From: Fibrobacter sp.
Lineage (GTDB): Bacteria > Fibrobacterota > Fibrobacteria > Fibrobacterales > Fibrobacteraceae
Reading direction: 5' to 3'
Assembly (NCBI GenBank): GCA_017959225.1
Contig: JAGDBD010000045.1
Span: 16,965-80,964, forward strand
DNA: 64,000 bases
In this document: one piece after another, positions 1 through 64,000 of the stretch
How positions within the stretch are numbered: position 1 is the first letter of the stretch
Layout: each line of letters opens with the position of its first letter
Translations under genes and position numbers: made by a program
The notes under the pieces: model-generated
What the model was told of the DNA's origin: nothing
The model's input: the letters and a program-made list of their open reading frames with translations, nothing else
Database searches by the model: none

Positions 1-66
1 GCAACCGCCGAATACGAGCCAACATGTGCCGATAGCTTCTGCAATAGATCTTTGGAGAAGATTCAT
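1..66 (-). CDS. aqpZ: Aquaporin Z / MIP-family channel, 5' end only (runs off the window edge)
   Basis: Reverse strand from 66 reads MNLLQRSIAEAIGTCWLVFGGC, matching the AqpZ N-terminus (AE-x-x-GT-x-WLVFGGC). An AAGGAAGGA RBS lies just upstream. Too short for the ORF track. Confidence 0.85.
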   Translation of the reverse strand, partial: MNLLQRSIAEAIGTCWLVFGGC

Positions 67-109
67 ATTTTCCTTCCTTGTAATTGTAATGGTGATTTGC
101 TTGAAATAT

Positions 110-147
110 AAAAAAGCCCCGCTCCAAAGGAAGGTTTTGGAGCGGGG
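110..147 (-). terminator. Rho-independent terminator after lysA
   Basis: Stem CCCCGCTCCAAA/TTTGGAGCGGGG with an A-run on its left, which is a U-tail on the minus strand. Confidence 0.8.
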
Positions 148-179
148 GAGTGTGATAAGCTTAACAGCGCTTTTCGAAG

Positions 180-1442
180 TTAAAGGTCAACGATTTTTTC
201 GTTTTCCATCAACTGGTCGAAGGTTTGACGTTCGCGAATCACTTCGAGCTTGCCGTTGTTCTGGAGGATTTCCGGAGCAAAACGGCGGCTGTTGTAATTG
301 CTGGACATGGCACTGCCATAGGCGCCTGCGTCGTGCAAAATAAGGTAATCGCCGACTTGAGCAGCCGGAAGCTTACGGGTGACCACGTAGCCGCCTTCTT
401 CCTGCGTAAAGACATCGCCGGATTCGCAGAGAGGTCCTGCGACGATGACGTCTCGTTCCGGGCCAAGTTCTCGACCGTCCTTGGAAACGATGGAGATGCC
501 ATGGTAGGAACCGTAGAAGGACGGGCGGACGAGATCGTTGAAACCTGCGTCAACGAGATAGAAGAGTTTATCTTCTTGCGTTTTCACTGCGCGGATTTCC
601 GAAACGAGAACGGCGCTTTCGGCAGCGATGTAACGACCCGGTTCCACTTCGAGAGCGATATCGTGCCCTACGGACTGGGCAATTGCCTTGCGGGTTTTGT
701 CCCAGAGGCTGTAGTAGGCCTGAATGTCGATGCGGTTGCCTTTGTCTTCTTCCTTGTACGGAATCAGAAGACCGCCACCTGCAGAGATCATGCGGATGTG
801 AGAACCGAGACGGCGGGATGCGTCGCGCATGGCGTCGCAGACGGTTGCCAAATGTTCAAAGTCCGTGCCGCTGCCGATATGCATGTGCAGACCGGTAATC
901 CACATACCGTTTGCCTGGGCGAGCTTCACGCAGTCTTTCAACTGGGAATGCCAAACGCCGTGCTTCGAAAGCGGTCCTCCGGTGTTTGTCTTCTTCGAAT
1001 GTCCATGGCCAAAGCCCGGGTTTACACGAAGAGTCAGGTTGGAACGGACTCCGGCGTCGGCGAGCTGCTTGATCATGTCGGCGGAACCGACGTTGACATG
1101 GATGTTGTGCTTCTTCACCAGTTCAATGGCGTCGCGGTCGAAAATATCGGCAGAGTAGACGATCTGCGGAACCTGTTTATCGCTTTCACCGCCTTTGTAA
1201 CCTGCACGGAGAGCACGAACAATTTCTCCCGCACTGACGGCGTCTACGAGTGCGCCGGCTTTTCGGACGATGGAAATGATAGAGAGGTTGGGGCAAGCTT
1301 TTTGAGCAAAACGAACTGTATCGAAGCACTTGAGTTCCTGAACGCGCTTCTCGATAGTTGATCGGTCATAAAGCCAAAAAGGGGTGCCGTATTTTGCGAC
1401 ACCCTCTCGAATTGTTTCTTCCGTAAAAAGCGGACTAGACAT
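180..1442 (-). CDS. lysA: Diaminopimelate decarboxylase
   Basis: PLP-site FAQKAC, plus HMHIGS, EPGRY, AGPLCESGD and AGAYGSAMSSNYNS. The start is moved from 1502 to ATG 1442 (MSSPLF), which overlaps the upstream stop. Confidence 0.95.
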   Translation of the reverse strand: MSSPLFTEETIREGVAKYGTPFWLYDRSTIEKRVQELKCFDTVRFAQKACPNLSIISIVRKAGALVDAVSAGEIVRALRAGYKGGESDKQVPQIVYSADIFDRDAIELVKKHNIHVNVGSADMIKQLADAGVRSNLTLRVNPGFGHGHSKKTNTGGPLSKHGVWHSQLKDCVKLAQANGMWITGLHMHIGSGTDFEHLATVCDAMRDASRRLGSHIRMISAGGGLLIPYKEEDKGNRIDIQAYYSLWDKTRKAIAQSVGHDIALEVEPGRYIAAESAVLVSEIRAVKTQEDKLFYLVDAGFNDLVRPSFYGSYHGISIVSKDGRELGPERDVIVAGPLCESGDVFTQEEGGYVVTRKLPAAQVGDYLILHDAGAYGSAMSSNYNSRRFAPEILQNNGKLEVIRERQTFDQLMENEKIVDL

Positions 1443-1926
1443 TTTTGACGCTGTTTTCGCCACCCTGACCATCAGGAACTCGGTCCGGGTTAGCCTGGTC
1501 AATTTCCCAGCTTCCGTCGAAGACGAACTTGTACTGGTAAGTACCGGCAGCGAGCTTCAATTTGATGCTCCACACGCCCTGTTCGCCCTTTTTCATTTTG
1601 GCTGGGGTCCAGTTGTTGAATTCGCCTGCGACTTCGACAGAATTGGAATCCGGGGAGTAGACGTTGAAAACGACATCCTTGAGATCCTTCTTCGTTGCCT
1701 TCGGAGAAACTTTCTTTGCAGGAGCCTTGACCGCGGCCTTCTTAGCCGGAGCTGCTTTTTCTTCGGTCTTTGCAGCGACCTTTTTCGGGGCTGCTTTTTT
1801 GGCCGGAGTCTTTGGCGCAGCGGTCTTGGCTGCAGCTGCTTTCGGTGCAGCCTTAGAAGCGACTTTTACGCTTTTTGTCGCCTTGGCTTCCTTCGTAGCT
1901 TTTGTTGTTTTCTTTGGTGTTGACAT
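1435..1926 (-). CDS. Lys/Ala/Pro-rich histone-H1-like N-terminus fused to a CBM48/AMPK-beta-type glycogen-binding (early-set) domain
   Basis: 25 Lys in the first 80 aa, with PAKK/AAPK repeats. C-terminus has VEVAGEFNNW, GVWSIKLKL and GTYQYKFVFDGSW. Confidence 0.85.
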   Translation of the reverse strand: MSTPKKTTKATKEAKATKSVKVASKAAPKAAAAKTAAPKTPAKKAAPKKVAAKTEEKAAPAKKAAVKAPAKKVSPKATKKDLKDVVFNVYSPDSNSVEVAGEFNNWTPAKMKKGEQGVWSIKLKLAAGTYQYKFVFDGSWEIDQANPDRVPDGQGGENSVKNV

Positions 1927-1988
1927 GGATCAACCTCCTTGTTCGTTGTTAACAAATAATAACAAAAAAATAATTTTCACTCAATACC

Positions 1989-1996
1989 TATATTTG
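1989..1996 (+). promoter_or_regulatory. TAnnTTTG-type promoter element upstream of rpe
   Basis: TATATTTG 5 nt before the rpe ATG, with no SD. The same 8-mer recurs at 2671 and 10563. Confidence 0.5.
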
Positions 1997-2001
1997 GAAA
2001 T

Positions 2002-2652
2002 ATGAAACAAGCTCAAATCATTGCTCCGAGCGTCTTGAACGCTGATTTTTTGAATCTCCAATCCGAACTTAATGCGATTAAAAAAGGCGGTGCCGGCCTT
2101 GTCCATCTAGACATTATGGATGGGCATTTTGTGCCGAACATCAGCTTTGGTCCCGGTATTTCGGGACTCATTGGCAAGGCAACGGATCTTCCGTTAGATT
2201 GTCACTTGATGATCGACAATCCTGAACTTTACGTAGACGAATTTGTCAAGATCGGTGCGCATTATGTGACGGTCCAGGCGGAATCCACAATTCATTTGGA
2301 CCGCATTTTGAACCGTATCCGTGAGCTGGGTGCAAAGCCCGCTGTGAGCATCAATCCGGCCACTCCGATCGAAAGCATCAAATGGGTTTTGGATGCAGTC
2401 GATATGGTGCTTGTGATGTCGGTGAATCCGGGATTCGGCGGACAGAGTTTAATCCCTTATTGCCTTGATAAAATCCGTGAATTGCGCAGTATGAAGCCGG
2501 AGCTCGATATTGAAATCGATGGTGGTGTGAAGCTCGACAATATCCTCTCTGCCAAGGAAGCCGGAGCAAACATTTTTGTCGTGGGAAGTGCGATTTTCAA
2601 GACGGATTCGCCTGAAATGACGTGCCGTAAGTTTGTTGAAACTGTTTTCTGA
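2002..2652 (+). CDS. rpe: Ribulose-phosphate 3-epimerase
   Basis: IAPSVL, HLDIMDGHFVPN, DCHLM, MSVNPGFGGQ and IDGGV motifs. Confidence 0.97.
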   Translation: MKQAQIIAPSVLNADFLNLQSELNAIKKGGAGLVHLDIMDGHFVPNISFGPGISGLIGKATDLPLDCHLMIDNPELYVDEFVKIGAHYVTVQAESTIHLDRILNRIRELGAKPAVSINPATPIESIKWVLDAVDMVLVMSVNPGFGGQSLIPYCLDKIRELRSMKPELDIEIDGGVKLDNILSAKEAGANIFVVGSAIFKTDSPEMTCRKFVETVF

Positions 2653-2670
2653 TTTTTTTTTATATTTGGT

Positions 2671-2678
2671 GCAAATTT
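2671..2678 (+). promoter_or_regulatory. TAnnTTTG-type promoter element at the start of the ape cluster
   Basis: TATATTTG in the AT-rich gap 22 nt before the ACP ATG. Confidence 0.5.
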
Positions 2679-2700
2679 TCTTTGGAATGGGTACATATAT

Positions 2701-2976
2701 ATGTCAACACTTAACACACAAATTAAAGAAGTGCTAATCAAGGCGCTTGAACTCGAAGATATCACCCCCGAAGATATCGAGGATGATGCTCCGCTGTTCG
2801 GCCAAAACAAAGAAGGTCGCGGCCTCGGTCTTGATAGTATTGACGCTCTTGAACTTGGAATCGCTATTAAGGACAACTTTGGCGTATCCTTTTCGACGGT
2901 GAACGAAGAAACTCGCAAGCATTTTGCATCGATCGACGCTCTTGCTGCATACATTTCCGCTAACAAAAAGGACTAA
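2701..2976 (+). CDS. Acyl carrier protein 1 (ApeE-like)
   Basis: Acidic 91 aa protein with the LGLDSIDALE phosphopantetheine site; first of two tandem ACPs. Confidence 0.9.
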   Translation: MSTLNTQIKEVLIKALELEDITPEDIEDDAPLFGQNKEGRGLGLDSIDALELGIAIKDNFGVSFSTVNEETRKHFASIDALAAYISANKKD

Positions 2977-2978
2977 CC

Positions 2979-3239
2979 ATGGATAAGCAACAGATCTATA
3001 ACAAAATCCGCGACGCCCTGATTGAAGATTTTGAATTGAAGCCGGAAAAGGTTGTGCCGGAAGCACGTCTTTACGAAGACTTGAACCTGGACAGTATCGA
3101 CGCTGTGGACCTGATCGTAAAACTCAAGTCCTTTATTCCGCGTAATATTGACCCGGAAGTCTTCAAGAGCATGCGTACACTGCAAGATGTGGTGGACGGC
3201 ATTTACGATCTCGCCCAAGGAACTAGCGAAGACAAATGA
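2979..3239 (+). CDS. Acyl carrier protein 2 (ApeF-like)
   Basis: LNLDSIDAVDL motif, 86 aa. Confidence 0.9.
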   Translation: MDKQQIYNKIRDALIEDFELKPEKVVPEARLYEDLNLDSIDAVDLIVKLKSFIPRNIDPEVFKSMRTLQDVVDGIYDLAQGTSEDK

Positions 3240-5545
3240 AAACCGTAGCGGGGAAGATTCTCTTCGCCGTTCTTTCGGTTCTTTATCCGGTTCTGGTTTT
3301 TTGCGGTCTCCATTTTTGGGGACTCTCGCCGCGTAAGTTGAGCCTTTTGCTGCTCCTCCTCGCGGCCTTTCATTTAATATCAGCATCGAGAAAGAAAGTT
3401 TCCGGTACGGCGTCACGCATTAAGGAAGGCTGCTTTGTAGCCTTTCTTTTGGCTTGTGGCGTCGCCGCTTTTGCGCTAGATAATGCGACTGTTCTGAAGT
3501 TTTATCCGGTCCTTGTGAACGTCGGAATGCTTTCTTTTTTTGGAGCGACGCTTTTTCGAAAACCGAGCTTTGTATTTCGGCTGGCGACTTTTGCCGACAA
3601 ACGCATTTTGCTTACCGCCGACCGGTTTTCTGTGGAGCGTTATTGCAACCGGGTCACTCTTGTCTGGTGCATCTTTTTTGTTTTAAATGGGTCTGCTGCA
3701 CTTTGGACCGTGCTTTGGGCAGACGAAAAAATATGGTCGCTTTACAACGGCCTGATTTCGTACATCCTAATGGGGATTCTTTTTATTTCCGAAATTGGGG
3801 TTCGTAAAATGAAACAAAATCAACTGCAATCTTACATTCCATTTTCCAAAATAGAAGCGGATTCGCGTCCGGACGATTCCGTGGTCTGCTTTAGCGGTGC
3901 CGGCCTTTCTTCTGAAGTGAAGACTTGGGCGGATTTCAAGGCGGATGTTTCAAAGGTTCGGGCGGCTGTCGAAGAGCAAAGCTATTCGGCTTGGATCTTG
4001 AACGCTGACGACGTTTACCACTTCCTTGTGGCGATCTTTGCCCTTTTTCAGAGTGGAAAGAAGATTCTTTTTACAGCCAATCGCCAACCGGAATTTATCC
4101 GTGAAATACGAAAACCTGATGTGGGATTTTTGAACGATACCGGTGCGGAAGGCGCTTTACAAATTCCGGAAATCATCCAAACATATTCGGCTCAAAATAC
4201 GTGGACGCCTTTTGATATTTCCAAGGCAAAAGCAGCCATGTACACCTCTGGAACCACAGGCATTCCCAAGGAAATCCCGAAGGATGGCTCTCAGTATGAA
4301 AACGAAGCCAATGCTCTTGCCGAACGTTTTGCCGCTGGATTTGCGAACCGCAATTTTTACATGACGGTGAACCATCACCATATTTACGGGATGGCGTTTT
4401 CCATTTTTGTGCCGATTTCTGCCGGGCTTCCGATTCGCCGTGTGCGTTTTGAATTCCCGGAAGAGTTGGAACAGATTGTAAAAGAACCCGCAGTAATTGT
4501 AGCAAGTCCTGCTTTTTTAAAACGTCTCGCTGCAAACCGCAAAGAACCATTGCCGTTTAAAAAGTCGCCGTTCTGGCTTTCGGCTGGGGGGCTTTTGCCG
4601 GATGACGTGGCGAATCGTGTGGAAGAAATTTCGGGTAACGGCGTTCAAGAAATTTACGGCTGCACAGAAGCTGGAGCTATTGCAACACGCCGCATCCGCG
4701 AAAAGAAATTGTGGACTCCGATTCCGCCGAATAAAGTTTCGTTTGCAGAAAACGGCTGTTTAAAAATCGATTCGTCTTATACAGAAGCCGGTGGATTTGT
4801 CACGGGAGACCTGGGAAAAATCGAATCCGATGGATCCTTTGAATTGCTCGGGCGCGCGGATTCCATTGTGAAGATCGAAGAAAAACGCATTTCTCTTCCG
4901 GAAGTCGAAAATCGTTTGCGTCAAACCGGCGTCGTTCGCGATGTGCGGGTCGTTCCGATGACGGGAAAACGTCAGTTCCTTGCTGCGGCCATTGTTTTGA
5001 ACGATGAAGGCGTTGAAAAATTCCGGAGTGTGGAAAAGAAAGACATCAATGCATTTTTTAAACAGCATCTTTCCGGATTCTTGGAAAATACGGTGCAGCC
5101 CAAAAAATGGCGTTACCTGGAAGAGCTTCCCCAAGATGCCATGGGAAAAATTAAAACACGCGAGGTACAGGCTTTGTTCGAAATCCCCGAATCCCCGAAT
5201 TTTAAAATTCTCAAGTACCACTTGGAAGGCAATTCGCTTTCTGTGAAGACCGTGATCCCGGCTGCAAGCGATTATTACGACGGACACTTCCCGGAATTTA
5301 AACTTTTGCCGGCGGTTGTTCAGATCGATTTGATTCTGCGATTCTTCCGCGGTTTTATGAAGCTTTCTTCCACTCTTGAAAGAATGCAACGGGTGAAATT
5401 TTCTAGTCCGATTTTCCCGGAGCATCCGGTGACGATCGAAGAAAACTATTCTCCGGATACAGGAAAGCTTGCATTTAAAATTGTAGCCGAAGACGGTAAA
5501 ATTTGCTCGTCGGGCACGATTGTGTTGAAAAAGGAAAACGTGTAA
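3236..5545 (+). CDS. Fusion of a membrane protein (ApeG/COG4648-like), an AMP-dependent acyl-ACP synthetase (ApeH-like) and a hotdog dehydratase (ApeI-like)
   Basis: Hydrophobic N-terminal ~190 aa (LKFYPVLVN, W...FFVLNG, WSLYNGLISY). Ligase motifs YTSGTTGIPK, YGCTE, TGDLG, GRADSIVKIEEKRISL and MGKI. C-terminal YYDGHFPEFKLLPAVVQ. Confidence 0.85.
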   Translation: MKTVAGKILFAVLSVLYPVLVFCGLHFWGLSPRKLSLLLLLLAAFHLISASRKKVSGTASRIKEGCFVAFLLACGVAAFALDNATVLKFYPVLVNVGMLSFFGATLFRKPSFVFRLATFADKRILLTADRFSVERYCNRVTLVWCIFFVLNGSAALWTVLWADEKIWSLYNGLISYILMGILFISEIGVRKMKQNQLQSYIPFSKIEADSRPDDSVVCFSGAGLSSEVKTWADFKADVSKVRAAVEEQSYSAWILNADDVYHFLVAIFALFQSGKKILFTANRQPEFIREIRKPDVGFLNDTGAEGALQIPEIIQTYSAQNTWTPFDISKAKAAMYTSGTTGIPKEIPKDGSQYENEANALAERFAAGFANRNFYMTVNHHHIYGMAFSIFVPISAGLPIRRVRFEFPEELEQIVKEPAVIVASPAFLKRLAANRKEPLPFKKSPFWLSAGGLLPDDVANRVEEISGNGVQEIYGCTEAGAIATRRIREKKLWTPIPPNKVSFAENGCLKIDSSYTEAGGFVTGDLGKIESDGSFELLGRADSIVKIEEKRISLPEVENRLRQTGVVRDVRVVPMTGKRQFLAAAIVLNDEGVEKFRSVEKKDINAFFKQHLSGFLENTVQPKKWRYLEELPQDAMGKIKTREVQALFEIPESPNFKILKYHLEGNSLSVKTVIPAASDYYDGHFPEFKLLPAVVQIDLILRFFRGFMKLSSTLERMQRVKFSSPIFPEHPVTIEENYSPDTGKLAFKIVAEDGKICSSGTIVLKKENV

Positions 5546-6285
5546 TGGATTTTAAACCTTGTGCCATTGTACCGGTGTACCGTCACGAAAATACGGTTCG
5601 TACGGTTGTCCAAAATTTGAACGCCCAGAATTTGCCGGTGATCATTGTGGATGACGGCAATACTCCTGAAGCTTTGCACGTGCTGCAACGCGTTGCACAG
5701 GAAATTCCGAATGTAATGGTTGTTTCTCACAGTGTGAACATGGGAAAGGGCGGAGCCGTTTGCACGGGCTGTAAAGAAGCTTTTAAGGCGGGCTTTACCC
5801 ATGCGCTGCAGATCGATGCGGATGGTCAACACGATCCTTCCATGATTCCGTTTTTGTTAAAAGCGGCTCGGAAGCATCCGGAGTCTTTGATCGGAGGATT
5901 TCCGCAGTACGATGCCAGCGTTCCCAAGGGCCGTGAAATCGGTCGAAAAATCACCAACTTTTGGATTGCCGTGGAAACTCTTTCTAAAGAGATCCCGGAT
6001 GCTATGTGTGGCTTCCGCGTTTACCCACTAAAGTCCACGGTGCCCGTTTTGGATAAAATCGTGACTTTCCGCATGGGATTTGATATTGAAATTTTGGTGC
6101 GCCTTGCCTGGGCGCAAGTCAAAATGCATTTTTATCCGGTGAAGGTGATTTACCCGGAAAATGGAGTTTCGAATTTCCGAATGCTTCACGACAATTTGGA
6201 AATTTCCTGGCTGCATACGCGCCTTTGCTGTGGAATGCTCCTCCGTTTGCCAAAACTTTTATTGCGAAAGAAAAAACATGGCTGA
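5545..6285 (+). CDS. Glycosyltransferase family 2 (N-terminal half of ApeJ)
   Basis: IVPVY, IIVDDGN, NMGKGGA, DADGQH and CGFRVYP. Starts at a TAATG overlap. Confidence 0.88.
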   Translation: MDFKPCAIVPVYRHENTVRTVVQNLNAQNLPVIIVDDGNTPEALHVLQRVAQEIPNVMVVSHSVNMGKGGAVCTGCKEAFKAGFTHALQIDADGQHDPSMIPFLLKAARKHPESLIGGFPQYDASVPKGREIGRKITNFWIAVETLSKEIPDAMCGFRVYPLKSTVPVLDKIVTFRMGFDIEILVRLAWAQVKMHFYPVKVIYPENGVSNFRMLHDNLEISWLHTRLCCGMLLRLPKLLLRKKKHG

Positions 6286-7240
6286 AGAACACTGGTCCCA
6301 AATTGAAGAAGCGTCGAAGGCGGCGTGGGAATTTCGCTTTATGCTGTGGGTGACGATTCACCTGCCGCGTAAACTCGTGGAATGGATCGTGGCCGTCATT
6401 GTGTTCTTTTTTTACTTGGGAGCGGCTCCAGTTCGAAAGCGTTCACGGCTATTTTTAGATCACGTTTCCAAAATGAAAGTCGAAAAGGTGCCGCCTTTTG
6501 CCGTGTATCGTCATATCCTTGCCTTTGCCCTTTCGATGATCGAAAAAATTCGAGGGTGGGCTGGGAAAATGTCCCTTTCGGAACTGGAAACGCAAAATGA
6601 TGATATTGACGAATTGGTGAACCTTCTCGATAGCGGAAAGGGTGCTTTTATCCTTTGTTCGCACTTGGGAAATATCGAAGCCATGCGCTCTTTGACAGGG
6701 TATCACAGGGAACATACCAAACGGGATTTCCAAGTTTTTCCTGTAGTGGATTTTTCGGGAACAAAGCATTTTAACGCACTTCTCCGTGAACTGAATCCGG
6801 AATTGATGACCAATAGTTTTGACGCCAATTCGATCGGTGTCGATACGGCAATCGATATGCGTGAAAAAATCCAGGCGGGAAACCTTGTGGCGATTGCAGG
6901 TGATAGAACTTCTGCTAATTCCTTAGACCGCTTTATTCCGCTGAACTTTTTAGGCGACAGTGCCCAGTTCCCGGAAGGCTCTTTTGCTTTGGCGAATATT
7001 TTAAAAGCGCCTGTCTATTTTATCTTTGCGTTCCGCAAAAAAGATTTAGACATTACGTCGCCCTATGAATTTCATATAATCCGTTCTAAAACGGAACTGG
7101 GCGGAAAACGTTCCGAACAAAAACAGCAAATGGCAAATCTCGCTGCCGAATATGTTGCCCACTTGGAAAAATTCTGCTTGGAACATCCTTACCAGTGGTA
7201 CAACTTTTACGACTTCTGGCAAAAGGGAGAATCGAAATGA
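6278..7240 (+). CDS. LpxL/HtrB-like lipid acyltransferase (C-terminal half of ApeJ)
   Basis: Starts MAEEHWSQIEE; has SHLGNIE, AGDRT and PYQWYNFYDFW. Confidence 0.85.
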   Translation: MAEEHWSQIEEASKAAWEFRFMLWVTIHLPRKLVEWIVAVIVFFFYLGAAPVRKRSRLFLDHVSKMKVEKVPPFAVYRHILAFALSMIEKIRGWAGKMSLSELETQNDDIDELVNLLDSGKGAFILCSHLGNIEAMRSLTGYHREHTKRDFQVFPVVDFSGTKHFNALLRELNPELMTNSFDANSIGVDTAIDMREKIQAGNLVAIAGDRTSANSLDRFIPLNFLGDSAQFPEGSFALANILKAPVYFIFAFRKKDLDITSPYEFHIIRSKTELGGKRSEQKQQMANLAAEYVAHLEKFCLEHPYQWYNFYDFWQKGESK

Positions 7241-7674
7241 CTGGAAAAGTTTTAAAAACCTCTGTGGATATTCAAGTTCAATTCTATGACTTGGACCCCA
7301 TGAATGTTGTTTGGCACGGCAACTATGTGAAGTACATGGAAACGGCCCGTTGCGCCCTGCTTACCAAAATTCAATACGATTACACCGAAATGGTGAAAGC
7401 GGGTTATGCTTGGCCTGTCGTGGAAATGAATCTCAAGTATATCCGCCCGCTTCGTTTTATGCAATGGGTACGTGTGGAAGTGACCCTTGTAGAATATGAA
7501 GTATGCATGAAGCTGAAGTATAGATTTATCGATATTGAAACAGGCAAAGTGGTAACCAAAGCGGAAAGCACGCAGATGGCGGTTAAAATTTCAACTCGGG
7601 AATCCCAGCTGATGACACCGGCGGATTTTGTCGCCAAGGTCGAAGCGGCAATGGCAAAGGAAGAAAATGCTTAA
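7237..7674 (+). CDS. 4-hydroxybenzoyl-CoA-thioesterase-family acyl-CoA thioesterase (ApeK-like)
   Basis: VQFYDLDPMNVVWHGNYVKY. Starts at an ATGA overlap. Confidence 0.9.
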   Translation: MTGKVLKTSVDIQVQFYDLDPMNVVWHGNYVKYMETARCALLTKIQYDYTEMVKAGYAWPVVEMNLKYIRPLRFMQWVRVEVTLVEYEVCMKLKYRFIDIETGKVVTKAESTQMAVKISTRESQLMTPADFVAKVEAAMAKEENA

Positions 7675-8266
7675 AACTCTTTTCACGGTGATTGTTGCTT
7701 GCCAAGCAATGCTTTGGGCAGCGGATGCGGCGATTTGGAAGTCTCCGGCGAATGTGGATTCTCCGGAAGTTCAAAAAGTAATGCAGGTGCTTTCTGCCGC
7801 GGAAACGGTGAGCGGCACCTTTGTTCAAAAGCGGACCGTTGTGAAAATCAAACGGACTTTTGAATCCACGGGCCGTTTTAAAATTTCCCAAAAAGAAGGC
7901 ATCACTTGGGATATGGAAAAGCCTTTTGCGTCTAAACTCGTCATTACGGATTCTAAAATCGTTCAGACGAATGAGGACGGTTCTCAAGTAGAAATGGCGT
8001 CTTCGGAAAATGTCATCTTTAGAGAAATTGCGGCTTCGATGAGAGCGGTTCTCGGTGGAAATCTCGCCGTTTTACAGAATCGTTTTGAACTGTATTTTTT
8101 GAAAACGAAAAACGGTTGGAATGTGGGACTTGTTCCCAAAGAAAAAACGATTCGATCTGCGATCTCTTCCATCGTTCTTGAAGGCGATGGGAATTTGAAA
8201 AAAGTGGAACTTGTCGATGGCGAAGGAAATGTGTTGACTTATGAATTTGAACAATCTGGAAAATAA
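7667..8266 (+). CDS. LolA-like periplasmic carrier (ApeL-like)
   Basis: Signal peptide, then GTFVQKR...STGRF...ITWDMEKPF, and a position between the thioesterase and MMPL genes. Confidence 0.8.
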   Translation: MLKTLFTVIVACQAMLWAADAAIWKSPANVDSPEVQKVMQVLSAAETVSGTFVQKRTVVKIKRTFESTGRFKISQKEGITWDMEKPFASKLVITDSKIVQTNEDGSQVEMASSENVIFREIAASMRAVLGGNLAVLQNRFELYFLKTKNGWNVGLVPKEKTIRSAISSIVLEGDGNLKKVELVDGEGNVLTYEFEQSGK

Positions 8267-10553
8267 AAAACGCTATTTGAATATTGGCATTTGGGCGTTG
8301 CTGCATATCGCTCTGATTGTTGCAGTGGTCCTTTCGTATCCATGGAAGATCGATCGCAATTTGTATTCTATCGTTCCGGAATCCGAAACCTCTCCGGAAA
8401 TCCATACAGCGGAAACGGTCCTTGCGGCTCGGACATCTTCCCGCATAATGCTGTTTGTGGGAGATTCGGATTTTACAGTGGCAAAAACCGCTGCCGAAAA
8501 AATCGGGCATACGCTTTTAAGCAGTAAGCAAATCGAATCCGCATCTTGGACTGTGGATCCGTCTTCGATGAAGGAAATTTCAGATTACCTGTTTGCGGAA
8601 CGCTTTGCTCTTCAAGATCCTTCTATTTTGCAAATGGACGATTCTGCTGCCGCGGATTATTTCTATAGCAAAGCGCTTTCCCGCATTTATGGAGCTTTCC
8701 CCACGAGCGACCTTTCCCGTTTGGAAGAAGACCCTTATTTGCTTTCGCAAAATGCACAAGACAGAGTGCTCTTGGGCTCTCCTCTGACGATGAGCCAAAT
8801 GACTCTGCGCGATGACTATTTGGTTGTGGAAGATTCCGGCAGAACCTACGTCTTTATTCAGGCAAAAATTTCGATGGAAACGTCGGCATTTGCTTCGGAA
8901 GATCATATTTTGGGAGTTTTGGAAGATAAAATCGAAGCTTTGCAAAAGGAATATCCGGGTTTGCGGATAGAAAAATCGGGAGTTCCTTTCCACAGCTATT
9001 CGAGCTCAGAACAGGCTCAAGTAGAAGTTGCTTGGATTTCTGGAATTTCTACCGTTGCGGTTTTGCTATTACTCTTGTTGGTGTTCCGTTCGGCGCTTCC
9101 GATTGTGACGACTCTTGCGTCGATTGGTGTTGCAATTCTTGCGGCTATCGGGGCAACACTTGCAACCTTCCATGAAATTCACATCTTTACGTTTATCTTT
9201 GGAACGAGCGTTATCGGTGTAAGTATTGACTATGCGCTGCATCATTTTGCAGATAGGGAAGCTCAGGTGAAGAGCATGCTCTTAGGCTTTATGACGACGG
9301 AACTCAGTTACATTGCGCTTGTAATTGTGGACTTCCCGATTCTCCGTCAGATGGCGTTCTTTTCTATGGTGGGGCTTGCCAGTGCGCTTCTTTCGGTGCT
9401 GCTTGTGTTCCCATTTGTGTCGGAGAAGATGGAAGGACAGGGAAATTTCCCACTGAAGATTGCACAACTCGCTTTGACGGGGTATTCGAAGCTTGAACGG
9501 ATTCCGAAAGTGGCCCGCTATATTATTTTCGTTGTAGCGGCTGCTGCTCTGATCCCCGGTTTTGTAAAGCTCAGCGTTCAAACGGACATTCGTTCCATGT
9601 ACACGGTCGCTCCAGAGCTCGGCGCTTCGGAAATGAAAGTTTCGCAGTGGATGAACATGGGGATCGCTCCCACATACTTTATTGTGAGCGGTGACTCCGA
9701 AGATGACGTTTTGAAAAAAGAAGAAGCTTTAACAGAAAAGCTCCGTGCCGCAGAAAAAGATTCTCTGTTGAAATCTCATCTTGCACTGTCGGACATTTTG
9801 CCTTCAAAAGATAGGCGCTCCCGTTTGAACGAATTGCTTTCCAAGTCTTTGCCCATCAAGTACAAGGAACTTTGCAAGCAACTGAAAATGAAACCGGTAA
9901 AAAATGCTCAGAAAAAGCTTTTGACTGCCGATGAATCGGAATTGAACTCGGGCCTTGAATCATTGCCGGGACAGCTTCAAAGCATGCGTGAAATGCTCTG
10001 GATTGGAAACGTTTCTGGAAAGTATTACAGCGCAGTCCTTCCGCAGCATGTGTCCAAAGATTTTAACCCGAAGCAGTATGCGGATCCGGAAAATGGAGTT
10101 TATGCAGTCAATAAAATCGATGAAGTGAACGGCGCTTTGACGGAACTTTCTTTGACTGCGCTTTCGCTGGTAGCTTTCGCCTATTTTGCGGTGTTCTTCA
10201 TTCTTTCTTTTGTTTATACGTGGCGAGATTCCTTGCGTGTGGTGCGCGCTCCGGTGCTCGCTTGCGTCTTTACGCTTTCTATGTTCGGCTACATGGAAAT
10301 ACCGGTTAATTTCTTTGCAATCACCGGTCTAATCCTCGTGTTGGGCATTGGAATTGATTATGCGCTTTTCTTTAAGGACTCTAGAAACCATACGGATTCG
10401 ACGGCGTTTGCGGTGATGCTTTCGGCTGCGACGACGCTGATTTCTTTTGGGACGCTTTCGTTTAGCGGATTTGCTCCGGTTTCGGTTTTGGGGCTTTCTG
10501 TGCTGCTTGGAATTTCGGTGTGCTTCTTGCTTTCACCATTTACGCGGGATTAA
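8241..10553 (+). CDS. MMPL/RND-type exporter (ApeM-like)
   Basis: Two TM bundles, each with G(V/I)(S/G)IDYAL(H/F), separated by large soluble loops. Confidence 0.88.
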   Translation: MNLNNLENKKRYLNIGIWALLHIALIVAVVLSYPWKIDRNLYSIVPESETSPEIHTAETVLAARTSSRIMLFVGDSDFTVAKTAAEKIGHTLLSSKQIESASWTVDPSSMKEISDYLFAERFALQDPSILQMDDSAAADYFYSKALSRIYGAFPTSDLSRLEEDPYLLSQNAQDRVLLGSPLTMSQMTLRDDYLVVEDSGRTYVFIQAKISMETSAFASEDHILGVLEDKIEALQKEYPGLRIEKSGVPFHSYSSSEQAQVEVAWISGISTVAVLLLLLLVFRSALPIVTTLASIGVAILAAIGATLATFHEIHIFTFIFGTSVIGVSIDYALHHFADREAQVKSMLLGFMTTELSYIALVIVDFPILRQMAFFSMVGLASALLSVLLVFPFVSEKMEGQGNFPLKIAQLALTGYSKLERIPKVARYIIFVVAAAALIPGFVKLSVQTDIRSMYTVAPELGASEMKVSQWMNMGIAPTYFIVSGDSEDDVLKKEEALTEKLRAAEKDSLLKSHLALSDILPSKDRRSRLNELLSKSLPIKYKELCKQLKMKPVKNAQKKLLTADESELNSGLESLPGQLQSMREMLWIGNVSGKYYSAVLPQHVSKDFNPKQYADPENGVYAVNKIDEVNGALTELSLTALSLVAFAYFAVFFILSFVYTWRDSLRVVRAPVLACVFTLSMFGYMEIPVNFFAITGLILVLGIGIDYALFFKDSRNHTDSTAFAVMLSAATTLISFGTLSFSGFAPVSVLGLSVLLGISVCFLLSPFTRD

Positions 10554-10562
10554 ATCGCTTTT

Positions 10563-10570
10563 TATATTTG
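10563..10570 (+). promoter_or_regulatory. Internal TAnnTTTG-type promoter element
   Basis: TATATTTG in the 24-nt gap between the MMPL and lipoprotein genes. Confidence 0.45.
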
Positions 10571-10577
10571 TACAAAA

Positions 10578-11174
10578 ATGTGGGAATTAAAAATGGATAG
10601 TTTGAGGAAGCTTGCGCCTGTGCTTTTGGCATTTGCGCTGTCTGCTTGTACTTCCCATTCCGTGGTGGCTAAGAATGCGGCAAAGGTCTATTATTCCGAT
10701 TCCCGCTACATTCAGTTGATCGATCCCCAGGAAAGTAAAATCGCTGTGGAAGAAAACCAGCAGATGACAGGAAGCTACGGCGAAAAAAAGTTTTCTGGCG
10801 AATCCTGGATGCTTTTGAACGATACCACTGTGCACATGATGCTTTTTAGCTCTATGGGAAACACCATTGCAGAGCTTGTGTACACAAAGGATTCCCTTGC
10901 GTTTAACAGCAAATGGATGAATGCAGAAAAGATGAAACCCGAATATATCGTTGCGGACATCCAATTCTGCTATTATCCGGCGCAAGTTCTCGAAAAAAAC
11001 TTCCGGGCTGCGGGATTTTCTTTTGTAGAAAATCAGCAAGGTGAAGTTTTACTTCGTACCCTTTCCGACGGGGAAACTTTAATTTTAAAAATGGAAAAGA
11101 ACGGTAACAAAATCTTTTTGGAAAACGTCCTTCGCCATTACAGCTATCAAATCGTATCCGAGAAAAAAGAATGA
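10578..11174 (+). CDS. DUF3261-like lipoprotein (ApeN-like)
   Basis: Lipobox LLAFALSAC (the start may be ATG 10593), YIVADIQFCYYP, and synteny. Confidence 0.7.
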   Translation: MWELKMDSLRKLAPVLLAFALSACTSHSVVAKNAAKVYYSDSRYIQLIDPQESKIAVEENQQMTGSYGEKKFSGESWMLLNDTTVHMMLFSSMGNTIAELVYTKDSLAFNSKWMNAEKMKPEYIVADIQFCYYPAQVLEKNFRAAGFSFVENQQGEVLLRTLSDGETLILKMEKNGNKIFLENVLRHYSYQIVSEKKE

Positions 11175-12355
11175 GCGCTCCTTTGTACATTCATGATTTT
11201 GCACTTTGCTCGGCTCTAGGCTCAGAAAAAAAGAGCATTTGGCAGGCTTTGAAAAATGGAAGTCGTCCGCCGTTTATTCAAAAGACGTTCCGTGCAAAAG
11301 AACGCTACGCGGTTGAAATTCCAGAGGATACTCTGCCGAAGGTTGCAGATCCCTATTACGACAACCATGTGAACCGTCTTTCGGAATTGGTTCTTTCGCA
11401 AATCGAAGATTCTGTGCGCAGTGCAATCGCGGAATATGGTAAGGATCGTATCGGAGTATTTATCGGTTCAAGCGATAACGGTTCGGAAGCGTCACTTGCT
11501 GGGCTTGAATCCTTTCAAAAAACAGGAGCTTACCCGGAAAGTTATGAACTCAAAATGCAACAAGCGGATTTTGCCGCGGAATTTATTGCCAAGCGTTTTG
11601 GTTTGACGGGACCTGTTTTTACGCATTCCTCTGCATGTGCATCCAGTGCAAGCGCTTTTGCTTCTGCTAGAAACTGGCTTGAAGCGGGCTTCTGCGATGC
11701 TGCGATCGTGGGCGGTGTCGATATTGTGACGGAAACGGTGGTGCTTGGTTTTGATTCTTTGGAAGCGGTTTCCCTTGCTCCGACGATTCCTTTTAGCAAA
11801 AATCGGACGGGCCTTACAATCGGAGATGGGGCTGCTTACTTCCTCATTTCCAAAAAGCCGGGTAACGCAAAAATCAAGGTGATTGGAATTGGTGAAAGTG
11901 CCGATGCGGATCATGTGACTGCTCCCCGTGCCGATGGCGAAGGCGCTGTACAAGCCATTGAAAAAGCTTTGAACGATGCTGGAATTTCTGCTGCCGATAT
12001 CGATTATATCAATTTGCACGGAACTGGTACCAAATTGAACGACGCCATGGAAAGCGTTGCCGTGAACCGTGTTTTTGGAAACGGCACCCCGGCAAGTTCC
12101 ACAAAAGGATTGACCGGTCACACCCTTGGTGCTGCCGGTGCATTAGAAGCGGCTTTCTGCTGCTTAACGCTTTCGGAAGACAATGCAGAACACGCACTCC
12201 CTGCGCATTTCTTTGATGGGGAACGGGACCCGTCCCTTCCGCAGATTCGCCTTGTTAATGCCGGAGAAACGTCTGAACGGTTGAACATTTGCATGAGCAA
12301 CTCCTTTGGCTTTGGCGGTTGCAATGTTTCGCTTATCCTTTCGAGGAATGTCTAA
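11171..12355 (+). CDS. Beta-ketoacyl-ACP synthase (ApeO-like)
   Basis: Catalytic SACASS, HGTGT and GHTLGAAG, plus SNSFGFGG. Confidence 0.92.
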   Translation: MSAPLYIHDFALCSALGSEKKSIWQALKNGSRPPFIQKTFRAKERYAVEIPEDTLPKVADPYYDNHVNRLSELVLSQIEDSVRSAIAEYGKDRIGVFIGSSDNGSEASLAGLESFQKTGAYPESYELKMQQADFAAEFIAKRFGLTGPVFTHSSACASSASAFASARNWLEAGFCDAAIVGGVDIVTETVVLGFDSLEAVSLAPTIPFSKNRTGLTIGDGAAYFLISKKPGNAKIKVIGIGESADADHVTAPRADGEGAVQAIEKALNDAGISAADIDYINLHGTGTKLNDAMESVAVNRVFGNGTPASSTKGLTGHTLGAAGALEAAFCCLTLSEDNAEHALPAHFFDGERDPSLPQIRLVNAGETSERLNICMSNSFGFGGCNVSLILSRNV

Positions 12356-12819
12356 TGACTGAATTTGATACACATGAAAAAGTAGCGTCACTGGTTCCCC
12401 ACAAAGGTCACATGCATCTGTTGGACCGCGTTCTCGCATACAACTTTGAAAATGCGGAAATTGAAACGGAAGTGGACATTACCGACAAAAGCATGTTCTA
12501 TGAAGAATCTTACGGTGGAGTCCCTGTTTGGATAGGCTTTGAATATATGGCCCAGAGCGTTTCTGCCATGACGGGCCTTGTGGGGTTAGAAACTCATACC
12601 CCTCCGCAGATGGGATTCATTTTAAGCGTTACCAACTTCCGGTCAGAAAAGAATGTTTTTCCTGTAGGTTCTACGGTTCGCATTTGGGTTCGTCAAACGG
12701 TTCGCATGGATATGGCGGTTACCTTCGAAGGAAAAATTTTTATTGGAAATGAACTGGTTGTTTCTGCAACGATGAATACAATCGAAGTGGACGATCCGAA
12801 AAAAGCTTTAGGAGTATAA
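12355..12819 (+). CDS. Hotdog 3-hydroxyacyl-ACP dehydratase (ApeP-like)
   Basis: LVPHKGHMHLLD and EYMAQS. Starts at a TAATG overlap. Confidence 0.88.
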   Translation: MTEFDTHEKVASLVPHKGHMHLLDRVLAYNFENAEIETEVDITDKSMFYEESYGGVPVWIGFEYMAQSVSAMTGLVGLETHTPPQMGFILSVTNFRSEKNVFPVGSTVRIWVRQTVRMDMAVTFEGKIFIGNELVVSATMNTIEVDDPKKALGV

Positions 12820-12821
12820 TT

Positions 12822-13541
12822 ATGGATGATGTAAAAAGAGTTCTCGTTACCGGTGCAAGCGGTGGAATTGGACTTGCGATTGTCAAAGCGGTCCTTGCTG
12901 CGGGCTATCACGTGGTGGCGCATTATAACAGTCATGCAGAAGCTTTAGAAGAACTTCAAAAAGAATTTGGAGATCAAATTCAGCTGCTCCAATTTAATGT
13001 GGCGGATCGAGAAAATTGCAAAAACATTCTTGAAAATGATGTCAAGACGAACGGGGCCTATTTTGGAGTGGTCCTTTCTTCGGGCATTTGCCGAGATGCT
13101 GCATTCCCAGCGATGACGGATGAATATTGGGACAAAGTTCTGGATGTGAACTTGAATGGATTCTACAATGTTTTGCATCCCATCGTGATGCCCATGTGTC
13201 GTAAACGGAAAGGACGCATTGTGACTATCGCTTCCGTTTCGGGCGTGATCGGTAACCGTGGCCAAGTGAATTACAGCGCAAGCAAGGGCGGTATTATTGC
13301 TGCAAGTAAAGCTTTGGCAGTGGAACTTGCCAGCCGAAACATTACGGTGAACAGCATTGCTCCGGGTGTTATTGAAACGGAAATGATCAAGGACGCTCCG
13401 GTAGATATGATCTTGCCAGCAATTCCGATGCACCGTGTGGGCAAGCCGGAAGAAGTTGCCGCAACGGTTGTCTTTTTGCTTTCGGAAGGTGCGGGCTATA
13501 TTACGCGCCAAGTGATTTCTGTGAATGGAGGTCTCGCATGA
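12822..13541 (+). CDS. fabG: 3-oxoacyl-ACP reductase (ApeQ-like)
   Basis: TGASGGIG, GQVNYSASKGG and NSIAPG. Confidence 0.93.
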   Translation: MDDVKRVLVTGASGGIGLAIVKAVLAAGYHVVAHYNSHAEALEELQKEFGDQIQLLQFNVADRENCKNILENDVKTNGAYFGVVLSSGICRDAAFPAMTDEYWDKVLDVNLNGFYNVLHPIVMPMCRKRKGRIVTIASVSGVIGNRGQVNYSASKGGIIAASKALAVELASRNITVNSIAPGVIETEMIKDAPVDMILPAIPMHRVGKPEEVAATVVFLLSEGAGYITRQVISVNGGLA

Positions 13542-14764
13542 CCCGTCGTGTTGTTGTTACAGGTGGTTCTGCTCTTTCGCCCCTCGGTTTGGAAGACGAT
13601 GCAATTTTTGAAAGACTGCACAAGTATGAAAACTGTGTCGTTCACATGCCGGATTGGGATAAGTACGAACAAATTAATACGCGTTTGGCGGCTCCCATTC
13701 CTTTTGCAATTCCGGAATTTTCCCGTAAGATGATGCGTGGCATGGGGCGCGTGGCTCAAATGGCTTATGCGACTGCGGAACAAGCCTTGATCAAAGCGGG
13801 TTATGATTTGGACGATCCAGAACTTAAAGCGGGTCGTGTGGGCGTTGCTTATGGATCTTCCATGGGTAATTTTGAAGCCATTAAAGAATTCATGTCCATG
13901 ATCATGGACAATGATTCTACAAAGATTACCGCCACTTCTTACATTCGTTGCATGCCGCAGACTTGTGCTGTAAACATCAGTGTGTTGCTCGGTTTAACAG
14001 GTCGTTTGATTACCACGAATACCGCTTGCACAGCGGGAAGCCTTTCCATCGGTTACGCTGCAGAAGCGATTGCAAATGGAGAACAGGACGTGATGATTGC
14101 TGGTGGTGCAGAAGAAATGAACCCCACATGCTCCGCAGTGTTCGACGTTCTTTTTGCGACGAGTGTCAAAAATGATACTCCGAAAATCACACCGGCGTCT
14201 TATGACCGCGACCGAGACGGCCTTGTGGTCGGCGAAGGCGCTGGCTCCGTAATCCTTGAAGAATATGAACATGCAAAGGCTCGTGGTGCGCACATTTACG
14301 CAGAACTTGTAGGTTTCGGTACCAATACAGACGGCAATCATTTGACAAATCCTAAAAAGGAAACGATGCAGATTGCTCTAGAACTTGCTATGAAAAAGGC
14401 AGGAATCGGTCCGGAACAGATTGGATATGTGAACGGACACGGTACAGCAACCAAGAGCGGCGACATTGCAGAATCCCAAGCGACTTTCGGAGCTTTCAAA
14501 GGCCGAGCGGTTCCGCTCAGCACTTTAAAAACTTACATCGGTCATTCGCTGGGCGCATGCGGCGGCATTGAAGCTTGGCTTTCCATTTTGATGATGAACC
14601 GCAAATGGTTCGCTCCGAACCTGAATTTGAAAAATGTGGACCCGGCTTGCGCTCCGTTGGATTACATCACTGGAGAAGGTCGCGAAATTGACACGGAATA
14701 TGTGATGTCCAATAATTTCGCATTCGGTGGAATCAACACGTCGCTGATCTTTAAGCGCGTGTAA
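13538..14764 (+). CDS. fabF: Beta-ketoacyl-ACP synthase II (ApeR-like)
   Basis: TACTAG, HGTAT, GHSLGACG and SNNFAFGG. Confidence 0.92.
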   Translation: MTRRVVVTGGSALSPLGLEDDAIFERLHKYENCVVHMPDWDKYEQINTRLAAPIPFAIPEFSRKMMRGMGRVAQMAYATAEQALIKAGYDLDDPELKAGRVGVAYGSSMGNFEAIKEFMSMIMDNDSTKITATSYIRCMPQTCAVNISVLLGLTGRLITTNTACTAGSLSIGYAAEAIANGEQDVMIAGGAEEMNPTCSAVFDVLFATSVKNDTPKITPASYDRDRDGLVVGEGAGSVILEEYEHAKARGAHIYAELVGFGTNTDGNHLTNPKKETMQIALELAMKKAGIGPEQIGYVNGHGTATKSGDIAESQATFGAFKGRAVPLSTLKTYIGHSLGACGGIEAWLSILMMNRKWFAPNLNLKNVDPACAPLDYITGEGREIDTEYVMSNNFAFGGINTSLIFKRV

Positions 14765-15560
14765 AATCCACCGGATTTTCCGGATCGTTTTTACGGCAGT
14801 TTTCAAACGTAACCCGCAGCTCTTCCGTTAAAAGGTTTACTGCTGAGGGTTCCGGGTGAGAACTGTATTTTTTTGTATCGATTTGCTCTAAAATATCGAC
14901 GTTGTAATGGTAACATTCTGTCGGGTGGAAGCTAAAGTATTTATCATGCTTGCGCAGCCCGATTTTTTCGTTTCCCCCGATGTATATGGGTTGAACCTTG
15001 TGATACCCGTGCAGAGCAAAACGGGATGCTCCTTTTTTCAACTGCAAAGGTTCTCCAGGCCGCGTACGAGTTCCTTCTGGGAAAATGATCAAGGATTCCC
15101 CCTGATTCATTCCTTCTGTGGCACGGGCCATTTGATCATCAAAGGAAAGGGAATTTGGAATAAAAAGCGTATTCACCACGTTGTGAATAAACGGCGTTTT
15201 TCCGAGAGAGCCTTTGACAATGCAGTTTACATTGGGAACGATGGAAAACAGCACCACCACATCTAACAGCGACGGATGATTTGCCACGACAACGCAGGAG
15301 TGAATATCCTTCAAACGTTCTGCATGGTGAATTTTCACTTTTAAAATGCTGAGAGCTGTCATTTCGCCCACGTAAATTTTAAACCATCGGAGGTTCACTG
15401 CGCGAGCCATTTTTTTGAACTTTTCCTTGTTAAATCCGGAAAGCAAAAAAATCAGCGGGAATAAGCAAGAAAAAAGGGCGCTCGCTCCACCAAATGTGGC
15501 GTAAGCAATCACTTTGGCGATTAAACGCCAAACGTAAACGATTCGTTGTAGCGGTTTCAT
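14751..15560 (-). CDS. PlsC-type acyltransferase (ApeD-like)
   Basis: NHPSLLD and FPEGTR. The true start is MKPLQ at 15560 (ATGA overlap). Confidence 0.88.
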   Translation of the reverse strand: MKPLQRIVYVWRLIAKVIAYATFGGASALFSCLFPLIFLLSGFNKEKFKKMARAVNLRWFKIYVGEMTALSILKVKIHHAERLKDIHSCVVVANHPSLLDVVVLFSIVPNVNCIVKGSLGKTPFIHNVVNTLFIPNSLSFDDQMARATEGMNQGESLIIFPEGTRTRPGEPLQLKKGASRFALHGYHKVQPIYIGGNEKIGLRKHDKYFSFHPTECYHYNVDILEQIDTKKYSSHPEPSAVNLLTEELRVTFENCRKNDPENPVDFTRA

Positions 15561-16162
15561 TGTGAAAGCCGAGTCTTTAAAAATGTCAAAGCTTGGTCCG
15601 CGGCGGAATTGCCTTCGGGAAGCGGAGAAAGATCCAGTTCGCAGATCGCATCTTGGGGATCTGTGGAAAGTCGAATTGCAAGAGCGCACACCGTATTCGG
15701 ATAATGGGAAATCGAGGCGTACGCTTCTGGCAAACGTTCATCTGCAAACACAAAAATGCGTTCTTTTTCTCGACCGGAAAGAAGCGGCGCAGCCGCTTCC
15801 TTCAAACCGTTTTCAAAGGACTTTTTGCCTGCAAAAACTGCGCTGTATCCGGCCATGTTCTTTTCGGTAATCGACGCCGCAGAAACAGGGGCGTTAAAAA
15901 CCGAAAGGCTGAACTGCGCCGGCGAAACTTCGCCCGTAGCCAAAATCCCTTCCGAAATTTTGTACTGCCGTACGATTTCGCCAAATTCGGATGCGAACGT
16001 CATGTGTACAGGAGGAAGCCCTTCTGAAACTTCGTGGACCGTATAGACAACCATTTTCGTGGCAGCGCTTAAACGTCTACGAAAAAGCATCGGCACAAAA
16101 GCGAGCTTTGGCAGATTCTCGGCGTCTGTCCAGGCAGAGAATTTTTTGACGTAGAGACTCAT
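15557..16162 (-). CDS. Ketosynthase chain-length factor (ApeC-like)
   Basis: RRRLSAATKM, FASEFGE and VSPAQFSLSVFNA; no catalytic Cys. Confidence 0.85.
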   Translation of the reverse strand: MSLYVKKFSAWTDAENLPKLAFVPMLFRRRLSAATKMVVYTVHEVSEGLPPVHMTFASEFGEIVRQYKISEGILATGEVSPAQFSLSVFNAPVSAASITEKNMAGYSAVFAGKKSFENGLKEAAAPLLSGREKERIFVFADERLPEAYASISHYPNTVCALAIRLSTDPQDAICELDLSPLPEGNSAADQALTFLKTRLSQ

Positions 16163-17250
16163 TTTTTGCGGAAACGGAAAAGGGTGTAGCAGTTGATGCC
16201 CAAGTTGTGATGGGCTTCCTTCAGTTCAAAGCCGCCGTCTTCAATTGCGTTCTTCAATTCGTCAAAGCGGTACATTTTGCTGTTGCCGTTTGCGATGCAT
16301 GTGAAGTAGAGAGATGTCGCTTGGAGCGAATAGGCTGCGGCTTCAAAACGCTGCTTGTCCCAGATCGGTTCTAGCACGTAAATGTCGGTTTCTGCGCTGG
16401 CTGCCGGGTGAATCTTTTTTAGAATCTTTGTAATCTGGTGCAGGGAGAAGCAGTCCAAAAATTGGCTCATCCAAATGGCGTCTGCGCCTTTCGGAAATTC
16501 CGTTGTGCTGTCGAGAACGTTGCACGGAATCGTGGAAATGCGATTTTCAAATCCGGCTGCTTTTGCGTTCTTTTCGGCTACAGCGGTTTGGCCCGGAAGG
16601 TCAATAATGGAAACTTGAACATCCGGATTGTACTTGCAGCATTGGATTGCCCATTTGGCGGTGTTGCCGCCGATGTCGAACAAACGTTTGACCGGCTTCG
16701 AATAAACGATGGGAAGCGCTTCCGGGAAAGCGAGATCCGAATAGAAATGGTCGAATCCGAACCAGCTTTTTTTGAACTGGTCGCTGCACTGGGAAAGGCC
16801 TTCGTAAACAGTCGTCCATTTGCCGAAGTGCTTAAGTCCTTCCGGTTTTCCGTTCTTAATGGAGTCGGCCAAATCGTCTGCACCTGCGTAACAGACGTCT
16901 TCCGAAAAGTCCATGTTTACACGGGTCATGTCGTCGGTCATTACAAAGAATCCGACTTTGCTGAGCGTGTAAAGAAGGTTATCTTCCGGGGATTCCTTTT
17001 TGAGCTTCAGCATGCCCATGCCGAGCCCCATTTCCATGAGTACTCCGACGCCGTATTCGGAAAGTCCTGTTTTTTCAGAAATCTCTTTGACGGTAATGCC
17101 CTTGCGACGGGCTTTGCTTACAAGTTCCAAAATGCCGAAGTCCCGAAGTGCGCGGGCAGCTTGGAACGAAAGAGGTGCAAACGCGATTTTCTGAGCTTCG
17201 AATTTCGCGTTGACAGCGTCGATATCATCTTGATAATAAGATTCAAACAT
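16159..17250 (-). CDS. SAM-dependent O-methyltransferase (ApeB-like)
   Basis: Starts AQKIAFAPLSFQAARALRDFGIL; has DIGGNTAKWA and MSQFLDCFS. Confidence 0.88.
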   Translation of the reverse strand: MFESYYQDDIDAVNAKFEAQKIAFAPLSFQAARALRDFGILELVSKARRKGITVKEISEKTGLSEYGVGVLMEMGLGMGMLKLKKESPEDNLLYTLSKVGFFVMTDDMTRVNMDFSEDVCYAGADDLADSIKNGKPEGLKHFGKWTTVYEGLSQCSDQFKKSWFGFDHFYSDLAFPEALPIVYSKPVKRLFDIGGNTAKWAIQCCKYNPDVQVSIIDLPGQTAVAEKNAKAAGFENRISTIPCNVLDSTTEFPKGADAIWMSQFLDCFSLHQITKILKKIHPAASAETDIYVLEPIWDKQRFEAAAYSLQATSLYFTCIANGNSKMYRFDELKNAIEDGGFELKEAHHNLGINCYTLFRFRKK

Positions 17251-17272
17251 AAAAATAAGTCCCCAATGCAGG

Positions 17273-17299
17273 AAAAAGGCCTGCCTCCCAAGCAGGCCT
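17273..17299 (-). terminator. Rho-independent terminator after lysC
   Basis: Stem AGGCCTGC/GCAGGCCT with an A-run on its left. Confidence 0.65.
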
Positions 17300-17311
17300 C
17301 ATTGAATATAA

Positions 17312-18634
17312 TTACTTCACGAATGCAGCGTAAATCGCGCGAATCGCTTCTTCCATGTTAGCTTCGTCAACACCGACAAGAATGTTGATCTGCGAAGAAC
17401 CCTGGTCGATAATGCGGATGTTAATATCCTTTTCGGCGAGAGCGTTGAAAAGCTTTGCAGCGATACCGACTTTGTTCGTCATGCCGTGACCCACGGTGGC
17501 CACAAGGCTAATGCCCGGGAAAACCTTCACACGGTCCGGGTGCATCTGAAGCAAAAGATCTTCGAGAACGGCTTCCTGAACAGCTTCCAAGGACTTGGAA
17601 TCCACAACGATCGACATGGAGTCGATACCGCTGGGGCTAAGTTCGTAAGAAAGTCCTTCCCCTTCGAGGATGGCAAGTACGCGACGTCCAAAGCCCACTT
17701 CCTTGTTCATCATGCTCTTTTCGATGTAGATCATCGAAAAGCCTTTACGGCCAGCGATGCCGGTAATCGGATAATCGGTCTTTTCTGGAGTCGGGCCGAT
17801 GATCGTGCCTGCGTCTTCCGGACGGTTCGTGTTGCGGATGTTGATCGGAATGTTCTTTGCGCGGCAAGGAGCGATGGATTCGTCGTGAAGAACGCTTGCA
17901 CCCGAATACGAAAGTTCGCGGATTTCGCGGTAGCTGACGTAGCTGATCGGTCTCGGATTTTCGACGATGCGCGGGTCCGTCATGAGCATGCCCGAAACGT
18001 CTGTCCAGTTTTCGTAGACGATCGCGTTAATGCCGTTGGCAAGAACTGCACCCGAAATGTCCGAACCGCCACGGGAGAATGTTTTCACCTGCTTGTGAGG
18101 ACCTTCGCCGTAGAAGCCCGGAACCACATAAAGCTGATTTTCGTCGGAAAGGGTCTGGGCAATGGTTTCGTAGCTCTTCGGAGTGATGCGGTAACGTTCG
18201 TCAAAGGCGATCAAATCGAAAGAGTCCACGAATTTGGCTCCGAGATATTCTGCCATCAGACGGGCGCAGAGATATTCACCGCGAGAAACGAGAATGTCCG
18301 TTGTGACCGTTTCGATTTCGTTCTTGAGCATGTTTTCGAGAAGCGCCAAGTCTTCGCCGATTTTTGTGGCAAGATTCAAATCTTTAGCGATGTCCAAGTA
18401 ACGGTCGCAGATCATTTTCCACGGAGTGGAAAAATCCAAATGTTTGGAAGCGAGATCGTAAGTGGTGTAGAGAAGGTCGGTGAGCTTCGTTTCTTTCGGA
18501 TTGCGTTTACCCGGAGCGGAAACGACGACGACTTTTCGACGCTTGTCGGCTTCGACAATCGCTTTGACTTTCTGGAACTGTTTGGCTTCGGCAACGGAAC
18601 TTCCACCGAATTTGCAAACGATACGATCGGCCAT
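17312..18634 (-). CDS. lysC: Aspartate kinase
   Basis: CKFGGSSV, VVSAPGK, SRGEY, FSRGGSD and ELSYSGASVLH, plus C-terminal ACT domains. Confidence 0.95.
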   Translation of the reverse strand: MADRIVCKFGGSSVAEAKQFQKVKAIVEADKRRKVVVVSAPGKRNPKETKLTDLLYTTYDLASKHLDFSTPWKMICDRYLDIAKDLNLATKIGEDLALLENMLKNEIETVTTDILVSRGEYLCARLMAEYLGAKFVDSFDLIAFDERYRITPKSYETIAQTLSDENQLYVVPGFYGEGPHKQVKTFSRGGSDISGAVLANGINAIVYENWTDVSGMLMTDPRIVENPRPISYVSYREIRELSYSGASVLHDESIAPCRAKNIPINIRNTNRPEDAGTIIGPTPEKTDYPITGIAGRKGFSMIYIEKSMMNKEVGFGRRVLAILEGEGLSYELSPSGIDSMSIVVDSKSLEAVQEAVLEDLLLQMHPDRVKVFPGISLVATVGHGMTNKVGIAAKLFNALAEKDINIRIIDQGSSQINILVGVDEANMEEAIRAIYAAFVK

Positions 18635-18742
18635 TTGAGAATCCTTTTGTAAAAAAAGAAGTTTTTTATAAAAAATAGCAATCCTTGGTGGATTTTTTAA
18701 GGCTTTGTTCGTCTTAAAAGATGCATTCGCACTTTTTTGAAA

Positions 18743-19666
18743 ATGGAATTAGGGGGAGTTGTGACAGACGCAAAAAGCCTTTTAGAAATTGCGGCCAAGT
18801 CGTCGGTTCCCGTTCTCATTTGTGGGGAATCGGGAACAGGAAAAGAAGTGATGGCCCGGAAACTGCACGCTTTGAGTGCCCGTTCACGGGGGCCATTCAT
18901 TGCGGTCAATTGCGGCGCTATTAGCCCGGGCTTAATCGAAAGCCTTTTTGAAGGCTCTTGCCGGGGATCTTACACGGGGGCTGTCGCAAATCAATTGGGC
19001 TTTGTCCGTGCAGCGGATCACGGAACGCTTTTTTTGGACGAAATCGGGGAACTTCCATTAGAAAGCCAAACGCGATTGTTGCGGATTTTGCAAGAAAGGG
19101 CGGTAACGCCCATCGGTTCGCAACAGAGCATTTCTGTAGATTTTAGGCTTGTCTGCGCCACCCATCGGAATTTGCAGTTGGCTGTGAAAACGGGCAGGTT
19201 TCGGGAGGACCTCTTCTTCCGTTTGAACGTATTTCCCATACGCCTTTTACCTCTACGGGAAAGAATCGACGATCTGAAAATGCTCGCCATAGAAATCTGG
19301 AGAGAGATTTCTGGCAGGGAACTTTCCCAAGGGGAGCTGCGGTCCCTTTGCAGTTTTCCGTGGCCGGGGAACGTGCGTCAATTGAAAAATGTCTTGGAAC
19401 GTTATCTGCTTTTGCAGAACATGGGGGACTCTTTGGAAGAAATCCTTGCTGGAGAACCTTGGGACACCCATTCGGCGAATGGAGCGTTTGTAAGAGATGT
19501 TCGAAAAACTTACCGCTACGGCAATACGCCTTCGTGGAAGCATATCTTGGAAGCGTTACAAGAATGTCACAATAACAAGAGCCGCGCGGCTCAAATTTTA
19601 GGAATCAGCCGAGGTTCTCTCTGCTATCAATTAAAGAAAAATTCTACTCGTCCAAAGCCTTCTTAA
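18743..19666 (+). CDS. Sigma-54 enhancer-binding AAA+ protein with a Fis HTH and no N-terminal regulatory domain
   Basis: [14 protein letters not shown] (GAFTGA variant), [25 protein letters not shown] and [16 protein letters not shown]. Confidence 0.88.
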
Positions 19667-19706
19667 ATGCTATTTTTTAGGCCAAGAATACGAAATGGAG
19701 TTAGTT

Positions 19707-21146
19707 ATGAAACACGTATTTCTCGTTGTTCCGGCCTCTGCCGGCGTAAACCTTGCCCAGGCCGCAGAATCGGTCTTGAGTGAAATCAAAAAAAATGTCG
19801 CTTCCGCTGAATCTTTCGTGGCGACGGAAAAAGTTCCAACGGTTTTGCAGTCTTTAGGTGCAGACGCTTCCATGGAAGCTCTCGTAGGAGCAGTGCAGGA
19901 TTCTACAGCTGAAGCGTTGGTGATTACCGGCGTATCGACTGAACAGACCGTGCGCAGCGAAACTTTGAATATCCAGATTGCCGCTGCGCTGGATGCGGAC
20001 GTAATCCTCGTGGCAGATACAGACGAAACGGGCGCCATTGTCGCAGCGGACTTCACTGCTGAAAAGGCTCGCATTGCATTTGTTCTTTCGGACGGCGAAA
20101 CGGTCAATGAAGACGCTTTGAAAAAGATCCTTTCTTCCGAACGGGAACATCGCATTTCTCAGGCGGAATTCCGCCGCAATTTGATCAAGCTTGCTTCCCG
20201 CAATTTAAAGCGCATCGTTCTCCCGGAAGGTGCAGAACCGCGTACCCTCAAGGCCGCCATCGAAGCTTATGAACGCAAAATTGCGATTCCGGTTCTCATC
20301 GCTAAAAAGTCCGATGTGGAAGCGGAAGCTGCTCGCCAGAATTTGAAAGTTCCTGCCGGTTTTGAAATCATCGAACCGACTGCGGAACTCGCCGAAAAGT
20401 ATGTGCCGCTGCTGGTGGAACTTCGCAAGGCCAAAGGCATGACCGAAGAAAAGGCTCGTGAAGTTTTGAAGGACCCGGTATTCCTCGGCACCATGATGCT
20501 TAAAAAGGATGAAGTCGATGGTCTCGTTTCGGGTGCAGTGCATTCGACCGCAGACACCGTTCGTCCGGCTCTTCAGGTGATCAAGTGCGCTCCGGGTGTC
20601 AAAGCCATCAGCTCGATTTTCTTTGTGTGCCTCCCGTCCCAGGTTTATGTGTTCGGTGACTGCGCAATCAATTTGAACCCGACTGCAGAAGAACTTGCAG
20701 ATATTGCCATTCAGAGCCATGATACGGCAAAGGCTTTTGACCTTCCGACTCGCGTGGCAATGCTCAGCTACGGTACCGGCAAGAGCGGCAAGGGCGACGA
20801 TGTGGAACTCTGCGTGAATGCAACGCAGGCTGTACGTGCAGCTCGTCCGGACATTGCCATCGACGGTCCGCTGCAGTATGACGCTGCGACCACCGAAAGT
20901 GTGGCAAAGCTCAAAGCTCCGGGCAGCGCCATTGCTGGCAAGGCTTCCGTTTGCGTGTTCCCGGATCTTTCCGCTGGTAACATCTGCTACAAGGCGATTC
21001 AGCGTTCCGCTCCGGGCGTGATCGCTGTGGGTCCGATGCTCCAGGGCCTTGCCAAGCCTGTGAACGACCTGTCTCGCGGCGCACTCGTGGAAGACATCGT
21101 TTACACCATCGCTCTTACGTCGATTCAGGCTCAGGCAGCCAAGTAA
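19707..21146 (+). CDS. pta: Phosphate acetyltransferase with a shortened N-terminal region
   Basis: [33 protein letters not shown] and [10 protein letters not shown] 19707 follows GGAG. Confidence 0.93.
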
Positions 21147-21161
21147 CGCCTTCCGTTTAAC

Positions 21162-21195
21162 AAAAAGGTTCTCTTCTGCGGAAGGGAACCTTTTT
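21162..21195. terminator. Bidirectional terminator between pta and the TPR-like gene
   Basis: AAAAAGGTTCTCTTC-TGCG-GAAGGGAACCTTTTT. Confidence 0.85.
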
Positions 21196-21205
21196 CGTTT
21201 TAAGC

Positions 21206-21961
21206 TTATTGCATTTTTTCCCGAATGCGTTTCTTCAGATCTTTTAGCTTCCAACGGGAACGCTTGTCTTCCACGGTGTAATTGCTTCTCACGCCTCTCG
21301 AAAGGGCGTCTTCCACAAGTTTCAATGCCTCTTCGTAACGATTTTGATCGAGTCTCAGTTCCGCTAAAAAAAGGCTTGTGTTCAAATCGGCAGGGTCTTT
21401 TTTGTGAGCGAGAGTCAAAAACTTGTCGGCTAAATCTTTGTCGGGCCAATTTAAAAGGATGGGAATGTAAGGGAGCAGCTGATGGGCGCGCCCTAAAAAT
21501 TGCCAGTTTTTAGCTTCGGTAGAAAGATCTCGGATTTTGCGGGCGACGCCTTCTTTGACGGCTTGTAACGGTCCGTATTCGGAAGACCACAAAGAAAGAT
21601 TCTGGGCGTAAAGCGAAGTGATTTCCGTATTGTTCGGAAACTTCGCATGCATGGCTTCTCCAAAGGATTTGGATTCGTCAAACAGTTTTAAGCGCGCTTC
21701 GTGGTTGTGATAATCGATGACATAGCAACCTTTAAAATAGTACGCATACAAAAGACGCTCCGCAGCTTTTTCTTCAGCGGCGGAGTCTTTTAACGCGCGC
21801 TTGTAAGCGTCGATCATCTTCTCGACTATCAAGGAATCCGCATGGTCATTTTTGGAATTCCGGGCGCGGTTCTTAAACCAGTATTCACCCTCGTCCAAAT
21901 CTTTGTTGGCAAAGCTTATACTCCCCAACAATAAAAGAAAAAGCAGAATGCGGAACATCAC
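21206..21961 (-). CDS. Exported TPR-like helical protein
   Basis: Signal peptide (FRILLFLLLLGSISFA) and helical repeats (LFLAELRLDQNRYEEALKLVEDAL). Confidence 0.65.
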   Translation of the reverse strand: MMFRILLFLLLLGSISFANKDLDEGEYWFKNRARNSKNDHADSLIVEKMIDAYKRALKDSAAEEKAAERLLYAYYFKGCYVIDYHNHEARLKLFDESKSFGEAMHAKFPNNTEITSLYAQNLSLWSSEYGPLQAVKEGVARKIRDLSTEAKNWQFLGRAHQLLPYIPILLNWPDKDLADKFLTLAHKKDPADLNTSLFLAELRLDQNRYEEALKLVEDALSRGVRSNYTVEDKRSRWKLKDLKKRIREKMQ

Positions 21962-21970
21962 TCCATCAAA

Positions 21971-22114
21971 TTAGATTTTCCAAGTCTGAAGGAGCTTGTT
22001 CACGGTCGCAATTCTTTCTTTTTCTTCGTCTGTGCCATGGAATGCCTTGAAAAGAAGGTTGCGGTATTCCATCAGCGCAGTGCGGATAATGACTTTTTCT
22101 TCTTTTTTCAGCAT
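21971..22114 (-). CDS. Small 47-aa protein absent from the ORF track
   Basis: MLKKEEKVIIRTALMEYRNLLFKAFHGTDEEKERIATVNKLLQTWKI*. It has an AAGGA RBS, fills the pfkA-TPR gap and has the same orientation as both. Confidence 0.65.
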   Translation of the reverse strand: MLKKEEKVIIRTALMEYRNLLFKAFHGTDEEKERIATVNKLLQTWKI

Positions 22115-22161
22115 AACTATCCTTAACCTAGATAAAAATATCCCAGGATTTACTTTTGTAA

Positions 22162-23514
22162 TTATTGCTTTTTGCGGTTTGCATACTTACCAGAGAAATA
22201 ATCCATCTGGCGAGTGGAACCGAGCACGGCGTGCCACAGAGGACTGTCCGGCTTGACTTTACGACGTTCGCTGACTGCGAAGTCAATAGGAACGTGGGTA
22301 AACTTTCCGTTCATGCTGCCGACGACCATGTTGGTTTTGCCTGCCATGGCGGCGTGTACGGCATTTTCGGCCAGCTGGTAGCAGAAAATGGCATCCGTTC
22401 CCTTGGCAGGGATGCTGCGCACGGTATAGCTCGGGTCAAAGTACTTGATGTTGATTTCCACGCCGATCTTTTTAAAGTGTTCGTTGATTTTTTCGACGAG
22501 GTAATCTCCGATATCGTACTTGAGAATATTTCCCGAAGCGTCTTTGCGTTCCGGGAGGCCTTTGAACAAATGCTGTCCAGCGCCTTCTGCAACCACCATC
22601 ACAGCGTGCTTTTTACCGATAGCATAACGGCTTTCTAATGCGCTGAAGAGGCCACCTTCGCCTTCCAGCTTAAACGGCACTTCCGGAATCAAGCAGAAGT
22701 TCACCACGGTGGTGGCAAGGGCTGCATCGGCGGCAATAAAGCCCGAGTCGCGGCCCATGAGCTTCACAAGTCCAAGACCGTTGAACGCACCGTTGGCTTC
22801 ACAATGGGCGCTTGTAATCACGTCGCAAGCGGCAAGCACAGCTGTTTCAAAGCCGAAGGTTCTGTCCACAAGGTTCAAATCGTTATCGATGGTCTTCGGA
22901 ATGCCAATAACAGAAATCGGCTGATGACGGCGTTTGATTTCATTGGCAATGTCCCGTGCGCCGCGGAGCGTTCCGTCACCGCCAATGCAGAACAGAATGT
23001 TGATGTTCAAACGCATGAGCGTATCGACCATCGTTTCTGCCGGCTGATCGCCACGGGAACTTCCAAGAATCGTGCCTCCGTCTTCCTGAATGTTATCAAC
23101 ATAGTCCGGATCGAGAATTTTAGGCGCATAGCCATATTCCGGATTCAGACCGCGGTAACCGTACGGAATGCCAAAAATATTGCGCACACCGTAGTCAAAC
23201 CACAGAACGCGGACAAGGCTCTTGATCACGTTGTTTAAACCCGGGCAAAGACCACCGCAAGTAACGATGGCAGCACGGGTCCAAGACGGATCGTGGTAAA
23301 TCATTTCACGAGGGCCAGCGGCTTCGAGAGCGGGAATCGGCTTACCGGCTTTGACAAACTTTTCAGTGGTTGCCACGTCGGTCGTCAAACTGATCTGCTT
23401 CGTATCGTTGACAAACTTCAAACCCTTCATCGGAGAGACCAAAGTGCACTTGCCGATGGTGTCAATCGTCAGATCGTAATTGTCTGGATTTTCAAGAATG
23501 TCTTCCCTTGTCAT
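22162..23514 (-). CDS. pfkA: ATP-dependent 6-phosphofructokinase (long, group-X type)
   Basis: CGGLCPG, GGTILGSSRG, GGDGT (Gly indicates the ATP type), PKTIDND, MGRDSG and DPSYTVR. Confidence 0.9.
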   Translation of the reverse strand: MTREDILENPDNYDLTIDTIGKCTLVSPMKGLKFVNDTKQISLTTDVATTEKFVKAGKPIPALEAAGPREMIYHDPSWTRAAIVTCGGLCPGLNNVIKSLVRVLWFDYGVRNIFGIPYGYRGLNPEYGYAPKILDPDYVDNIQEDGGTILGSSRGDQPAETMVDTLMRLNINILFCIGGDGTLRGARDIANEIKRRHQPISVIGIPKTIDNDLNLVDRTFGFETAVLAACDVITSAHCEANGAFNGLGLVKLMGRDSGFIAADAALATTVVNFCLIPEVPFKLEGEGGLFSALESRYAIGKKHAVMVVAEGAGQHLFKGLPERKDASGNILKYDIGDYLVEKINEHFKKIGVEINIKYFDPSYTVRSIPAKGTDAIFCYQLAENAVHAAMAGKTNMVVGSMNGKFTHVPIDFAVSERRKVKPDSPLWHAVLGSTRQMDYFSGKYANRKKQ

Positions 23515-23580
23515 ATGAACCTCGTTTTTTGGATTCTATCCAGAATTTAGAAAACGAATAGGGCGTTGGAGGTGTACTTT

Positions 23581-25386
23581 TTAGATATTTAATAGTGGCA
23601 AATGCAACTTTGTACGCAGACCGGGACCCGCATTTTCGATCTCGATCTTCATATTTGTCATATCGCAAAGTTTTTTCACCATGGAAAGCCCGATTCCTGT
23701 ACCGGCTGTGGTTCGGGTCATTTCGTTACCGACGCGGTAAAATTCTTCGAAAACGTGGCTGATTTCTTTTTGAGGAATGCCCGGACCGTAATCCCGGACC
23801 ACAAAGTACACATCGTTTTCCGATACGCGTAATTCGAGAGCGATCATTTTGTACGCAGAATCCCTGGCGAACTTGAGGGAATTGTCCACCACGTTCGTCA
23901 AAATCTGCATGACAGCGTCCTTGTCAAGAGTCAACTGCAAGTTGCAAATGTCGCTTGTAACGGTCAAGTCAAAACCGTGCTTTTCAATGTTCTGCGTGTA
24001 CGTGGCGACGAATGTATCGAGAATCGTTTTCGGGTTCACCTTGCTGAATTGAACATTCCAGTTGCCCCGTTCGAGTTTCGAAAGGTTCAGCACGTTTTGG
24101 ATCAAACGGGAAAGACGCTCGGTTTCGTTTACGATCAAAGCGTAATACTTTTGGCGTTTGGTTTCGCTTGCAACCCAGGAATTTTGGAGCAGTTCCGCAT
24201 ACATGCGAATGGCCGTCAAAGGCGTTTTCAGTTCATGGCTCACTGCCGAAACAAAGTCCTGACGTTTGTTCGCCAAAAGAATCTGGCTTTTTGTAGAACG
24301 GTAAACGGCAATGAATCCGCCGGCCAAAGCCACAAACATGATGATCGCAATCAAGACGACGAACATATAGCTCGCATTGGCTTCGTCTTCTGTCAAATAG
24401 ACCGAAAGGATCATGTCGTTCAACGGGAATTGCAATGCAATATTCAAAAGTTCGCCTTTGGAATTGGCAAGGCTTCCGAAGGTCACATAAGCTTTTTCCT
24501 TGGTACCGAATTCTAACGTAATACCTTGTTCTGCCGGGTTGAATTGCAGCTCGTTCAGCACCAGATTTTCAAGGTAGGTGCGCAAGCGGACCGCGTAACC
24601 TTGAATGAACTGTTCGTTGTTACGCCAAACGTTTCGGTAATAAACGATGTAATTGTTGTTGAACTTGGCTTGGAAAGGGTCGATTTCCACTTCGAGCAAA
24701 TTGGGAACTTGAATGGAATCTTCGTTATCTTCTTCCTCATTTCCGTTTTCAGAAATCCGGCGAATTCGGGCGGATTCCACGTCAAACAAGAAGCTTTCCG
24801 TCTGGGAACTCTGTTCGTAACGCCGTTGGAACTTTTTATTGTCGTTCAGTTTCACGGCGAGCTTCAGATTTTTACCGTAGAGCTTGTCCAAGCTGTCTTG
24901 GGTGCTCGCTTGAACCTGGTTTCGGCTAAGGCCTTCGTTGTGAATGCCCAACTGTGTTAGAACGTTCTGGATGCTATCCCGGATGATTTCACGTTTTGCG
25001 CGGTCTTCCACAGGGATTTTTTCCAGAATGCCATCGGGGAGAACTGGCGTGTGCATGCCGCCATCCGGATCCAGCTGAAAATAGCCGATCATTCCGCCGT
25101 AATGGCTTCGCATGGGAAGCTCGGCGAGTTTTGAAATGGTCACTTCTTCGCCGCCGATAATGGGCACGGCTCGAATAAAGCGGTATTCGGAATAGGAACG
25201 CTGTTCTTCGACAGCAAGGTCGTCGTAAATGCGCTGGTTCAGCATCTGCAGAATGAAGTACGCCTGTTCCTTGTAAGCGTACTGCGATTCCGTCTGAAAA
25301 TGCTTATACGAATTGACTAAAAGGATCGCGACGGGAATCGCGATCACTAAGAATAAAAACGTAAAGAGCAGCTTGAGCCGGTTCAT
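23581..25386 (-). CDS. Membrane sensor histidine kinase
   Basis: Two TM segments around a large periplasmic domain; SHELKTPL, NVVDNSLKF, DYGPGI and GTGIGL. Confidence 0.93.
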   Translation of the reverse strand: MNRLKLLFTFLFLVIAIPVAILLVNSYKHFQTESQYAYKEQAYFILQMLNQRIYDDLAVEEQRSYSEYRFIRAVPIIGGEEVTISKLAELPMRSHYGGMIGYFQLDPDGGMHTPVLPDGILEKIPVEDRAKREIIRDSIQNVLTQLGIHNEGLSRNQVQASTQDSLDKLYGKNLKLAVKLNDNKKFQRRYEQSSQTESFLFDVESARIRRISENGNEEEDNEDSIQVPNLLEVEIDPFQAKFNNNYIVYYRNVWRNNEQFIQGYAVRLRTYLENLVLNELQFNPAEQGITLEFGTKEKAYVTFGSLANSKGELLNIALQFPLNDMILSVYLTEDEANASYMFVVLIAIIMFVALAGGFIAVYRSTKSQILLANKRQDFVSAVSHELKTPLTAIRMYAELLQNSWVASETKRQKYYALIVNETERLSRLIQNVLNLSKLERGNWNVQFSKVNPKTILDTFVATYTQNIEKHGFDLTVTSDICNLQLTLDKDAVMQILTNVVDNSLKFARDSAYKMIALELRVSENDVYFVVRDYGPGIPQKEISHVFEEFYRVGNEMTRTTAGTGIGLSMVKKLCDMTNMKIEIENAGPGLRTKLHLPLLNI

Positions 25387-26099
25387 CAGTCCGGTGTTTC
25401 TCTGAGCTGGTAACCTTCACCGCGGAACGTGACGAGCAGGCACGGGTGCGACGGATCGTCTTCGATCTTTTTGCGGAGCTTCGTAATGTGAATGTCTACC
25501 GTGCGGGTGTCTACCGTTTCTGCGTTTTCATATCCCCAGACTTTGTTCAAAAGTTCTGCACGGGGAACGGCACGGTCGCGATTGTTCCACAAATATTCGA
25601 GAATTTCGATTTCCTTGCGGGTGAAGGAAAGCTTTTCGGTGCCGCGGAAGCCGCTGTATTCGCGGAAGTTCACGCGCAAATTGCCAGCGGCGAGCTTGCC
25701 GTCGCCTTCCATAGACTGACGGGAACGGCGAAGGACTGCTTCGATACGGGCAAGGAGCATCGGAACGGCGAAGGGCTTCGGAACGTAATCGTCAGCACCG
25801 TACTTCAGACCGTCGATAATATCCTTGTCGGTATTTTTAGCCGAAAGGATAATAATAGGAACATCCTTGTCCTTTTCGCGAATCTTATCGCAAACGGTAA
25901 AACCGTCCATGCCCGGAAGCATCAGGTCCAAAAGAATCAAACCGTATTTGCCGCTGAGCCCTTCGGAAAGACCCGAAATGCCGTCTGCGACATGCTTCAC
26001 GTGGTAGCCTTGGAATTCGAGAAGGTCCACAAGACCTTCTGCAATGGCAATTTCGTCTTCGATGACGAGAATTGTGACATTTGAATTTTTCTTATCCAT
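25386..26099 (-). CDS. OmpR/PhoB-family response regulator
   Basis: IEDE, LDLMLP, KPF, RTVDIHITKLRKKIE and RGEGY. TGATG coupling to the kinase. Confidence 0.95.
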   Translation of the reverse strand: MDKKNSNVTILVIEDEIAIAEGLVDLLEFQGYHVKHVADGISGLSEGLSGKYGLILLDLMLPGMDGFTVCDKIREKDKDVPIIILSAKNTDKDIIDGLKYGADDYVPKPFAVPMLLARIEAVLRRSRQSMEGDGKLAAGNLRVNFREYSGFRGTEKLSFTRKEIEILEYLWNNRDRAVPRAELLNKVWGYENAETVDTRTVDIHITKLRKKIEDDPSHPCLLVTFRGEGYQLRETPD

Positions 26100-26125
26100 G
26101 CGAGAAGACTCCAAATCAAAACCTA

Positions 26126-26920
26126 TTAAAGAGCAAAGCCGATGCCCGCTTCGAGAGCGAATGCAGAAGCGTCGATTTCATCATCGTAATCGATGCCGAA
26201 GTAATATTTGCCGTTCACGTAGGCAGCGATGGGGATAATCGGGAGTTTAGCGCGGACGCCCAACAGAATATGGCCGCCGATGCTTGTGTTCAAACCGTCA
26301 TCCTGCAACTTGTCAGAAAGCTTGTTTGCCAGTTCCTTTGCCTGGGCTTCGGTCATCGTTCCCGAAATGAGAGCTTCTTTCAGTTCGCCTTCGAGAACTT
26401 CCATGTAGCCGTTAATGAACTTTGCGCTCATGACCGGGGTGCTCAAGTAATAAGTGAGACCGCCGCCAATGTACGGGCGAATGATCGGAAGGGAAGTAAT
26501 CGGGTAAGTGATCGAAAGGTCGCCGTTCATTGCGACGAACTTCGGCGTGGTTTTGCCGAACGGCACTCCGTTGAATTCCAGTTCAATATCCCGTTCAATG
26601 GCTTTGCCGTCAAGACCTGTGACGGTCAAAGTCGAAGAGTAAGAACCCCACTGGAGATTGTAAGTCGCTTCCACGTCAATGATCGGAAGAATGTCGATCC
26701 AGAGCTTAAGACCAAAGCCCTGCATGCCGCTGAAAGAACCGTGGCGATATTCCACTTTACCGAGCTGAAGATCGCCGGAGTTCAAACCGGAGATTTCTTC
26801 GTTGGAAGTCTTGTCAAGGCTTGTTCCGAAATTGGGGGCATAGTGGACGCCAATTCCGAGAATAGCAAAAGACGGCGAAATGCACAATGCAGCCGCAGCG
26901 GCGAGCAGTTTAAAATTCAT
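26126..26920 (-). CDS. Outer-membrane beta-barrel-type protein
   Basis: Signal peptide, amphipathic strands (IRPYIGGGLTYY, GGHILLGV) and a C-terminal GIGFAL. Confidence 0.7.
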   Translation of the reverse strand: MNFKLLAAAAALCISPSFAILGIGVHYAPNFGTSLDKTSNEEISGLNSGDLQLGKVEYRHGSFSGMQGFGLKLWIDILPIIDVEATYNLQWGSYSSTLTVTGLDGKAIERDIELEFNGVPFGKTTPKFVAMNGDLSITYPITSLPIIRPYIGGGLTYYLSTPVMSAKFINGYMEVLEGELKEALISGTMTEAQAKELANKLSDKLQDDGLNTSIGGHILLGVRAKLPIIPIAAYVNGKYYFGIDYDDEIDASAFALEAGIGFAL

Positions 26921-27094
26921 GCAAGGACTCCTTCAGTTTTCCCCCAAACTATATTAAAATGGATAAAAACGGATATATTTTTTTACATGGATCTTCCCAA
27001 AGAGCCGTAAGTTCCGCAGAAAATGGCCACCCATATCTTCTGTACAAATGAATTTTCAGGCAAAATCTGACATTTCGAAAGTAAAATGTAAGTT

Positions 27095-28402
27095 TTAGCG
27101 CGGATTAGACTCGTTTTGTGCGGCTTTGATGGCTTTGAGTTCTGCAAGGCGCTCGGCGAGCTTCTTTTCCCTGCCATATTCGGTGGGGGTGTAAATTTGG
27201 GTTCCGGCCAGTTCTTTTGGCAAATGTTCTTGGGCGGAATAAGCGCCTGGGCTATCGTGATCGTACCTGTAACCGTTCCCGTAGCCCAATTGTTCGCCGA
27301 CCCGGGTGACAGAATTTCGGAATGCGCGGGGAACAGGCAATGTGCCTGTCCGTTTAATAATTTGGTCTGCTTTCATTCCGGCGAGTTCGACGCTGTTGCT
27401 TTTGGGAGCGAGGGCGAGGTAAATCGCTACTTCGTCGAGTCCGATCAATCCTTCTGGGACACCCATAAAGTCAAAGGCTTGGCGGGCTGCCGTTGCAAGG
27501 AGCAGGGCATTCGGATCGGCAAGTCCAATGTCTTCCATCGCCATGCGCATCAAACGGCGAATGATAAACCGGGGATCTTCGCCGCCTTGGAGCATGCGGT
27601 GCAACCAGTACACGGCGGCATCGGGATCGCTTCCGCGGACCGACTTGTGCAGCGCAGAAATCAGGTTGTAATGCTCTTCGTTCGATTTGTCGTAACGGAG
27701 AGGCTTTTTGTACTGGATCGTTTCTAAAAGCTTGTCGTCGATGACTTTTTTACCGTTCAGGTTCTTGGCGATCCATTCCACCTGATTTAAAAGGAACCGA
27801 GCGTCTCCATCGGCTTGGGCGACGAGTTTTAAAAGAGTTTCGTCCGAAATTTCCACGTCCAAAAGTTGAAGTCCGCGGGGGTGCTCCTTTAAGGCGAGCT
27901 TTGCTAAGCGCGAAAGATCTTCGGTGGAAAGAGGTCCAAAAAGAATCAGTTGGCAACGGGAAAGCAGTGCGGAATTCACTTCAAAACCCGGATTTTCCGT
28001 GGTGGCACCGATGAGCGTTACCGTGCCATCTTCGACGGCTTTTAGCAAAGCGTCTTGTTGGCTTTTATTAAAACGGTGAATTTCGTCAATAAAAAGAATA
28101 GTTCCTTTGCCGAGGTCCTGGTACGTTTTTGCTTCGGCAAGGACCGCTTTCACGTCTTTCACGCCGGATTCTACAGCGGAAAGGGCAACGAACCGCTTTT
28201 GGGTGTGCAAATGAATCACGTTTGCAAGGCTTGTCTTTCCGCAGCCCGGAGGTCCCCAAAAGATCATGCTCGGAACGGTGTCCGCTTCGATGCTCTGACG
28301 GAGCATGCTGCTTTCGCCCAAAATTTTGTTTTGACCCAGGAATTCTTCGAGGGATGTGGGGCGCAGACGTTCTGCAAGCGGTCTTGTATTCGGATCGTTC
28401 AT
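27095..28402 (-). CDS. rarA: Replication-associated recombination protein A
   Basis: PLAERLRP, GPPGCGKT, IDEIHRFNKSQQD, ISALHKSVRGSD and EDIGLAD. Confidence 0.95.
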   Translation of the reverse strand: MNDPNTRPLAERLRPTSLEEFLGQNKILGESSMLRQSIEADTVPSMIFWGPPGCGKTSLANVIHLHTQKRFVALSAVESGVKDVKAVLAEAKTYQDLGKGTILFIDEIHRFNKSQQDALLKAVEDGTVTLIGATTENPGFEVNSALLSRCQLILFGPLSTEDLSRLAKLALKEHPRGLQLLDVEISDETLLKLVAQADGDARFLLNQVEWIAKNLNGKKVIDDKLLETIQYKKPLRYDKSNEEHYNLISALHKSVRGSDPDAAVYWLHRMLQGGEDPRFIIRRLMRMAMEDIGLADPNALLLATAARQAFDFMGVPEGLIGLDEVAIYLALAPKSNSVELAGMKADQIIKRTGTLPVPRAFRNSVTRVGEQLGYGNGYRYDHDSPGAYSAQEHLPKELAGTQIYTPTEYGREKKLAERLAELKAIKAAQNESNPR

Positions 28403-28445
28403 CGTTCATTAATATACATTTATTTAAAACCCTTCTAGGAAAGTT

Positions 28446-29882
28446 ATGCGCATCCTTGGAATCATTTGTCTGAGTTTTTTCATGGCTTCGAACGCCTCCG
28501 CTCAAGCGTTTTTGAACGTGCTTGATTTTGGAGGAATTCCAAACGATGGAATGCCGGACGATGCCGCATTGCGAAGTGCTTTTGAAGAAGCGAAAAAGCA
28601 AAATGCGCAAGGGGTCTTTTTACCGGCAGGACGTTGGCAATTTGATTCTTCAATCGAAATTCCCCGGGGTTTTACGCTAAAAGGAACGTATTCCCGCCCC
28701 CACGTTGCAGAACGTTCGGACTTGGAAGGCGCTGGGACGACCATCGAATGTTACGTAGGGCGAAATGCCGATATCGAGATAGAACCCTGGAAGTATCCGT
28801 CTTGCGTGAACATCCATGGTACGGCTTCCTTGGAAGGGGTGAACCTTGTTTATCCGGAACAGACGGATGTTTGGAATCCTGTGCCATATTCTTGGACGAT
28901 TTTTTGCAACAGCGATTACGATGAAAATCAAAGGTTCAAGGAATCTTCCCGTTGCGGGGTGGTGAACACCACTTTGGTCAATTCCTACGCAGGCATTTTT
29001 ATGCGTTGGGGAGCAAACGATCACTGGATCAGCGGCGTCAACATGTCTGTATTTAAAAAGGGAATGGTTCTGGACGGGATCACCTCTCTGGGGGTGATTC
29101 AAAATGTGAACATCCACAATCAGTACTGCTGGCCCTTTTATGGAATTCTCGCTTCGGACCATGAAAAGACGAATCGGTTGGCAAAAGAAAATTTGAAAAA
29201 TTTGGTGGGAATCGAATTTCACCGTGCAGATTGGGGCTGGCTGAATCAGGTGTTCATTATTTTTGCAAACAAAGGATTTGTTTTTGAAAAATCCATGAAT
29301 GCAGCGGATTCTTCTCAGTGGGAACTAGGAACTCGGGCGCTTCCTTCTTTAGATATTTCGAACAGCGGCTGCGACCTTTGTTTAACCGCTGTGGAAGCGA
29401 ATTTTGTGAATACAGGTGTGGGCGTGAATTTTTCAAACAGCAATCTTCTTGGACGGGTGATTCTCGGAGATAGCTGCTACGGATCGCTCCGCTTTTCCAA
29501 TGCTTTTTTCAGCTATGGAATTTCAGCCCCAGATTCTTTAAACGACCAGTTCGTTGTGGGAAAACGGGCTACTCTTCAGATCGTGAATTCCGAAGTGCTG
29601 AACTTTCCGGTCGATGTTCCCATGTGGTACGGAAGGGTTTTTACGGTCCGCGGAATTTTACAACTGAGCAATTCGATTCTTGTAAGTACCGACACGAGCC
29701 GCTATGACGAGAAAACGTTCAAACATTTGCAAGTGGAAAATTCGGGAATCGCGACGGTACAAAATCTCGTTTTCCGCGGACCGGAATTCCGTTATACCGC
29801 TAAAGAAAAAGGACGCATCAAAGCGTCCTTGATCGAACATCAGGAAATTTCAGAAGATTTTCCGTATAATCCGCCGCGGTAA
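28446..29882 (+). CDS. Secreted pectate-lyase-3/GH28-like right-handed beta-helix protein
   Basis: Signal peptide, the NVLDFGGIPNDG...DDAAL...VFLPAGRW cap, and Asn/Val-rich coils. Confidence 0.7.
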   Translation: MRILGIICLSFFMASNASAQAFLNVLDFGGIPNDGMPDDAALRSAFEEAKKQNAQGVFLPAGRWQFDSSIEIPRGFTLKGTYSRPHVAERSDLEGAGTTIECYVGRNADIEIEPWKYPSCVNIHGTASLEGVNLVYPEQTDVWNPVPYSWTIFCNSDYDENQRFKESSRCGVVNTTLVNSYAGIFMRWGANDHWISGVNMSVFKKGMVLDGITSLGVIQNVNIHNQYCWPFYGILASDHEKTNRLAKENLKNLVGIEFHRADWGWLNQVFIIFANKGFVFEKSMNAADSSQWELGTRALPSLDISNSGCDLCLTAVEANFVNTGVGVNFSNSNLLGRVILGDSCYGSLRFSNAFFSYGISAPDSLNDQFVVGKRATLQIVNSEVLNFPVDVPMWYGRVFTVRGILQLSNSILVSTDTSRYDEKTFKHLQVENSGIATVQNLVFRGPEFRYTAKEKGRIKASLIEHQEISEDFPYNPPR

Positions 29883-29888
29883 AGCGTT

Positions 29889-30797
29889 TTAAATGTTGTT
29901 TCTCTTTTTCACAAAGGCGAGAAGGTCCTTTTTGACTTCCGCATAATGGGTTTCCCAAATTTCGATGACTTCGTCTAAACGATCCACTTTGTCGAGTCCA
30001 ATCGGCTCGTCAATGGACGGCGAAATGCGGAGCACGTTTTCTTTGCCAAGGTTCGCCATGGCTTCAAAACAATTGGAGTTTCCGGTTCTTGCCACCCAAT
30101 CGTTTATCAGGTATTTGGCCCAGCCGAGAAGGCTCTTGTTGCCGTAGGCGGTGTTGGGAACGCTCATGCCGGTATTTAAAACCAGCACGCGGAGTTTGGA
30201 TTCCGGAAACCGAATCTTCATGCCGGATTCCAAAACCATCGTTGCGTCGTTTGCCCAAAGTCCTCCGTCGCAGTAGCTTTGACCGTCTTTTTCGATGACG
30301 TCAAAGTAGGTCGGCGCTGCTGCGGAAGTTTCCACTGCAAAACGGAGCAGTTCGTCATCACGGTTATCCCAGACTTTTTCCACGGCCTTTTTTCCGTTCA
30401 TACGGGTCGTCGGAATGAAAATGGGGCAGGGAAGCTCGTTCATTTTGACGTTGCCCAGATAAACCTTTAGCAAACGGAACAGGTTCGTGTGGTCGTAGGT
30501 CGGGCATTTGGGTTTAATTCGTTTGTACAACGGATATTTGGTAAAGATGCTTTTGACGTTTGTTTTAAAAAGGTCAAAAGTCTTTTGAGCGCTGTGACCG
30601 GTCACCAACAGGGCTGTGATAATGGATCCGGTGGAAGTCCCCGCATAGCAGTCGAAAAAATTTTGAATCTGGATTTGATTATCGCCAAATTCGTCTTGCA
30701 GATCTTTTTCCAGGTTCTTTAACAGGGTAAGAGGCCCGATGCCTAGCATGCCTCCGCCGCAAACCGAAAGTCCTGTCCGAAAAGTCTTGTCCGTCAT
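29889..30797 (-). CDS. Patatin-like phospholipase
   Basis: GGGMLG, GTSTG, SAAAPTYF and DGGLWAN. The start is moved to MTDKTF. Confidence 0.88.
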   Translation of the reverse strand: MTDKTFRTGLSVCGGGMLGIGPLTLLKNLEKDLQDEFGDNQIQIQNFFDCYAGTSTGSIITALLVTGHSAQKTFDLFKTNVKSIFTKYPLYKRIKPKCPTYDHTNLFRLLKVYLGNVKMNELPCPIFIPTTRMNGKKAVEKVWDNRDDELLRFAVETSAAAPTYFDVIEKDGQSYCDGGLWANDATMVLESGMKIRFPESKLRVLVLNTGMSVPNTAYGNKSLLGWAKYLINDWVARTGNSNCFEAMANLGKENVLRISPSIDEPIGLDKVDRLDEVIEIWETHYAEVKKDLLAFVKKRNNI

Positions 30798-30914
30798 TCC
30801 ACTCTCCTTCCGTTTTTGGCGAAAATAACAAAAAACAGACCCCGGATAAATCCGGAGCCTGCTTTCTGGATGCCTTACATTGATATACCCGACAGACATT
30901 TACGAGGATAAAAG

Positions 30915-30949
30915 TTAGTCGAGCCTAAACAAAAGTTAGATAAGTCTAA
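30915..30949. promoter_or_regulatory. Tandem TTAG-N6-CTAA palindromes, a candidate operator
   Basis: TTAGTCGAGCCTAA (30915-30928) and TTAGATAAGTCTAA (30936-30949). Both are preceded by AAAAG and they repeat at a 21-bp period. Confidence 0.5.
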
Positions 30950-31145
30950 TTAAAATGTCAAGAAAAATGGGAATTTTTTTTGAGGATTTTTGGAATATTT
31001 GCCTAATTCCGACTAAAAAACTTGCCCTTTTGGGGCGAAATCGGACTTGAACGGGTGGTTCTGACCCGATTAAATAGGTTCGGATTGGTGCTAGCCATAG
31101 TTTCTATTTCTATCTTTCTCCGCGACATTTACGAGGTATCGTTCT

Positions 31146-31787
31146 ATGGCAGTTGAAGCCCAAGAAGCCAATTTCTTCACAACGAAACTTGACTTCATAG
31201 TCAACTGGGGACGTAAAAATTCCCTATGGCCGTTTCCGTACGGAACGGCGTGTTGCGCTATTGAATTCATGAGTACAGAAACCAGCCCGTACGACCTTTC
31301 GCGTATCGGCTCTGAATACGTCCGCTTTACGCCGCGTCAGTCCGACGTTTTGGCCGTCCAAGGGACAATCACTTACAAGCAGGCTCCGATCTTAAAGCGT
31401 ATTTACGAACAGCTTTCGGAACCGAAATGGGTGATCGCCATGGGCGCTTGCGCCACGTCTGGCGGTGTTTACGACTGCTATTGCACAGTCCCGGGCGTCG
31501 ACAATATTATTCCGGTGGACGTCTATATCGGCGGCTGCCCCAGCCGTCCGGAAGCCTTCTTTGATGCAATGTTCGAAATCCAGAAGAAGGTGTCTGACGA
31601 ATCTTACATGCAGCAGCGCAAGGAACGCTTGAAAGAACAGTGGGAAATGCTCCAGGCGAAGACTGCGCAGGCGAAGCACGATTTTGCGGAATACTCCCGT
31701 GAAAAGGCACAGGAGCTGAAGGAAAAAGCGGAATCCCTTAAGAACACCGCTATCCGCAAAGCTGAATTTTGGAAGGAGAACCCGTAA
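31146..31787 (+). CDS. nuoB: NADH-quinone oxidoreductase subunit B
   Basis: GTACCAIE, MGACATSGG and DVYIGGCP. Confidence 0.95.
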   Translation: MAVEAQEANFFTTKLDFIVNWGRKNSLWPFPYGTACCAIEFMSTETSPYDLSRIGSEYVRFTPRQSDVLAVQGTITYKQAPILKRIYEQLSEPKWVIAMGACATSGGVYDCYCTVPGVDNIIPVDVYIGGCPSRPEAFFDAMFEIQKKVSDESYMQQRKERLKEQWEMLQAKTAQAKHDFAEYSREKAQELKEKAESLKNTAIRKAEFWKENP

Positions 31788-32440
31788 TGGCTACATCTCT
31801 AGACAATGTGAGAGAGCCCGTCGTGGCCACTCCGGAAGCTCGCAAGGCTTTCGAAGAAACCGCGCTCAAGACTCTTGAAAAGTTCGGAGCCGTTCGGTCT
31901 GAAAAGAATTCGTGGGAACTGATGGTGGAAGTCTGCCGTTGCAATTTGCGTGCGACGGTACAAGCCATCCGCGACGAACTCGGCTTGGACATGTTGCTCG
32001 ATATCGTCGGTATCGACTATTTAGGTTTTAAGGATTACGCCGGACCACGCTTTGCGGTCGAATACGTTTTTAAGAGCGTGTACGAACCGGCCAAGCGTTT
32101 GATGGTGAAGGTTCTTGTGGAAGAAGCCGATGCGAAGATCCCGACTATTTCGGATCTTTACGGCATTGCGAACTGGCAGGAACGTGAAGTCTATGACCAG
32201 TACGGCGTGATTTTTGAAGGTCACCCGGATCTTCGCCGCATTTTGAACCATGTGGAATTTGTGGGGCATCCGCTTCGCAAGGATTACCCGGCTCATCGTC
32301 GTCAGTGGCTCTCGACGAATGATTACCTGTATCCGGCGCTTGAAAAGCGTCTCGAATCCAAGGGCTATCGCATTCTCGAACGTCCGGAAGAAATCAATCC
32401 GTCTGACGAAGAATATCTGCAAGGGAGTGTTAAAAAATGA
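31787..32440 (+). CDS. nuoC: NADH-quinone oxidoreductase subunit C
   Basis: ANWQEREVYDQYGVIFEGHPDLRRIL and GHPLRKDYP. Confidence 0.95.
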   Translation: MATSLDNVREPVVATPEARKAFEETALKTLEKFGAVRSEKNSWELMVEVCRCNLRATVQAIRDELGLDMLLDIVGIDYLGFKDYAGPRFAVEYVFKSVYEPAKRLMVKVLVEEADAKIPTISDLYGIANWQEREVYDQYGVIFEGHPDLRRILNHVEFVGHPLRKDYPAHRRQWLSTNDYLYPALEKRLESKGYRILERPEEINPSDEEYLQGSVKK

Positions 32441-33630
32441 AAGTTCTGACTCCTGAAGGCGAAGAAAAGAATTTGATGGTGTTGAACATCGGTCCGTCGC
32501 ATGGTGCGACTCACGGATGCTTGCGCTACATTACAGCCTTGGACGGCGAAAACATTGCAGCCTCTGTGGGCGAAATCGGTTACTTGCACCGCGGTTTTGA
32601 AAAGACTGCGGAACGTGGCACCTGGCAGCAGGTTTTGCCGTTGACCGACCGCTTGGACTACTGTTCCGCCATGATGAACAACTTCGCATATTGCCGCGCT
32701 GTCGAAAAGATGCTCGGCATTGAAATTCCGGAACGCGCCAAGGTCATTCGTGTGATCGTGAACGAGCTTTCTAGAATTGCGGACCACTTCATCTGTGACG
32801 CTGCTGCGGCTCAGGACTTGGGTTCTACCACCGGCTTCTTCTACCTCTTCGATTCCCGTGAACAGACCATGCGCATTTGGGAAAAGCTGACCGGCGCTCG
32901 TTTAACGAACAGCTACGGCCGTATCGGCGGACTTTATCGCGACACTTACGAAGGCTTTGAAGAAGACGTTCTTGCTGTTTGCAAAACGGTGGAAAAGAAT
33001 TTGCGGGATGTGCACGCTTGCTTTGACCGCAACCGTATCTTCCTCGATCGTACGGTGAACGTCGGCAGCATGACACCGGAAAAGGCGATCAGCTACGGCT
33101 GGACAGGCCCTGGCCTCCGTGCAACGGGCGTTGCAAGCGACGTTCGCAAGGACGAACCCTATTGGGATTACGAAACCTACGATTGGAATGTGGTAACCGG
33201 AACACGTGGCGACGTTTTTGACCGTCTCATGGTCCGTCTTGCTGAAGCGGAAGAATCCTTGAAGATCATTCGTCAGGCTTTGAAGCGCCTTGCTCCGGGC
33301 CCTGTGAGTGTGGAAGATCCCCGCGTCCGCGTTCCGTCTCATGAACGTGTTTATCAAGACATGGAAGCTTTGGCAGGCCGCTTCAAGAGCGTGTTTGAAG
33401 GCATTCGCGTTCCGGCAGGTGAATATTACTGCGGAACGGAAACGGCTAACGGTGAACTCGGCTTTACGCTTGTGTCGGATGGCTCCGGTCATCCTTGGCG
33501 CGTCAAAGTCCGTCCGCCTTGCTTTACGCAGTTTGCAGCTTTCCATGAACTGGTGGAAGGCGGCCTTATCGCAGACTCGATCGCTTGCCTTTCGAGCATT
33601 AACATTATCGCGGGAGAATTGGACAGATGA
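32437..33630 (+). CDS. nuoD: NADH-quinone oxidoreductase subunit D
   Basis: GPSHGATHG, GYLHRGFEK, DRLDY and GELDR. Confidence 0.95.
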   Translation: MKVLTPEGEEKNLMVLNIGPSHGATHGCLRYITALDGENIAASVGEIGYLHRGFEKTAERGTWQQVLPLTDRLDYCSAMMNNFAYCRAVEKMLGIEIPERAKVIRVIVNELSRIADHFICDAAAAQDLGSTTGFFYLFDSREQTMRIWEKLTGARLTNSYGRIGGLYRDTYEGFEEDVLAVCKTVEKNLRDVHACFDRNRIFLDRTVNVGSMTPEKAISYGWTGPGLRATGVASDVRKDEPYWDYETYDWNVVTGTRGDVFDRLMVRLAEAEESLKIIRQALKRLAPGPVSVEDPRVRVPSHERVYQDMEALAGRFKSVFEGIRVPAGEYYCGTETANGELGFTLVSDGSGHPWRVKVRPPCFTQFAAFHELVEGGLIADSIACLSSINIIAGELDR

Positions 33631-34727
33631 GTCACATTACCGGTGCAATTCAGGACGTTGCAAACAACATCCTTTCCTATTCCAAAGGCCCGTCTCCGGT
33701 CGAAGTTCTTCCGTCTCCGGCGGATCAGTTCGGTCATGCAAATCCGATTCAGAAGCAGCCGACTTGGGGCGAAATCGCTCCGCTTTTGGAAACGGCAGAA
33801 GTCAAGGCTCGTGTCGCCGATTTGCTTTCCCGTTACCCGGTAGCTCAGGGCGCTCTTTTGGAAGTGCTCTGGATTGCTCAGGATGCAATCGGTTGGCTTC
33901 CTCATGAAGCGATCCGTTGGGCGGCAGACGTTTGCGAATGCTCTGCTCCCCATGCATACGGCGTTTCGACTTTTTATACCATGTACAAGCATGTTCCGAC
34001 GGGCAGATTCCTTTTGCAGTTCTGCCACAACATCAGCTGCCATTTGCGCGGTGCGGAAAGCATGCTCGAATACGCACGCCGCGTACTCGATTTGAAACCG
34101 GGTGAAACGACGAAGGACGGTCTCTTTACGATTGTCGAAGTCGAATGCCTTGCCGCTTGCGGTAACGCTCCGGCCATGATCGTGAACGACGACTTTGCGA
34201 CGAACGTGGAAAACGGCGAACTGACGCTGAAACCGGGTGAATGCCTCACCCCGGAACGTCTCGACAAGATTCTTCAGTGGTGCAGAGATCGTGCAGCCAA
34301 GTATCCGAAAGAACCTCCGCGCGAAGTTCTCGGCGGAATCGTGAAGGGTCACGGCGGACACCCGGGCGCACCGGGCGCAACTGCTAAGCCGCAGGTTTCT
34401 GACTATGCGCCGCCTTGCCCGGTTTTGGGCGTGAACGCTCTTGTTGATGAAAACGGTGCCACTTTGACGTGGAAAGGCGCTCCGGAATTTACGGAACTCA
34501 CCGTAGAAAAGAATGCGAACGGAACCTGGACCGAAGTGGGTAAGCCGGGTGTCAAAGACAAACAGTTCGTGGATCCCGAAGGTAAGATCGGGGATGAATA
34601 CCGCATGATCGCGGTCAGCGGAACTCGCACGGCAAAGCCTTCCCAGGTTTGCAAGGCGAAGGCTGCTCCCCCTCCTCCTCCTGAAGCCCCTGCAGCTGCT
34701 CCTGCAACAGCAAAGAAGGTGGGTTAA
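33627..34727 (+). CDS. nuoE: NADH-quinone oxidoreductase subunit E with N- and C-terminal extensions
   Basis: 2Fe-2S motifs CHNISC and ECLAACGNAP; 366 aa long. Confidence 0.9.
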   Translation: MSHITGAIQDVANNILSYSKGPSPVEVLPSPADQFGHANPIQKQPTWGEIAPLLETAEVKARVADLLSRYPVAQGALLEVLWIAQDAIGWLPHEAIRWAADVCECSAPHAYGVSTFYTMYKHVPTGRFLLQFCHNISCHLRGAESMLEYARRVLDLKPGETTKDGLFTIVEVECLAACGNAPAMIVNDDFATNVENGELTLKPGECLTPERLDKILQWCRDRAAKYPKEPPREVLGGIVKGHGGHPGAPGATAKPQVSDYAPPCPVLGVNALVDENGATLTWKGAPEFTELTVEKNANGTWTEVGKPGVKDKQFVDPEGKIGDEYRMIAVSGTRTAKPSQVCKAKAAPPPPPEAPAAAPATAKKVG

Positions 34728-34729
34728 CT

Positions 34730-36040
34730 ATGCAAGATTCAATGAAGGTTTGCACAGGAAACTTTGGAAAGCACGCTCAGAGCATCGAAGCTTACAAGAA
34801 GCTCGGCGGCTATTCCACCATTTCCAAGTCTCTGTTCGAAATGTCCCAGTTCGAAGTGATCGATCGCGTGCAGCGCGCCGGTCTCCGCGGACGTGGCGGT
34901 GCGGGCTTCCCCACCGGCATGAAGTGGAGCTTCGTTCCGCGTAACACAGGCAAGCCTGTGTATATCGTTGTGAACGCAGATGAAGGCGAAGGCGGTACGT
35001 ACAAGGATCACTTCCTTTTGCTCGAAGATCCCCACCGTTTGATCGAAGGTTTGATCATTGCTGGCTGGGCTCTCGGCGCTCGTACGGCTTACATCTACGC
35101 CCGTGGGGAATTCCTCCCGTGCATTGAAAGCGTGAACAAGGCTTTGAACGAAGCTTACGCTGCCGGTTATCTCGGTGAAAATATCATGGGTACGAAGTTC
35201 AGCTTCGATATCTTTGTGCACCGTGGCGCTGGCGCTTACATTTGCGGTGAAGAAACCGCTTTGATCAACTCGCTGGAAGGTCAAAAGGGTCAGCCCCGTT
35301 TGAAACCGCCTTTCCCTGCTGTGGCAGGCGCTTGGGCTTCTCCGACCTGCGTGAACAACGTGGAAACGATCATGTCTCTTCCGTGGATCTTCTCCCATCC
35401 GGTGGAAGAATACACGAAGATGGGCACTCCCCGTGCACACGGTACAAAGGTGTTCTGCGTTTCTGGTGACGTGAAGCGTCCGGGCCTTTATGAAGCGCCT
35501 CTCGGTACGCCTCTCATGGAAATGCTCACCAGCGAAGAATACTGCCAGGGTATTATCGGTAATTTGAAGGGTGTGATTCCGGGTGGTTCTTCTTGCCCGC
35601 CGCTCCTTCCCGAAGAATGTGAAAATGCAACGCTCGATTACGAATGCATGGCTTCCTTAAAGACCATGTTCGGTTCGGGTGCAATTATCGTCTTTAACGA
35701 TACGCACAATGCGGTGGACATTTTGGATGTTCTCGGCCACTTCTATTCTCATGAATCCTGCGGTCAGTGCACGCCTTGCCGTGAAGGTACAGGCTTTGCA
35801 AAACGCGTTCTCGATTCGATTCTGCGTGGCGAAGGTCACGATGGGGATATTGAACTGTTGCAGGGAATCTCTGCCGGTTTCGGTGGAACGACGATCTGCC
35901 CGCTGTCGATTTCCCTCGGCGGACCGCTGAACGTTTACACGAGAAAGTATCGTGCTGACTTTGAAGAATATATCGCAAAGAACCCGAATCATGCGGAACC
36001 CCGCTTGAGACCGACCGTTCGTCTGGGAGCCTACTGGTAA
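34730..36040 (+). CDS. nuoF: NADH-quinone oxidoreductase subunit F
   Basis: LRGRGGAGFPTG, NADEGE, GAGAYICGEETAL and ESCGQCTPCREG. Confidence 0.96.
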   Translation: MQDSMKVCTGNFGKHAQSIEAYKKLGGYSTISKSLFEMSQFEVIDRVQRAGLRGRGGAGFPTGMKWSFVPRNTGKPVYIVVNADEGEGGTYKDHFLLLEDPHRLIEGLIIAGWALGARTAYIYARGEFLPCIESVNKALNEAYAAGYLGENIMGTKFSFDIFVHRGAGAYICGEETALINSLEGQKGQPRLKPPFPAVAGAWASPTCVNNVETIMSLPWIFSHPVEEYTKMGTPRAHGTKVFCVSGDVKRPGLYEAPLGTPLMEMLTSEEYCQGIIGNLKGVIPGGSSCPPLLPEECENATLDYECMASLKTMFGSGAIIVFNDTHNAVDILDVLGHFYSHESCGQCTPCREGTGFAKRVLDSILRGEGHDGDIELLQGISAGFGGTTICPLSISLGGPLNVYTRKYRADFEEYIAKNPNHAEPRLRPTVRLGAYW

Positions 36041-36044
36041 TCTT

Positions 36045-37652
36045 ATGAGCAATCATTACAACATGCCTCATCTTCCGACTGCCAAGAGTCCTCGAGTTAC
36101 AATCGAGGTCGATGGCCAGAACGTGGAAGTGCCGGGCGATACTAACCTGCTCGAAGCTTTGAAAGCTGTCGGCATTGAAACTCCGCACGTCTGCTACCAT
36201 CCGTATCTTCCGGTTTCTGGTAATTGTCGCCAGTGCCTCGTGGAAACGGAAGGCCCGCGCGGAAAGGCTTTGATCATTTCTTGCTTCACCCCGGTGAAGG
36301 AAGGCATGAAAATTTCGACTCCGCGTTCCAGTGAACGTGTGAAGAACGCTCGTGCAGCAGTTTCTGAATTCATGCTGCTGAACCATCCGTTAGACTGTCC
36401 GATCTGCGACAAGGCGGGTGAATGCACGCTCCAAGAAAATTACGTGGAAGCGGGCAAGGACACGAGCCGTCTCTTCCCGGAAGTCGGTAAAAATTATCAC
36501 GGCAATCCGGATCACCAGTTCTACGACACCAAGGGTCAGCTCCGCGGCGGTAAGCGTGTGGACATTGGCCCGCGTATCTTCCTCGACGAAGAACGCTGCG
36601 TACAGTGCGACCGTTGCGTCCGTTTTATGCGCGATGTGGCAGGCGATGAACAGTTACAGCTTGCGCTCCGTGCCGACAAAACCTACATCACAACCTTCCC
36701 GGGCCGCAAACTCGATCACGAATACGATCTTTGCGTTACGGATGTTTGCCCCACAGGCGCTATGACTGCGAAGTATTTCCGCTTCCAGCAGCGCGTTTGG
36801 ATGCTTTCTCGCACGGCAACCATCTCCATGGATGATTCCCTTGGCGCAAACATCTGGCTCGAACATAACAACGGGTACATTTGGCGTGTGATGCCGCGTT
36901 GCAATCCGGAAGTGAACCGCACCTGGATTTCGAACACGAGCCGTCTTGCTTTCCAACAGTTTGCAAAGGACCGTTTGCCGGTGGGAAGTTTGGACGCGCT
37001 GAAGAAGGCTTTGGCCGCTGAAGGTAAAATCGCATTTGTTCTCGGTGGAAGCGCAACGAACGAAGATGCTGCCGCCCTCAAAACGCTTGTGAACAAGCTT
37101 GGCGCCCGCGCAGAAGTCTTTGTCGGAACGTTTGCTCCGGTAGGAACTCCGGACGGAATTTCGAAGAGCGGTGACCCGGTGGCGAACCGTGCGGGCTTTG
37201 CCCTGTTCGGCTTTACGGCTACGGCGGAAGATCTTGCAAAACGGGCTTCCGAATTCAAAACGCTGGTTTCGCTTTCCGCAGACTTGTGGGGCAGCGATGC
37301 TTCCAAGGCTAAGGCTCTTGAAGTGATTCCGAACCGCATTTCGATTTCTGCAAAGAACGATGCGACGGCAAAGAAGTCTTCGACGGTCTATGGTGTCAAT
37401 CACTGGTCTGAAGTGAGCGGCTCCATGGTGAACGTGAACTCGATCCTTCAAAAGTTGAATGCAGCTCCGACTTCTCCGGATGCAGAACTCGCTCCGCTGT
37501 TCTCCGTTCTCTTTGCCCTTGCCGGTGAAGAAGTGACGAGCGCAGCGATCGCTTTCAAGAAAGCTGGCGAATTCGCTCCGAAGCTTGCGAAGCTCTCTTT
37601 TGACGCCATCCATAGCACGGGCGAATTGCTCGATGGAGATGCTGCAGTATGA
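36045..37652 (+). CDS. nuoG: NADH-quinone oxidoreductase subunit G (short, 535 aa)
   Basis: CYHP...GNCRQC, HPLDCPICDKAGEC, CVQCDRC and CPTGA. Confidence 0.92.
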   Translation: MSNHYNMPHLPTAKSPRVTIEVDGQNVEVPGDTNLLEALKAVGIETPHVCYHPYLPVSGNCRQCLVETEGPRGKALIISCFTPVKEGMKISTPRSSERVKNARAAVSEFMLLNHPLDCPICDKAGECTLQENYVEAGKDTSRLFPEVGKNYHGNPDHQFYDTKGQLRGGKRVDIGPRIFLDEERCVQCDRCVRFMRDVAGDEQLQLALRADKTYITTFPGRKLDHEYDLCVTDVCPTGAMTAKYFRFQQRVWMLSRTATISMDDSLGANIWLEHNNGYIWRVMPRCNPEVNRTWISNTSRLAFQQFAKDRLPVGSLDALKKALAAEGKIAFVLGGSATNEDAAALKTLVNKLGARAEVFVGTFAPVGTPDGISKSGDPVANRAGFALFGFTATAEDLAKRASEFKTLVSLSADLWGSDASKAKALEVIPNRISISAKNDATAKKSSTVYGVNHWSEVSGSMVNVNSILQKLNAAPTSPDAELAPLFSVLFALAGEEVTSAAIAFKKAGEFAPKLAKLSFDAIHSTGELLDGDAAV

Positions 37653-39010
37653 TGGAATTTATTGAATCCAAAACTTGGATTGAATGGCTTCTGGTAATTG
37701 CAAAGCTCGCTCTTGCATTTATCCCGGTGCTTTTCATTCTTCTCTTGATTCCGATGGAACGCCGTGGTGCAGGTTTCATTCAGGACCGTCAAGGTCCGAA
37801 CCGCTCCTACATCAAGATTCCGGTCTTCGGAAAGATCCGCGCTTTTGGTTGGATCCAGAACTGCTGCGACGGCTTGAAGCTCTTCTTCAAAGAAATCTAT
37901 GAACCGAAGAGCGTTCATAAGGTAATCTTCTCCCTCGCTCCGGCAATTCCCTTCGGCCTTACGCTTCTTACGCCGTGCGTTCTTCCGTATTTCGCTTCTT
38001 TGAACTTTACGTTCGGCGATACGGTGGTGCACATTCCGGCGGCGAATGTGGATACGGATATCGGCATTTTGTTGATGTTCGGTCTTTCTTCGCTCTCGGT
38101 TTTCGGTACGGTGCTTTCGGGCTGGGCTTCTAAATCGAAGTTCCCGCTTTTGGGCGCTCTCCGTGCAACGGCAACGAGCATCAGTTATGAAGTCTGCCTG
38201 GGCCTTTCCATGATGGGCATGGTCCTGCTTGCAGGTACGTTCAACGTGGAAGGCATTGTGAACTGGCAAGAAACCCATACGTGGGGTATTTTTGTTCAAC
38301 CGGTGGCTTTCTTCTGCTTCCTTCTTGCTGCAATCGCAGAAACGGGACGTCCTCCCTTTGACGTTTCGGAAGGTGACCCGGAACTTGTGGCCGGTTACCA
38401 CACGGAATATGGCGCTATGCAGTTCGGTATGTTCTACATGGGCGAATATGGCCACGTGGGAATCAACAGTATTCTCATGGCGACCCTCTTCCTCGGTGGC
38501 TACTCCATTCCGTTCATGACGACCGCCGATGTGCAGGCGAACTTTGGCACGGTCCTTGCCGTTCTCTTCGGCATCTGCGCCTTCCTCGCTCTCGCATTCC
38601 TCCACATGGTTTTCCGCTGGCTCCGTGAATTCAACAAGGGCAAAGCTTCCAACAAGGACGAAATCAATAAGGAATATCTCCTTTACAAGATTATCGCTTG
38701 GTTGGCAGTCCCTGTGTTCATCGCTCTTGCGGTGGTTTCCGGACTCTTTGTGCATCCGGAATCGACTATTGTGAACGGTATTCCGGTCTACGGTATCGGT
38801 ACCGCTCTCGGTACGGCTGCGGTACAGTTCCTCGTTTTGATGATTAAAACGGTGTTCTTCTGCTGGATCTGGATTTGGGTTCGCTGGACGCTTCCGCGCT
38901 TCCGCTATGACCAGATTATGCATCTCGGTTGGAAGATCCTCTTGAACATTGCCCTGTTGAACTTGGTGGTGACTGCCGTTATCGCTAAACTCGTCATGGG
39001 AGGCAACTAA
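37649..39010 (+). CDS. nuoH: NADH-quinone oxidoreductase subunit H (long)
   Basis: ERRGAGFIQDRQGPNR, ISYE, PFDVSEGDPELVAGYHTEY and PRFRYDQ. Confidence 0.95.
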   Translation: MMEFIESKTWIEWLLVIAKLALAFIPVLFILLLIPMERRGAGFIQDRQGPNRSYIKIPVFGKIRAFGWIQNCCDGLKLFFKEIYEPKSVHKVIFSLAPAIPFGLTLLTPCVLPYFASLNFTFGDTVVHIPAANVDTDIGILLMFGLSSLSVFGTVLSGWASKSKFPLLGALRATATSISYEVCLGLSMMGMVLLAGTFNVEGIVNWQETHTWGIFVQPVAFFCFLLAAIAETGRPPFDVSEGDPELVAGYHTEYGAMQFGMFYMGEYGHVGINSILMATLFLGGYSIPFMTTADVQANFGTVLAVLFGICAFLALAFLHMVFRWLREFNKGKASNKDEINKEYLLYKIIAWLAVPVFIALAVVSGLFVHPESTIVNGIPVYGIGTALGTAAVQFLVLMIKTVFFCWIWIWVRWTLPRFRYDQIMHLGWKILLNIALLNLVVTAVIAKLVMGGN

Positions 39011-39579
39011 TGGTTCGCGTTGTTAAACACAAAGAAATGAACTTGATCGAACGCCTCTATATTTTTGAAGCGTTCCGCGGTCTCTACACGACGATCAAGC
39101 ACTTTTTACGCGGTTTCTTCCGCTATGAAACGCTGCCGACGACCGGATATCCGGAAGTCAAGCCTTACATTCCGCGGGATTACCGTTCCAAGCACCGTAT
39201 GATGGTGCGTCCGGACGGTTCTCCGCGTTGCGTCGCGTGCTTTATGTGCGCATCGGCTTGCCCGGCTCACTGCATCTTTATCGAATCGGCTCAGTCCGCG
39301 GACGGTCGAATCGAAAAGAAGGCGGCCCGTTTTGAAATCGATCATTCCGTCTGCATTTTCTGCGGCCTTTGCGTGGAAGCTTGCCCGGTTGACGCTCTTC
39401 GCATGGATACTTGCGAAACGAGCTTTGTCCATCCGAAGCGCAAAGACTTCATTGTCAATCTCACGGATTTGACAAGTTGGAATCCGAAGGATTATCCGGA
39501 TGATCCGCAGAGCCAAGTTGCTCCGGGCGGAACAAAAAATAAGCAGGCTCTCGAAGTCTGGGGAGAAGTCAAATGCTAG
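39010..39579 (+). CDS. nuoI: NADH-quinone oxidoreductase subunit I
   Basis: CVACFMCASACP and CIFCGLCVEACP. Confidence 0.95.
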   Translation: MVRVVKHKEMNLIERLYIFEAFRGLYTTIKHFLRGFFRYETLPTTGYPEVKPYIPRDYRSKHRMMVRPDGSPRCVACFMCASACPAHCIFIESAQSADGRIEKKAARFEIDHSVCIFCGLCVEACPVDALRMDTCETSFVHPKRKDFIVNLTDLTSWNPKDYPDDPQSQVAPGGTKNKQALEVWGEVKC

Positions 39580-40118
39580 CTCTCATCTACTTCATTATTT
39601 TGGCGGTGATCGCTGTGGGATGCTCCCTTTGCATCTTCTTCACCAAGCATCCGCTTTATGCTTCCATCGCGATGGTTACGACGATGCTTTCTTTGGCCGG
39701 TATTTACGGCCTTTTGGGAAGTCCCTTCGTCGGCGCTGTTCAGATCATGGTCTATGCAGGCGCAGTCATGACGCTTCTCATGTTCATCATTCTTGTGCTG
39801 AACGGATCCCGTGACAATACGACAAAGCGGTTCGACAAGGTTTCGATCTTTGTTCTGCTTTCCGTAATCGCTGTCGCATGCCTCACTTCGATCGTTCTTT
39901 GCCACTCGACTTTTGCCTTTGACCCGGCAACGGTCCGCGGCGGTGTGGACGTGACAGCGCATACGCTTTTCAATGTGAGCGCAGGCGGTAACGGTTATTA
40001 TCTGATTGTCCTTGCGATTGGCCTTGTGCTTCTTTCTGCAATGGCGACGGCGGTCATTCTCGCCCGTAAGCGTATCGCTTCGGATCCGGAGAAGGTCTTG
40101 CCTGAGGAGGTTCACTAA
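39573..40118 (+). CDS. nuoJ: NADH-quinone oxidoreductase subunit J
   Basis: AVQIMVYAGAVMTLLMFII. Confidence 0.93.
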   Translation: MLALIYFIILAVIAVGCSLCIFFTKHPLYASIAMVTTMLSLAGIYGLLGSPFVGAVQIMVYAGAVMTLLMFIILVLNGSRDNTTKRFDKVSIFVLLSVIAVACLTSIVLCHSTFAFDPATVRGGVDVTAHTLFNVSAGGNGYYLIVLAIGLVLLSAMATAVILARKRIASDPEKVLPEEVH

Positions 40119-40426
40119 TGCAAGCGATTTACGTTCAAATTTTGGCGTTGATCCTCTTGTCTCTGGGCATCGCTACGGCTCTTTGCCGTCGCAACGTGTT
40201 CTTCGTTTTGATGGGCGTAGAACTGGCGTTGAATGCGGTGAACCTGAGCATTGTGGGATTCTCCAAGACCCTTGCCGATACGGCGAGCGTTACTGGCCAG
40301 ATTATTCCGCTCTTTACGATTGCGGTTGCCGCTGCAGAAGCTTGCGTCGGCCTTGCAATCATCATCCTGATTTTTAGAAACCAGGATAGTGCGGATGTCG
40401 ATAACTATTCCAATATGAGGGGGTAA
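40118..40426 (+). CDS. nuoK: NADH-quinone oxidoreductase subunit K
   Basis: GVELALNAVNL and VAAAEACVGLAI. Confidence 0.95.
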   Translation: MQAIYVQILALILLSLGIATALCRRNVFFVLMGVELALNAVNLSIVGFSKTLADTASVTGQIIPLFTIAVAAAEACVGLAIIILIFRNQDSADVDNYSNMRG

Positions 40427-40432
40427 CAGAAA

Positions 40433-42388
40433 ATGATTCCTCTTTGGTTAATCCCTCTTTTCCCTCTCGTTGGCGTGGTGGTGCTTGCGCTCATCGCCCT
40501 TGCGTCTTCTGAAAGCGAAAAGGGTCCGGACGAAGGTTTGGTTGGCGCGATTGCGGTGGTGTTCCCGCTTCTCGCCTTTGTGGCAACTGCGTTTATCGGC
40601 TGGAACATGCCGGTGCACGGTATTCACGAAACTTTGGGCAACTGGATTGATACTCCGCTGCTCTCGGTAAGTTTCGGATTCCTTTTTGACGGACTTTCCC
40701 GTACAATGCTCCTCTTTATCACGGGCATTGCAACTCTCATCACGATGTATTCGACGGGTTATATGCACAAGGACCGTGGCTATGCCAAGTTCTTTGCTTA
40801 CATCAACCTGTTCGTGTTCAGCATGGTGGTGCTCGTCCTTTCGGATTCTTTGGTTCTGACGTTCCTCGGTTGGGAAGGCGTGGGCCTTTGCTCTTACCTC
40901 CTTATCGGTTTCTGGAACAAGGATTTGAAGAACTGCAAAGCGGCGAACAAGGCGTTCCTCGTGAACCGTGTCGGTGACGTGGGATTCCTCCTCGGTATGG
41001 CTGCTTTGGTGGCTGTCGGCGGTTCGAGCCTTTTGAACTATTCGGATCTCATTGCTTGGATTTTGAATCCGGCATCTGCCGAAATGATCGTGGTGGGAAT
41101 TCCGCTTTTGACGGCGGCAGGACTTCTCTTCTTCTGGGCTTGCACGGCAAAGAGCGCTCAGATTCCGCTCCTCACCTGGCTTCCGGATGCAATGGCCGGT
41201 CCGACTCCGGTTTCTGCGTTGATCCATGCGGCGACGATGGTCACTGCGGGTGTCTATCTCGTTGCTCGCCTTTCTCCGCTGTTTGTGATTCTTCCGGGCG
41301 TGCTTCCGATTATCGCTCTCGTTGGTATGGCGACCGCCTTCTGGGCAGCTGTCGCTGGCCTTCTTCAGAACGATATTAAAAAGGTGCTCGCTTACTCGAC
41401 GATTTCGCAGCTCGGCTATATGTTCATGGCGGCTGGCGTTTCTGCTTTTGACGTTTCGATTTTCCACGTGTTCACCCACGCCTTCTTTAAGGCAACGCTC
41501 TTCCTTGGCGCAGGTGCTGTGATGCACGCTCTTGCCGGTGAACAGGATATGCGCAAAATGGGCGGTCTTTTGAAGAAGACTCCGATTACGGCGATTACGA
41601 TGCTCTTTGCATATCTCGCCATTATCGGCTTCCCGGGATTTTCGGGCTTCTTCTCGAAGGATTTGATCCTCGAACATGTGTTTGACTTCTCTCGAATTCT
41701 TGGCCCGGTCCTTTACTGCGTCGGCCTTGCTACCGCTGTAATTACAGCCGTTTACATGACCCGTTTGATGGTTCTCGTTTTCCTCGGCAAGTACCGCGGC
41801 GAACTTCGTGACGATCAGATTCATGAAGCTCCGTTCTCGATGACCTTCCCGATGTGCATTCTTGCTATCGGATCGGCTTTCTCCGGTTACTTCTGGAACG
41901 TATTTGTCCATGGTGCCAACTGGTTTGAACAGTGGCTTGCTCCGGTGGTGCAGACGGCCCAGAAGATGGCGCACTTCTTGACGGTGGAAAAGGCAATGCC
42001 TTCGCCGCTGACGTTTGCGATTCTCGGAACGATTGCGGCCCTCGTGGGCGTTTGTGTCGGCTATATGATCTTTACTCGCAAGCGCATTCCGCAGCTCAAG
42101 AAAAATGCGGATTCGGCTCCGGTCGGTGGCGCTCGTGATTGGACATTCTTCTTTGATTATGTTCACAACATTGTCATCAAAGCGTTTGAAATTCTCGCTT
42201 GGGTGACGGACGTGGTCATTGACAAGTTCGTTCAGATTCTGCAATGGATGGTTTGCTCCATCGTCTTCATTGTGGGTGACGGTCTTCGTTCTCTCCAGGT
42301 TCGCAAGGTTCGCTTGCAAGTGGCCTTGAGCATTGCTGGCATGGCGATCATCGGCATTGTGGTCTATCTCTGCGGAGGGCTTTCCTAA
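40433..42388 (+). CDS. nuoL: NADH-quinone oxidoreductase subunit L
   Basis: GWEGVGLCSYLLIGFW, KSAQIPL and WLPDAMAGPTPVSALIHAATMV. Confidence 0.96.
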   Translation: MIPLWLIPLFPLVGVVVLALIALASSESEKGPDEGLVGAIAVVFPLLAFVATAFIGWNMPVHGIHETLGNWIDTPLLSVSFGFLFDGLSRTMLLFITGIATLITMYSTGYMHKDRGYAKFFAYINLFVFSMVVLVLSDSLVLTFLGWEGVGLCSYLLIGFWNKDLKNCKAANKAFLVNRVGDVGFLLGMAALVAVGGSSLLNYSDLIAWILNPASAEMIVVGIPLLTAAGLLFFWACTAKSAQIPLLTWLPDAMAGPTPVSALIHAATMVTAGVYLVARLSPLFVILPGVLPIIALVGMATAFWAAVAGLLQNDIKKVLAYSTISQLGYMFMAAGVSAFDVSIFHVFTHAFFKATLFLGAGAVMHALAGEQDMRKMGGLLKKTPITAITMLFAYLAIIGFPGFSGFFSKDLILEHVFDFSRILGPVLYCVGLATAVITAVYMTRLMVLVFLGKYRGELRDDQIHEAPFSMTFPMCILAIGSAFSGYFWNVFVHGANWFEQWLAPVVQTAQKMAHFLTVEKAMPSPLTFAILGTIAALVGVCVGYMIFTRKRIPQLKKNADSAPVGGARDWTFFFDYVHNIVIKAFEILAWVTDVVIDKFVQILQWMVCSIVFIVGDGLRSLQVRKVRLQVALSIAGMAIIGIVVYLCGGLS

Positions 42389-43953
42389 TGTTATACGCAC
42401 TGGTTTTTGCTCCGTTCCTCGCCGCCCTTTTGATGGTTGCCGCTTCCGGCAAGGATGCCCGTTCGGCTTCTCGCCTTGCGGTGATTCTTTCGGCGATTCA
42501 CTTGCTTGCAAGCGTTGTGCTCCTGTTCTCGGGTGATTACAATACGACGCCTGCTGGATGGTTTACGATCCCGGGAGCTGGCATCACGGTGACCCTCTCT
42601 TTTGCGGTGAACGGATTCTCCGCTTGGATGGTCTTTTTGGCCAATATCATCACCCTTGCCGCGTTGATTAGCGCTCGCAAGACGACAGGCGGCAACTACC
42701 GCAATTTCGCCATTGGACTGTTTGCTCTCCTTGGCGCTTTGAACGGTACGTTCCTTGCCTCCGACGCGGTGCTCTTCTTCTTCTTCTTTGAAGCTCTTGT
42801 GTTGCCAGCGGCAATTCTCATCGGTTCTTATGGTGGACCGGAACGTCGTGAAGCGGCTGTGAATTTTGCCCTTTACACGCTCATCGGTTCTGCTCCGATG
42901 GCAGTGGCTCTCTGGTACTTGATCTCCATTGCAGGATCTTCTTATGTGCTTCCGGTTGCCCAGGCGGCCCAAGCCCTTCCGGAATCCACACAGACGATTC
43001 TCTTCTGGTGCTTTGCGGCGGCATTCTGGGTTAAGACTCCGCTCTTCCCGTTGCACGGTTGGCAGGCTCAGACTTATGCAGAAGCTCCGGCTAGCCTGAG
43101 CGCCGTTTTGACGGGTTCCATGTCGAAGGCTGGCGTTTATGGATTCTATTTCTGGGTCCTTGCTATTTTCCCGGACATCGCTTTCAAAAATGGCATGATT
43201 CTTCTTGGATTCGGCGTTTTGACAGCGGTTTACGGAGCTTTCATGGCCATGCGCGCTAAAGACATCAAGAAGCTTCTCGCATTTAGCTCCATGAGCCACT
43301 TAGGCCTTGCCATTGCCGGTATCTTTACGTTGAACGTGGAAGTGTTCCCGGCGGTGCTCGTGCTTCTCGTTGGCCACGGACTTTCTGCTTCGGCACTCTA
43401 CATTCTTGCGGGTTCTGCGGAACGCCTTGCTGGCCACCGTATTCTCGACAAAATGGGCGGCTTTGCTAGCCGTTATCCGGTGTTCGGATTCTTCTTTGGT
43501 GTGGCGAGCGTCCTTGCGATCGCTATTCCGGGTACCGCAGGCTTTGTCAGTGAATTCCTTGTGCTTCTCGGCCTTTGGAAAGTGAGCTGGTTCATTGCCT
43601 TGCTGGCTGGCCTTTGCATTATTTTGACCGGCGTTTATATGCTGCGCCTGATTCAGAAAGTGCTCTTTGGCGAACCGGGCGAAATTTCGGAAGATCAGAA
43701 AAAGCTTCGTTTCCCCATTGCGGATGCTGTGGCTGTAGCTCCTCTTTTGATTCTTCTCGTTGTCTTCGGTGTGCATCCGCATCCGATTACGAATACGCTG
43801 GATTATACCCAGGTGACGGAAGAACAGCAGGCTGAAATCGAAGCGGCGATTGCCGCGGCGGAACCGGAAGCCCTTTCTGCAGAAGATTCTCTGCAGGTGA
43901 AGCAGTCTTTTGAACAAGAAGTAAAACAAGTGGAGGCTGAAGATGTCCGCTAG
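42388..43953 (+). CDS. nuoM: NADH-quinone oxidoreductase subunit M
   Basis: FFFFEAL, VKTPLFPLHGW and AFSSMSHLG. Confidence 0.94.
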   Translation: MLYALVFAPFLAALLMVAASGKDARSASRLAVILSAIHLLASVVLLFSGDYNTTPAGWFTIPGAGITVTLSFAVNGFSAWMVFLANIITLAALISARKTTGGNYRNFAIGLFALLGALNGTFLASDAVLFFFFFEALVLPAAILIGSYGGPERREAAVNFALYTLIGSAPMAVALWYLISIAGSSYVLPVAQAAQALPESTQTILFWCFAAAFWVKTPLFPLHGWQAQTYAEAPASLSAVLTGSMSKAGVYGFYFWVLAIFPDIAFKNGMILLGFGVLTAVYGAFMAMRAKDIKKLLAFSSMSHLGLAIAGIFTLNVEVFPAVLVLLVGHGLSASALYILAGSAERLAGHRILDKMGGFASRYPVFGFFFGVASVLAIAIPGTAGFVSEFLVLLGLWKVSWFIALLAGLCIILTGVYMLRLIQKVLFGEPGEISEDQKKLRFPIADAVAVAPLLILLVVFGVHPHPITNTLDYTQVTEEQQAEIEAAIAAAEPEALSAEDSLQVKQSFEQEVKQVEAEDVR

Positions 43954-45343
43954 TTTTGTAAATCTCCTTCCGATGATTTTCGTTGCGCTTGGCGCAATGG
44001 TCAGCATCGCGACGGAACCGTTCGTTGCCGATAAGAACAAACAGAAGGTGCTCCCTTGGGTTGCAAGCGCGTTCCTTTTGCTTTCGGCGATTTCCTTTGT
44101 ATTCGTGAAGGTGGACGCAGCTCCGCTTTACGGATTCTTTGAAATGGACACGATCCGCATTGTGCTTTCCCTTGCCGTGTTGCTTTGCGCATTCCTCGGC
44201 ATTGGCGGTTTGCAGGTGACCCTTGCCCGTGAAAAGTATCCGGCTGGTGAACCCTACGGACTTGCTCTTCTCGCCACGGTAGGCGTATTGATCATGGTGC
44301 AGTCGGTGGATTTCCTTCCGCTTTTCATTGGTATGGAACTGGCTGCTTATCCGATCTACGGTCTTGTCGGTTTGCGCCGCAAGGATCGCAATGCGAACGA
44401 AGCTACTTTCAAGTACTTTGTAACAGGCGCGGTCTTTAGCGTGGTTTTCTTGTACGGTATGTCTTTGATTTACGGTGCGACGGGTACGACGCACTTCGGT
44501 GGAAAAATTCTCGCTGGTCGTGAACTTCTCTATTCCGCAGGTGTTCTGCTTTCGGCTTTTGCGCTCCTTTTCAAAGCCGGTGCTGCTCCGATTCACTTCT
44601 GGGTTGCTGACGTTTATTCGGGCGCTTCCGTTGCGGTGACGGGCTTTATGGCTGCTGTCGTGAAGGTCGGCGCTCTTGCCGCTTTGGGTTCGCTTTGGAT
44701 CCGTTCGGGCGTCGAAAAACTTGCCCCGGTGATGATCATCGTTGCCATCCTTTCGATTGTGATCGGTTCGCTTTCGGGAATTGCCCAGAAGTCGATTCGT
44801 CGCATTATCGCATTCTCTGCGGTGATGAACGCAGGCTTTATGGTGCTTGGCCTTGTGAGCAAGGATTTGGGCGCAATGTATTATTTCCTTGTGACGTATG
44901 CTTTGGCTTCTGCCGGAGCTCTCGCTGCGATTTCTGCCTTTAGCGGCAAGAATGATGAAAAGGAAACCCTGGTGGACATTCGCGGTCTTGGCCGTCGTCA
45001 TCCGCTCGAAGGCATTGCTGCCGTGGTTTGCCTTGCAAGCCTTGCCGGTCTTCCGCCGCTGTCTGGATTCCTTGCCAAGTTCGTCTTGTTCTCGGGCGTT
45101 GTGAGCACGGGCTTTGTCGCTCTCGCAGCATTCGGCGTTGTGTTCTCGATCATCGCCATTTACTATTACTTGCGCGTGGCGATTTCGATCTTTGCTCCGG
45201 CAGAAAAGACGGATGACGCAAAGAAAGAAACCGCTTTGAGCTCTTCGACGTACTTCTTGCTTCGCTTTGGCGTTACAGTGACGTCCATCGTTCTCGTGCT
45301 TCTCGCTTTGATACCGATCCTTTTACAGGTGAAGACATTCTAA
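43943..45343 (+). CDS. nuoN: NADH-quinone oxidoreductase subunit N
   Basis: EATFKYF, FKAGAAPIHFWVADVY and GLPPLSGFLAKF. Confidence 0.94.
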   Translation: MSASFVNLLPMIFVALGAMVSIATEPFVADKNKQKVLPWVASAFLLLSAISFVFVKVDAAPLYGFFEMDTIRIVLSLAVLLCAFLGIGGLQVTLAREKYPAGEPYGLALLATVGVLIMVQSVDFLPLFIGMELAAYPIYGLVGLRRKDRNANEATFKYFVTGAVFSVVFLYGMSLIYGATGTTHFGGKILAGRELLYSAGVLLSAFALLFKAGAAPIHFWVADVYSGASVAVTGFMAAVVKVGALAALGSLWIRSGVEKLAPVMIIVAILSIVIGSLSGIAQKSIRRIIAFSAVMNAGFMVLGLVSKDLGAMYYFLVTYALASAGALAAISAFSGKNDEKETLVDIRGLGRRHPLEGIAAVVCLASLAGLPPLSGFLAKFVLFSGVVSTGFVALAAFGVVFSIIAIYYYLRVAISIFAPAEKTDDAKKETALSSSTYFLLRFGVTVTSIVLVLLALIPILLQVKTF

Positions 45344-45368
45344 AAAACATGGGATGACCACGCCTGCT

Positions 45369-45446
45369 GTCATTGCGAGGCGAAGGCTTTACAAGACTCT
45401 GCAACTTGTTGCAGAGTCTTGTTATCCCCAATGGGGAGAAGCTATC
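45369..45446. repeat. REP-like left half-site interrupted by nested palindromes
   Basis: GTCATTGCGAGGCGAAG...GAAGCTATC enclosing the perfect inverted repeat ACAAGACTCTGCAAC-TT-GTTGCAGAGTCTTGT (45391-45422) and TCCCCA-A-TGGGGA. Confidence 0.55.
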
Positions 45447-45622
45447 AGAACAATCCTCCTATAAAAAAGTTTTCGGGAAAATTTTTCCCGAAATTTTAAA
45501 ACGTTTGTATAATCGTTGTAATATCGGCTTCTTTTTTTACGTTTGCCGCCGAGGTTTAGCCAAATAAAAGTGTTATATTAAAAAAACAACTTATAATTTT
45601 GTTGCATTTGGCGAGGTCTGGT

Positions 45623-48600
45623 ATGCTGAGGAAGCTTTGCTTAGCCGTTCTTATTTTTGCGACGCTGCTGTTTGCAGAAGCCCCTGTCGCTGTAGAAGCT
45701 TACGATGAACAGGCAAGCGACCCGAACCAGGTCACCCTCCGCATACGACTGACCAATCATACGGAAGATACTTTACAGAATGTACGTCTCCGATATTTTT
45801 TAGATTACGAAAAAGGCCGGGACTTGACGTTGTCCCCTTATTACCTTCCAGGGGCGACGTTATCGATAGATACCCTGGATTTTTGCCTAGCGGTCAATAT
45901 CAATTTTTCGAAACTTGCCCCGGGGGTGTTCCCGAATGACGCCGGCATGAGCCTCGGATTGTATTACTCGGATTACGGGCCTTTCGACAAGGATGAAAAT
46001 TTCAGCTACCCGGGAACGGATTCTTTCGTGGATGCAAAACGCATCGCCGTATATCTGGAGGGCGTGCTGATTGCCGGAGAGAGTCCTACGGATAGGGACG
46101 TCCCGCAAATCCGTATTTCGGCGTTTCAACCGGAAAAAGCTGCCCGGGGCCAATGGGTGAAATTGAAAAACGTGGGCGAGCGGTCGGTAGATTTGAAATA
46201 CCTGTCCGTTTCGGATTCATTGGATCGTCACACCCTAGGAGAATCGGTTGGAAATCGAACGCTTGTTCCGGGCGATACCCTGCTTGTCTGCGTCTCTTCG
46301 CCTTGTGATGGAGACCTTGAATTGCCGAACCTGTCCTTAGGGAATGCGGGGGAATTGACCGTTGCATACGGAGCGATTTTGACGGATTACGTTGCCTGGG
46401 GAAAATCCGGCGGTAGTTCTTCGGAAGCGGTTTCGAAGAATCTATGGTCGAATTCGGAAGACTTTTTGCAGACAGGCAAGAGCCTAGGCCCGTCGCTCCC
46501 TTATGCGAAAGGAAGCTTTTTCCGCCGAGCAGACTTGCAGCAGTTTTCGTCATTTGCTTGGATGCTTTATTCGCAGGATGAAATCCATAAAGCGGACGGA
46601 GAACTTCCCAATTCGGCGCCGTTTTCTTGGAATGACGGATCAAAGATAGTCTTGCCGGAAAACGCGACGATGCATTTTGCCTGGATGCCCGTTCCGGGTT
46701 CAAAGTCGTACCGGCTAAATGTATATTCCGGGGACACGTCTCTGGTTTATCGGCAAATTACTTCGGAACTGTCCGCGGATGCGGCTCTTCCGGATGGAAA
46801 GTATTTGTGGAAAGTCGAAAGCTCTTCCGATGAGGCTACTTGGGGCGCGACGCCTGCTTCTGAAGGCCGACTTTATGAAGTGGAAAAATTGTCAGCAAGC
46901 TTATCCTACCAGGATCAGTGTTCCCTGGATGTGGAACCGATTGCGGCGCGCAAGGATACGCGTCTGCTTGTCACCAATTGGGGCATGTTTGCGGATATCC
47001 GCGGCTGGGACGAAAGCCATGTAGGGCATGCCCACTGGGACGAGGAAGAAAGCTGGCGTTGCTGGGCAGTGGCCATCCAGGAATTGAACCGTTACTTTGG
47101 AGGGAACCTGACGCAGGACGAAATCAAGTTCAGAGGGATGGATAAAAAGGCTGCAGGTAAAATAATCCATAAAGAGTATGCGATGTGGCGTAATGGAGGT
47201 GCCGAATATACTGCCGTTCGGGAAATATTGCCAGATATTCTTGGAGGAACTTCGGTGGTATATCATGACTCGACTCCGACGGAAGAATGGATTCGACAGT
47301 CGATAGATGAAGGCTTGCCTCTGTATGTCGCGACCACACAGCATGCGATGGTTATCGATGCGTACCGGGTCCGGAGTGACGGGCGGATGGAAACCCGTTT
47401 TTTGAATCCGCATAACGATGGGGGGAGCGAATGGCAGGTGTTTTCATCCGCAGGGATAGTATCGTATTTTACGTATGAAAGGCCGACCCGGGTTTTAAAT
47501 ACGGATTCGCTCATCCATTTGGATTCGGACGGGGACGGACTTATGGACTATGACGAAACCGATCGCTTCGGGACGGACCCGTACAAGGCGGATTCGGACG
47601 GGGATGGCATTCCGGACAAGACAGAAATCTGGTCCCATACGATACGGGAATCGGTCCGCTGGATGGCTGCATCCGACGATTCGAGCCAGAATCCGGTTGA
47701 TATGTTGAATGGCGCGTTGATTGTCGGCGTCGAAAAGGAACTGTTTTCGGATTCCGATGGGGATGGAATGTGTGCGGAACTGGATATTGATTCGGACGGA
47801 GATGGTATACGCGATGGGGATGAGGACTTGAACGGGAATGGCATTGTGGAAGAAGGGGAAACGGATCCCTACATTGCGAATGGTGGCGGACTTCCTGTCC
47901 ACGCAGAAGACGATGTTCCCGGTGATTTTGCGTTGTATTCATTGGGAAAGCTTTCGTTGAATGACGGGAGTGAGTGTAGATATAAAGCGAATCTAAATTC
48001 TTCAAATTCAGAGTGTGCACTTGCTTCGGAAAGTTCGGCGGAGTATTTCGCCGTGTCGCTTGCTGGTGGTAAGCAAAGCGTGGTGCATTCCAAGGGCGGC
48101 GTTTTGGTGCGGAATCGGGATTCGGTAAATACGGTCAATATATATTCCGACAAGGAAGTTAAACCGACACTGAACGTGCAAAAAGGGGCGTCGGTGATAG
48201 GGTATGCCTACTTGCCTGAACAAAATTGGGTTTGGTCGGTGAATTCCAACTTGGAGCCCATTGATGTGGGGAATCAAGAAAAGATAGTCCGTTCTGGAGA
48301 GGTCTTTTTGCTGCTTGACGGGGCAAAAATCCGGACATTGAAAGTGGAGGCCGGCGGCACCTTGTTGATGGGTACAGGCGAAATGTACGTTGGGTCCTTG
48401 CAACTGGAATCGGGGAGTGTTGTCGATTTTACCGAATATGGGTATGCGACGGTTTTGCATGTGAATGAGACGGTGATTTGGCGGGGAGGCGTCAACCTAA
48501 ACGGATTGCGCGGCGATGGAATCCTCGAACGATTGTATTCGATTGCCTGCGGTTTTAAATTGATTTATCATGGCAATGAAACACTGTTTATTGAAGGCGA

Positions 48601-48781
48601 TTGGTCTGGAACCCTATTCGCACCCAAGGCGAAACTTGTTCTCGGTCAAGCAACAAAGTCCCTGTATGGACGTTTTGTGGGAAATGGCATCACGGTTCAT
48701 CAGTATGCGACTCTTCATGTTGTCCATTTTGATCCACAAACGAAAACAGCCATTGCGTATTTTAATATGGAGGAAAAATGA
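45623..48781 (+). CDS. Large secreted multidomain protein: CBM3-like, lamin-tail, Fn3-like, papain/C39-like peptidase, DxDxDG Ca-binding repeats and a C-terminal beta-rich domain
   Basis: Signal peptide; RIRLTN...VRLRYF...ENFSY; QWVKLKNVGERSVDL...DYVAWG; CWAVA...HAMVIDAY...LNP; DSDGDG repeated four times. Confidence 0.65.
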   Translation: MLRKLCLAVLIFATLLFAEAPVAVEAYDEQASDPNQVTLRIRLTNHTEDTLQNVRLRYFLDYEKGRDLTLSPYYLPGATLSIDTLDFCLAVNINFSKLAPGVFPNDAGMSLGLYYSDYGPFDKDENFSYPGTDSFVDAKRIAVYLEGVLIAGESPTDRDVPQIRISAFQPEKAARGQWVKLKNVGERSVDLKYLSVSDSLDRHTLGESVGNRTLVPGDTLLVCVSSPCDGDLELPNLSLGNAGELTVAYGAILTDYVAWGKSGGSSSEAVSKNLWSNSEDFLQTGKSLGPSLPYAKGSFFRRADLQQFSSFAWMLYSQDEIHKADGELPNSAPFSWNDGSKIVLPENATMHFAWMPVPGSKSYRLNVYSGDTSLVYRQITSELSADAALPDGKYLWKVESSSDEATWGATPASEGRLYEVEKLSASLSYQDQCSLDVEPIAARKDTRLLVTNWGMFADIRGWDESHVGHAHWDEEESWRCWAVAIQELNRYFGGNLTQDEIKFRGMDKKAAGKIIHKEYAMWRNGGAEYTAVREILPDILGGTSVVYHDSTPTEEWIRQSIDEGLPLYVATTQHAMVIDAYRVRSDGRMETRFLNPHNDGGSEWQVFSSAGIVSYFTYERPTRVLNTDSLIHLDSDGDGLMDYDETDRFGTDPYKADSDGDGIPDKTEIWSHTIRESVRWMAASDDSSQNPVDMLNGALIVGVEKELFSDSDGDGMCAELDIDSDGDGIRDGDEDLNGNGIVEEGETDPYIANGGGLPVHAEDDVPGDFALYSLGKLSLNDGSECRYKANLNSSNSECALASESSAEYFAVSLAGGKQSVVHSKGGVLVRNRDSVNTVNIYSDKEVKPTLNVQKGASVIGYAYLPEQNWVWSVNSNLEPIDVGNQEKIVRSGEVFLLLDGAKIRTLKVEAGGTLLMGTGEMYVGSLQLESGSVVDFTEYGYATVLHVNETVIWRGGVNLNGLRGDGILERLYSIACGFKLIYHGNETLFIEGDWSGTLFAPKAKLVLGQATKSLYGRFVGNGITVHQYATLHVVHFDPQTKTAIAYFNMEEK

Positions 48782-48803
48782 AATTTGTAACGATCGCTTT
48801 GTT
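48746..48803 (+). repeat. Cassette head repeat, copy A (copy B at 49681-49738)
   Basis: 53/58 identical. It covers the RBS, the start codon and the first signal-peptide codons, plus the last codons of the large gene. Confidence 0.9.
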
Positions 48804-49635
48804 AGGAGTATTTTCGGCTGTCCTTGCGAAAACGGATACCACGTTTACCTTCAACGCCATCACCTTTTCGGAACACTATCCGCGTTTTGAAGGGGAAGAT
48901 TACGATTCCTTGCCGGAGTGGGCTGAAATAGAGAATGTGCTGGCTTATGACCCCGATTGGAATGTAATCTGCATGGATCGATTTGATGGAGTTAGGCTAG
49001 TTTTTTCACGTATCGATTCTTCGGTCGCTGTGGCTCATGTGGCAGTTGAGGGTTGGACCGATGCTGAGTATTATCCTTGCTGGCAGTTCTGGCGGGTTGG
49101 AGACAAGAAAAAGTACCCGATGACGAGTATCATTATCGACGAATTCAAAATGTACCATGAATGCGGCTTTTTAAAGATGCCCTGGGCTCAGGCGGATTCG
49201 ATTATCAGACATATTGTTTTTGATTTCATGCTTGACGGGGATACCACTGCGGATTGGGAAGACGGGGATTATTACAATGCCACAGGGCTTGAAATGAAAG
49301 CAAGCTTTGTAGTCCCTGGCGAAGAAAGGAAGAATCCGATGGAAATTGGGCTTCCTGATTGGAAATTGACTTTGCCAAGTAATGTCATTGAGTTGATGGA
49401 ATCGGTTTCGATTCCTCGCACTAACGCCGTCGCTTTAACTACGCCACAAGTGCATAAGCTCGTGCCCGGTAAATTCGCTGTTGTCGGCCTTGCTTCCGAA
49501 ACGTCTTTCCAACTTTTTGATTTGAACGGCAAGGTCTTGAAATCGGGAACGTTGAAAAATGGGGGCGTGGTGAACACGCCAACGCAGCCGGTGATTCTAA
49601 AACTTGAAAATGGAGCGCAATTCCTGCTGAAGTAA
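48778..49635 (+). CDS. Secreted protein of unknown function with a T9SS-like/Fibrobacter C-terminal domain
   Basis: Signal peptide MKFVTIALL..., and tail SETSFQLFDLNGKVLKSG...LENGAQFLLK. Confidence 0.75.
   Translation: MKFVTIALLGVFSAVLAKTDTTFTFNAITFSEHYPRFEGEDYDSLPEWAEIENVLAYDPDWNVICMDRFDGVRLVFSRIDSSVAVAHVAVEGWTDAEYYPCWQFWRVGDKKKYPMTSIIIDEFKMYHECGFLKMPWAQADSIIRHIVFDFMLDGDTTADWEDGDYYNATGLEMKASFVVPGEERKNPMEIGLPDWKLTLPSNVIELMESVSIPRTNAVALTTPQVHKLVPGKFAVVGLASETSFQLFDLNGKVLKSGTLKNGGVVNTPTQPVILKLENGAQFLLK
49494..49635 (+). repeat. Cassette tail repeat, copy A (copy B at 50507-50648)
   Basis: The first 65 bp are identical (49494-49558 = 50507-50571), and the copies stay closely similar to the stop codon. 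Confidence 0.9.
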
Positions 49636-49637
49636 TC

Positions 49638-49663
49638 GATCGCTTCACTTCGTTCGCGATGAC
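49638..49663. repeat. REP-like right half-site
   Basis: GATCGCTTCACTTCGTTCGCGATGAC. Its reverse complement resembles the 45369 site. Confidence 0.55.
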
Positions 49664-49680
49664 ACGGTCAAAAACTTTGA

Positions 49681-49738
49681 ACGGCCATTGCGCATTTTAG
49701 CATGGAGGAAAAATGAAATTTGTAGCGATCGCTTTGTT
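49681..49738 (+). repeat. Cassette head repeat, copy B
   Basis: ACGGCCATTGCGCATTTTAGCATGGAGGAAAAATGAAATTTGTAGCGATCGCTTTGTT. Confidence 0.9.
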
Positions 49739-50648
49739 TGTTGCCTTTTCTGTTTTGTATGCCCGTGAAGTGAATTCTACATTTCTTTGGGACGCTACCG
49801 TTGATACAACCGGCCGTGTGATAACCGGATCAACGGATGAAAGCTCTGGGTATTGGCATGAACTTGGCAAAGGTTCGTATGACGATTGCACTGAAGTTGA
49901 AAAATCAGATTTGATTTGGCCTTCTGATGTCAAAGAAGATATTTATGGAGATTTCTTTGGGCCGTTGACGCGGGCTTACGGAGGCATTGTGGGAGAATTT
50001 ATATTGGGAAAACAGATTGAGGGCGACACAAGTGGAATGAGCGGTTGCTCGCGGTATAGCGTAGGCATCGGTTTTAACACCTGGAATTGGGATCAAGAGA
50101 GTGTGGACATTTCCGCTTGGAATGGCTTTTGCTTGGAATATTCCTCTACGATGCGTTTTGATATTCGGTTGAAGCAATACATTTTTTCCCGTGAAACTCT
50201 AGATTTGTTTGCTTTTGTGCCTGCTTCGGATTCGCTTTCTGTCATTGATATTCCATGGGAAAATTTTTCTTGGTATGGATCCTTCTTCCATCCTTTTGAA
50301 ACGAGGGATGAAGCGCTTCAAAATAACACTGCTGTGCTACTTGTATTTTGGAGCGATTCCGCAGCTACGGGTAGTTTTAAGTTGACCAAGTTCGGGTCGT
50401 ATGGAAGTTGTGACGGATCTTTTGTTTCAACGCCCAAGACATATGCCATTCCTTCGATTCAAGTCTCTAAAATTTCGCCGTCCCAATATTCGATTTCCGG
50501 TCTTGATTCCGAAACGTCTTTCCAACTTTTTGATTTGAACGGCAAGGTCTTGAAATCGGGAACGTTGAAAAGCGGAGGAGTGGTGAATGCTTCGACGCAT
50601 CCGGCGATTTTGAGGCTTGAAAATGGAGCGCAATTCCTGTTGAAGTGA
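49713..50648 (+). CDS. Secreted protein, possibly with a CBM11/CIA30-like carbohydrate-binding fold, and a T9SS-like C-terminal domain
   Basis: Signal peptide; aromatic-rich core (VDISAWNGFCLEYSS, IPWENFSWY); same tail as the 48778 gene. Confidence 0.7.
   Translation: MKFVAIALFVAFSVLYAREVNSTFLWDATVDTTGRVITGSTDESSGYWHELGKGSYDDCTEVEKSDLIWPSDVKEDIYGDFFGPLTRAYGGIVGEFILGKQIEGDTSGMSGCSRYSVGIGFNTWNWDQESVDISAWNGFCLEYSSTMRFDIRLKQYIFSRETLDLFAFVPASDSLSVIDIPWENFSWYGSFFHPFETRDEALQNNTAVLLVFWSDSAATGSFKLTKFGSYGSCDGSFVSTPKTYAIPSIQVSKISPSQYSISGLDSETSFQLFDLNGKVLKSGTLKSGGVVNASTHPAILRLENGAQFLLK
50507..50648 (+). repeat. Cassette tail repeat, copy B
   Basis: Matches 49494-49635. Confidence 0.9.
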
Positions 50649-50651
50649 TTG

Positions 50652-50683
50652 GATTGCTTCGACCCTTTGGGGCTCACGATGGC
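50652..50683. repeat. REP-like right half-site (degenerate)
   Basis: GATTGCTTCGACCCTTTGGGGCTCACGATGGC directly after the stop codon. Confidence 0.5.
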
Positions 50684-50755
50684 TCTTAGGAGGCGCTTTT
50701 TGTTTGGACGAATATTTTATATTGGCTTTAAAAAGTCAAAAATAAAGGATTGAAT

Positions 50756-51250
50756 ATGGAAAAGATTTTCCGCACCGGTATCGGATTTGATGTTCACAAA
50801 CTTGTGGAAGGTCGCAAGTGCATTATCGGCGGCGTGGATATTCCTTATGAAAAGGGACTCCTTGGCCACAGCGACGCGGACGTTCTGCTCCATGCGATTA
50901 GCGATGCATTGCTCGGAGCCGCAGGCCTCGGTGACATCGGCACGTACTTCCCCGATACCGATCCCGCTTTCAAAAACGCAGACAGCATGGTTCTCCTCGG
51001 ACGCGTTCGTGAAGAAGTCGTCAAAGCGGGCTGCAAAATTGAAAGCCTCGACAGCGTAGTGATTTGCGAACGTCCGAAGGTAAATCCGCATCGCGAAGAA
51101 ATGAAGGCGAACATTGCACGTGTATTGCAGATTCCTGTGGAACGAGTCGGTGTTAAAGCAAGTACCAGTGAAAAGCTGGGATTCACCGGTCGCGGAGAAG
51201 GCATCGCTTCGCAAGCGGTGGCGACCGTAAGTAAGATTTATGCGGAATAA
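50756..51250 (+). CDS. ispF: 2-C-methyl-D-erythritol 2,4-cyclodiphosphate synthase
   Basis: [25 protein letters not shown] and [17 protein letters not shown]. Confidence 0.97.
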
Positions 51251-51253
51251 TGA

Positions 51254-51281
51254 AAAAGCGGGCACATTCTGGCCCGCTTTT
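51254..51281. terminator. Bidirectional terminator between ispF and the NUDIX gene
   Basis: AAAAGCGGGC/GCCCGCTTTT stem. Confidence 0.8.
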
Positions 51282-51300
51282 CTGTGGATCGCTTAGACGT

Positions 51301-51828
51301 TTAGTGCAGCAGATACTCGAAATCTTTCGGGTGGCAGACGAATTTTTGCGGCGTTTTTTCTAACGCTTCTTTAAGCTCTTTCACAGAGAAAAATTTGAAG
51401 TCATCGACTTCATGTGGTTGCGGTACGAGCTGTGATTTTTCTTCTTCGGAAATAAACGCTTTGTACGTGTCGTAATATTCGTTGTCTACGTACGAACCGC
51501 CGTTCAGAATGCTGGAATGGACCGTTTCAAAAAGGAACTTTAATTCTTCGGGCTTTTTTTGAATGCCAAGTTCTTCGCGAATTTCTCGGATGGCGGATTC
51601 GATGCTAGAATCGCCTGCGGAAATATGCCCTGCACAACTGGTATCGTAAAGGCCCGGATTGTTTTCTTTGTCATGGGCGCGAAGCTGAAAGAGGATCTTT
51701 CCAGACTTGTCGATTAGCCAAATGTGGACCGTGCGATGCCAAAGGCCTCGCTTGTGGACTTCGCTGCGGGCGCAAACTTCTCCGGTCTTTTGTCCGTTGC
51801 TATCTAAAACGTCGATTAGTTCTTCCAT
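51301..51828 (-). CDS. IDI-like NUDIX hydrolase
   Basis: HKRGLWHRTVHIW, SCAGH and AIREIREELGI. The start is moved to MEELIDVLD. Confidence 0.85.
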   Translation of the reverse strand: MEELIDVLDSNGQKTGEVCARSEVHKRGLWHRTVHIWLIDKSGKILFQLRAHDKENNPGLYDTSCAGHISAGDSSIESAIREIREELGIQKKPEELKFLFETVHSSILNGGSYVDNEYYDTYKAFISEEEKSQLVPQPHEVDDFKFFSVKELKEALEKTPQKFVCHPKDFEYLLH

Positions 51829-51875
51829 GCGAACACTCCCATGATTTCCCATGAATGAAAATCTATTTTTTTTAC

Positions 51876-52919
51876 ATGAACGAAGCGTTTGAAAAATCTT
51901 TAAATACCCTGTTTGAACGAGCCATGGCTGATGGAGTTTTTTCCAAGGCGGTTGTGGGATTCTCATCGGAAAATGGAATGGAAGTCCGGGCATTTGGAAC
52001 TCCGGAAAATTCTGTATTCGACATTGCTTCGGTCACAAAAGTATGCCCTACATCGACGTTGGCTTTAAAACGAGTTCTGAACGGAGAATTGGATTTAGAC
52101 GCCAGAGTAATCGAGTTTCTTCCGGAATTACGTACAAATTATCGGAACGAAATTCTAATCCGTCACCTTTTGACGCACAGCCTTGATTATCGCGTTCCCA
52201 TGAGTTCCTTAAAAAGGCTTCCTCCGGAACAAATTCTGGATTCGCTTTTCCAATACCGTTTTAAACAGCAGCCGGGAACCGTTTTTAATTACGGAAATCC
52301 GGCAAGTATTTTACTTGGGCTGGTGTTAATGCGGATTTCGGGCGGTAAAACGCTGCAGCAGCTGGGCGAAGAAGAATTTTTTAAACCTCTTGGCATGACG
52401 CGCTCCGGTTGGGATCCTTTGACCCGAGTTTCTAAAGAAGAAATCGTGGCAACGGAAGAAGACAATTGGCGCGGTCGAATGATCCAAGGCGAAATCCACG
52501 ACGAAAGCGCTTTTGTTTTGCGCAAGTTCTTTCCGGTCGGTAGCGCAGGAATGTTTTCTACAGTTCCGGATCTTTTAAAATTCATCACGATGATTTTAAA
52601 CGACGGGGAATTTGACGGCAAACGTATAATGCCTTCGGGAATATTAAAGCTTGTATCGACAAATGCTTTGGAAGGGCGCGTGGAAAACGCTTGTACGGCT
52701 CTTGGCTGGGAGCTGGATGCCGAAAAATTCATGGGAGCGGTTCATAGCCCGCACATGTTTGGAAAAACAGGTTTTACAGGCGCAAGCATTGTCGCCGATT
52801 CCGAACAAAAGAAGGCCGTGGTACTGCTTAGCAACTTCACTTATCCTAAAAGAGAAGATTCTGCTGCAAGAATTAACGCGTTTCGGTCGCAACTTTCGGA
52901 ACTGACTTTTTCCAAATAG
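51876..52919 (+). CDS. Serine hydrolase of the beta-lactamase/class C PBP-like family
   Basis: SVTK (SxxK), LLTHS, YGN (YxN), GEIHDE and GKTGFTG. Confidence 0.88.
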   Translation: MNEAFEKSLNTLFERAMADGVFSKAVVGFSSENGMEVRAFGTPENSVFDIASVTKVCPTSTLALKRVLNGELDLDARVIEFLPELRTNYRNEILIRHLLTHSLDYRVPMSSLKRLPPEQILDSLFQYRFKQQPGTVFNYGNPASILLGLVLMRISGGKTLQQLGEEEFFKPLGMTRSGWDPLTRVSKEEIVATEEDNWRGRMIQGEIHDESAFVLRKFFPVGSAGMFSTVPDLLKFITMILNDGEFDGKRIMPSGILKLVSTNALEGRVENACTALGWELDAEKFMGAVHSPHMFGKTGFTGASIVADSEQKKAVVLLSNFTYPKREDSAARINAFRSQLSELTFSK

Positions 52920-52983
52920 AAAAATCCTTTCTAATTTATTTATAGCGGGGGCAATGAAGCCCTTGCTTTAAAGAAAGGGAAAA

Positions 52984-53544
52984 ATGAAAAAAACTTGTTT
53001 GGTCATTGGAATGCTTCTTTTGTCATCTGTTGCGTTTGCTGGGGAACGCGTGGGTTTTTATGGAAGCGCCGGTATGGGTTTGGATTTTGGAAGCGTTCAT
53101 GGGAAAACGGATTATCTCGGAGAATCCGCTTCGTCAAGTGAAGTGGAAAGTGAAGGGCTGTTTGGCTATTCCTTCGATTTAAAACTAGGCTATTCTTTGA
53201 TTTCGAATCTTGCGATTTATGCGACAGGTGCAACATCTGTGGAAATGTATAGCTTATCGGATGACAACATTACGTTCCTTTATTTGGGCGGAGGCGCATC
53301 TTATTGGCTACCCATGAACTTCTACGTGGGTGGATCTTTGGGCGCAGGGCGTTTTACGTTTGAAGACGCTTACACCGAAGACTTTAGCTTTTCGTTCCGC
53401 GTTTCGGCAGGTAAGGATTGGAACTTGGGAACCCGTGGCGGAATCGGTGTAGAAGTTTACTACCAGCACGCAGCGGTGGAAGACGGTTCCAAGGAATGGA
53501 ATGCAAGTTTAATCGGTGTGAAGTGCAACGTGAGCTACCGTTAA
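52984..53544 (+). CDS. OmpA-like/outer-membrane beta-barrel protein
   Basis: Signal peptide and Gly/aromatic amphipathic strands; 186 aa. Confidence 0.7.
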   Translation: MKKTCLVIGMLLLSSVAFAGERVGFYGSAGMGLDFGSVHGKTDYLGESASSSEVESEGLFGYSFDLKLGYSLISNLAIYATGATSVEMYSLSDDNITFLYLGGGASYWLPMNFYVGGSLGAGRFTFEDAYTEDFSFSFRVSAGKDWNLGTRGGIGVEVYYQHAAVEDGSKEWNASLIGVKCNVSYR

Positions 53545-53570
53545 AAAAGTGCTGATTTGAATTGTACAAG

Positions 53571-53596
53571 GCGACGCTTTGCGTCGCTATTTTTTT
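53571..53596 (+). terminator. Rho-independent terminator
   Basis: GCGACGC-TTT-GCGTCGC followed by a T-run. Confidence 0.75.
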
Positions 53597-53773
53597 GTCG
53601 ATTGCAATCTTTTTTGCAAGAAAATTCTGCGGCAAAAGAAATTCCATTAGAATTCATATCGGCGAATTCGGAAAGAAATCGAAACTTTTGTTTTTAGCAG
53701 ACGACGATAAATTTTTTATAACTAGCGAGAGCCTATGATGGAATTTACTTTAGAGAAAAAAAGGAGTTCCGTT

Positions 53774-55243
53774 ATGAAACGTTTGGTATTGGCTGCCTCG
53801 CTTGTGGGGGCAACCTCTTTGTTTGCCGATTTGCCTACAGCAGCTCAAGTGCAGGCAAATATGGGCATGGGCTATAACATCGGAAACACCATGGAAGTTC
53901 CGGCGAATTACGGTGGCCCGACTGCATGGGGAAACATTTTCCCAACTCAAACCTATTTGGATTCCATCAAGGCGGCAGGATTCAATACGGTTCGAATTCC
54001 CTGCGCTTGGGATAGCCACGCAAGTAACAACGTGATCAATTCGGGTTGGCTAGATTCCGTGCAGACCGTGGTAGACTATGCGATGAATGCGGGCCTCTAT
54101 ACGATTTTGAATATTCACTGGGACGGTGGCTGGTTGCAAGATGACGATTTTACCAGTGCAAAATCCAATATTGTGGAAAAGCAAAAAGCGTACTGGACGC
54201 AGATTGCAAACCGTTTTGCAAATTACGATGAGCATTTGCTCTTTTCGGGCATGAACGAACCGGGCCTGGATTTAAGCTGGAATGCGTCGCTGATTCCGGC
54301 ACTTGTATCGTATCAACAGGCGTTCATCGATGCAGTCCGAGCAACGGGCGGTAACAATGCGACTCGTACACTGATCGTTTCTGGACCGAAAACCGATATC
54401 GATGTGACGTGCAATTATTATACCACAATGCCTACAGACAATGTCTCGGGCCGTTTGATGGTAGAAGTGCACTATTACGATCCTTATCAGTACACGTTGA
54501 TGACGAGTGAACAGAACTGGGGCGCTTCCGAAAGCATTCTACCTCAGTATTACTACGGCGATTATTTGAGCACGACAGAAATCAAGCGCAACGCAGGTTA
54601 TAACGCTTGGAGTAAAACCGTTGACGATTCCCTTGCAACCATTAAACATGCGAATGGACAATTCGCCAAGATGAAACGGAACTTTATCGATAAAGGTTAC
54701 CCGGTGATCATCGGTGAATATGGCGCAAATCTCCATTCGGATGTTTTGAGCGGATCCGCTTTAACGCAGCACAAAAATGGTCGAGTCCAGTGGCACAAAG
54801 ACGTTGCCACGGCTGCAAAAAATTACGGTCTCACCCCGATCCTTTGGGACATGGGAAACGAATCGAATCAGCTTGACAACATGTGTTACATTCGCCATTC
54901 CGGAAAAGACGCTTCTACAGCAGGAAAAGTGGTGGACGTTGACGTGATCAATGCCCTTCGCCATGCATACGGCATGGGCGATTATGTGAACAACGGAATC
55001 GCATTTTCTAGCAGCGGTGATGTAACAGCGATCGATGCAAAGGTAACGATGAACATGTCTTTGCGCTTGGAAAATAACTTGCTGACTTCGGACAAGGACA
55101 TTGCCTTGTTCGATGTGAACGGCAATCTGTTGCGCCGTGTGCATGCAAACGGTTCTTCTGCAATTCTTTCGATTTTGAATATGCAGCAAGGCGTTTATAT
55201 TGCAAAGAGCGGTTTGCAGGTGATCCGTTTCCGGGTTAAGTAA
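53774..55243 (+). CDS. Glycoside hydrolase family 5 (subfamily-4-like endoglucanase) with a T9SS-like tail
   Basis: MGMGYNIGNT, VRIPCAW, LNIHWDGGW, NEP (acid/base), IIGEYG (nucleophile) and tail LFDVNGN...GVYIAK. Confidence 0.9.
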   Translation: MKRLVLAASLVGATSLFADLPTAAQVQANMGMGYNIGNTMEVPANYGGPTAWGNIFPTQTYLDSIKAAGFNTVRIPCAWDSHASNNVINSGWLDSVQTVVDYAMNAGLYTILNIHWDGGWLQDDDFTSAKSNIVEKQKAYWTQIANRFANYDEHLLFSGMNEPGLDLSWNASLIPALVSYQQAFIDAVRATGGNNATRTLIVSGPKTDIDVTCNYYTTMPTDNVSGRLMVEVHYYDPYQYTLMTSEQNWGASESILPQYYYGDYLSTTEIKRNAGYNAWSKTVDDSLATIKHANGQFAKMKRNFIDKGYPVIIGEYGANLHSDVLSGSALTQHKNGRVQWHKDVATAAKNYGLTPILWDMGNESNQLDNMCYIRHSGKDASTAGKVVDVDVINALRHAYGMGDYVNNGIAFSSSGDVTAIDAKVTMNMSLRLENNLLTSDKDIALFDVNGNLLRRVHANGSSAILSILNMQQGVYIAKSGLQVIRFRVK

Positions 55244-55260
55244 AGTTCTCTTGAGAAATG

Positions 55261-55292
55261 AAAAACTCCTCGGCATTTGCCGAGGAGTTTTT
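55261..55292. terminator. Bidirectional terminator between GH5 and trpB2
   Basis: AAAAACTCCTCGGC-ATTT-GCCGAGGAGTTTTT. Confidence 0.88.
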
Positions 55293-55307
55293 GCTTTGAC
55301 AGCAAAT

Positions 55308-56690
55308 TTATGCCAAGTTTCCGGGGAAGTGCGGAATCTTGCTGATGCTCTTTCTGAGATCTTCGTCCGTGGGAATAGAATCGGCCATGTCACCGTCATT
55401 GTATGCGGCATAAGCCTTCAAATCAAAATAGCCGGTTCCCGTTAAGCCGAAGACGATAGTCTTCGATTCACCGGTTTCCTTGCATTTAAGGGCTTCGTCG
55501 ATTGCGACGCGAATGGCGTGGCTCGATTCCGGGGCCGGGAGAATGCCTTCTACACGGGCGAATTGCGTTGCTGCTTCGAAAACTCGGGTCTGTTCCACGG
55601 CTCGGGCTTCCATAAATCCATCGTGGTAAGCCTGGGAAAGAATCGGAGTCATGCCGTGGTAACGGAGACCGCCGGCATGGTTTGCAGACGGCATGAATTC
55701 GGAACCGAGGGTGTACATTTTAGCAAGGGGGCAAACGTGACCGGTGTCGCAGAAGTCGTATGCAAATACGCCGCGGGTAAGGGTCGGGCACGATGCCGGT
55801 TCTACTGCAATAATCCGGTAGTCTTTTTCGCCACGCATCTTTTCGCCGAGGAACGGAGAAACGAGGCCGCCGAGGTTAGAACCGCCACCTGCGCAAGCGA
55901 TGATCATGTCGGGAACAATGCCGTATTTATCCAGAGCCGCTTTGGTTTCAAGACCGATCACCGTCTGGTGCAAAAGAACCTGGTTCAAAACGGAACCTAG
56001 TTCGTAACGGTAACCTTCCATGTGGGTGGCTGCTTCGACAGCTTCGGAAATGGCGCAGCCGAGGCTTCCGGTGGTTCCCGGATATTCGGTGTTGATTTTG
56101 CGGCCCACTTCCGTGGTCATGGAAGGAGACGGGGTGACGCTTGCGCCATAAGTGCGCATGACTTCACGGCGGAAGGGTTTCTGTTCAAAAGAAACCTTCA
56201 CCATGTAAACTCGGCAATCCAGTCCAAAGTAAGCGCATGCCATCGAAAGGGCCGTTCCCCATTGGCCTGCGCCGGTTTCAGTTGTTACGCCTTTCAAGCC
56301 CTGCTTTTTTGCATAATAAGCTTGAGCGATGGCGGAATTCAGCTTGTGGCTTCCGCTCGTATTGTTGCCTTCAAATTTGTAATAGATTTTTGCCGGTGTG
56401 CCAAGAGCTTTTTCTAGGCAATAAGCACGCACAAGGGGAGATGGACGATACATTTTGTAAAAGTTGCGGACTTCTTCTGGAATAGGAATCCAGCGCGTTG
56501 TGTCGTCTAGTTCTTGCTTGGCGAGTTCATCGCAGAAAATCGGAGTGAGTTCTTCGAACTTGAGCGGTTGATGGGTTTCCGGGTGGAGCAGCGGAGCCGG
56601 CTTGTTTTTCATATCGGCACGGACGTTGTACCAACTCGTCGGAATTTCTTTTTCGGAAAGATAAATCTTGTACGGAATTTCTTCGCTCAT
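55308..56690 (-). CDS. trpB2: TrpB-like PLP enzyme (stand-alone TrpB2)
   Basis: SGSHKLN, TETGAGQWG, GGGSNLGG, GGLRYHG and PAPESSHA. Confidence 0.92.
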   Translation of the reverse strand: MSEEIPYKIYLSEKEIPTSWYNVRADMKNKPAPLLHPETHQPLKFEELTPIFCDELAKQELDDTTRWIPIPEEVRNFYKMYRPSPLVRAYCLEKALGTPAKIYYKFEGNNTSGSHKLNSAIAQAYYAKKQGLKGVTTETGAGQWGTALSMACAYFGLDCRVYMVKVSFEQKPFRREVMRTYGASVTPSPSMTTEVGRKINTEYPGTTGSLGCAISEAVEAATHMEGYRYELGSVLNQVLLHQTVIGLETKAALDKYGIVPDMIIACAGGGSNLGGLVSPFLGEKMRGEKDYRIIAVEPASCPTLTRGVFAYDFCDTGHVCPLAKMYTLGSEFMPSANHAGGLRYHGMTPILSQAYHDGFMEARAVEQTRVFEAATQFARVEGILPAPESSHAIRVAIDEALKCKETGESKTIVFGLTGTGYFDLKAYAAYNDGDMADSIPTDEDLRKSISKIPHFPGNLA

Positions 56691-56821
56691 GGCGGTCTCC
56701 TAAATTATTTACCTTGAAAACATAGCATTTTTGTTAATTCCTATAACCAGTAATAGCCTTTGTCGATACCCTTTTGGCTGTAGCTATATTTTACCGGTTG
56801 AAAAAAGAATGAGGAGTTGTT

Positions 56822-57568
56822 ATGAGAATCGTTTCTTGGAATGTGGCAGGAATTCGCGCTTGTATCAAAAAAGGTCTTCCGGACTTTCTAAAGAAAATAG
56901 ATGCGGATGTTTTTTGCATGCAGGAAGTCAAAGCAGAAATGAACCAGATCGACTTTCATCCAGAAGGGTATCATGAATATCTTTACTCGGCAAAGCGCAA
57001 AGGCTATTCGGGAACGATGATCTATAGCAAAACGGAACCGCTGAGCGTCCAGTATGGTTACGGCGAATCCGAATATGACGACGAAGGAAGAAGCATCACT
57101 GCGGAATTCGAAAACTTTTACTTGGTCACAACTTACGTTCCAAATGTGAAACGGGATCTTTCCCGCTTGGAATCCCGCATGCGCTTTGAAGACACGTTCA
57201 AGGCTTACTTAAAGAAATTGGAAGAGAAAAAGCCTGTCATCCTTTGCGGGGATTTGAACGTGGCGCACAATGAAATCGATATTTATAACGCCCGTGCAAA
57301 CCGTGGACATGCAGGTTTTACCGATGAAGAACGGGCCAAGTTCACAGATCTTCTTGCAGATGGATTTGTGGACACCTTCCGAAAACTGCACCCGGATACG
57401 GTTCGTTATAGCTGGTGGAGTTACATTGGGCATGCCCGTGATAACAATATCGGGTGGCGTTTGGATTACTTTGTGGTGTCGGAAAGTCTCTTTTCGAAAG
57501 TCAAAGAATCGTCTATTTACGACGATGTCTTTGGCAGTGACCATTGCCCCATTGGACTAGAAATTTAA
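56822..57568 (+). CDS. xth: Exodeoxyribonuclease III / AP endonuclease
   Basis: SWNVAG, CMQEVK, CGDLNVAH, WRLDYF and GSDHCP. Confidence 0.95.
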   Translation: MRIVSWNVAGIRACIKKGLPDFLKKIDADVFCMQEVKAEMNQIDFHPEGYHEYLYSAKRKGYSGTMIYSKTEPLSVQYGYGESEYDDEGRSITAEFENFYLVTTYVPNVKRDLSRLESRMRFEDTFKAYLKKLEEKKPVILCGDLNVAHNEIDIYNARANRGHAGFTDEERAKFTDLLADGFVDTFRKLHPDTVRYSWWSYIGHARDNNIGWRLDYFVVSESLFSKVKESSIYDDVFGSDHCPIGLEI

Positions 57569-57571
57569 AAT

Positions 57572-57627
57572 GTCATTACGAGCGGGACGAAGCAAACCTG
57601 GATACTTCGTTTTCCGCTCGCAATGAT
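57572..57627. repeat. Intact REP-like imperfect palindrome between convergent genes
   Basis: GTCATTACGAGCGGGACGAAGC-AAACCTGGA-TACTTCGTTTTCCGCTCGCAATGAT. Confidence 0.65.
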
Positions 57628-57635
57628 TTTGTGAT

Positions 57636-59297
57636 TTAAGCGAGTAGGAGTATCGCTAGAACTTGCCCGCTTAAAATGCGCAGTAACATGGTTAGGGGAT
57701 AAACGGAAGCATATCCCACGTTGGTCGCTTCGCTGCTTGTCATGCCGTTAGCAAAGGCGAGAGCCGGAGGGTCTGTCATGGAACCTGCGATCATACCGCA
57801 GAGACTCAAATAGTTGACTTTGAAAACGAGAGTTCCGACGATACCTGCAATCATCAACGGAATGAATGTAATCAAAGCGGCGAGTCCCATGTAATAGAAT
57901 CCGTCTCCGTTCAAAAGAACGTCAAAGAATTTAATGCCTGCATTCAAACCGACGCACGTTAAGAACAGTGTAATGCCAAGTTCACGGAGCATCAGGTTTG
58001 CGCTCGCAGCCATGAAAAAGTTCAACGGTCCAATCTTTCGCTTGCGGGAAAGCAGAATGGCGACGATCAGCGGGCCACCGGCAAGTCCAAGCTTTAACGG
58101 TGTCGGCATGCCCGGAATGGCAATAGGAATGGATCCGAGAATAATGCCGAGGAAAATGCCGACGAATGCCGGGATAATTTCAGGATGGTCAAGTGCTTTG
58201 AGAGAATCTCCGAGCGTTTTCGAAACGGCGGCAATGCCTTCGCTTGGGCCGACAATTAAAACCTTATCGGCAAATTTCAAACGCAAATCGAGACGTCCGG
58301 TGAACTTGAATTCTCCACGTACAACTCGGCTAGCTGTCACTCCGTAACGTTCCAAAGCGAGTTCGCCAAGAGTTTTGCCCAGAACCTTTTTGTTCGTCAC
58401 CAGAACGCTGCGGGTTTCAAGCTGGGAATGAATGTTTGTAATGGGCTTTTCCAGGCGCGAACCGATTAGCTTTTCCATCAGCTCTACATCTTTGGGGAAT
58501 CCCACAATGTGCAGTTTGTCGCCTTCTTGCAAAATGACTTTTCCGTCTGGCATGGAAATGTCTTCGCCGCGCTGTAAACGGGTAATCACAATGCCGCTGG
58601 TGCGGATACCCGGAATGTCTTTGATGCGCACGTTGAAAAGGTTCTTGTTTTCGAGAGCTAGGCTGCACGATACAATATCTTGACGGGTTTTGCCGAGTTC
58701 TGTCGCATATTCTTCAGCGGCGATGTCCGGCTTTTTCCTAAAGATCAAGCGCACAAGAATCATCACAAGAATGATGCCCATTACACCGAATGGATACGCT
58801 ACCGCATAACCGATTCCGGTGAGCGATGTATCGGCACCGGCTGCTGCAAGGGCCGAGTTCGCTGCGCCCAGGGAAGGCGTATTCGTGACAGCGCCACAGA
58901 GCATTCCAATTAGAATCGGAACGTTCTTGCTTAAATCGGTAAAGAAATAAATGCCGACGGTAATCAGAACGCCCATGAGCACAATGCTTACCGCAAGAAT
59001 GTTCAGCACAAGTCCATGACGACGGATGGAATCGATAAATCCCGGTCCCACTTGCATACCGATCGTATACACAAAAAGAATCAGACCGAATTCCTGCATA
59101 AAGTGCAGAACGTTTGGATCCATGCGAAGGCCGAAATGCCCAAAGAGAATTCCGACAAAGAGCGCACCTGCTCCGCCGAGGCTTACTCCTTTAACCTTGA
59201 TGCGTCCGATCATAAGGCCGATGGCTGCCGTAAACGAAAGAACGACAACTTGCTGAGCGACCGACGTTCCGGTGAATAAATCAATGAACCATTGCAT
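57636..59297 (-). CDS. YidE/YbjL (AspT-family) transporter with TrkA-C domains
   Basis: FGLILFVYTIG, GAVTNTP, GYAVAYPFG, GGPLIVA and AGSMTDPPALAFA. Confidence 0.9.
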   Translation of the reverse strand: MQWFIDLFTGTSVAQQVVVLSFTAAIGLMIGRIKVKGVSLGGAGALFVGILFGHFGLRMDPNVLHFMQEFGLILFVYTIGMQVGPGFIDSIRRHGLVLNILAVSIVLMGVLITVGIYFFTDLSKNVPILIGMLCGAVTNTPSLGAANSALAAAGADTSLTGIGYAVAYPFGVMGIILVMILVRLIFRKKPDIAAEEYATELGKTRQDIVSCSLALENKNLFNVRIKDIPGIRTSGIVITRLQRGEDISMPDGKVILQEGDKLHIVGFPKDVELMEKLIGSRLEKPITNIHSQLETRSVLVTNKKVLGKTLGELALERYGVTASRVVRGEFKFTGRLDLRLKFADKVLIVGPSEGIAAVSKTLGDSLKALDHPEIIPAFVGIFLGIILGSIPIAIPGMPTPLKLGLAGGPLIVAILLSRKRKIGPLNFFMAASANLMLRELGITLFLTCVGLNAGIKFFDVLLNGDGFYYMGLAALITFIPLMIAGIVGTLVFKVNYLSLCGMIAGSMTDPPALAFANGMTSSEATNVGYASVYPLTMLLRILSGQVLAILLLA

Positions 59298-59345
59298 ACG
59301 TATTTATGGGTTTAAGTGAAGGTTCCTGGTAACTGTAAATGGAAT

Positions 59346-59864
59346 TTACTTTTTAATGCAACGGAGCGAAGCGGAAATGCTCTTGTTGAAGTGCTCATAA
59401 ACGACAGAATCGGTTACGCGAACGAGAACGGCGCGGGATTCGTCGAAATTATCTGCGGTCCAGAAGCTTGCGCTTGCGCCCATGTCAGCGGATTTGCCGT
59501 CGTAGTACCGGAATCCGGCTTTAGCTACGTTCAAAACGTTAAAGTCTGCATTTTCAAAGTCTGCTTGAGTCGGGAGAGTCCAACCTTCCGGACAGATTTT
59601 GGTAGCGGTTTCGTAGGGGTAAAGAGAACCGTAAATTTCGCAGTTCCTTGCAGAGTCTCCGTAGCAATGGCTTGTACCGGTGAGGTCCAAACGGGCGAGG
59701 TTTTCGGCCATCCAAATGTGGTTTCCGGTGTTCACTGTTTTATAAGATTTTTCGACGCACACGAGTTCGCTGGATTCTGCATTGTACGTGCAAGTATTTG
59801 CTTTTTGGCAAGCGGTAAGGGTAATGGCTGCGGTTGCGATGAGTGCGAAGAATTTAATCGACAT
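59346..59864 (-). CDS. FISUMP / Fib_succ_major-domain lipoprotein
   Basis: Lipobox TLTAC; WMAENL, YGSLY, CPEGW, FWTA and SLRCIK. Confidence 0.88.
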   Translation of the reverse strand: MSIKFFALIATAAITLTACQKANTCTYNAESSELVCVEKSYKTVNTGNHIWMAENLARLDLTGTSHCYGDSARNCEIYGSLYPYETATKICPEGWTLPTQADFENADFNVLNVAKAGFRYYDGKSADMGASASFWTADNFDESRAVLVRVTDSVVYEHFNKSISASLRCIKK

Positions 59865-60006
59865 AGTGACTCCTAATGAGATGTTGTCGTTTTTAGACGG
59901 CTTAAATGTAGAGAAACTCATCAATTTTGACTAATAATTTGTTTGTATGAATCTATCATTAAAAATTATTAATTATAGGTTATATTATAATTCAGGGTGA
60001 TATGAT

Positions 60007-60023
60007 CATAAGTTTAAGTTATG
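60007..60023. promoter_or_regulatory. LysR-type T-N11-A binding palindrome
   Basis: CATAA-GTTTAAG-TTATG in the divergent promoter, 48 nt before the LysR ATG. Confidence 0.65.
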
Positions 60024-60071
60024 GAATAAAAGCCTAGGAACAAAAAAAGTTTTTGCTTATATTTGGACGCA

Positions 60072-60971
60072 ATGGAATTGACTCAGCTGAAATATTTTTT
60101 GGAAGTCGCCCGAACGGAGCATGTGACGCAGAGTGCCAAAAACCTTTACGTGGTACAACCTGCACTTACCCAGGCCATTCACAAACTCGAAAGTGAACTG
60201 GGAGTTCCTCTGTTCAAAACGGTCGGCCGTAACATTAAATTGACGGAAGCGGGAAGATTTTTTTATGAAAAGCTTCGTCCCCTTTATGAAAGCATGATGG
60301 TGCTTCCGTCCCAGCTTCAAGAAATGATCGCGCATCAGAACAACAACATTAAATTGAATGTTCTCGCTGCTTCGACGTTAATTACCAATGCGGTCATCGA
60401 TTATAAAAAGACCCATTCCGATATTGATGTGGACTTGATCCAGAACGAAGAAACCAACGTCTTTGATATTTGCGTTCGCACTTATGCAAATTACAGACCG
60501 GAACTTGATCATACAAATAGCGACGAAACCTTTGTCCATTCCGAAAAGATTTTTCTTGCCGTTCCAAATATTGCCCGTTACAAAAAGATGAATTCCATTT
60601 CGCTTTTTGATTTGCGCGATGAAAAGTTCATTCGTCTTTACGGATCCAAACAGTACCGTAAAATTTGTAACGAACTTTGTGAACGGGTGGGATTTAATGC
60701 GAACGTGACTTTTGAAAGCGACAACGCGATGGCTGTAAAAGAAGCTGTGGCAGCAGGCATCGGTGTGGGATTTTGGCCAGAACTTTCTTGGGGAAAAATG
60801 GACCATAAAAGGGTGCGCCTTTTAGAAGTGACCGATACGGATTTTAAGCGTGACATTGTGGTGTCCCTTCGCCGCAACAAACAGGATAATTCTAAAACTG
60901 AAGCTTTCTACAATTATCTAACCAAATTCATTTTGCATCAGCGCAAAAAGAAGCGGGTGTTTAACGCTTAA
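60072..60971 (+). CDS. LysR-family transcriptional regulator
   Basis: LTQLKYFLEVA...VQPALTQAIHKLESELGVPLF and VAAGIGV. Confidence 0.93.
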   Translation: MELTQLKYFLEVARTEHVTQSAKNLYVVQPALTQAIHKLESELGVPLFKTVGRNIKLTEAGRFFYEKLRPLYESMMVLPSQLQEMIAHQNNNIKLNVLAASTLITNAVIDYKKTHSDIDVDLIQNEETNVFDICVRTYANYRPELDHTNSDETFVHSEKIFLAVPNIARYKKMNSISLFDLRDEKFIRLYGSKQYRKICNELCERVGFNANVTFESDNAMAVKEAVAAGIGVGFWPELSWGKMDHKRVRLLEVTDTDFKRDIVVSLRRNKQDNSKTEAFYNYLTKFILHQRKKKRVFNA

Positions 60972-61019
60972 ACAAAAGGCTTTTGGAATATAAAAAGGTA
61001 TATTCTAAAAGCTTACTTT

Positions 61020-62264
61020 ATGTTCAAGGTCAAATATGCGGTTGCTTTGCTGTGCATGCTCGGACTTTCGGGATGCCTTTGGGAGGGAACAGATGCTTCT
61101 CTCGAAGATTCTTCCTATTTGCCGCTGAACGATTCGGAATACCCATATGCCGGAATTCCGCGCCTTGTCATTGAAACGGAAAATTTTAAAGACATTCGAA
61201 ACCGTGAAACCTTAGTGCCTGCCCGGTTGCAAATTTACGGCAAAGACTCTCCGACATCCGAAATTTTGGAACTGACTGTGCGAGGGCGTGGAAATTCCAC
61301 TTACAACGCTCCCAAATATGGACTGAAACTGGAATTTTCGCAAAAGACATCTCTGCTTGGCATGCCTGCGGATAAAGATTGGGCGCTCCGATCAAACTAC
61401 GGCGATAAAACACTTTTGCGGGACTTTATGATGAATCGCCTTGCAAATCGCCTGGGAATTTCTTACGTGCCTCGAATGCGTTATGTGGAACTTTATTTGA
61501 ACCGCGAATATAAAGGCTTGTACCTGTTAGCAGAAACGGTCAAGTTTGCAAAGAACCGCGTTCCCGTTGCCAAAACGGATTTTAATTTCCTTTGCGAAAA
61601 AGAGGATTCCAAAAAAATAGATGATCCTTACTTTCAAACGCGGGACGGCAATTTGATTCACATTCAAGAGCCTAAGAAGGTTTCGGATGCTACGCTTCAA
61701 AGGGCGAAATCCCACTTGGACAGCTTTGAAATTTACTTGCACGGACAGGATTTTTGGGGAGAAGATTCCATTGGGAACTGGCTGCACGTTCAGGATTTTT
61801 TGGAGTATTATTGGGTGCAGGAATTTGCTAAAAATGAAGATGGCAAATTTACGCGTAGCGTGTTCTTTTACTGGGAAAAGGGTGGACCGATTCACTTTGG
61901 ACCGCTGTGGGATTTTGACTTGGGATTTGGGAATGAGTCCCGTGAAATTTTTTCCATGCCCGAAAACTGGTTCATTCGCAACTACCGTTGGAACCGTTTC
62001 ATTTTGGCAGACCGCCAAATGAGAACTCTTGCTGCGGAATATTGGAATCTCCACCGAGAAACTTTCCACGAACTGATCGACAGCATTCCTCTTTACAAAA
62101 GTCAAATTGAAAAGGCTGCGGCAAATGATTTAAAACGCTGGCCGATTCTCGATAACACGTTCCTTTGGGCGCTGCGGCATTCGTACGATTCTTACGACGA
62201 AGCGGTGGATTCCATGACCGTTTGGATGGAAAAGCGCTTTCAATGGATTGAAGAAAATCTTTAG
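61020..62264 (+). CDS. CotH-kinase-family lipoprotein
   Basis: Lipobox LSGC; RGRGNST, WALRSNYGD, YKGLYLLAE and GPLWDFDLGFGN. Confidence 0.88.
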   Translation: MFKVKYAVALLCMLGLSGCLWEGTDASLEDSSYLPLNDSEYPYAGIPRLVIETENFKDIRNRETLVPARLQIYGKDSPTSEILELTVRGRGNSTYNAPKYGLKLEFSQKTSLLGMPADKDWALRSNYGDKTLLRDFMMNRLANRLGISYVPRMRYVELYLNREYKGLYLLAETVKFAKNRVPVAKTDFNFLCEKEDSKKIDDPYFQTRDGNLIHIQEPKKVSDATLQRAKSHLDSFEIYLHGQDFWGEDSIGNWLHVQDFLEYYWVQEFAKNEDGKFTRSVFFYWEKGGPIHFGPLWDFDLGFGNESREIFSMPENWFIRNYRWNRFILADRQMRTLAAEYWNLHRETFHELIDSIPLYKSQIEKAAANDLKRWPILDNTFLWALRHSYDSYDEAVDSMTVWMEKRFQWIEENL

Positions 62265-63010
62265 AAATTGTCGTCCCTGTCGAACATGTGCGTTACAAAT
62301 TCCGTGACGAGAGTGACGTAAGCGTCGTCGCCAAAAATCGGTTTTTGCATCAGATCGATGGTTTCTTTGGAAATGTCGTTTGTTTTGGCAAGTTCTGCAC
62401 CGCCTTCTGCATAGCGTTTGCGGAGCATGTTCAGCCGACGTTCGCCACCGCGGTGGTGCAGTGCGCGCATTTGCGGACAGGCGATCAGATAATATTTGCC
62501 TTTGCCAAGGATAATGTCGAACTGCTTGACAATGGGTTCGTAAACCACGTCCAGATCCATCCAGGCGCAGCTAGAAAGCAAAATGATTTTTTGACCGGGC
62601 TTTTGATTTTGCAAACCGTGCATCGGTTTGTTCATGTTTTGACCGTCTTCTTTGAGCTTTTGACCCATGTAAGGGTGCACCATTCCCACGATACGGTCCA
62701 TCAAAACTTTCATCTGCCCCGGAATGCTAAAGAGGAACAGCGGGAAACTCCAAATGACAACGTCCGCTTCTTCGAGTTTTTTACGGGTGGCGGGAACATC
62801 GTCATCTTTAATGAAGCAGCTTCCGTCGGGGCGACCCCAGCAGGTAAGGCATCCGCGGCACGGTTTGATGTTTAAACGGTCAATAAAAACATATTCCGCT
62901 TCATAGTCGCCGCTTTCAAGCATCCCTTCCACAAAGGCTTTTGTCGGAATCAGCGTTCCGCTGCGTTCATTTTTGGGACTTGCCACCATGATGAGAATTT
63001 TCTTTGCCAC
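62261..63010 (-). CDS. Iron-sulfur flavoprotein / NADPH-dependent FMN reductase family
   Basis: ASPK...SGT, the CRGCLTCW...SC cluster motif, and PGQMKVLMDR. Confidence 0.85.
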   Translation of the reverse strand: MAKKILIMVASPKNERSGTLIPTKAFVEGMLESGDYEAEYVFIDRLNIKPCRGCLTCWGRPDGSCFIKDDDVPATRKKLEEADVVIWSFPLFLFSIPGQMKVLMDRIVGMVHPYMGQKLKEDGQNMNKPMHGLQNQKPGQKIILLSSCAWMDLDVVYEPIVKQFDIILGKGKYYLIACPQMRALHHRGGERRLNMLRKRYAEGGAELAKTNDISKETIDLMQKPIFGDDAYVTLVTEFVTHMFDRDDNF

Positions 63011-63025
63011 GAATCGATCCTTTCT

Positions 63026-64000
63026 TTAGCCGTTTTGTGCCTGTGCTCGTTTAGCCTGTTCTTCTCTTAAGCGTCTGCGGGCTCGACTGCCGAGTCTTTT
63101 ACCCGTGTGGGTTTTGGGCGTCGGGGCTTTTGGCGCTTGGGCGGCAGGTGCTTTTCGTCCACCGAACTTTCCGGTGCGCCAACGAGAATTTCGGGCTTCG
63201 CTTTCCGGAGTTTCTTTTTGCGGTGGGGGAAGCTTTTCAAAAATCGCCTGATCGCCTTCCGGAATTTGGATGCGGGTCAGTTTTTCGATGGCGCGCAAAT
63301 CCTGTTCTTCATCTGGTGCGCAGAACGAAATAGCGACGCCTTCGCGGCCTGCTCGGGCTGTGCGTCCAATGCGATGCACAAATGTTTCTGGAACATCGGG
63401 CAGGTCGTAGTTAAACACGTGAGTCACGTTATCTACGTCGATTCCGCGGGCGGCAATGTCCGTGGCGACGAGAACGCGGATCTGTTCCGTTTTAAAATTT
63501 CCGAGAGCTTCTTGGCGGCGGTTTTGACTCTTGTTGCCGTGAATCGCAGCACAGGTAACCTTTGCCTTTTCGAGAACGCGTACGATTTTATCAGCACCGT
63601 GCTTTGTACGAGAAAAGACAAGAACCTTTTTCATTTCCGGATGCTCTAAAAGCATTTCTTTAAGCAGAGCTCCCTTGCGACGTTTGTCGATGCGGTAAAG
63701 CTCTTGGCGAATGCGTTCAATGGGCGTGCTTTGCGGTGCAACTTCGACTCGAACCGGATTTGTGCGGAGAATGGTTGCAGCAAGCTTTGTGATTTCGGGC
63801 GGCATCGTTGCGCTGAAGAACAGGTTCTCTCGCTTTTGCGGAAGCTGTGCCACGACCTTTTTGATGTCGTGGATAAAGCCCATGTCGAGCATACGGTCTG
63901 CTTCATCGAGAACAAAATATTCAAGCTTTTTTAAACTGACGACGCGTTGATTGATTAAATCCAAAAGACGCCCTGGCGTTGCAATCAAGGTGTCTACGCC
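63026..64000 (-). CDS. DEAD-box RNA helicase (RhlE-like); 5' end lies beyond the window
   Basis: ATPGRL, LDEADRMLDMGF, SAT, ATDIAARGID and HRIGRTARAG; the frame stays open to 64000. Confidence 0.95.
   Translation of the reverse strand, partial: GVDTLIATPGRLLDLINQRVVSLKKLEYFVLDEADRMLDMGFIHDIKKVVAQLPQKRENLFFSATMPPEITKLAATILRTNPVRVEVAPQSTPIERIRQELYRIDKRRKGALLKEMLLEHPEMKKVLVFSRTKHGADKIVRVLEKAKVTCAAIHGNKSQNRRQEALGNFKTEQIRVLVATDIAARGIDVDNVTHVFNYDLPDVPETFVHRIGRTARAGREGVAISFCAPDEEQDLRAIEKLTRIQIPEGDQAIFEKLPPPQKETPESEARNSRWRTGKFGGRKAPAAQAPKAPTPKTHTGKRLGSRARRRLREEQAKRAQAQNG

Follow-up and report, generated by a model that had tools for sequence, protein, structure and literature searches.

The locus examined here raises the question of what a small, non-enzymatic bacterial protein might do when it joins a lysine-rich tail to a carbohydrate-binding module of the type that recognises glycogen. 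Among bacterial inclusions, PHB granules (PhaF, PhaM and PhaH), polyphosphate granules (AlgP) and carboxysomes (McdAB) have known nucleoid tethers. PhaF, PhaM and AlgP attach their granules to the nucleoid via histone-like tails that are disordered, rich in Lys, Ala and Pro and able to bind DNA, and their loss causes the granules to clump or fuse (PMC13052382, PMC9239181). No nucleoid tether for glycogen, the most widespread bacterial reserve, was found described in the literature, and a 2025 review on the positioning of bacterial organelles leaves glycogen unmentioned.

In Fibrobacter succinogenes, glycogen reaches up to 70% of the dry weight and is in constant turnover, with synthesis and degradation proceeding simultaneously (PMC10308913). 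In E. coli, glycogen that is left to itself undergoes phase separation at the old cell pole; the nucleoid is pushed aside and division becomes asymmetric (PMC11042326). By analogy, the Fibrobacterota, with their very large glycogen stores, face a problem that a tethering protein would solve. An earlier note on this DNA had suggested that the protein may be a glycogen counterpart of PhaF, on the background of granule segregation by the Lys/Ala/Pro tails of PhaF and PhaM and of large glycogen accumulation in Fibrobacter; the literature bears out both background points (PMC13052382, PMC9239181, PMC10308913). It also agrees with the note in that no such system was found for glycogen: we found no papers on this protein or on glycogen positioning, and Fibrobacter combined with CBM48 yields lists of CAZymes only. 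Here we report an analysis of the gene, its two parts, its distribution and its expression, from which the protein emerges, by analogy, as a good candidate for a link that holds glycogen stores at the chromosome.

The gene and its probable transcription unit

The gene lies in a 64-kb window, by which we mean the whole stretch of DNA that was analysed. Its features and those of its surroundings are as follows.

117..147, minus strand: terminator-like hairpin and T-run 3' of lysA, with a 12-bp stem of which 8 pairs are GC (consensus scan; putative function)
180..1442, minus strand: lysA (diaminopimelate decarboxylase), downstream gene (Pfam Orn_Arg_deC_N and Orn_DAP_Arg_deC; synteny conserved)
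1435..1926, minus strand: gene for the Lys-rich tail and CBM48, 163 aa, with an ATG start and a TAG stop at 1435-1437 (ORF list and translation)
1438..1686, minus strand: CBM48 of AMPK-beta type, codons 81-163 (Pfam PF16561 and PF02922, AF2, Foldseek)
1687..1926, minus strand: Lys/Ala/Pro-rich tail, codons 1-80 (composition, AF2 predicted disorder)
1934..1940, minus strand: ribosome-binding site AAGGAGG, 7 nt 5' of the ATG (from sequence; kept in 8 of 9 aligned relatives)
1956..1984, minus strand: promoter-like site TTGAGT-17-TATTAT with extended TG (consensus scan; conserved in relatives; putative function)
2002..2652, plus strand: rpe (ribulose-phosphate 3-epimerase), divergent and conserved neighbour, given for context only (Pfam PF00834, 249 bits)

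The promoter-like site sits in a 75-bp divergent spacer common to the CBM48 gene and rpe. At the other end, the stop codon of the CBM48 gene and the ATG of lysA overlap by 8 nt (ATGTCTAG), and the hairpin beyond lysA is likely to be the end of the transcription unit. The 8-nt overlap is kept in a Hallerella-like clade; in the genus Fibrobacter, 150-1800 nt lie between the two genes, at times with an extra ORF inserted. In the Fibrobacterales the gene is flanked by rpe and lysA on either side, and in a deeper lineage it adjoins ilvC. No glg genes were found beside it in the neighbourhoods of four lineages and in the species loci examined, and motif scans, a weak test, gave no glg-like motifs within the 64-kb window. 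Nor was there an Rfam match (riboswitch or leader) in window positions 1-3000.

The reading frame is evidently more than a chance ORF, since it is the only one in the six frames of the window with such a K/A/P-rich 40-aa stretch, the frame is kept in hundreds of homologs, and the promoter-like site and ribosome-binding site are conserved. Its lysine codon usage is ordinary.

The basic tail

Residues 1-80 comprise 25 Lys, 25 Ala, 9 Thr, 8 Pro and only 3 Glu, which gives a net charge of +22 and a pI of 10.7; Lys, Ala and Pro together account for 58 of the 80 residues, and Lys makes up 20% of the whole ORF. The motifs PAKK and AAPK each occur three times and TPKK once. The earlier note had described a 163-aa protein with 25 Lys in an 80-aa PAKK/AAPK tail, and the composition and motif counts show its figure to be exact. 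AF2 assigns the tail a pLDDT of 49-57 without secondary structure, and disorder is predicted in two lineages.

No Pfam family matches the tail significantly, it holds no tandem repeat at the DNA level, and KPAA and AAKP motifs are absent from the window copy. It is thus H1-like in composition only. Homology of the tail to H1, to HC2 or to the KPAA-repeat domain of PhaF and AlgP was ruled out on the same two grounds, namely the missing Pfam match and the missing tandem repeat. The HC2 model (Pfam PF07382) leaves the window tail unmatched, and among four tails the highest score is 13.7 bits, far short of the required 40. A precomputed Pfam match to HC2 is present in two family members.

The tail is nevertheless a constant part of the family. 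The homolog search returned 724 homologs at E ≤ 1e-3. A tail missing from most orthologs, which the earlier note had regarded as a finding against its proposal, is not what we found: tail and CBM48 occur together in 119 of 120 close homologs and at all 72 Fibrobacterota species loci examined, and every match named to a taxon belongs to the Fibrobacterota. Across the 119 homologs the tail spans 11-109 aa, with a K+R fraction of 0.30 ± 0.04, a mean net charge of +17 and very few acidic residues; at the 72 species loci it spans 23-138 aa, its composition staying near 30% Lys while sequence and length drift. From these sequences, selection on the tail looks to act on charge rather than on sequence. 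A short-tailed subgroup (P0086, P0093 and P0109) is present among the homologs.

By itself CBM48 is very common, with 22,965 representatives at E ≤ 1e-3 in a profile search of 1.84 billion representative proteins; the 150 of these among the matches listed are all 302-7402 aa long, mostly with several matched stretches. Three matches outside the Fibrobacterota from the genome scan (Flavobacteriales, Crocinitomicaceae and Anaerolineales) were rejected as family members, since they are large secreted proteins of several domains and lack the basic tail.

The CBM48 domain

Residues 81-163 are acidic (pI 4.7) and match PF16561 (AMPK1_CBM) with 50.6 bits against a cut-off of 26.8 and PF02922 (CBM_48) with 44.2 against 22.4, the cut-offs being the curated gathering cut-offs of Pfam. 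AF2 models the domain with a pLDDT above 90, and its top Foldseek matches are 1z0m and 1z0n, the glycogen-binding domain of AMPK beta1 (TM 0.88-0.89, rmsd 1.6 Å), followed by SEX4 (3nme). By sequence, the best PDB match is 6rzn, a CBM48 from a feruloyl esterase.

W106, K133 and W140 align with W100, K126 and W133 of AMPK beta1 (1z0n). Among 43 family members these three are at least 90% conserved and N158 is invariant; by its position, N158 would be the equivalent of AMPK beta1 N150. We take W100, K126, W133 and N150 to be the sugar-contacting residues in the AMPK beta1-cyclodextrin structure. Copies from the genus Fibrobacter are without a 13-residue loop at the place where AMPK has its sugar-clamping loop, and the domain of the F. 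succinogenes type reaches a TM of about 0.71 with lower model confidence.

The profile matches and the model together confirm the C-terminal half as a genuine CBM48 of AMPK-beta type, for which glycogen binding is predicted. The earlier note's assignment of such a domain is therefore upheld by Pfam HMMs, predicted structure and conserved ligand-contacting residues. Its statement that the protein has no catalytic domain holds as well: no catalytic family and no further Pfam or NCBIfam domain was matched in the 163-aa protein. Neither an ASC domain nor a coiled coil stands next to CBM48, and the AF2 model has no helices outside it.

Cellular location and expression

The 163-aa sequence was found to lack a signal peptide, a lipobox, a hydrophobic segment and a C-terminal sorting domain. 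By Kyte-Doolittle means no stretch is hydrophobic, 10-aa segments of the tail reaching at most 0.30 and 19-aa segments of the whole protein at most 0.48, so that neither a Sec/Tat signal peptide nor a membrane anchor is supported, in keeping with the earlier description of the protein as non-secreted. Since the protein appears cytoplasmic by sequence, the relevant polysaccharide would be intracellular glycogen.

Sequencing runs containing the locus are DNA gut metagenomes only, without RNA runs, and the expression evidence is therefore drawn from published tables for F. succinogenes S85. The S85 ortholog, Fisuc_1536, has RPKM values of 800 on cellulose and 1417 on glucose, compared with 778 and 2841 for GroEL and 111 and 199 for the adjacent lysA (PMC4668043 S1 Table). 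Transcription of the ortholog in this one strain is thus at a chaperonin-like or structural-protein level, and 1.8-fold more transcript is present on glucose than on cellulose. Expression was recorded in all 14 of 14 chemostat conditions (PMC6204037 Table S2). At the protein level, five peptides of FSU_2018/C9RRE7, which is probably the same protein as Fisuc_1536, were detected in a cell-envelope-enriched fraction (PMC6851124).

Comparison with known bipartite proteins

PhaF of Pseudomonas and PhaM of Cupriavidus/Ralstonia share with the Fibrobacterota protein a bipartite, non-enzymatic design in which a storage-polymer part is joined to a Lys/Ala/Pro histone-like part; the latter binds DNA without sequence specificity, and a single protein grips both the granule and the scaffold (PMC13052382). 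The polymer part here is a CBM48 beta-sandwich for alpha-glucan, whereas theirs is an amphipathic phasin helix; as a separate, putative granule-binding module, CBM48 is analogous and not homologous to the phasin domain. The tail is N-terminal here and C-terminal in PhaF and PhaM, the tails have no sequence homology, and the leucine zipper or oligomerisation region of the latter is absent from the Fibrobacterota protein. In addition, phaF lies inside the pha cluster, whereas the gene described here lies outside any operon of polymer metabolism. AlgP of Pseudomonas aeruginosa likewise has a long, disordered and strongly positive K/A/P tail, whose length differs from strain to strain, and associates with a storage granule (PMC9239181). 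In AlgP, however, the tail is built from 25 perfect tandem copies of KPAA, the other domain is helical and of unknown function, and the granule is polyphosphate; the window tail is of the PAKK/AAPK type and non-repetitive at the DNA level.

With the CBM48 modules of AMPK beta and of the SEX4/LSF phosphatases, the protein has in common the fold and the sugar-contacting Trp/Lys/Trp/Asn. Those modules target glycogen or starch without a hydrolytic role and are part of kinase or phosphatase complexes, whereas the Fibrobacterota protein has just a cationic tail in place of any ASC domain, kinase partner or phosphatase domain. Non-catalytic glucan-targeting adaptors are also found among eukaryotes, namely plant PTST1-3/FLO6, which consist of a coiled coil and a CBM48, and mammalian STBD1, which combines a membrane anchor with a CBM20. 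Their logic, a glucan-binding module and a second module that links the polymer elsewhere without enzyme activity, is the same; what differs is the second module, in the present case a disordered polycationic tail that presumably binds a polyanion rather than one particular protein or membrane. A Lys/Ala/Pro composition is also seen in bacterial H1-like nucleoid proteins, namely Chlamydia Hc1/Hc2 and the C-terminal PAKKA tail of mycobacterial HupB, none of which is known to carry a carbohydrate-binding module.

A proposed tether between glycogen and the nucleoid

The reading that we prefer, with a probability of roughly 0.45, is that of a two-headed adaptor whose CBM48 coats glycogen and whose tail binds the nucleoid or another polyanion, keeping large stores dispersed and inherited. 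In the proposed mechanism, the protein would be a cytoplasmic, non-enzymatic adaptor whose C-terminal CBM48 docks onto alpha-glucan chains at the surface of the glycogen particle, while the disordered N-terminal tail would stick to a polyanion independently of sequence, most probably nucleoid DNA. Many copies per particle would make the attachment multivalent and reversible; a lone molecule would bind weakly, since it has just one CBM48 and, in contrast to PhaF, shows no oligomerisation domain. Glycogen held in this manner would be spread along the chromosome, would not merge into polar condensates and would be passed to both daughters. The protein may in this sense be the glycogen analogue of PhaF and PhaM for PHB and of AlgP for polyphosphate.

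This function is proposed by analogy only, and glycogen binding in vivo, DNA as the partner of the tail and a role in positioning or partitioning are what we infer. The statement that a phylum-wide protein, highly expressed in the one strain measured (S85), physically couples glycogen particles to the nucleoid is more tentative, and we lean against it. Counted against a tether are the lack of glg linkage, the lack of homology of the tail to PhaF and AlgP, the single CBM48 without an oligomerisation domain, the affinity that such a tail would have for other polyanions, and the loop loss and lower-confidence models in the genus Fibrobacter.

Alternative explanations

Among the alternatives, a glycogen coat comparable to a phasin, in which DNA has no role, agrees with the same CBM48 evidence. 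A cationic brush anchored by CBM48 would set the size or solubility of the particles, block their merging or gate enzymes. The enzymes so gated during constant glycogen turnover would be synthase, phosphorylase and debranching enzymes. The transcript of the S85 ortholog is high, as for phasins; glycogen in F. succinogenes is made and degraded at the same time (PMC10308913); and a tail of variable length and unconserved sequence is what an entropic or electrostatic brush would permit. A brush of charge +22, however, cannot remain unbound amid cytoplasmic RNA and DNA, the studied K/A/P tails of such kind all bind nucleic acid (PMC9239181), and there is no glg linkage. We regard this explanation as unlikely.

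Somewhat less likely again is a histone-like nucleoid protein that is titrated by glycogen, its tail compacting or coating DNA and its CBM48 drawing the protein off when glycogen is plentiful. Chromatin state or gene expression would then track the carbon reserve, a bacterial parallel to glycogen sensing by AMPK beta. The disordered tail of H1-like composition, an S85 transcript level typical of nucleoid proteins, a CBM48 of the same subtype as in AMPK beta, the eukaryotic glycogen sensor, and the higher expression on glucose (1.8-fold over cellulose) are in its favour. Yet the protein has no folded DNA-binding domain, tails are as short as 23-30 aa in some lineages, and there is no sign of a regulatory output. 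Physically the proposal overlaps the tether model, differing just in which of the two partners is regulated.

The identity of the polyanion leads to a further alternative. A tail of charge +22 would not be confined to DNA; RNA, ribosomes, polyphosphate or acidic membranes would be bound as well, and its real partner could be RNA, polyphosphate or nothing specific. We judge it improbable that the tail, instead of coupling glycogen to the chromosome, couples it to polyphosphate granules or to the machinery of translation. AlgP, with its comparable K/A/P tail, is part of the polyphosphate-granule proteome and is needed for granule spacing (PMC9239181), and conservation of charge does not separate one polyanion from another; but nothing in the evidence is specific for either polyphosphate or RNA, the gene is linked to neither ppk nor any ribosome-related gene, and the tail of AlgP is itself regarded as the DNA-binding part.

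A device linked to lysine, in which lysA would be tuned by a translationally coupled Lys-rich ORF serving as a long leader or a sink for lysine, is very improbable. Such a role is suggested by the 8-nt overlap and its conservation in the Hallerella-like clade, by lysA encoding the last enzyme of lysine synthesis, by the terminator-like hairpin 30 nt downstream and by a lysA neighbourhood kept throughout the Fibrobacterales. It fails to account for a CBM48 that is folded and conserved and has kept its sugar site intact, and it is at odds with the gap and occasional extra ORF in the genus Fibrobacter, with deeper lineages that have no nearby lysA, with ordinary Lys codons and with the lack of a riboswitch or known leader (Rfam, window 1-3000). 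Coupling would moreover cut lysA translation under lysine scarcity, which is the wrong direction.

Finally, a secreted or surface protein binding plant polysaccharide, as might be thought from CBM48 modules that serve xylan-active esterases, the feruloyl esterase 6rzn as the best PDB sequence match, the fibre-degrading habit of the Fibrobacterota and FSU_2018 in the envelope-enriched fraction, is scarcely credible for a protein with none of the export, anchoring or sorting signals sought, given that the same fraction held the plainly cytoplasmic LysA and GroES, that the structurally nearest AMPK-beta and SEX4 are both alpha-glucan binders and that Fisuc_1536 seems to be absent from supplementary files 2-5 of PMC4668043.

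Significance

If the tether model is correct, the protein would be the first known system for the positioning and inheritance of the commonest bacterial carbon store, and it would explain how these cells hold glycogen at up to 70% of the dry weight and yet avoid the polar condensates, displaced nucleoid and asymmetric division of the E. coli type. The state of the carbon reserve could also feed back to chromatin. The combination of a polymer-binding module with an H1-like tail would then have arisen independently for three storage polymers, and the protein would serve as a portable tag by which glycogen is placed in engineered cells. Should the model be wrong, this is still an unstudied, putatively glycogen-associated family, highly transcribed in F. 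succinogenes, a bacterium important in ruminant fibre digestion. Its clear two-part design and its conservation across a phylum of cells that are potentially mostly glycogen make it a concrete and cheap entry point.

Domain architecture of the protein

The gene under study was delimited as follows:

1435..1926, minus strand: tail-plus-CBM48 gene, an ATG-to-TAG ORF of 163 codons

Two plus-strand ORFs that overlap it (1384..1923 and 1664..2005) were without support. By composition count, residues 1-80 comprise 25 Lys, 25 Ala, 9 Thr, 8 Pro and only 3 acidic residues (pI 10.7, net charge +22), with PAKK and AAPK each present three times and TPKK once. The translation agrees in every detail with the 80-aa, 25-Lys PAKK/AAPK basic tail described in the earlier note, and no other K/A/P-rich stretch of this kind was detected in a scan of all six frames of the window. 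AlphaFold2 modelled the tail at pLDDT 49-57 with secondary structure absent. A Kyte-Doolittle scan detected no hydrophobic stretch in the protein (maximum mean 0.30 for 10-residue segments of the tail and 0.48 for 19-residue segments of the whole protein) and hence gave no support for a signal peptide or a membrane anchor, in keeping with the protein having been called non-secreted.

Residues 81-163 are acidic (pI 4.7). Residues 80-155 matched Pfam AMPK1_CBM with 50.6 bits (cut-off 26.8) and CBM_48 with 44.2 bits (cut-off 22.4). NCBIfam models of branching enzymes matched only over their N-terminal CBM48 portion and far under the whole-protein cut-offs, so no catalytic domain is present. Sequence matches in solved structures were the feruloyl esterase CBM48, the glycogen-binding domains of AMPK beta1 and beta2, and the starch phosphatase SEX4. 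Using a 43-sequence alignment as input, AlphaFold2 predicted a beta-sandwich for residues 81-163 (pLDDT >90), for which the top Foldseek matches were the AMPK beta1 glycogen-binding domain structures 1z0m/1z0n (TM 0.88-0.89, rmsd 1.6 A, 31% identity), with SEX4 ranking next. When the domain was aligned to 1z0n by HMMER, W106, K133 and W140 fell on AMPK beta1 W100, K126 and W133, the residues that contact the sugar in the cyclodextrin complex; each is at least 90% conserved among family members, and N158, in the place of AMPK N150, is invariant. The Pfam scores, the modelled fold and the conserved residues bear out the earlier note on the CBM48/AMPK-beta-type domain, as do the Pfam and NCBIfam scans on the absence of a catalytic one. 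Copies from the genus Fibrobacter (homologs P0100, P0105 and P0117) are without 13 domain residues (IDQANPDRVPDGQ; columns ~213-226 of the family protein alignment, A1) where AMPK has its sugar-clamping loop, and their domain still models as CBM48 with lower confidence (pLDDT 80-90, TM 0.71 to 1z0m).

Conservation and taxonomic spread

A search of 5.8 billion proteins returned 724 relatives. Those listed, 120 in number, are uniformly small proteins of 94-194 aa, and 119 of them begin with a basic tail of 20 residues or more. These tails average 64 aa, with a K+R fraction of 0.30 ± 0.04, a mean net charge of +17 and a mean of 1.6 acidic residues. The single outlier, P0050 (94 aa), has the appearance of a truncated gene call. 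When one genome was scanned for each GTDB species, 75 loci were obtained, of which 72 have the tail-plus-CBM48 architecture with tails of 23-138 residues. Both counts run opposite to a tail absent from most orthologs, the outcome that the earlier note had named as speaking against its idea. The other three loci (Flavobacteriales, Crocinitomicaceae and Anaerolineales) encode large multi-domain proteins without the tail and were rejected as not sharing the architecture.

Labels of Fibrobacter, Fibrobacteraceae, Fibrobacterales, Fibrobacteria or Fibrobacterota are carried by 70 of the 72 loci. The remaining two, L011 (Methanomethylophilaceae archaeon) and L013 (Eggerthellaceae bacterium), nevertheless have the order rpe, CBM48 gene, lysA typical of Fibrobacteraceae, and their domains are 73-92% identical to that of the window protein; these contigs were probably mis-binned in their MAGs. 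A second search, with a profile from the deepest members, again returned small tail-plus-CBM48 proteins only, and every match bearing a taxon name was from Fibrobacterota, Fibromonadales included. The only database names for the family are 'glycogen-binding domain-containing protein' or, wrongly, 'branching enzyme'.

Across the family the composition of the tail is conserved and its sequence and length are not, a pattern typical for a disordered region under selection for charge. Paired cysteines occur within the tail in several lineages (KCAKCAPK...SKCAK, SACKCAAK and KKCAKKCATKKCAAKK; P0014, P0072, P0093), none of them in the window copy; metal binding, redox sensing or cross-linking are possible roles. 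A short-tailed subgroup (P0086, P0093 and P0109; 114-121 aa) has a basic tail of ~30 aa ahead of the CBM48; the architecture may extend past the lineages named here. The gene surroundings of this subgroup differ:

L084 6001-6366: short-tailed subgroup gene, flanked by a DivIC-like gene and by small ORFs adjoining nrdD

Gene order and expression

The gene is divergent from rpe and is preceded by AAGGAGG and a promoter-like TTGAGT-17-TATTAT, both kept in 8/9 aligned relatives. Its boundary with lysA has two features:

1435-1442, minus strand: 8-nt overlap of the gene stop with the lysA ATG (ATGTCTAG)
1382-1404, minus strand: terminator-like hairpin (stem of 8 bp with 6 GC pairs, then CTTTTTGG), within the first 60 nt of lysA

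A strong terminator-like hairpin lies 3' of lysA. The overlap also occurs in Hallerella-like relatives; the spacing is a 4-nt gap in locus L007 and 150-1800 nt in the genus Fibrobacter, and in one F. succinogenes strain (L001 8545-9078) a 177-aa lipoprotein-like ORF with no Pfam match lies between the two genes. A 20%-lysine protein is encoded directly ahead of the last enzyme of lysine synthesis. The order rpe, CBM48 gene, lysA is maintained through Fibrobacteraceae and Fibrobacterales; in a deeper lineage the CBM48 gene is next to ilvC instead. No glycogen gene adjoins the CBM48 gene in any lineage examined, a motif scan detected none within the 64-kb window, and the region of the gene has no Rfam match. 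Adjoining rpe at 2701-12355 (plus strand) are two acyl-carrier proteins, an AMP-dependent ligase, a GT2 glycosyltransferase, an acyltransferase-like ORF, a LolA-like protein, an MMPL transporter and a ketosynthase; together they resemble a cluster for the biosynthesis and export of an aryl-polyene-like lipid, syntenic in Hallerella (L003).

The window sequence was absent from the RNA sequencing runs searched. The F. succinogenes S85 ortholog (Fisuc_1536) has an RPKM of 800 on cellulose and 1417 on glucose, compared with 111/199 for lysA, 299/605 for rpe and 778/2841 for GroEL (PMC4668043 S1 Table). The hairpin at 1382-1404 could account for the ~7x RPKM of the upstream gene over lysA in S85; however, it overlies a peptide motif conserved in lysA and may have been matched by chance. 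The ortholog was transcribed in 14/14 chemostat conditions, peaking on glucose (PMC6204037 Table S2). The PMC6851124 supplement records FSU_2018 (UniProt C9RRE7) with 5 unique peptides covering 26.8% of the protein; because its accession directly precedes C9RRE8 of LysA, FSU_2018 is very probably Fisuc_1536. Trypsin will under-report proteins with such a Lys-rich tail, as pointed out for AlgP and PhaF in the AlgP study (PMC9239181).

Proposed function

Two obvious physical properties are joined in this protein, an alpha-glucan-holding module and a polycation that will hold polyanions; as the protein is cytoplasmic, the glucan would be glycogen. The large glycogen accumulation claimed for Fibrobacter is documented for F. 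succinogenes, at up to 70% of dry weight with continuous turnover (PMC10308913). The precedents cited in the earlier note, PhaF and PhaM, also stand in the literature: in the studied cases, K/A/P tails of this composition bind DNA and anchor storage granules on the nucleoid, and removal of PhaM, PhaF or AlgP causes granules to clump or fuse (PMC13052382; PMC9239181). PhaM and PhaF tether PHB and AlgP tethers polyphosphate, whereas the polymer proposed here is glycogen. In E. coli, untethered glycogen demixes into polar condensates, displaces the nucleoid and skews division (PMC11042326). On these grounds the most economical hypothesis, to which we give a probability of roughly 0.45, is a multivalent, reversible adaptor that would join glycogen to the nucleoid, so that a very large glycogen store would stay intermingled with the chromosome and be passed to both daughter cells.

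Several points weaken this reading. PhaF and AlgP are matched in design but not by descent: the basic tail is at the opposite end of the protein and, in the window copy, has no tandem repeat, Pfam match or KPAA/AAKP motif. The window protein also has no oligomerisation region, and the gene does not reside with glg genes. A phasin-like coat that sets particle size or enzyme access is an appreciably less probable alternative, and a nucleoid protein titrated by glycogen is slightly less probable again. The evidence for a tail partner does not tell DNA apart from RNA, ribosomes or polyphosphate; a protein linking glycogen to polyphosphate or RNA is improbable. A lysA-related device is hardly credible, as the 8-nt overlap is clade-specific and the conserved CBM48 would be left unexplained, and an extracellular binder is equally implausible.

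In agreement with the earlier note, which knew of no such glycogen system, our literature search found no description of one, nor any work on this protein or on bacterial glycogen positioning; a 2025 review of bacterial organelle positioning covers PHB, polyP, carboxysomes and magnetosomes, with glycogen absent (PMC13052382). If true, the glycogen-to-nucleoid adaptor would extend granule-to-nucleoid tethering to a third polymer, via an unrelated binding module.

Follow-up and report, generated by a model that had tools for sequence, protein, structure and literature searches.

Two adjoining genes, A and B, in a 64,000-nt stretch of Fibrobacter DNA (referred to here as the window) have near-identical ends and unrelated cores. 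With a probability of about three in four, they belong to a tandem cassette array shaped by ordinary homologous recombination (unequal crossover plus gene conversion), without any dedicated machine. On this explanation, the near-identical ends and the gene number, order and combination that differ between strains occur together because conserved junctions recombine within a tandem array. The ends are repeated, the arrays are polymorphic between strains, the histories of cores and tails disagree, and the tails are mosaics.

Repeat anatomy of the cassettes

The array lies downstream of a gene referred to here as Large. Its features, all on the forward strand, are as follows.

45599-48781, + strand: Large, an ORF for a secreted multidomain protein of 1060 aa, first gene of the operon
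48745-48815, + strand: head copy A, comprising the final 11 Large codons and the opening 13 codons of the A signal peptide
48778-49635, + strand: gene A, 285 aa, with signal peptide, family A core and T9SS-like C-terminal domain
49485-49636, + strand: tail copy A (an 'internal-type' variant), covering the final 50 residues of the C-terminal domain and the stop codon
49494-49558, + strand: exact 65-nt tract in tail A, identical to 50507-50571
49637-49679, + strand: inter-cassette spacer spAB, kept after internal cassettes of relatives and holding a 'REP-like' motif
49680-49750, + strand: head copy B, a relic (49680-49712) with ribosome-binding site, then the first 13 codons of the B signal peptide
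49713-50648, + strand: gene B, allele B1, 311 aa, with signal peptide, all-beta CBM-like core (predicted) and T9SS-like C-terminal domain
50498-50649, + strand: tail copy B, 'terminal-type' mosaic variant
50650-50756, + strand: terminal spacer from the array to ispF, starting with ~35 nt that correspond to spAB in diverged form

A repeat search of the window returned a head repeat of 71 nt (86% identity) and a tail repeat of 152 nt (88% identity), each present twice in the 64 kb, which agrees with the near-identical heads and tails described in the initial annotation. The 65-bp perfect identity it reported in the tail is the longest exact run there, and was matched in 0 of 100 shuffles. When the A and B proteins were compared by BLASTP, only their last 76 aa (67% identity) and the signal peptide aligned. 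Synonymous sites also match between the tails over the 65 exact nucleotides, and the non-coding spacer and the relic are likewise conserved.

The head had been taken for a dedicated export signal; it is instead a relic of the 3′-end of Large, including a GGAGG ribosome-binding site and the ATGA in which stop and start overlap, followed by the start of a signal peptide. In an alignment of 6 lineages, the Large C-terminus (...AYFNMEEK*), the GGAGG and the ATGA overlap are all conserved. The 33 nt upstream of the B ATG read T-A-I-A-H-F-S-M-E-E-K-stop, matching the end of Large (T-A-I-A-Y-F-N-M-E-E-K-stop); the proposal that head B has kept part of the upstream gene's coding region is thereby confirmed. 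Relics of 33 to >60 nt are found 5′ of the second cassette in the window, L006 and L020-24. A cassette opens with the Large 3′ relic and its ribosome-binding site, continues with a Sec signal peptide and the core, and closes with a T9SS-type C-terminal domain and then a spacer. Successive cores are therefore kept apart by a conserved junction of ~266 nt, made up of 152 nt of tail, 43 of spacer, 33 of relic and 38 of signal-peptide start. No cassette is truncated: each ORF has its ribosome-binding site and start codon, a signal peptide and a stop codon. No convincing terminators or promoters were detected between the cassettes or 3′ of B on the + strand. In L025, a 37-nt piece of the window's terminal spacer is also present 3′ of the first cassette.

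Large contains Pfam CBM_3 and LTD domains and TSP3_bac repeats; its N-terminus is CBM3-like (E = 0.006 against the CBM3a of PDB 4b9c), its C-terminal 260 aa are conserved, and hints of a papain-like peptidase (Peptidase_C10/C39_2, E = 0.08) are weak. Its homologues are, without exception, unnamed Fibrobacter proteins. Scans with the Large C-terminus yielded 5 genome loci (in a species-representative set that omits the window's own genome) and 9 metagenome loci, indicating a narrow family.

Cores and the predicted export domain

The cores had been described as unrelated, and the profile comparison suggested as a check bears this out: hhalign, run on family alignments that included distant members, gave a probability of 0.4%, and the cores are not detectably homologous. 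Homology between them was rejected on this result together with the negative BLASTP. The A core did match the C/D families (hhalign probability 88%), which are the partner families of other Large operons and to which family A is remotely related; A is a member of Large's usual partner family. Neither core has a family in Pfam or NCBIfam, and a profile search of the PDB gave no match for the A core. Its AF2 model is poor (pLDDT 47, only the tail being confident), too poor to bear on a fold common to the A and B cores, which may still exist. The model of B (pLDDT 71) matched CBM4/11/30 in Foldseek (E = 1e-5, TM 0.5-0.57), and the B core is predicted to be a CBM-like beta-sandwich. Distant B homologues bear a canonical PF18962 tail (P0024-31) and have no Large gene nearby; elsewhere the B core stands on its own as a T9SS cargo whose C-terminal domain is canonical. 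Three B alleles (B1, B2 and B3), differing by 12-33%, were found, each at differing array positions. Pairwise dN/dS values for A and B ranged from 0.12 to 0.44, close to those of Large, with no overall signal of diversifying or positive selection in either gene.

The tails of A and B scored 12.7 and 13.3 bits, respectively, against TIGR04183, both missing the curated cut-off of 23, and had no match in a Pfam search. In the AF2 models, the last ~75 residues of each protein are predicted to form an Ig-like seven-strand beta-sandwich (strands at 224-284 in A and 250-310 in B; block-mean pLDDT about 67-89). The top Foldseek matches of model A were the T9SS substrate C-terminal domains 8glk_D (TM 0.61) and 8gl8_D, followed by the RgpB C-terminal domain 7pq4 and PorZ 5m11; the E-values for the T9SS C-terminal domain matches were weak (0.02-0.06). 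Sec signal peptides, read by eye from the sequence, are MKFVTIALLGVFSAVLA/K in A and MKFVAIALFVAFSVLYA/R in B. The tail is a divergent T9SS-type C-terminal domain, and A and B would be exported via the T9SS. Use of this system has been proposed for F. succinogenes, and a Fibrobacter 'basic terminal domain' has been proposed as a T9SS signal (PMC6851124). As in T9SS type A cargo (TIGR04183/PF18962), A and B have an N-terminal Sec signal and a ~75-aa C-terminal seven-strand beta-sandwich; they differ from it in that their tail scores under the curated HMM threshold and is a private, lineage-specific variant limited to the cassettes of this operon. The window's other T9SS cargo, a cellulase (53735-55243), has a different, canonical C-terminal domain. 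Many copies of the tail around different cores had been anticipated; among 5.8 billion proteins the tail type is confined to the A and B families, and in the window it occurs twice.

Arrays in relatives and signals of recombination

The initial annotation predicted that sister strains would carry other cassette complements at the same locus, and these are seen across close relatives. Between nuoN and ispF, where the window has Lg-A-B1 (Lg being Large), L009/L010 have Lg-B2, L016 has Lg-B3, L025 has Lg-B1-A-B2, L026 has a truncated Lg followed by B2-A-B3, L027/L028 have A only, and L029 has ...tail-spacer-B2; the species group shows six arrangements at this orthologous locus. All of the relatives bar one are metagenome or MAG assemblies, available as contigs, in which mis-joining at repeats is possible. 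The F. intestinalis strains vary in the presence of A and in an internal Large deletion; such partial Large deletions are of the kind invoked below for the origin of the array. In the L020-24 lineage the cassette order is swapped, and L034 has tandem operons (Lg1-B-like-Lg2-Y). The same architecture is found in other Fibrobacter lineages, their tails being lineage-specific yet common to the tandem genes in every lineage. Large is often deleted or broken among relatives, and A in L027, where Large has been lost, keeps the same tail. Neighbouring genes are nuo genes, ispF, a NUDIX gene, a beta-lactamase-fold gene, an OMP gene and a cellulase gene; no integrase or recombinase was found among the array neighbours in the window or the relatives. 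Rearranged or excised forms had also been suggested, but no alternative joints were present in the Logan contigs of run X1, the single sample holding the window strain.

Core and tail histories disagree. When the B1 of the window was compared with that of L025, dS was 0.43 in the tail and 0.078 in the core; between B1 and B3 it was 0.22 in the tail and 1.25 in the core. In a set of 13 tails, the four-gamete test was violated by 90 of the 153 informative site pairs (Rmin 6 in 152 nt), and the same 'terminal-type' blocks are found on A (L027), B1 (window), B2 (L029) and B3 (L026). The tails are mosaics, and the contention that recombination, not drift, keeps the ends alike is upheld by the dS discordance and the four-gamete violations. 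Low tail diversity was rejected as a proof of homogenisation, since some core segments are equally invariant: diversity in the tail's 5′ half, at 0.04-0.05, is not below that of the most conserved core segments, so that purifying selection also contributes to tail conservation. Ends more alike than middles, discordant histories, mosaicism and varying gene content and order, as looked for in concerted evolution, were all found. A literature search returned no report of gene conversion or cassette exchange in T9SS C-terminal domains.

On the explanation proposed here, the genes for the small secreted proteins are all complete and expressed, and are arranged in tandem behind Large, in one operon. 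The Large 3′ relic points to an origin of the array from tandem [Large-small gene] operons, similar to those of L034, that would have lost the intervening Large save its last codons. General homologous recombination of the RecA type would act on the conserved junctions, both inside one strain and from strain to strain. Cassettes would be gained, lost and reordered by unequal crossover, while short-tract gene conversion would homogenise heads and tails and re-pair them with other cores. This recombination pathway, and any selective benefit, we infer.

If this explanation holds, T9SS cargo genes of a major fibre-degrading gut genus can form a recombining cassette array, the export and translation signals of which double as homology arms; through gain, loss and reordering, otherwise close strains differ in their unrelated cores, of which one is CBM-like. 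The array would account for a class of strain-variable 'hypothetical' Fibrobacter surface proteins and would be a clean case, found in nature, of concerted evolution limited to gene ends. It also carries a warning, namely that metagenomes will mis-assemble or mis-cluster such loci.

Alternative readings and known systems

The initial annotation had proposed a dedicated plug-in system under selection, in which constant export signals act as recombination handles and many passengers are swapped, diversifying the secreted cargo. Its recombination-kept ends, unrelated cores and strain variation stand; many cores, a recombinase, silent cassettes and excised forms were not found. A single locus with differing cassette complements among sister strains, two unrelated cores and an architecture recurring across several lineages all favour such a system, as does the different, canonical tail borne by the B core elsewhere, which implies that this core was once 'plugged' into its present frame. 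However, among the 5.8 billion proteins just the A family and the B family (with its three alleles) bear the tail, the window contains no further copies, every cassette is a full gene with no silent reservoir, and the recombinase is missing. The dN/dS values (0.2-0.4) give no sign of overall diversifying selection, and a Large gene so often broken or deleted in relatives points no less to a locus that is decaying and can be dispensed with than to an adaptive device. We regard a purpose-built system as unlikely, the best reading being that the data are better fitted by homologous recombination of the ordinary kind acting on a tandem array. Equally doubtful is that the junction is a selected 'homology frame', with relic, signal-peptide start and private tail kept identical so that any core can be captured, reordered or exchanged, as in a recombinase-free analogue of an integron; the private tail might then serve as a docking code for Large.

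It is very improbable that the strain variation is a short-read assembly artefact over repeats of 150-270 nt, with one true locus whose ends stay alike through duplication and purifying selection. The relatives were indeed assembled with MEGAHIT, SPAdes or Logan, the repeats break Logan unitigs, and the depth rises about two- to threefold over the tail. Nevertheless, the arrangements repeat over independent samples and assemblers (L009 = L010, L027 = L028, L006 = L007 = L008, and L026 = a contig of run X9), and the isolate F. intestinalis ATCC 43854 (L014) is unlike both L005 and L006-8. Exact repeats are ≤65 nt, below the assemblers' final k-mers, and the divergence of the B alleles makes their mutual confusion in assembly impossible; the core/tail dS discordance does not depend on cassette order. 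It is just as improbable that the tails are alike through co-evolution with a common receptor (Large or a lineage-specific T9SS component) and not through DNA exchange: tails are uniform inside each operon and lineage-specific, and the cellulase bears a different C-terminal domain, but the likeness reaches synonymous sites, the non-coding spacer and the relic, the polymorphism blocks of the tails are mosaic, and the A tail is unchanged in the Large-less L027. Selection could nonetheless act on the tails on top of gene conversion.

The mechanism of the preferred reading, recombination within a tandem array, is not new, the underlying process being ordinary homologous recombination. The bab/sab/hop genes of Helicobacter pylori encode paralogous outer-membrane proteins. 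At their 5′ and 3′ ends these genes are nearly identical, whereas in the middle they diverge; RecA-type gene conversion carries middles from one locus to another, and strains vary in the placement of the genes. Genes A and B share with them conserved ends, divergent middles and strain-variable placement. However, the H. pylori middles are homologous variants within one family at dispersed loci, whereas the A and B cores are unrelated and lie in a tandem operon array, the 5′ homology taking in a remnant of the gene upstream and the 3′ homology being a T9SS export domain. Downstream of CDI (cdiA) and Rhs genes lie orphan toxin/immunity modules, each with a piece of the large gene's conserved 3′ region in front of it, which provides homology for the recombination that places a module beside the main gene; here too, a fragment of the 3′-end of a large upstream gene precedes the downstream module. 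Those orphans are C-terminal pieces expressed by fusion, while cassettes A and B stand alone, a ribosome-binding site, a signal peptide and an export domain being present in each, and no toxin/immunity pair was detected.

In silent-cassette systems (Neisseria pilE/pilS, Borrelia vlsE and Mycoplasma MgPa), conserved flanks surround variable segments and variants arise by recombination. The array has such flanks too, but it has neither an expression site nor silent, truncated donors, and no high-frequency switching was seen in the population represented by the run X1 contigs. Programmed antigenic or phase variation was rejected, the cassettes all being full-length with no truncated, promoter-less donors among them. 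An integron-like site-specific system was also rejected, there being no adjacent integrase or recombinase and no structured attachment sites at the cassette borders, where the spacers fold no better than shuffles (z = -0.05 and +0.89). A REP-like half-site had been noted after each tail. A shared motif (GCTTCR..CDCGATG) is indeed present 3′ of both, but its identity as a REP element was discarded since it occurs at these two sites alone in the 64 kb and yields no stable hairpin. It appears to be a part of the repeat unit, extending beyond the tail, that has decayed.

Repeated ends and unrelated cores of two secreted-protein genes

Genes A and B adjoin one another behind Large, the first gene of the operon, and a repeat search paired their ends:

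45599-48781, upstream ORF, 1060 aa (Large)
48778-49635, + strand, gene A, ORF of 285 aa with a Sec-type signal peptide
49713-50648, + strand, gene B, ORF of 311 aa with a Sec-type signal peptide
48745-48815 and 49680-49750, head repeat, 71 nt, 86%
49485-49636 and 50498-50649, tail repeat, 152 nt, 88%

Recounting confirmed the identities given in the initial annotation (53/58 in the head, 65 nt exact in the tail), the exact tract lying at 49494-49558 and 50507-50571. A 64-nt tail probe found two sites in the window, both in the tails, with no chance matches in 100 shuffles; head or tail copies beyond those of A and B were not found in the 64 kb. The BLASTP alignment of A with B was confined to the signal peptide and the last 76 residues (67%).

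Large ends in ...AYFNMEEK-stop, with GGAGG within its final codons, and its TGA overlaps the ATG of A; six Fibrobacter lineages keep this ATGA junction and the C-terminus in their homologous operons. Since the ATG of B is preceded by a 33-nt non-coding copy of Large's final 11 codons (29/33 identical), head B, earlier said to preserve the end of the upstream gene, is a relic of the 3′ end of a Large gene and still supplies the ribosome-binding site. In F. intestinalis-like contigs and in lineage L020-24 the second cassette follows such a relic, up to >60 nt long.

When family alignments were compared all-against-all, the A and B cores gave an hhalign probability of 0.4%, so their initially noted dissimilarity extends to profiles; the A family reached 88% with C and D, the partner families of other Large operons. 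The B core was modelled as an all-beta domain (pLDDT 71), its best structural matches being the CBM4, CBM11 and CBM30 jelly rolls (E ∼1e-5, TM 0.5-0.57). The A core model was poor (pLDDT 47), and no relative of this core was found in PDB or Pfam; predicted helices hint that its fold may differ from that of B. Because distant B-core proteins with canonical C-terminal domains (CTDs) occur where no Large gene is present, the B core was recruited into the Large/cassette frame at some point. At one locus (L033, 1540-4826) two such homologues (298 and 306 aa), both with canonical Por_Secre_tail domains, stand in tandem; no Large gene is nearby, and just upstream lie a Macro-domain gene and a YoeB/RelB toxin-antitoxin pair.

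The A and B tails scored 12.7 and 13.3 bits against TIGR04183, under the curated cut-off of 23. The AlphaFold models of A and B end in a confident seven-strand sandwich of ∼60 residues; in PDB, model A was best matched by T9SS substrate CTDs and by RgpB/PorZ (weak E-values, 0.02-0.06), and the CTD-only chains 8glk_D, 8gl8_D and 7pq4 gave TM 0.45-0.61. Distant B homologues bear a canonical PF18962 tail, and T9SS export has been proposed for CTD-bearing proteins of F. succinogenes (PMC6851124). The A/B tail is thus read as a divergent T9SS type A CTD, with export presumably through that system. Another protein encoded in the window (53735-55243; 502 aa) starts with a signal peptide, and its T9SS CTD, which differs from the A and B tails, is canonical and near threshold (TIGR04183, 20.4 bits versus 23); relatives have a counterpart with the Pfam annotation Cellulase.

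Cassette arrays at the nuoN-ispF locus

The decisive evidence is that close relatives carry differing arrays at one locus, with nuoN and ispF flanks matching the window at ∼90% identity, and the intergenic lead-in and the 5′ part of Large at ∼95-97%.

Arrays between nuoN and ispF (B1-B3, alleles of B; L numbers, relatives' loci)
Window: Large-A-B1
L009 and L010: Large-B2
L016: Large-B3
L025: Large-B1-A-B2
L026 (sequencing run X9 agrees): Large (internal deletion)-B2-A-B3
L027 and L028: A alone, Large gone
L029: ...tail-spacer-B2

Cassette content therefore varies from Large-B2 through Large-B1-A-B2 to A alone, as the idea of exchangeable cargo had anticipated. The comparative loci are nearly all metagenome assemblies; the arrangements recur in independent samples and in one isolate genome. 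The three B alleles (core dS ∼0.36 for B1 versus B2, 1.25-1.45 for B3 versus either) vary in array position, and the inter-core junction is conserved: tail (152), spacer (43), Large relic (33) and signal-peptide start (38). In L025 the first cassette is followed (4923-4959) by 37 nt from the spacer that normally separates the end of the array from ispF, which suggests that this cassette was formerly terminal and was afterwards copied or moved.

Recombination between ends and cores

B1 of the window and of L025 have near-identical cores (dS 0.078) and differing tails (dS 0.43); B1 and B3 have distant cores (dS 1.25) and similar tails (dS 0.22). Polymorphic blocks occur in every combination among 13 aligned tails, 90 of 153 informative site pairs violating the four-gamete test (at least six recombination events in 152 nt), and 'terminal-type' tail blocks are seen on A, B1, B2 and B3 cores. 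Overall dN/dS was 0.12-0.44, like that of Large, and so shows no general signal of positive selection. Synonymous divergence of the window (43943-51247) from L009 and L025 was strongly uneven: dS was 0.52-0.70 in nuoN, 0.43-0.53 in ispF, only 0.04-0.27 in the first ∼800 codons of Large and 0.34-0.95 in its last 260, which suggests that the Large 5′ part was recently exchanged between lineages and old alleles were retained beside the cassettes.

The initial annotation had proposed a plug-in system, to be supported by many copies of the ends around different cores. Several results do not fit this: with A and B as queries, 5.8 billion proteins yielded the tail type only on these two families, the window holds no extra copies, no recombinase was found among the array's neighbours, and the cassettes are all complete genes. 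The motif behind the tail, taken for a REP-like half-site, was tested and is not a REP. In run X1, which contains the window's strain at ≥99%, unitigs (not reads) cover the path of the window itself and show no alternative joints. The locus is a real recombination-driven array, in which T9SS-type cargo genes follow the gene for a large secreted protein. Unequal crossover and gene conversion at the junctions, as part of ordinary homologous recombination, most likely shaped it. The junctions would have arisen from collapsed tandem operons, and persist because they are functional (ribosome-binding site, signal peptide, export domain) and are homogenised.

Arrays and the fate of Large in other lineages

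Each lineage examined has a tail of its own, which its tandem small genes have in common:

Window's clade: ...FQLFDLNGKVLKSGTLKNGGVV...
F. intestinalis group: ...VFDLNGNLLQRETWNGEA...
L020-24: ...VFDVNGILLKQG...

F. intestinalis strains vary at their tig-linked locus: L005 has Large-B; L006-8 have a B′-fragment, an internally deleted Large, A, a 96-nt relic and B; and the type strain ATCC 43854 (L014) has the same array but without A. L020-24 contigs differ in which of the two cassettes comes first. L034 holds two complete operons in tandem (4001-11192), one with Lg1 (1063 aa) and a B-like gene (304 aa), the other with Lg2 (902 aa, ∼30% identical to Large) and a small gene of unclassified family. 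Such a pair is likely ancestral; loss of its second Large by deletion would leave a relic.

In relatives the small cassettes persist while Large has repeatedly been disrupted or lost: it bears a 1.5-kb internal deletion in L026 (2290-3963) and run X9, is wholly lost in L027 (4477-4654) and L028, is reduced to a mini-gene joining 5′ 101 nt to 3′ 209 nt in F. intestinalis L006-8 (L006, 1641-1940) and L014, and is split into two ORFs in L002 (3006-6004). Its middle (46886-47518) weakly resembles papain-like peptidases (Peptidase_C10, C39_2; E ∼0.08) and its conserved C-terminal 260 aa (47999-48778) faintly an ice-binding-like adhesin (pAdhesive_15; E 0.27), every hit being below threshold. Compared with L005-L008, L014 carries a ∼2.4-kb insertion (6167-8548) in the spacer that separates the trigger-factor gene from cassette B.
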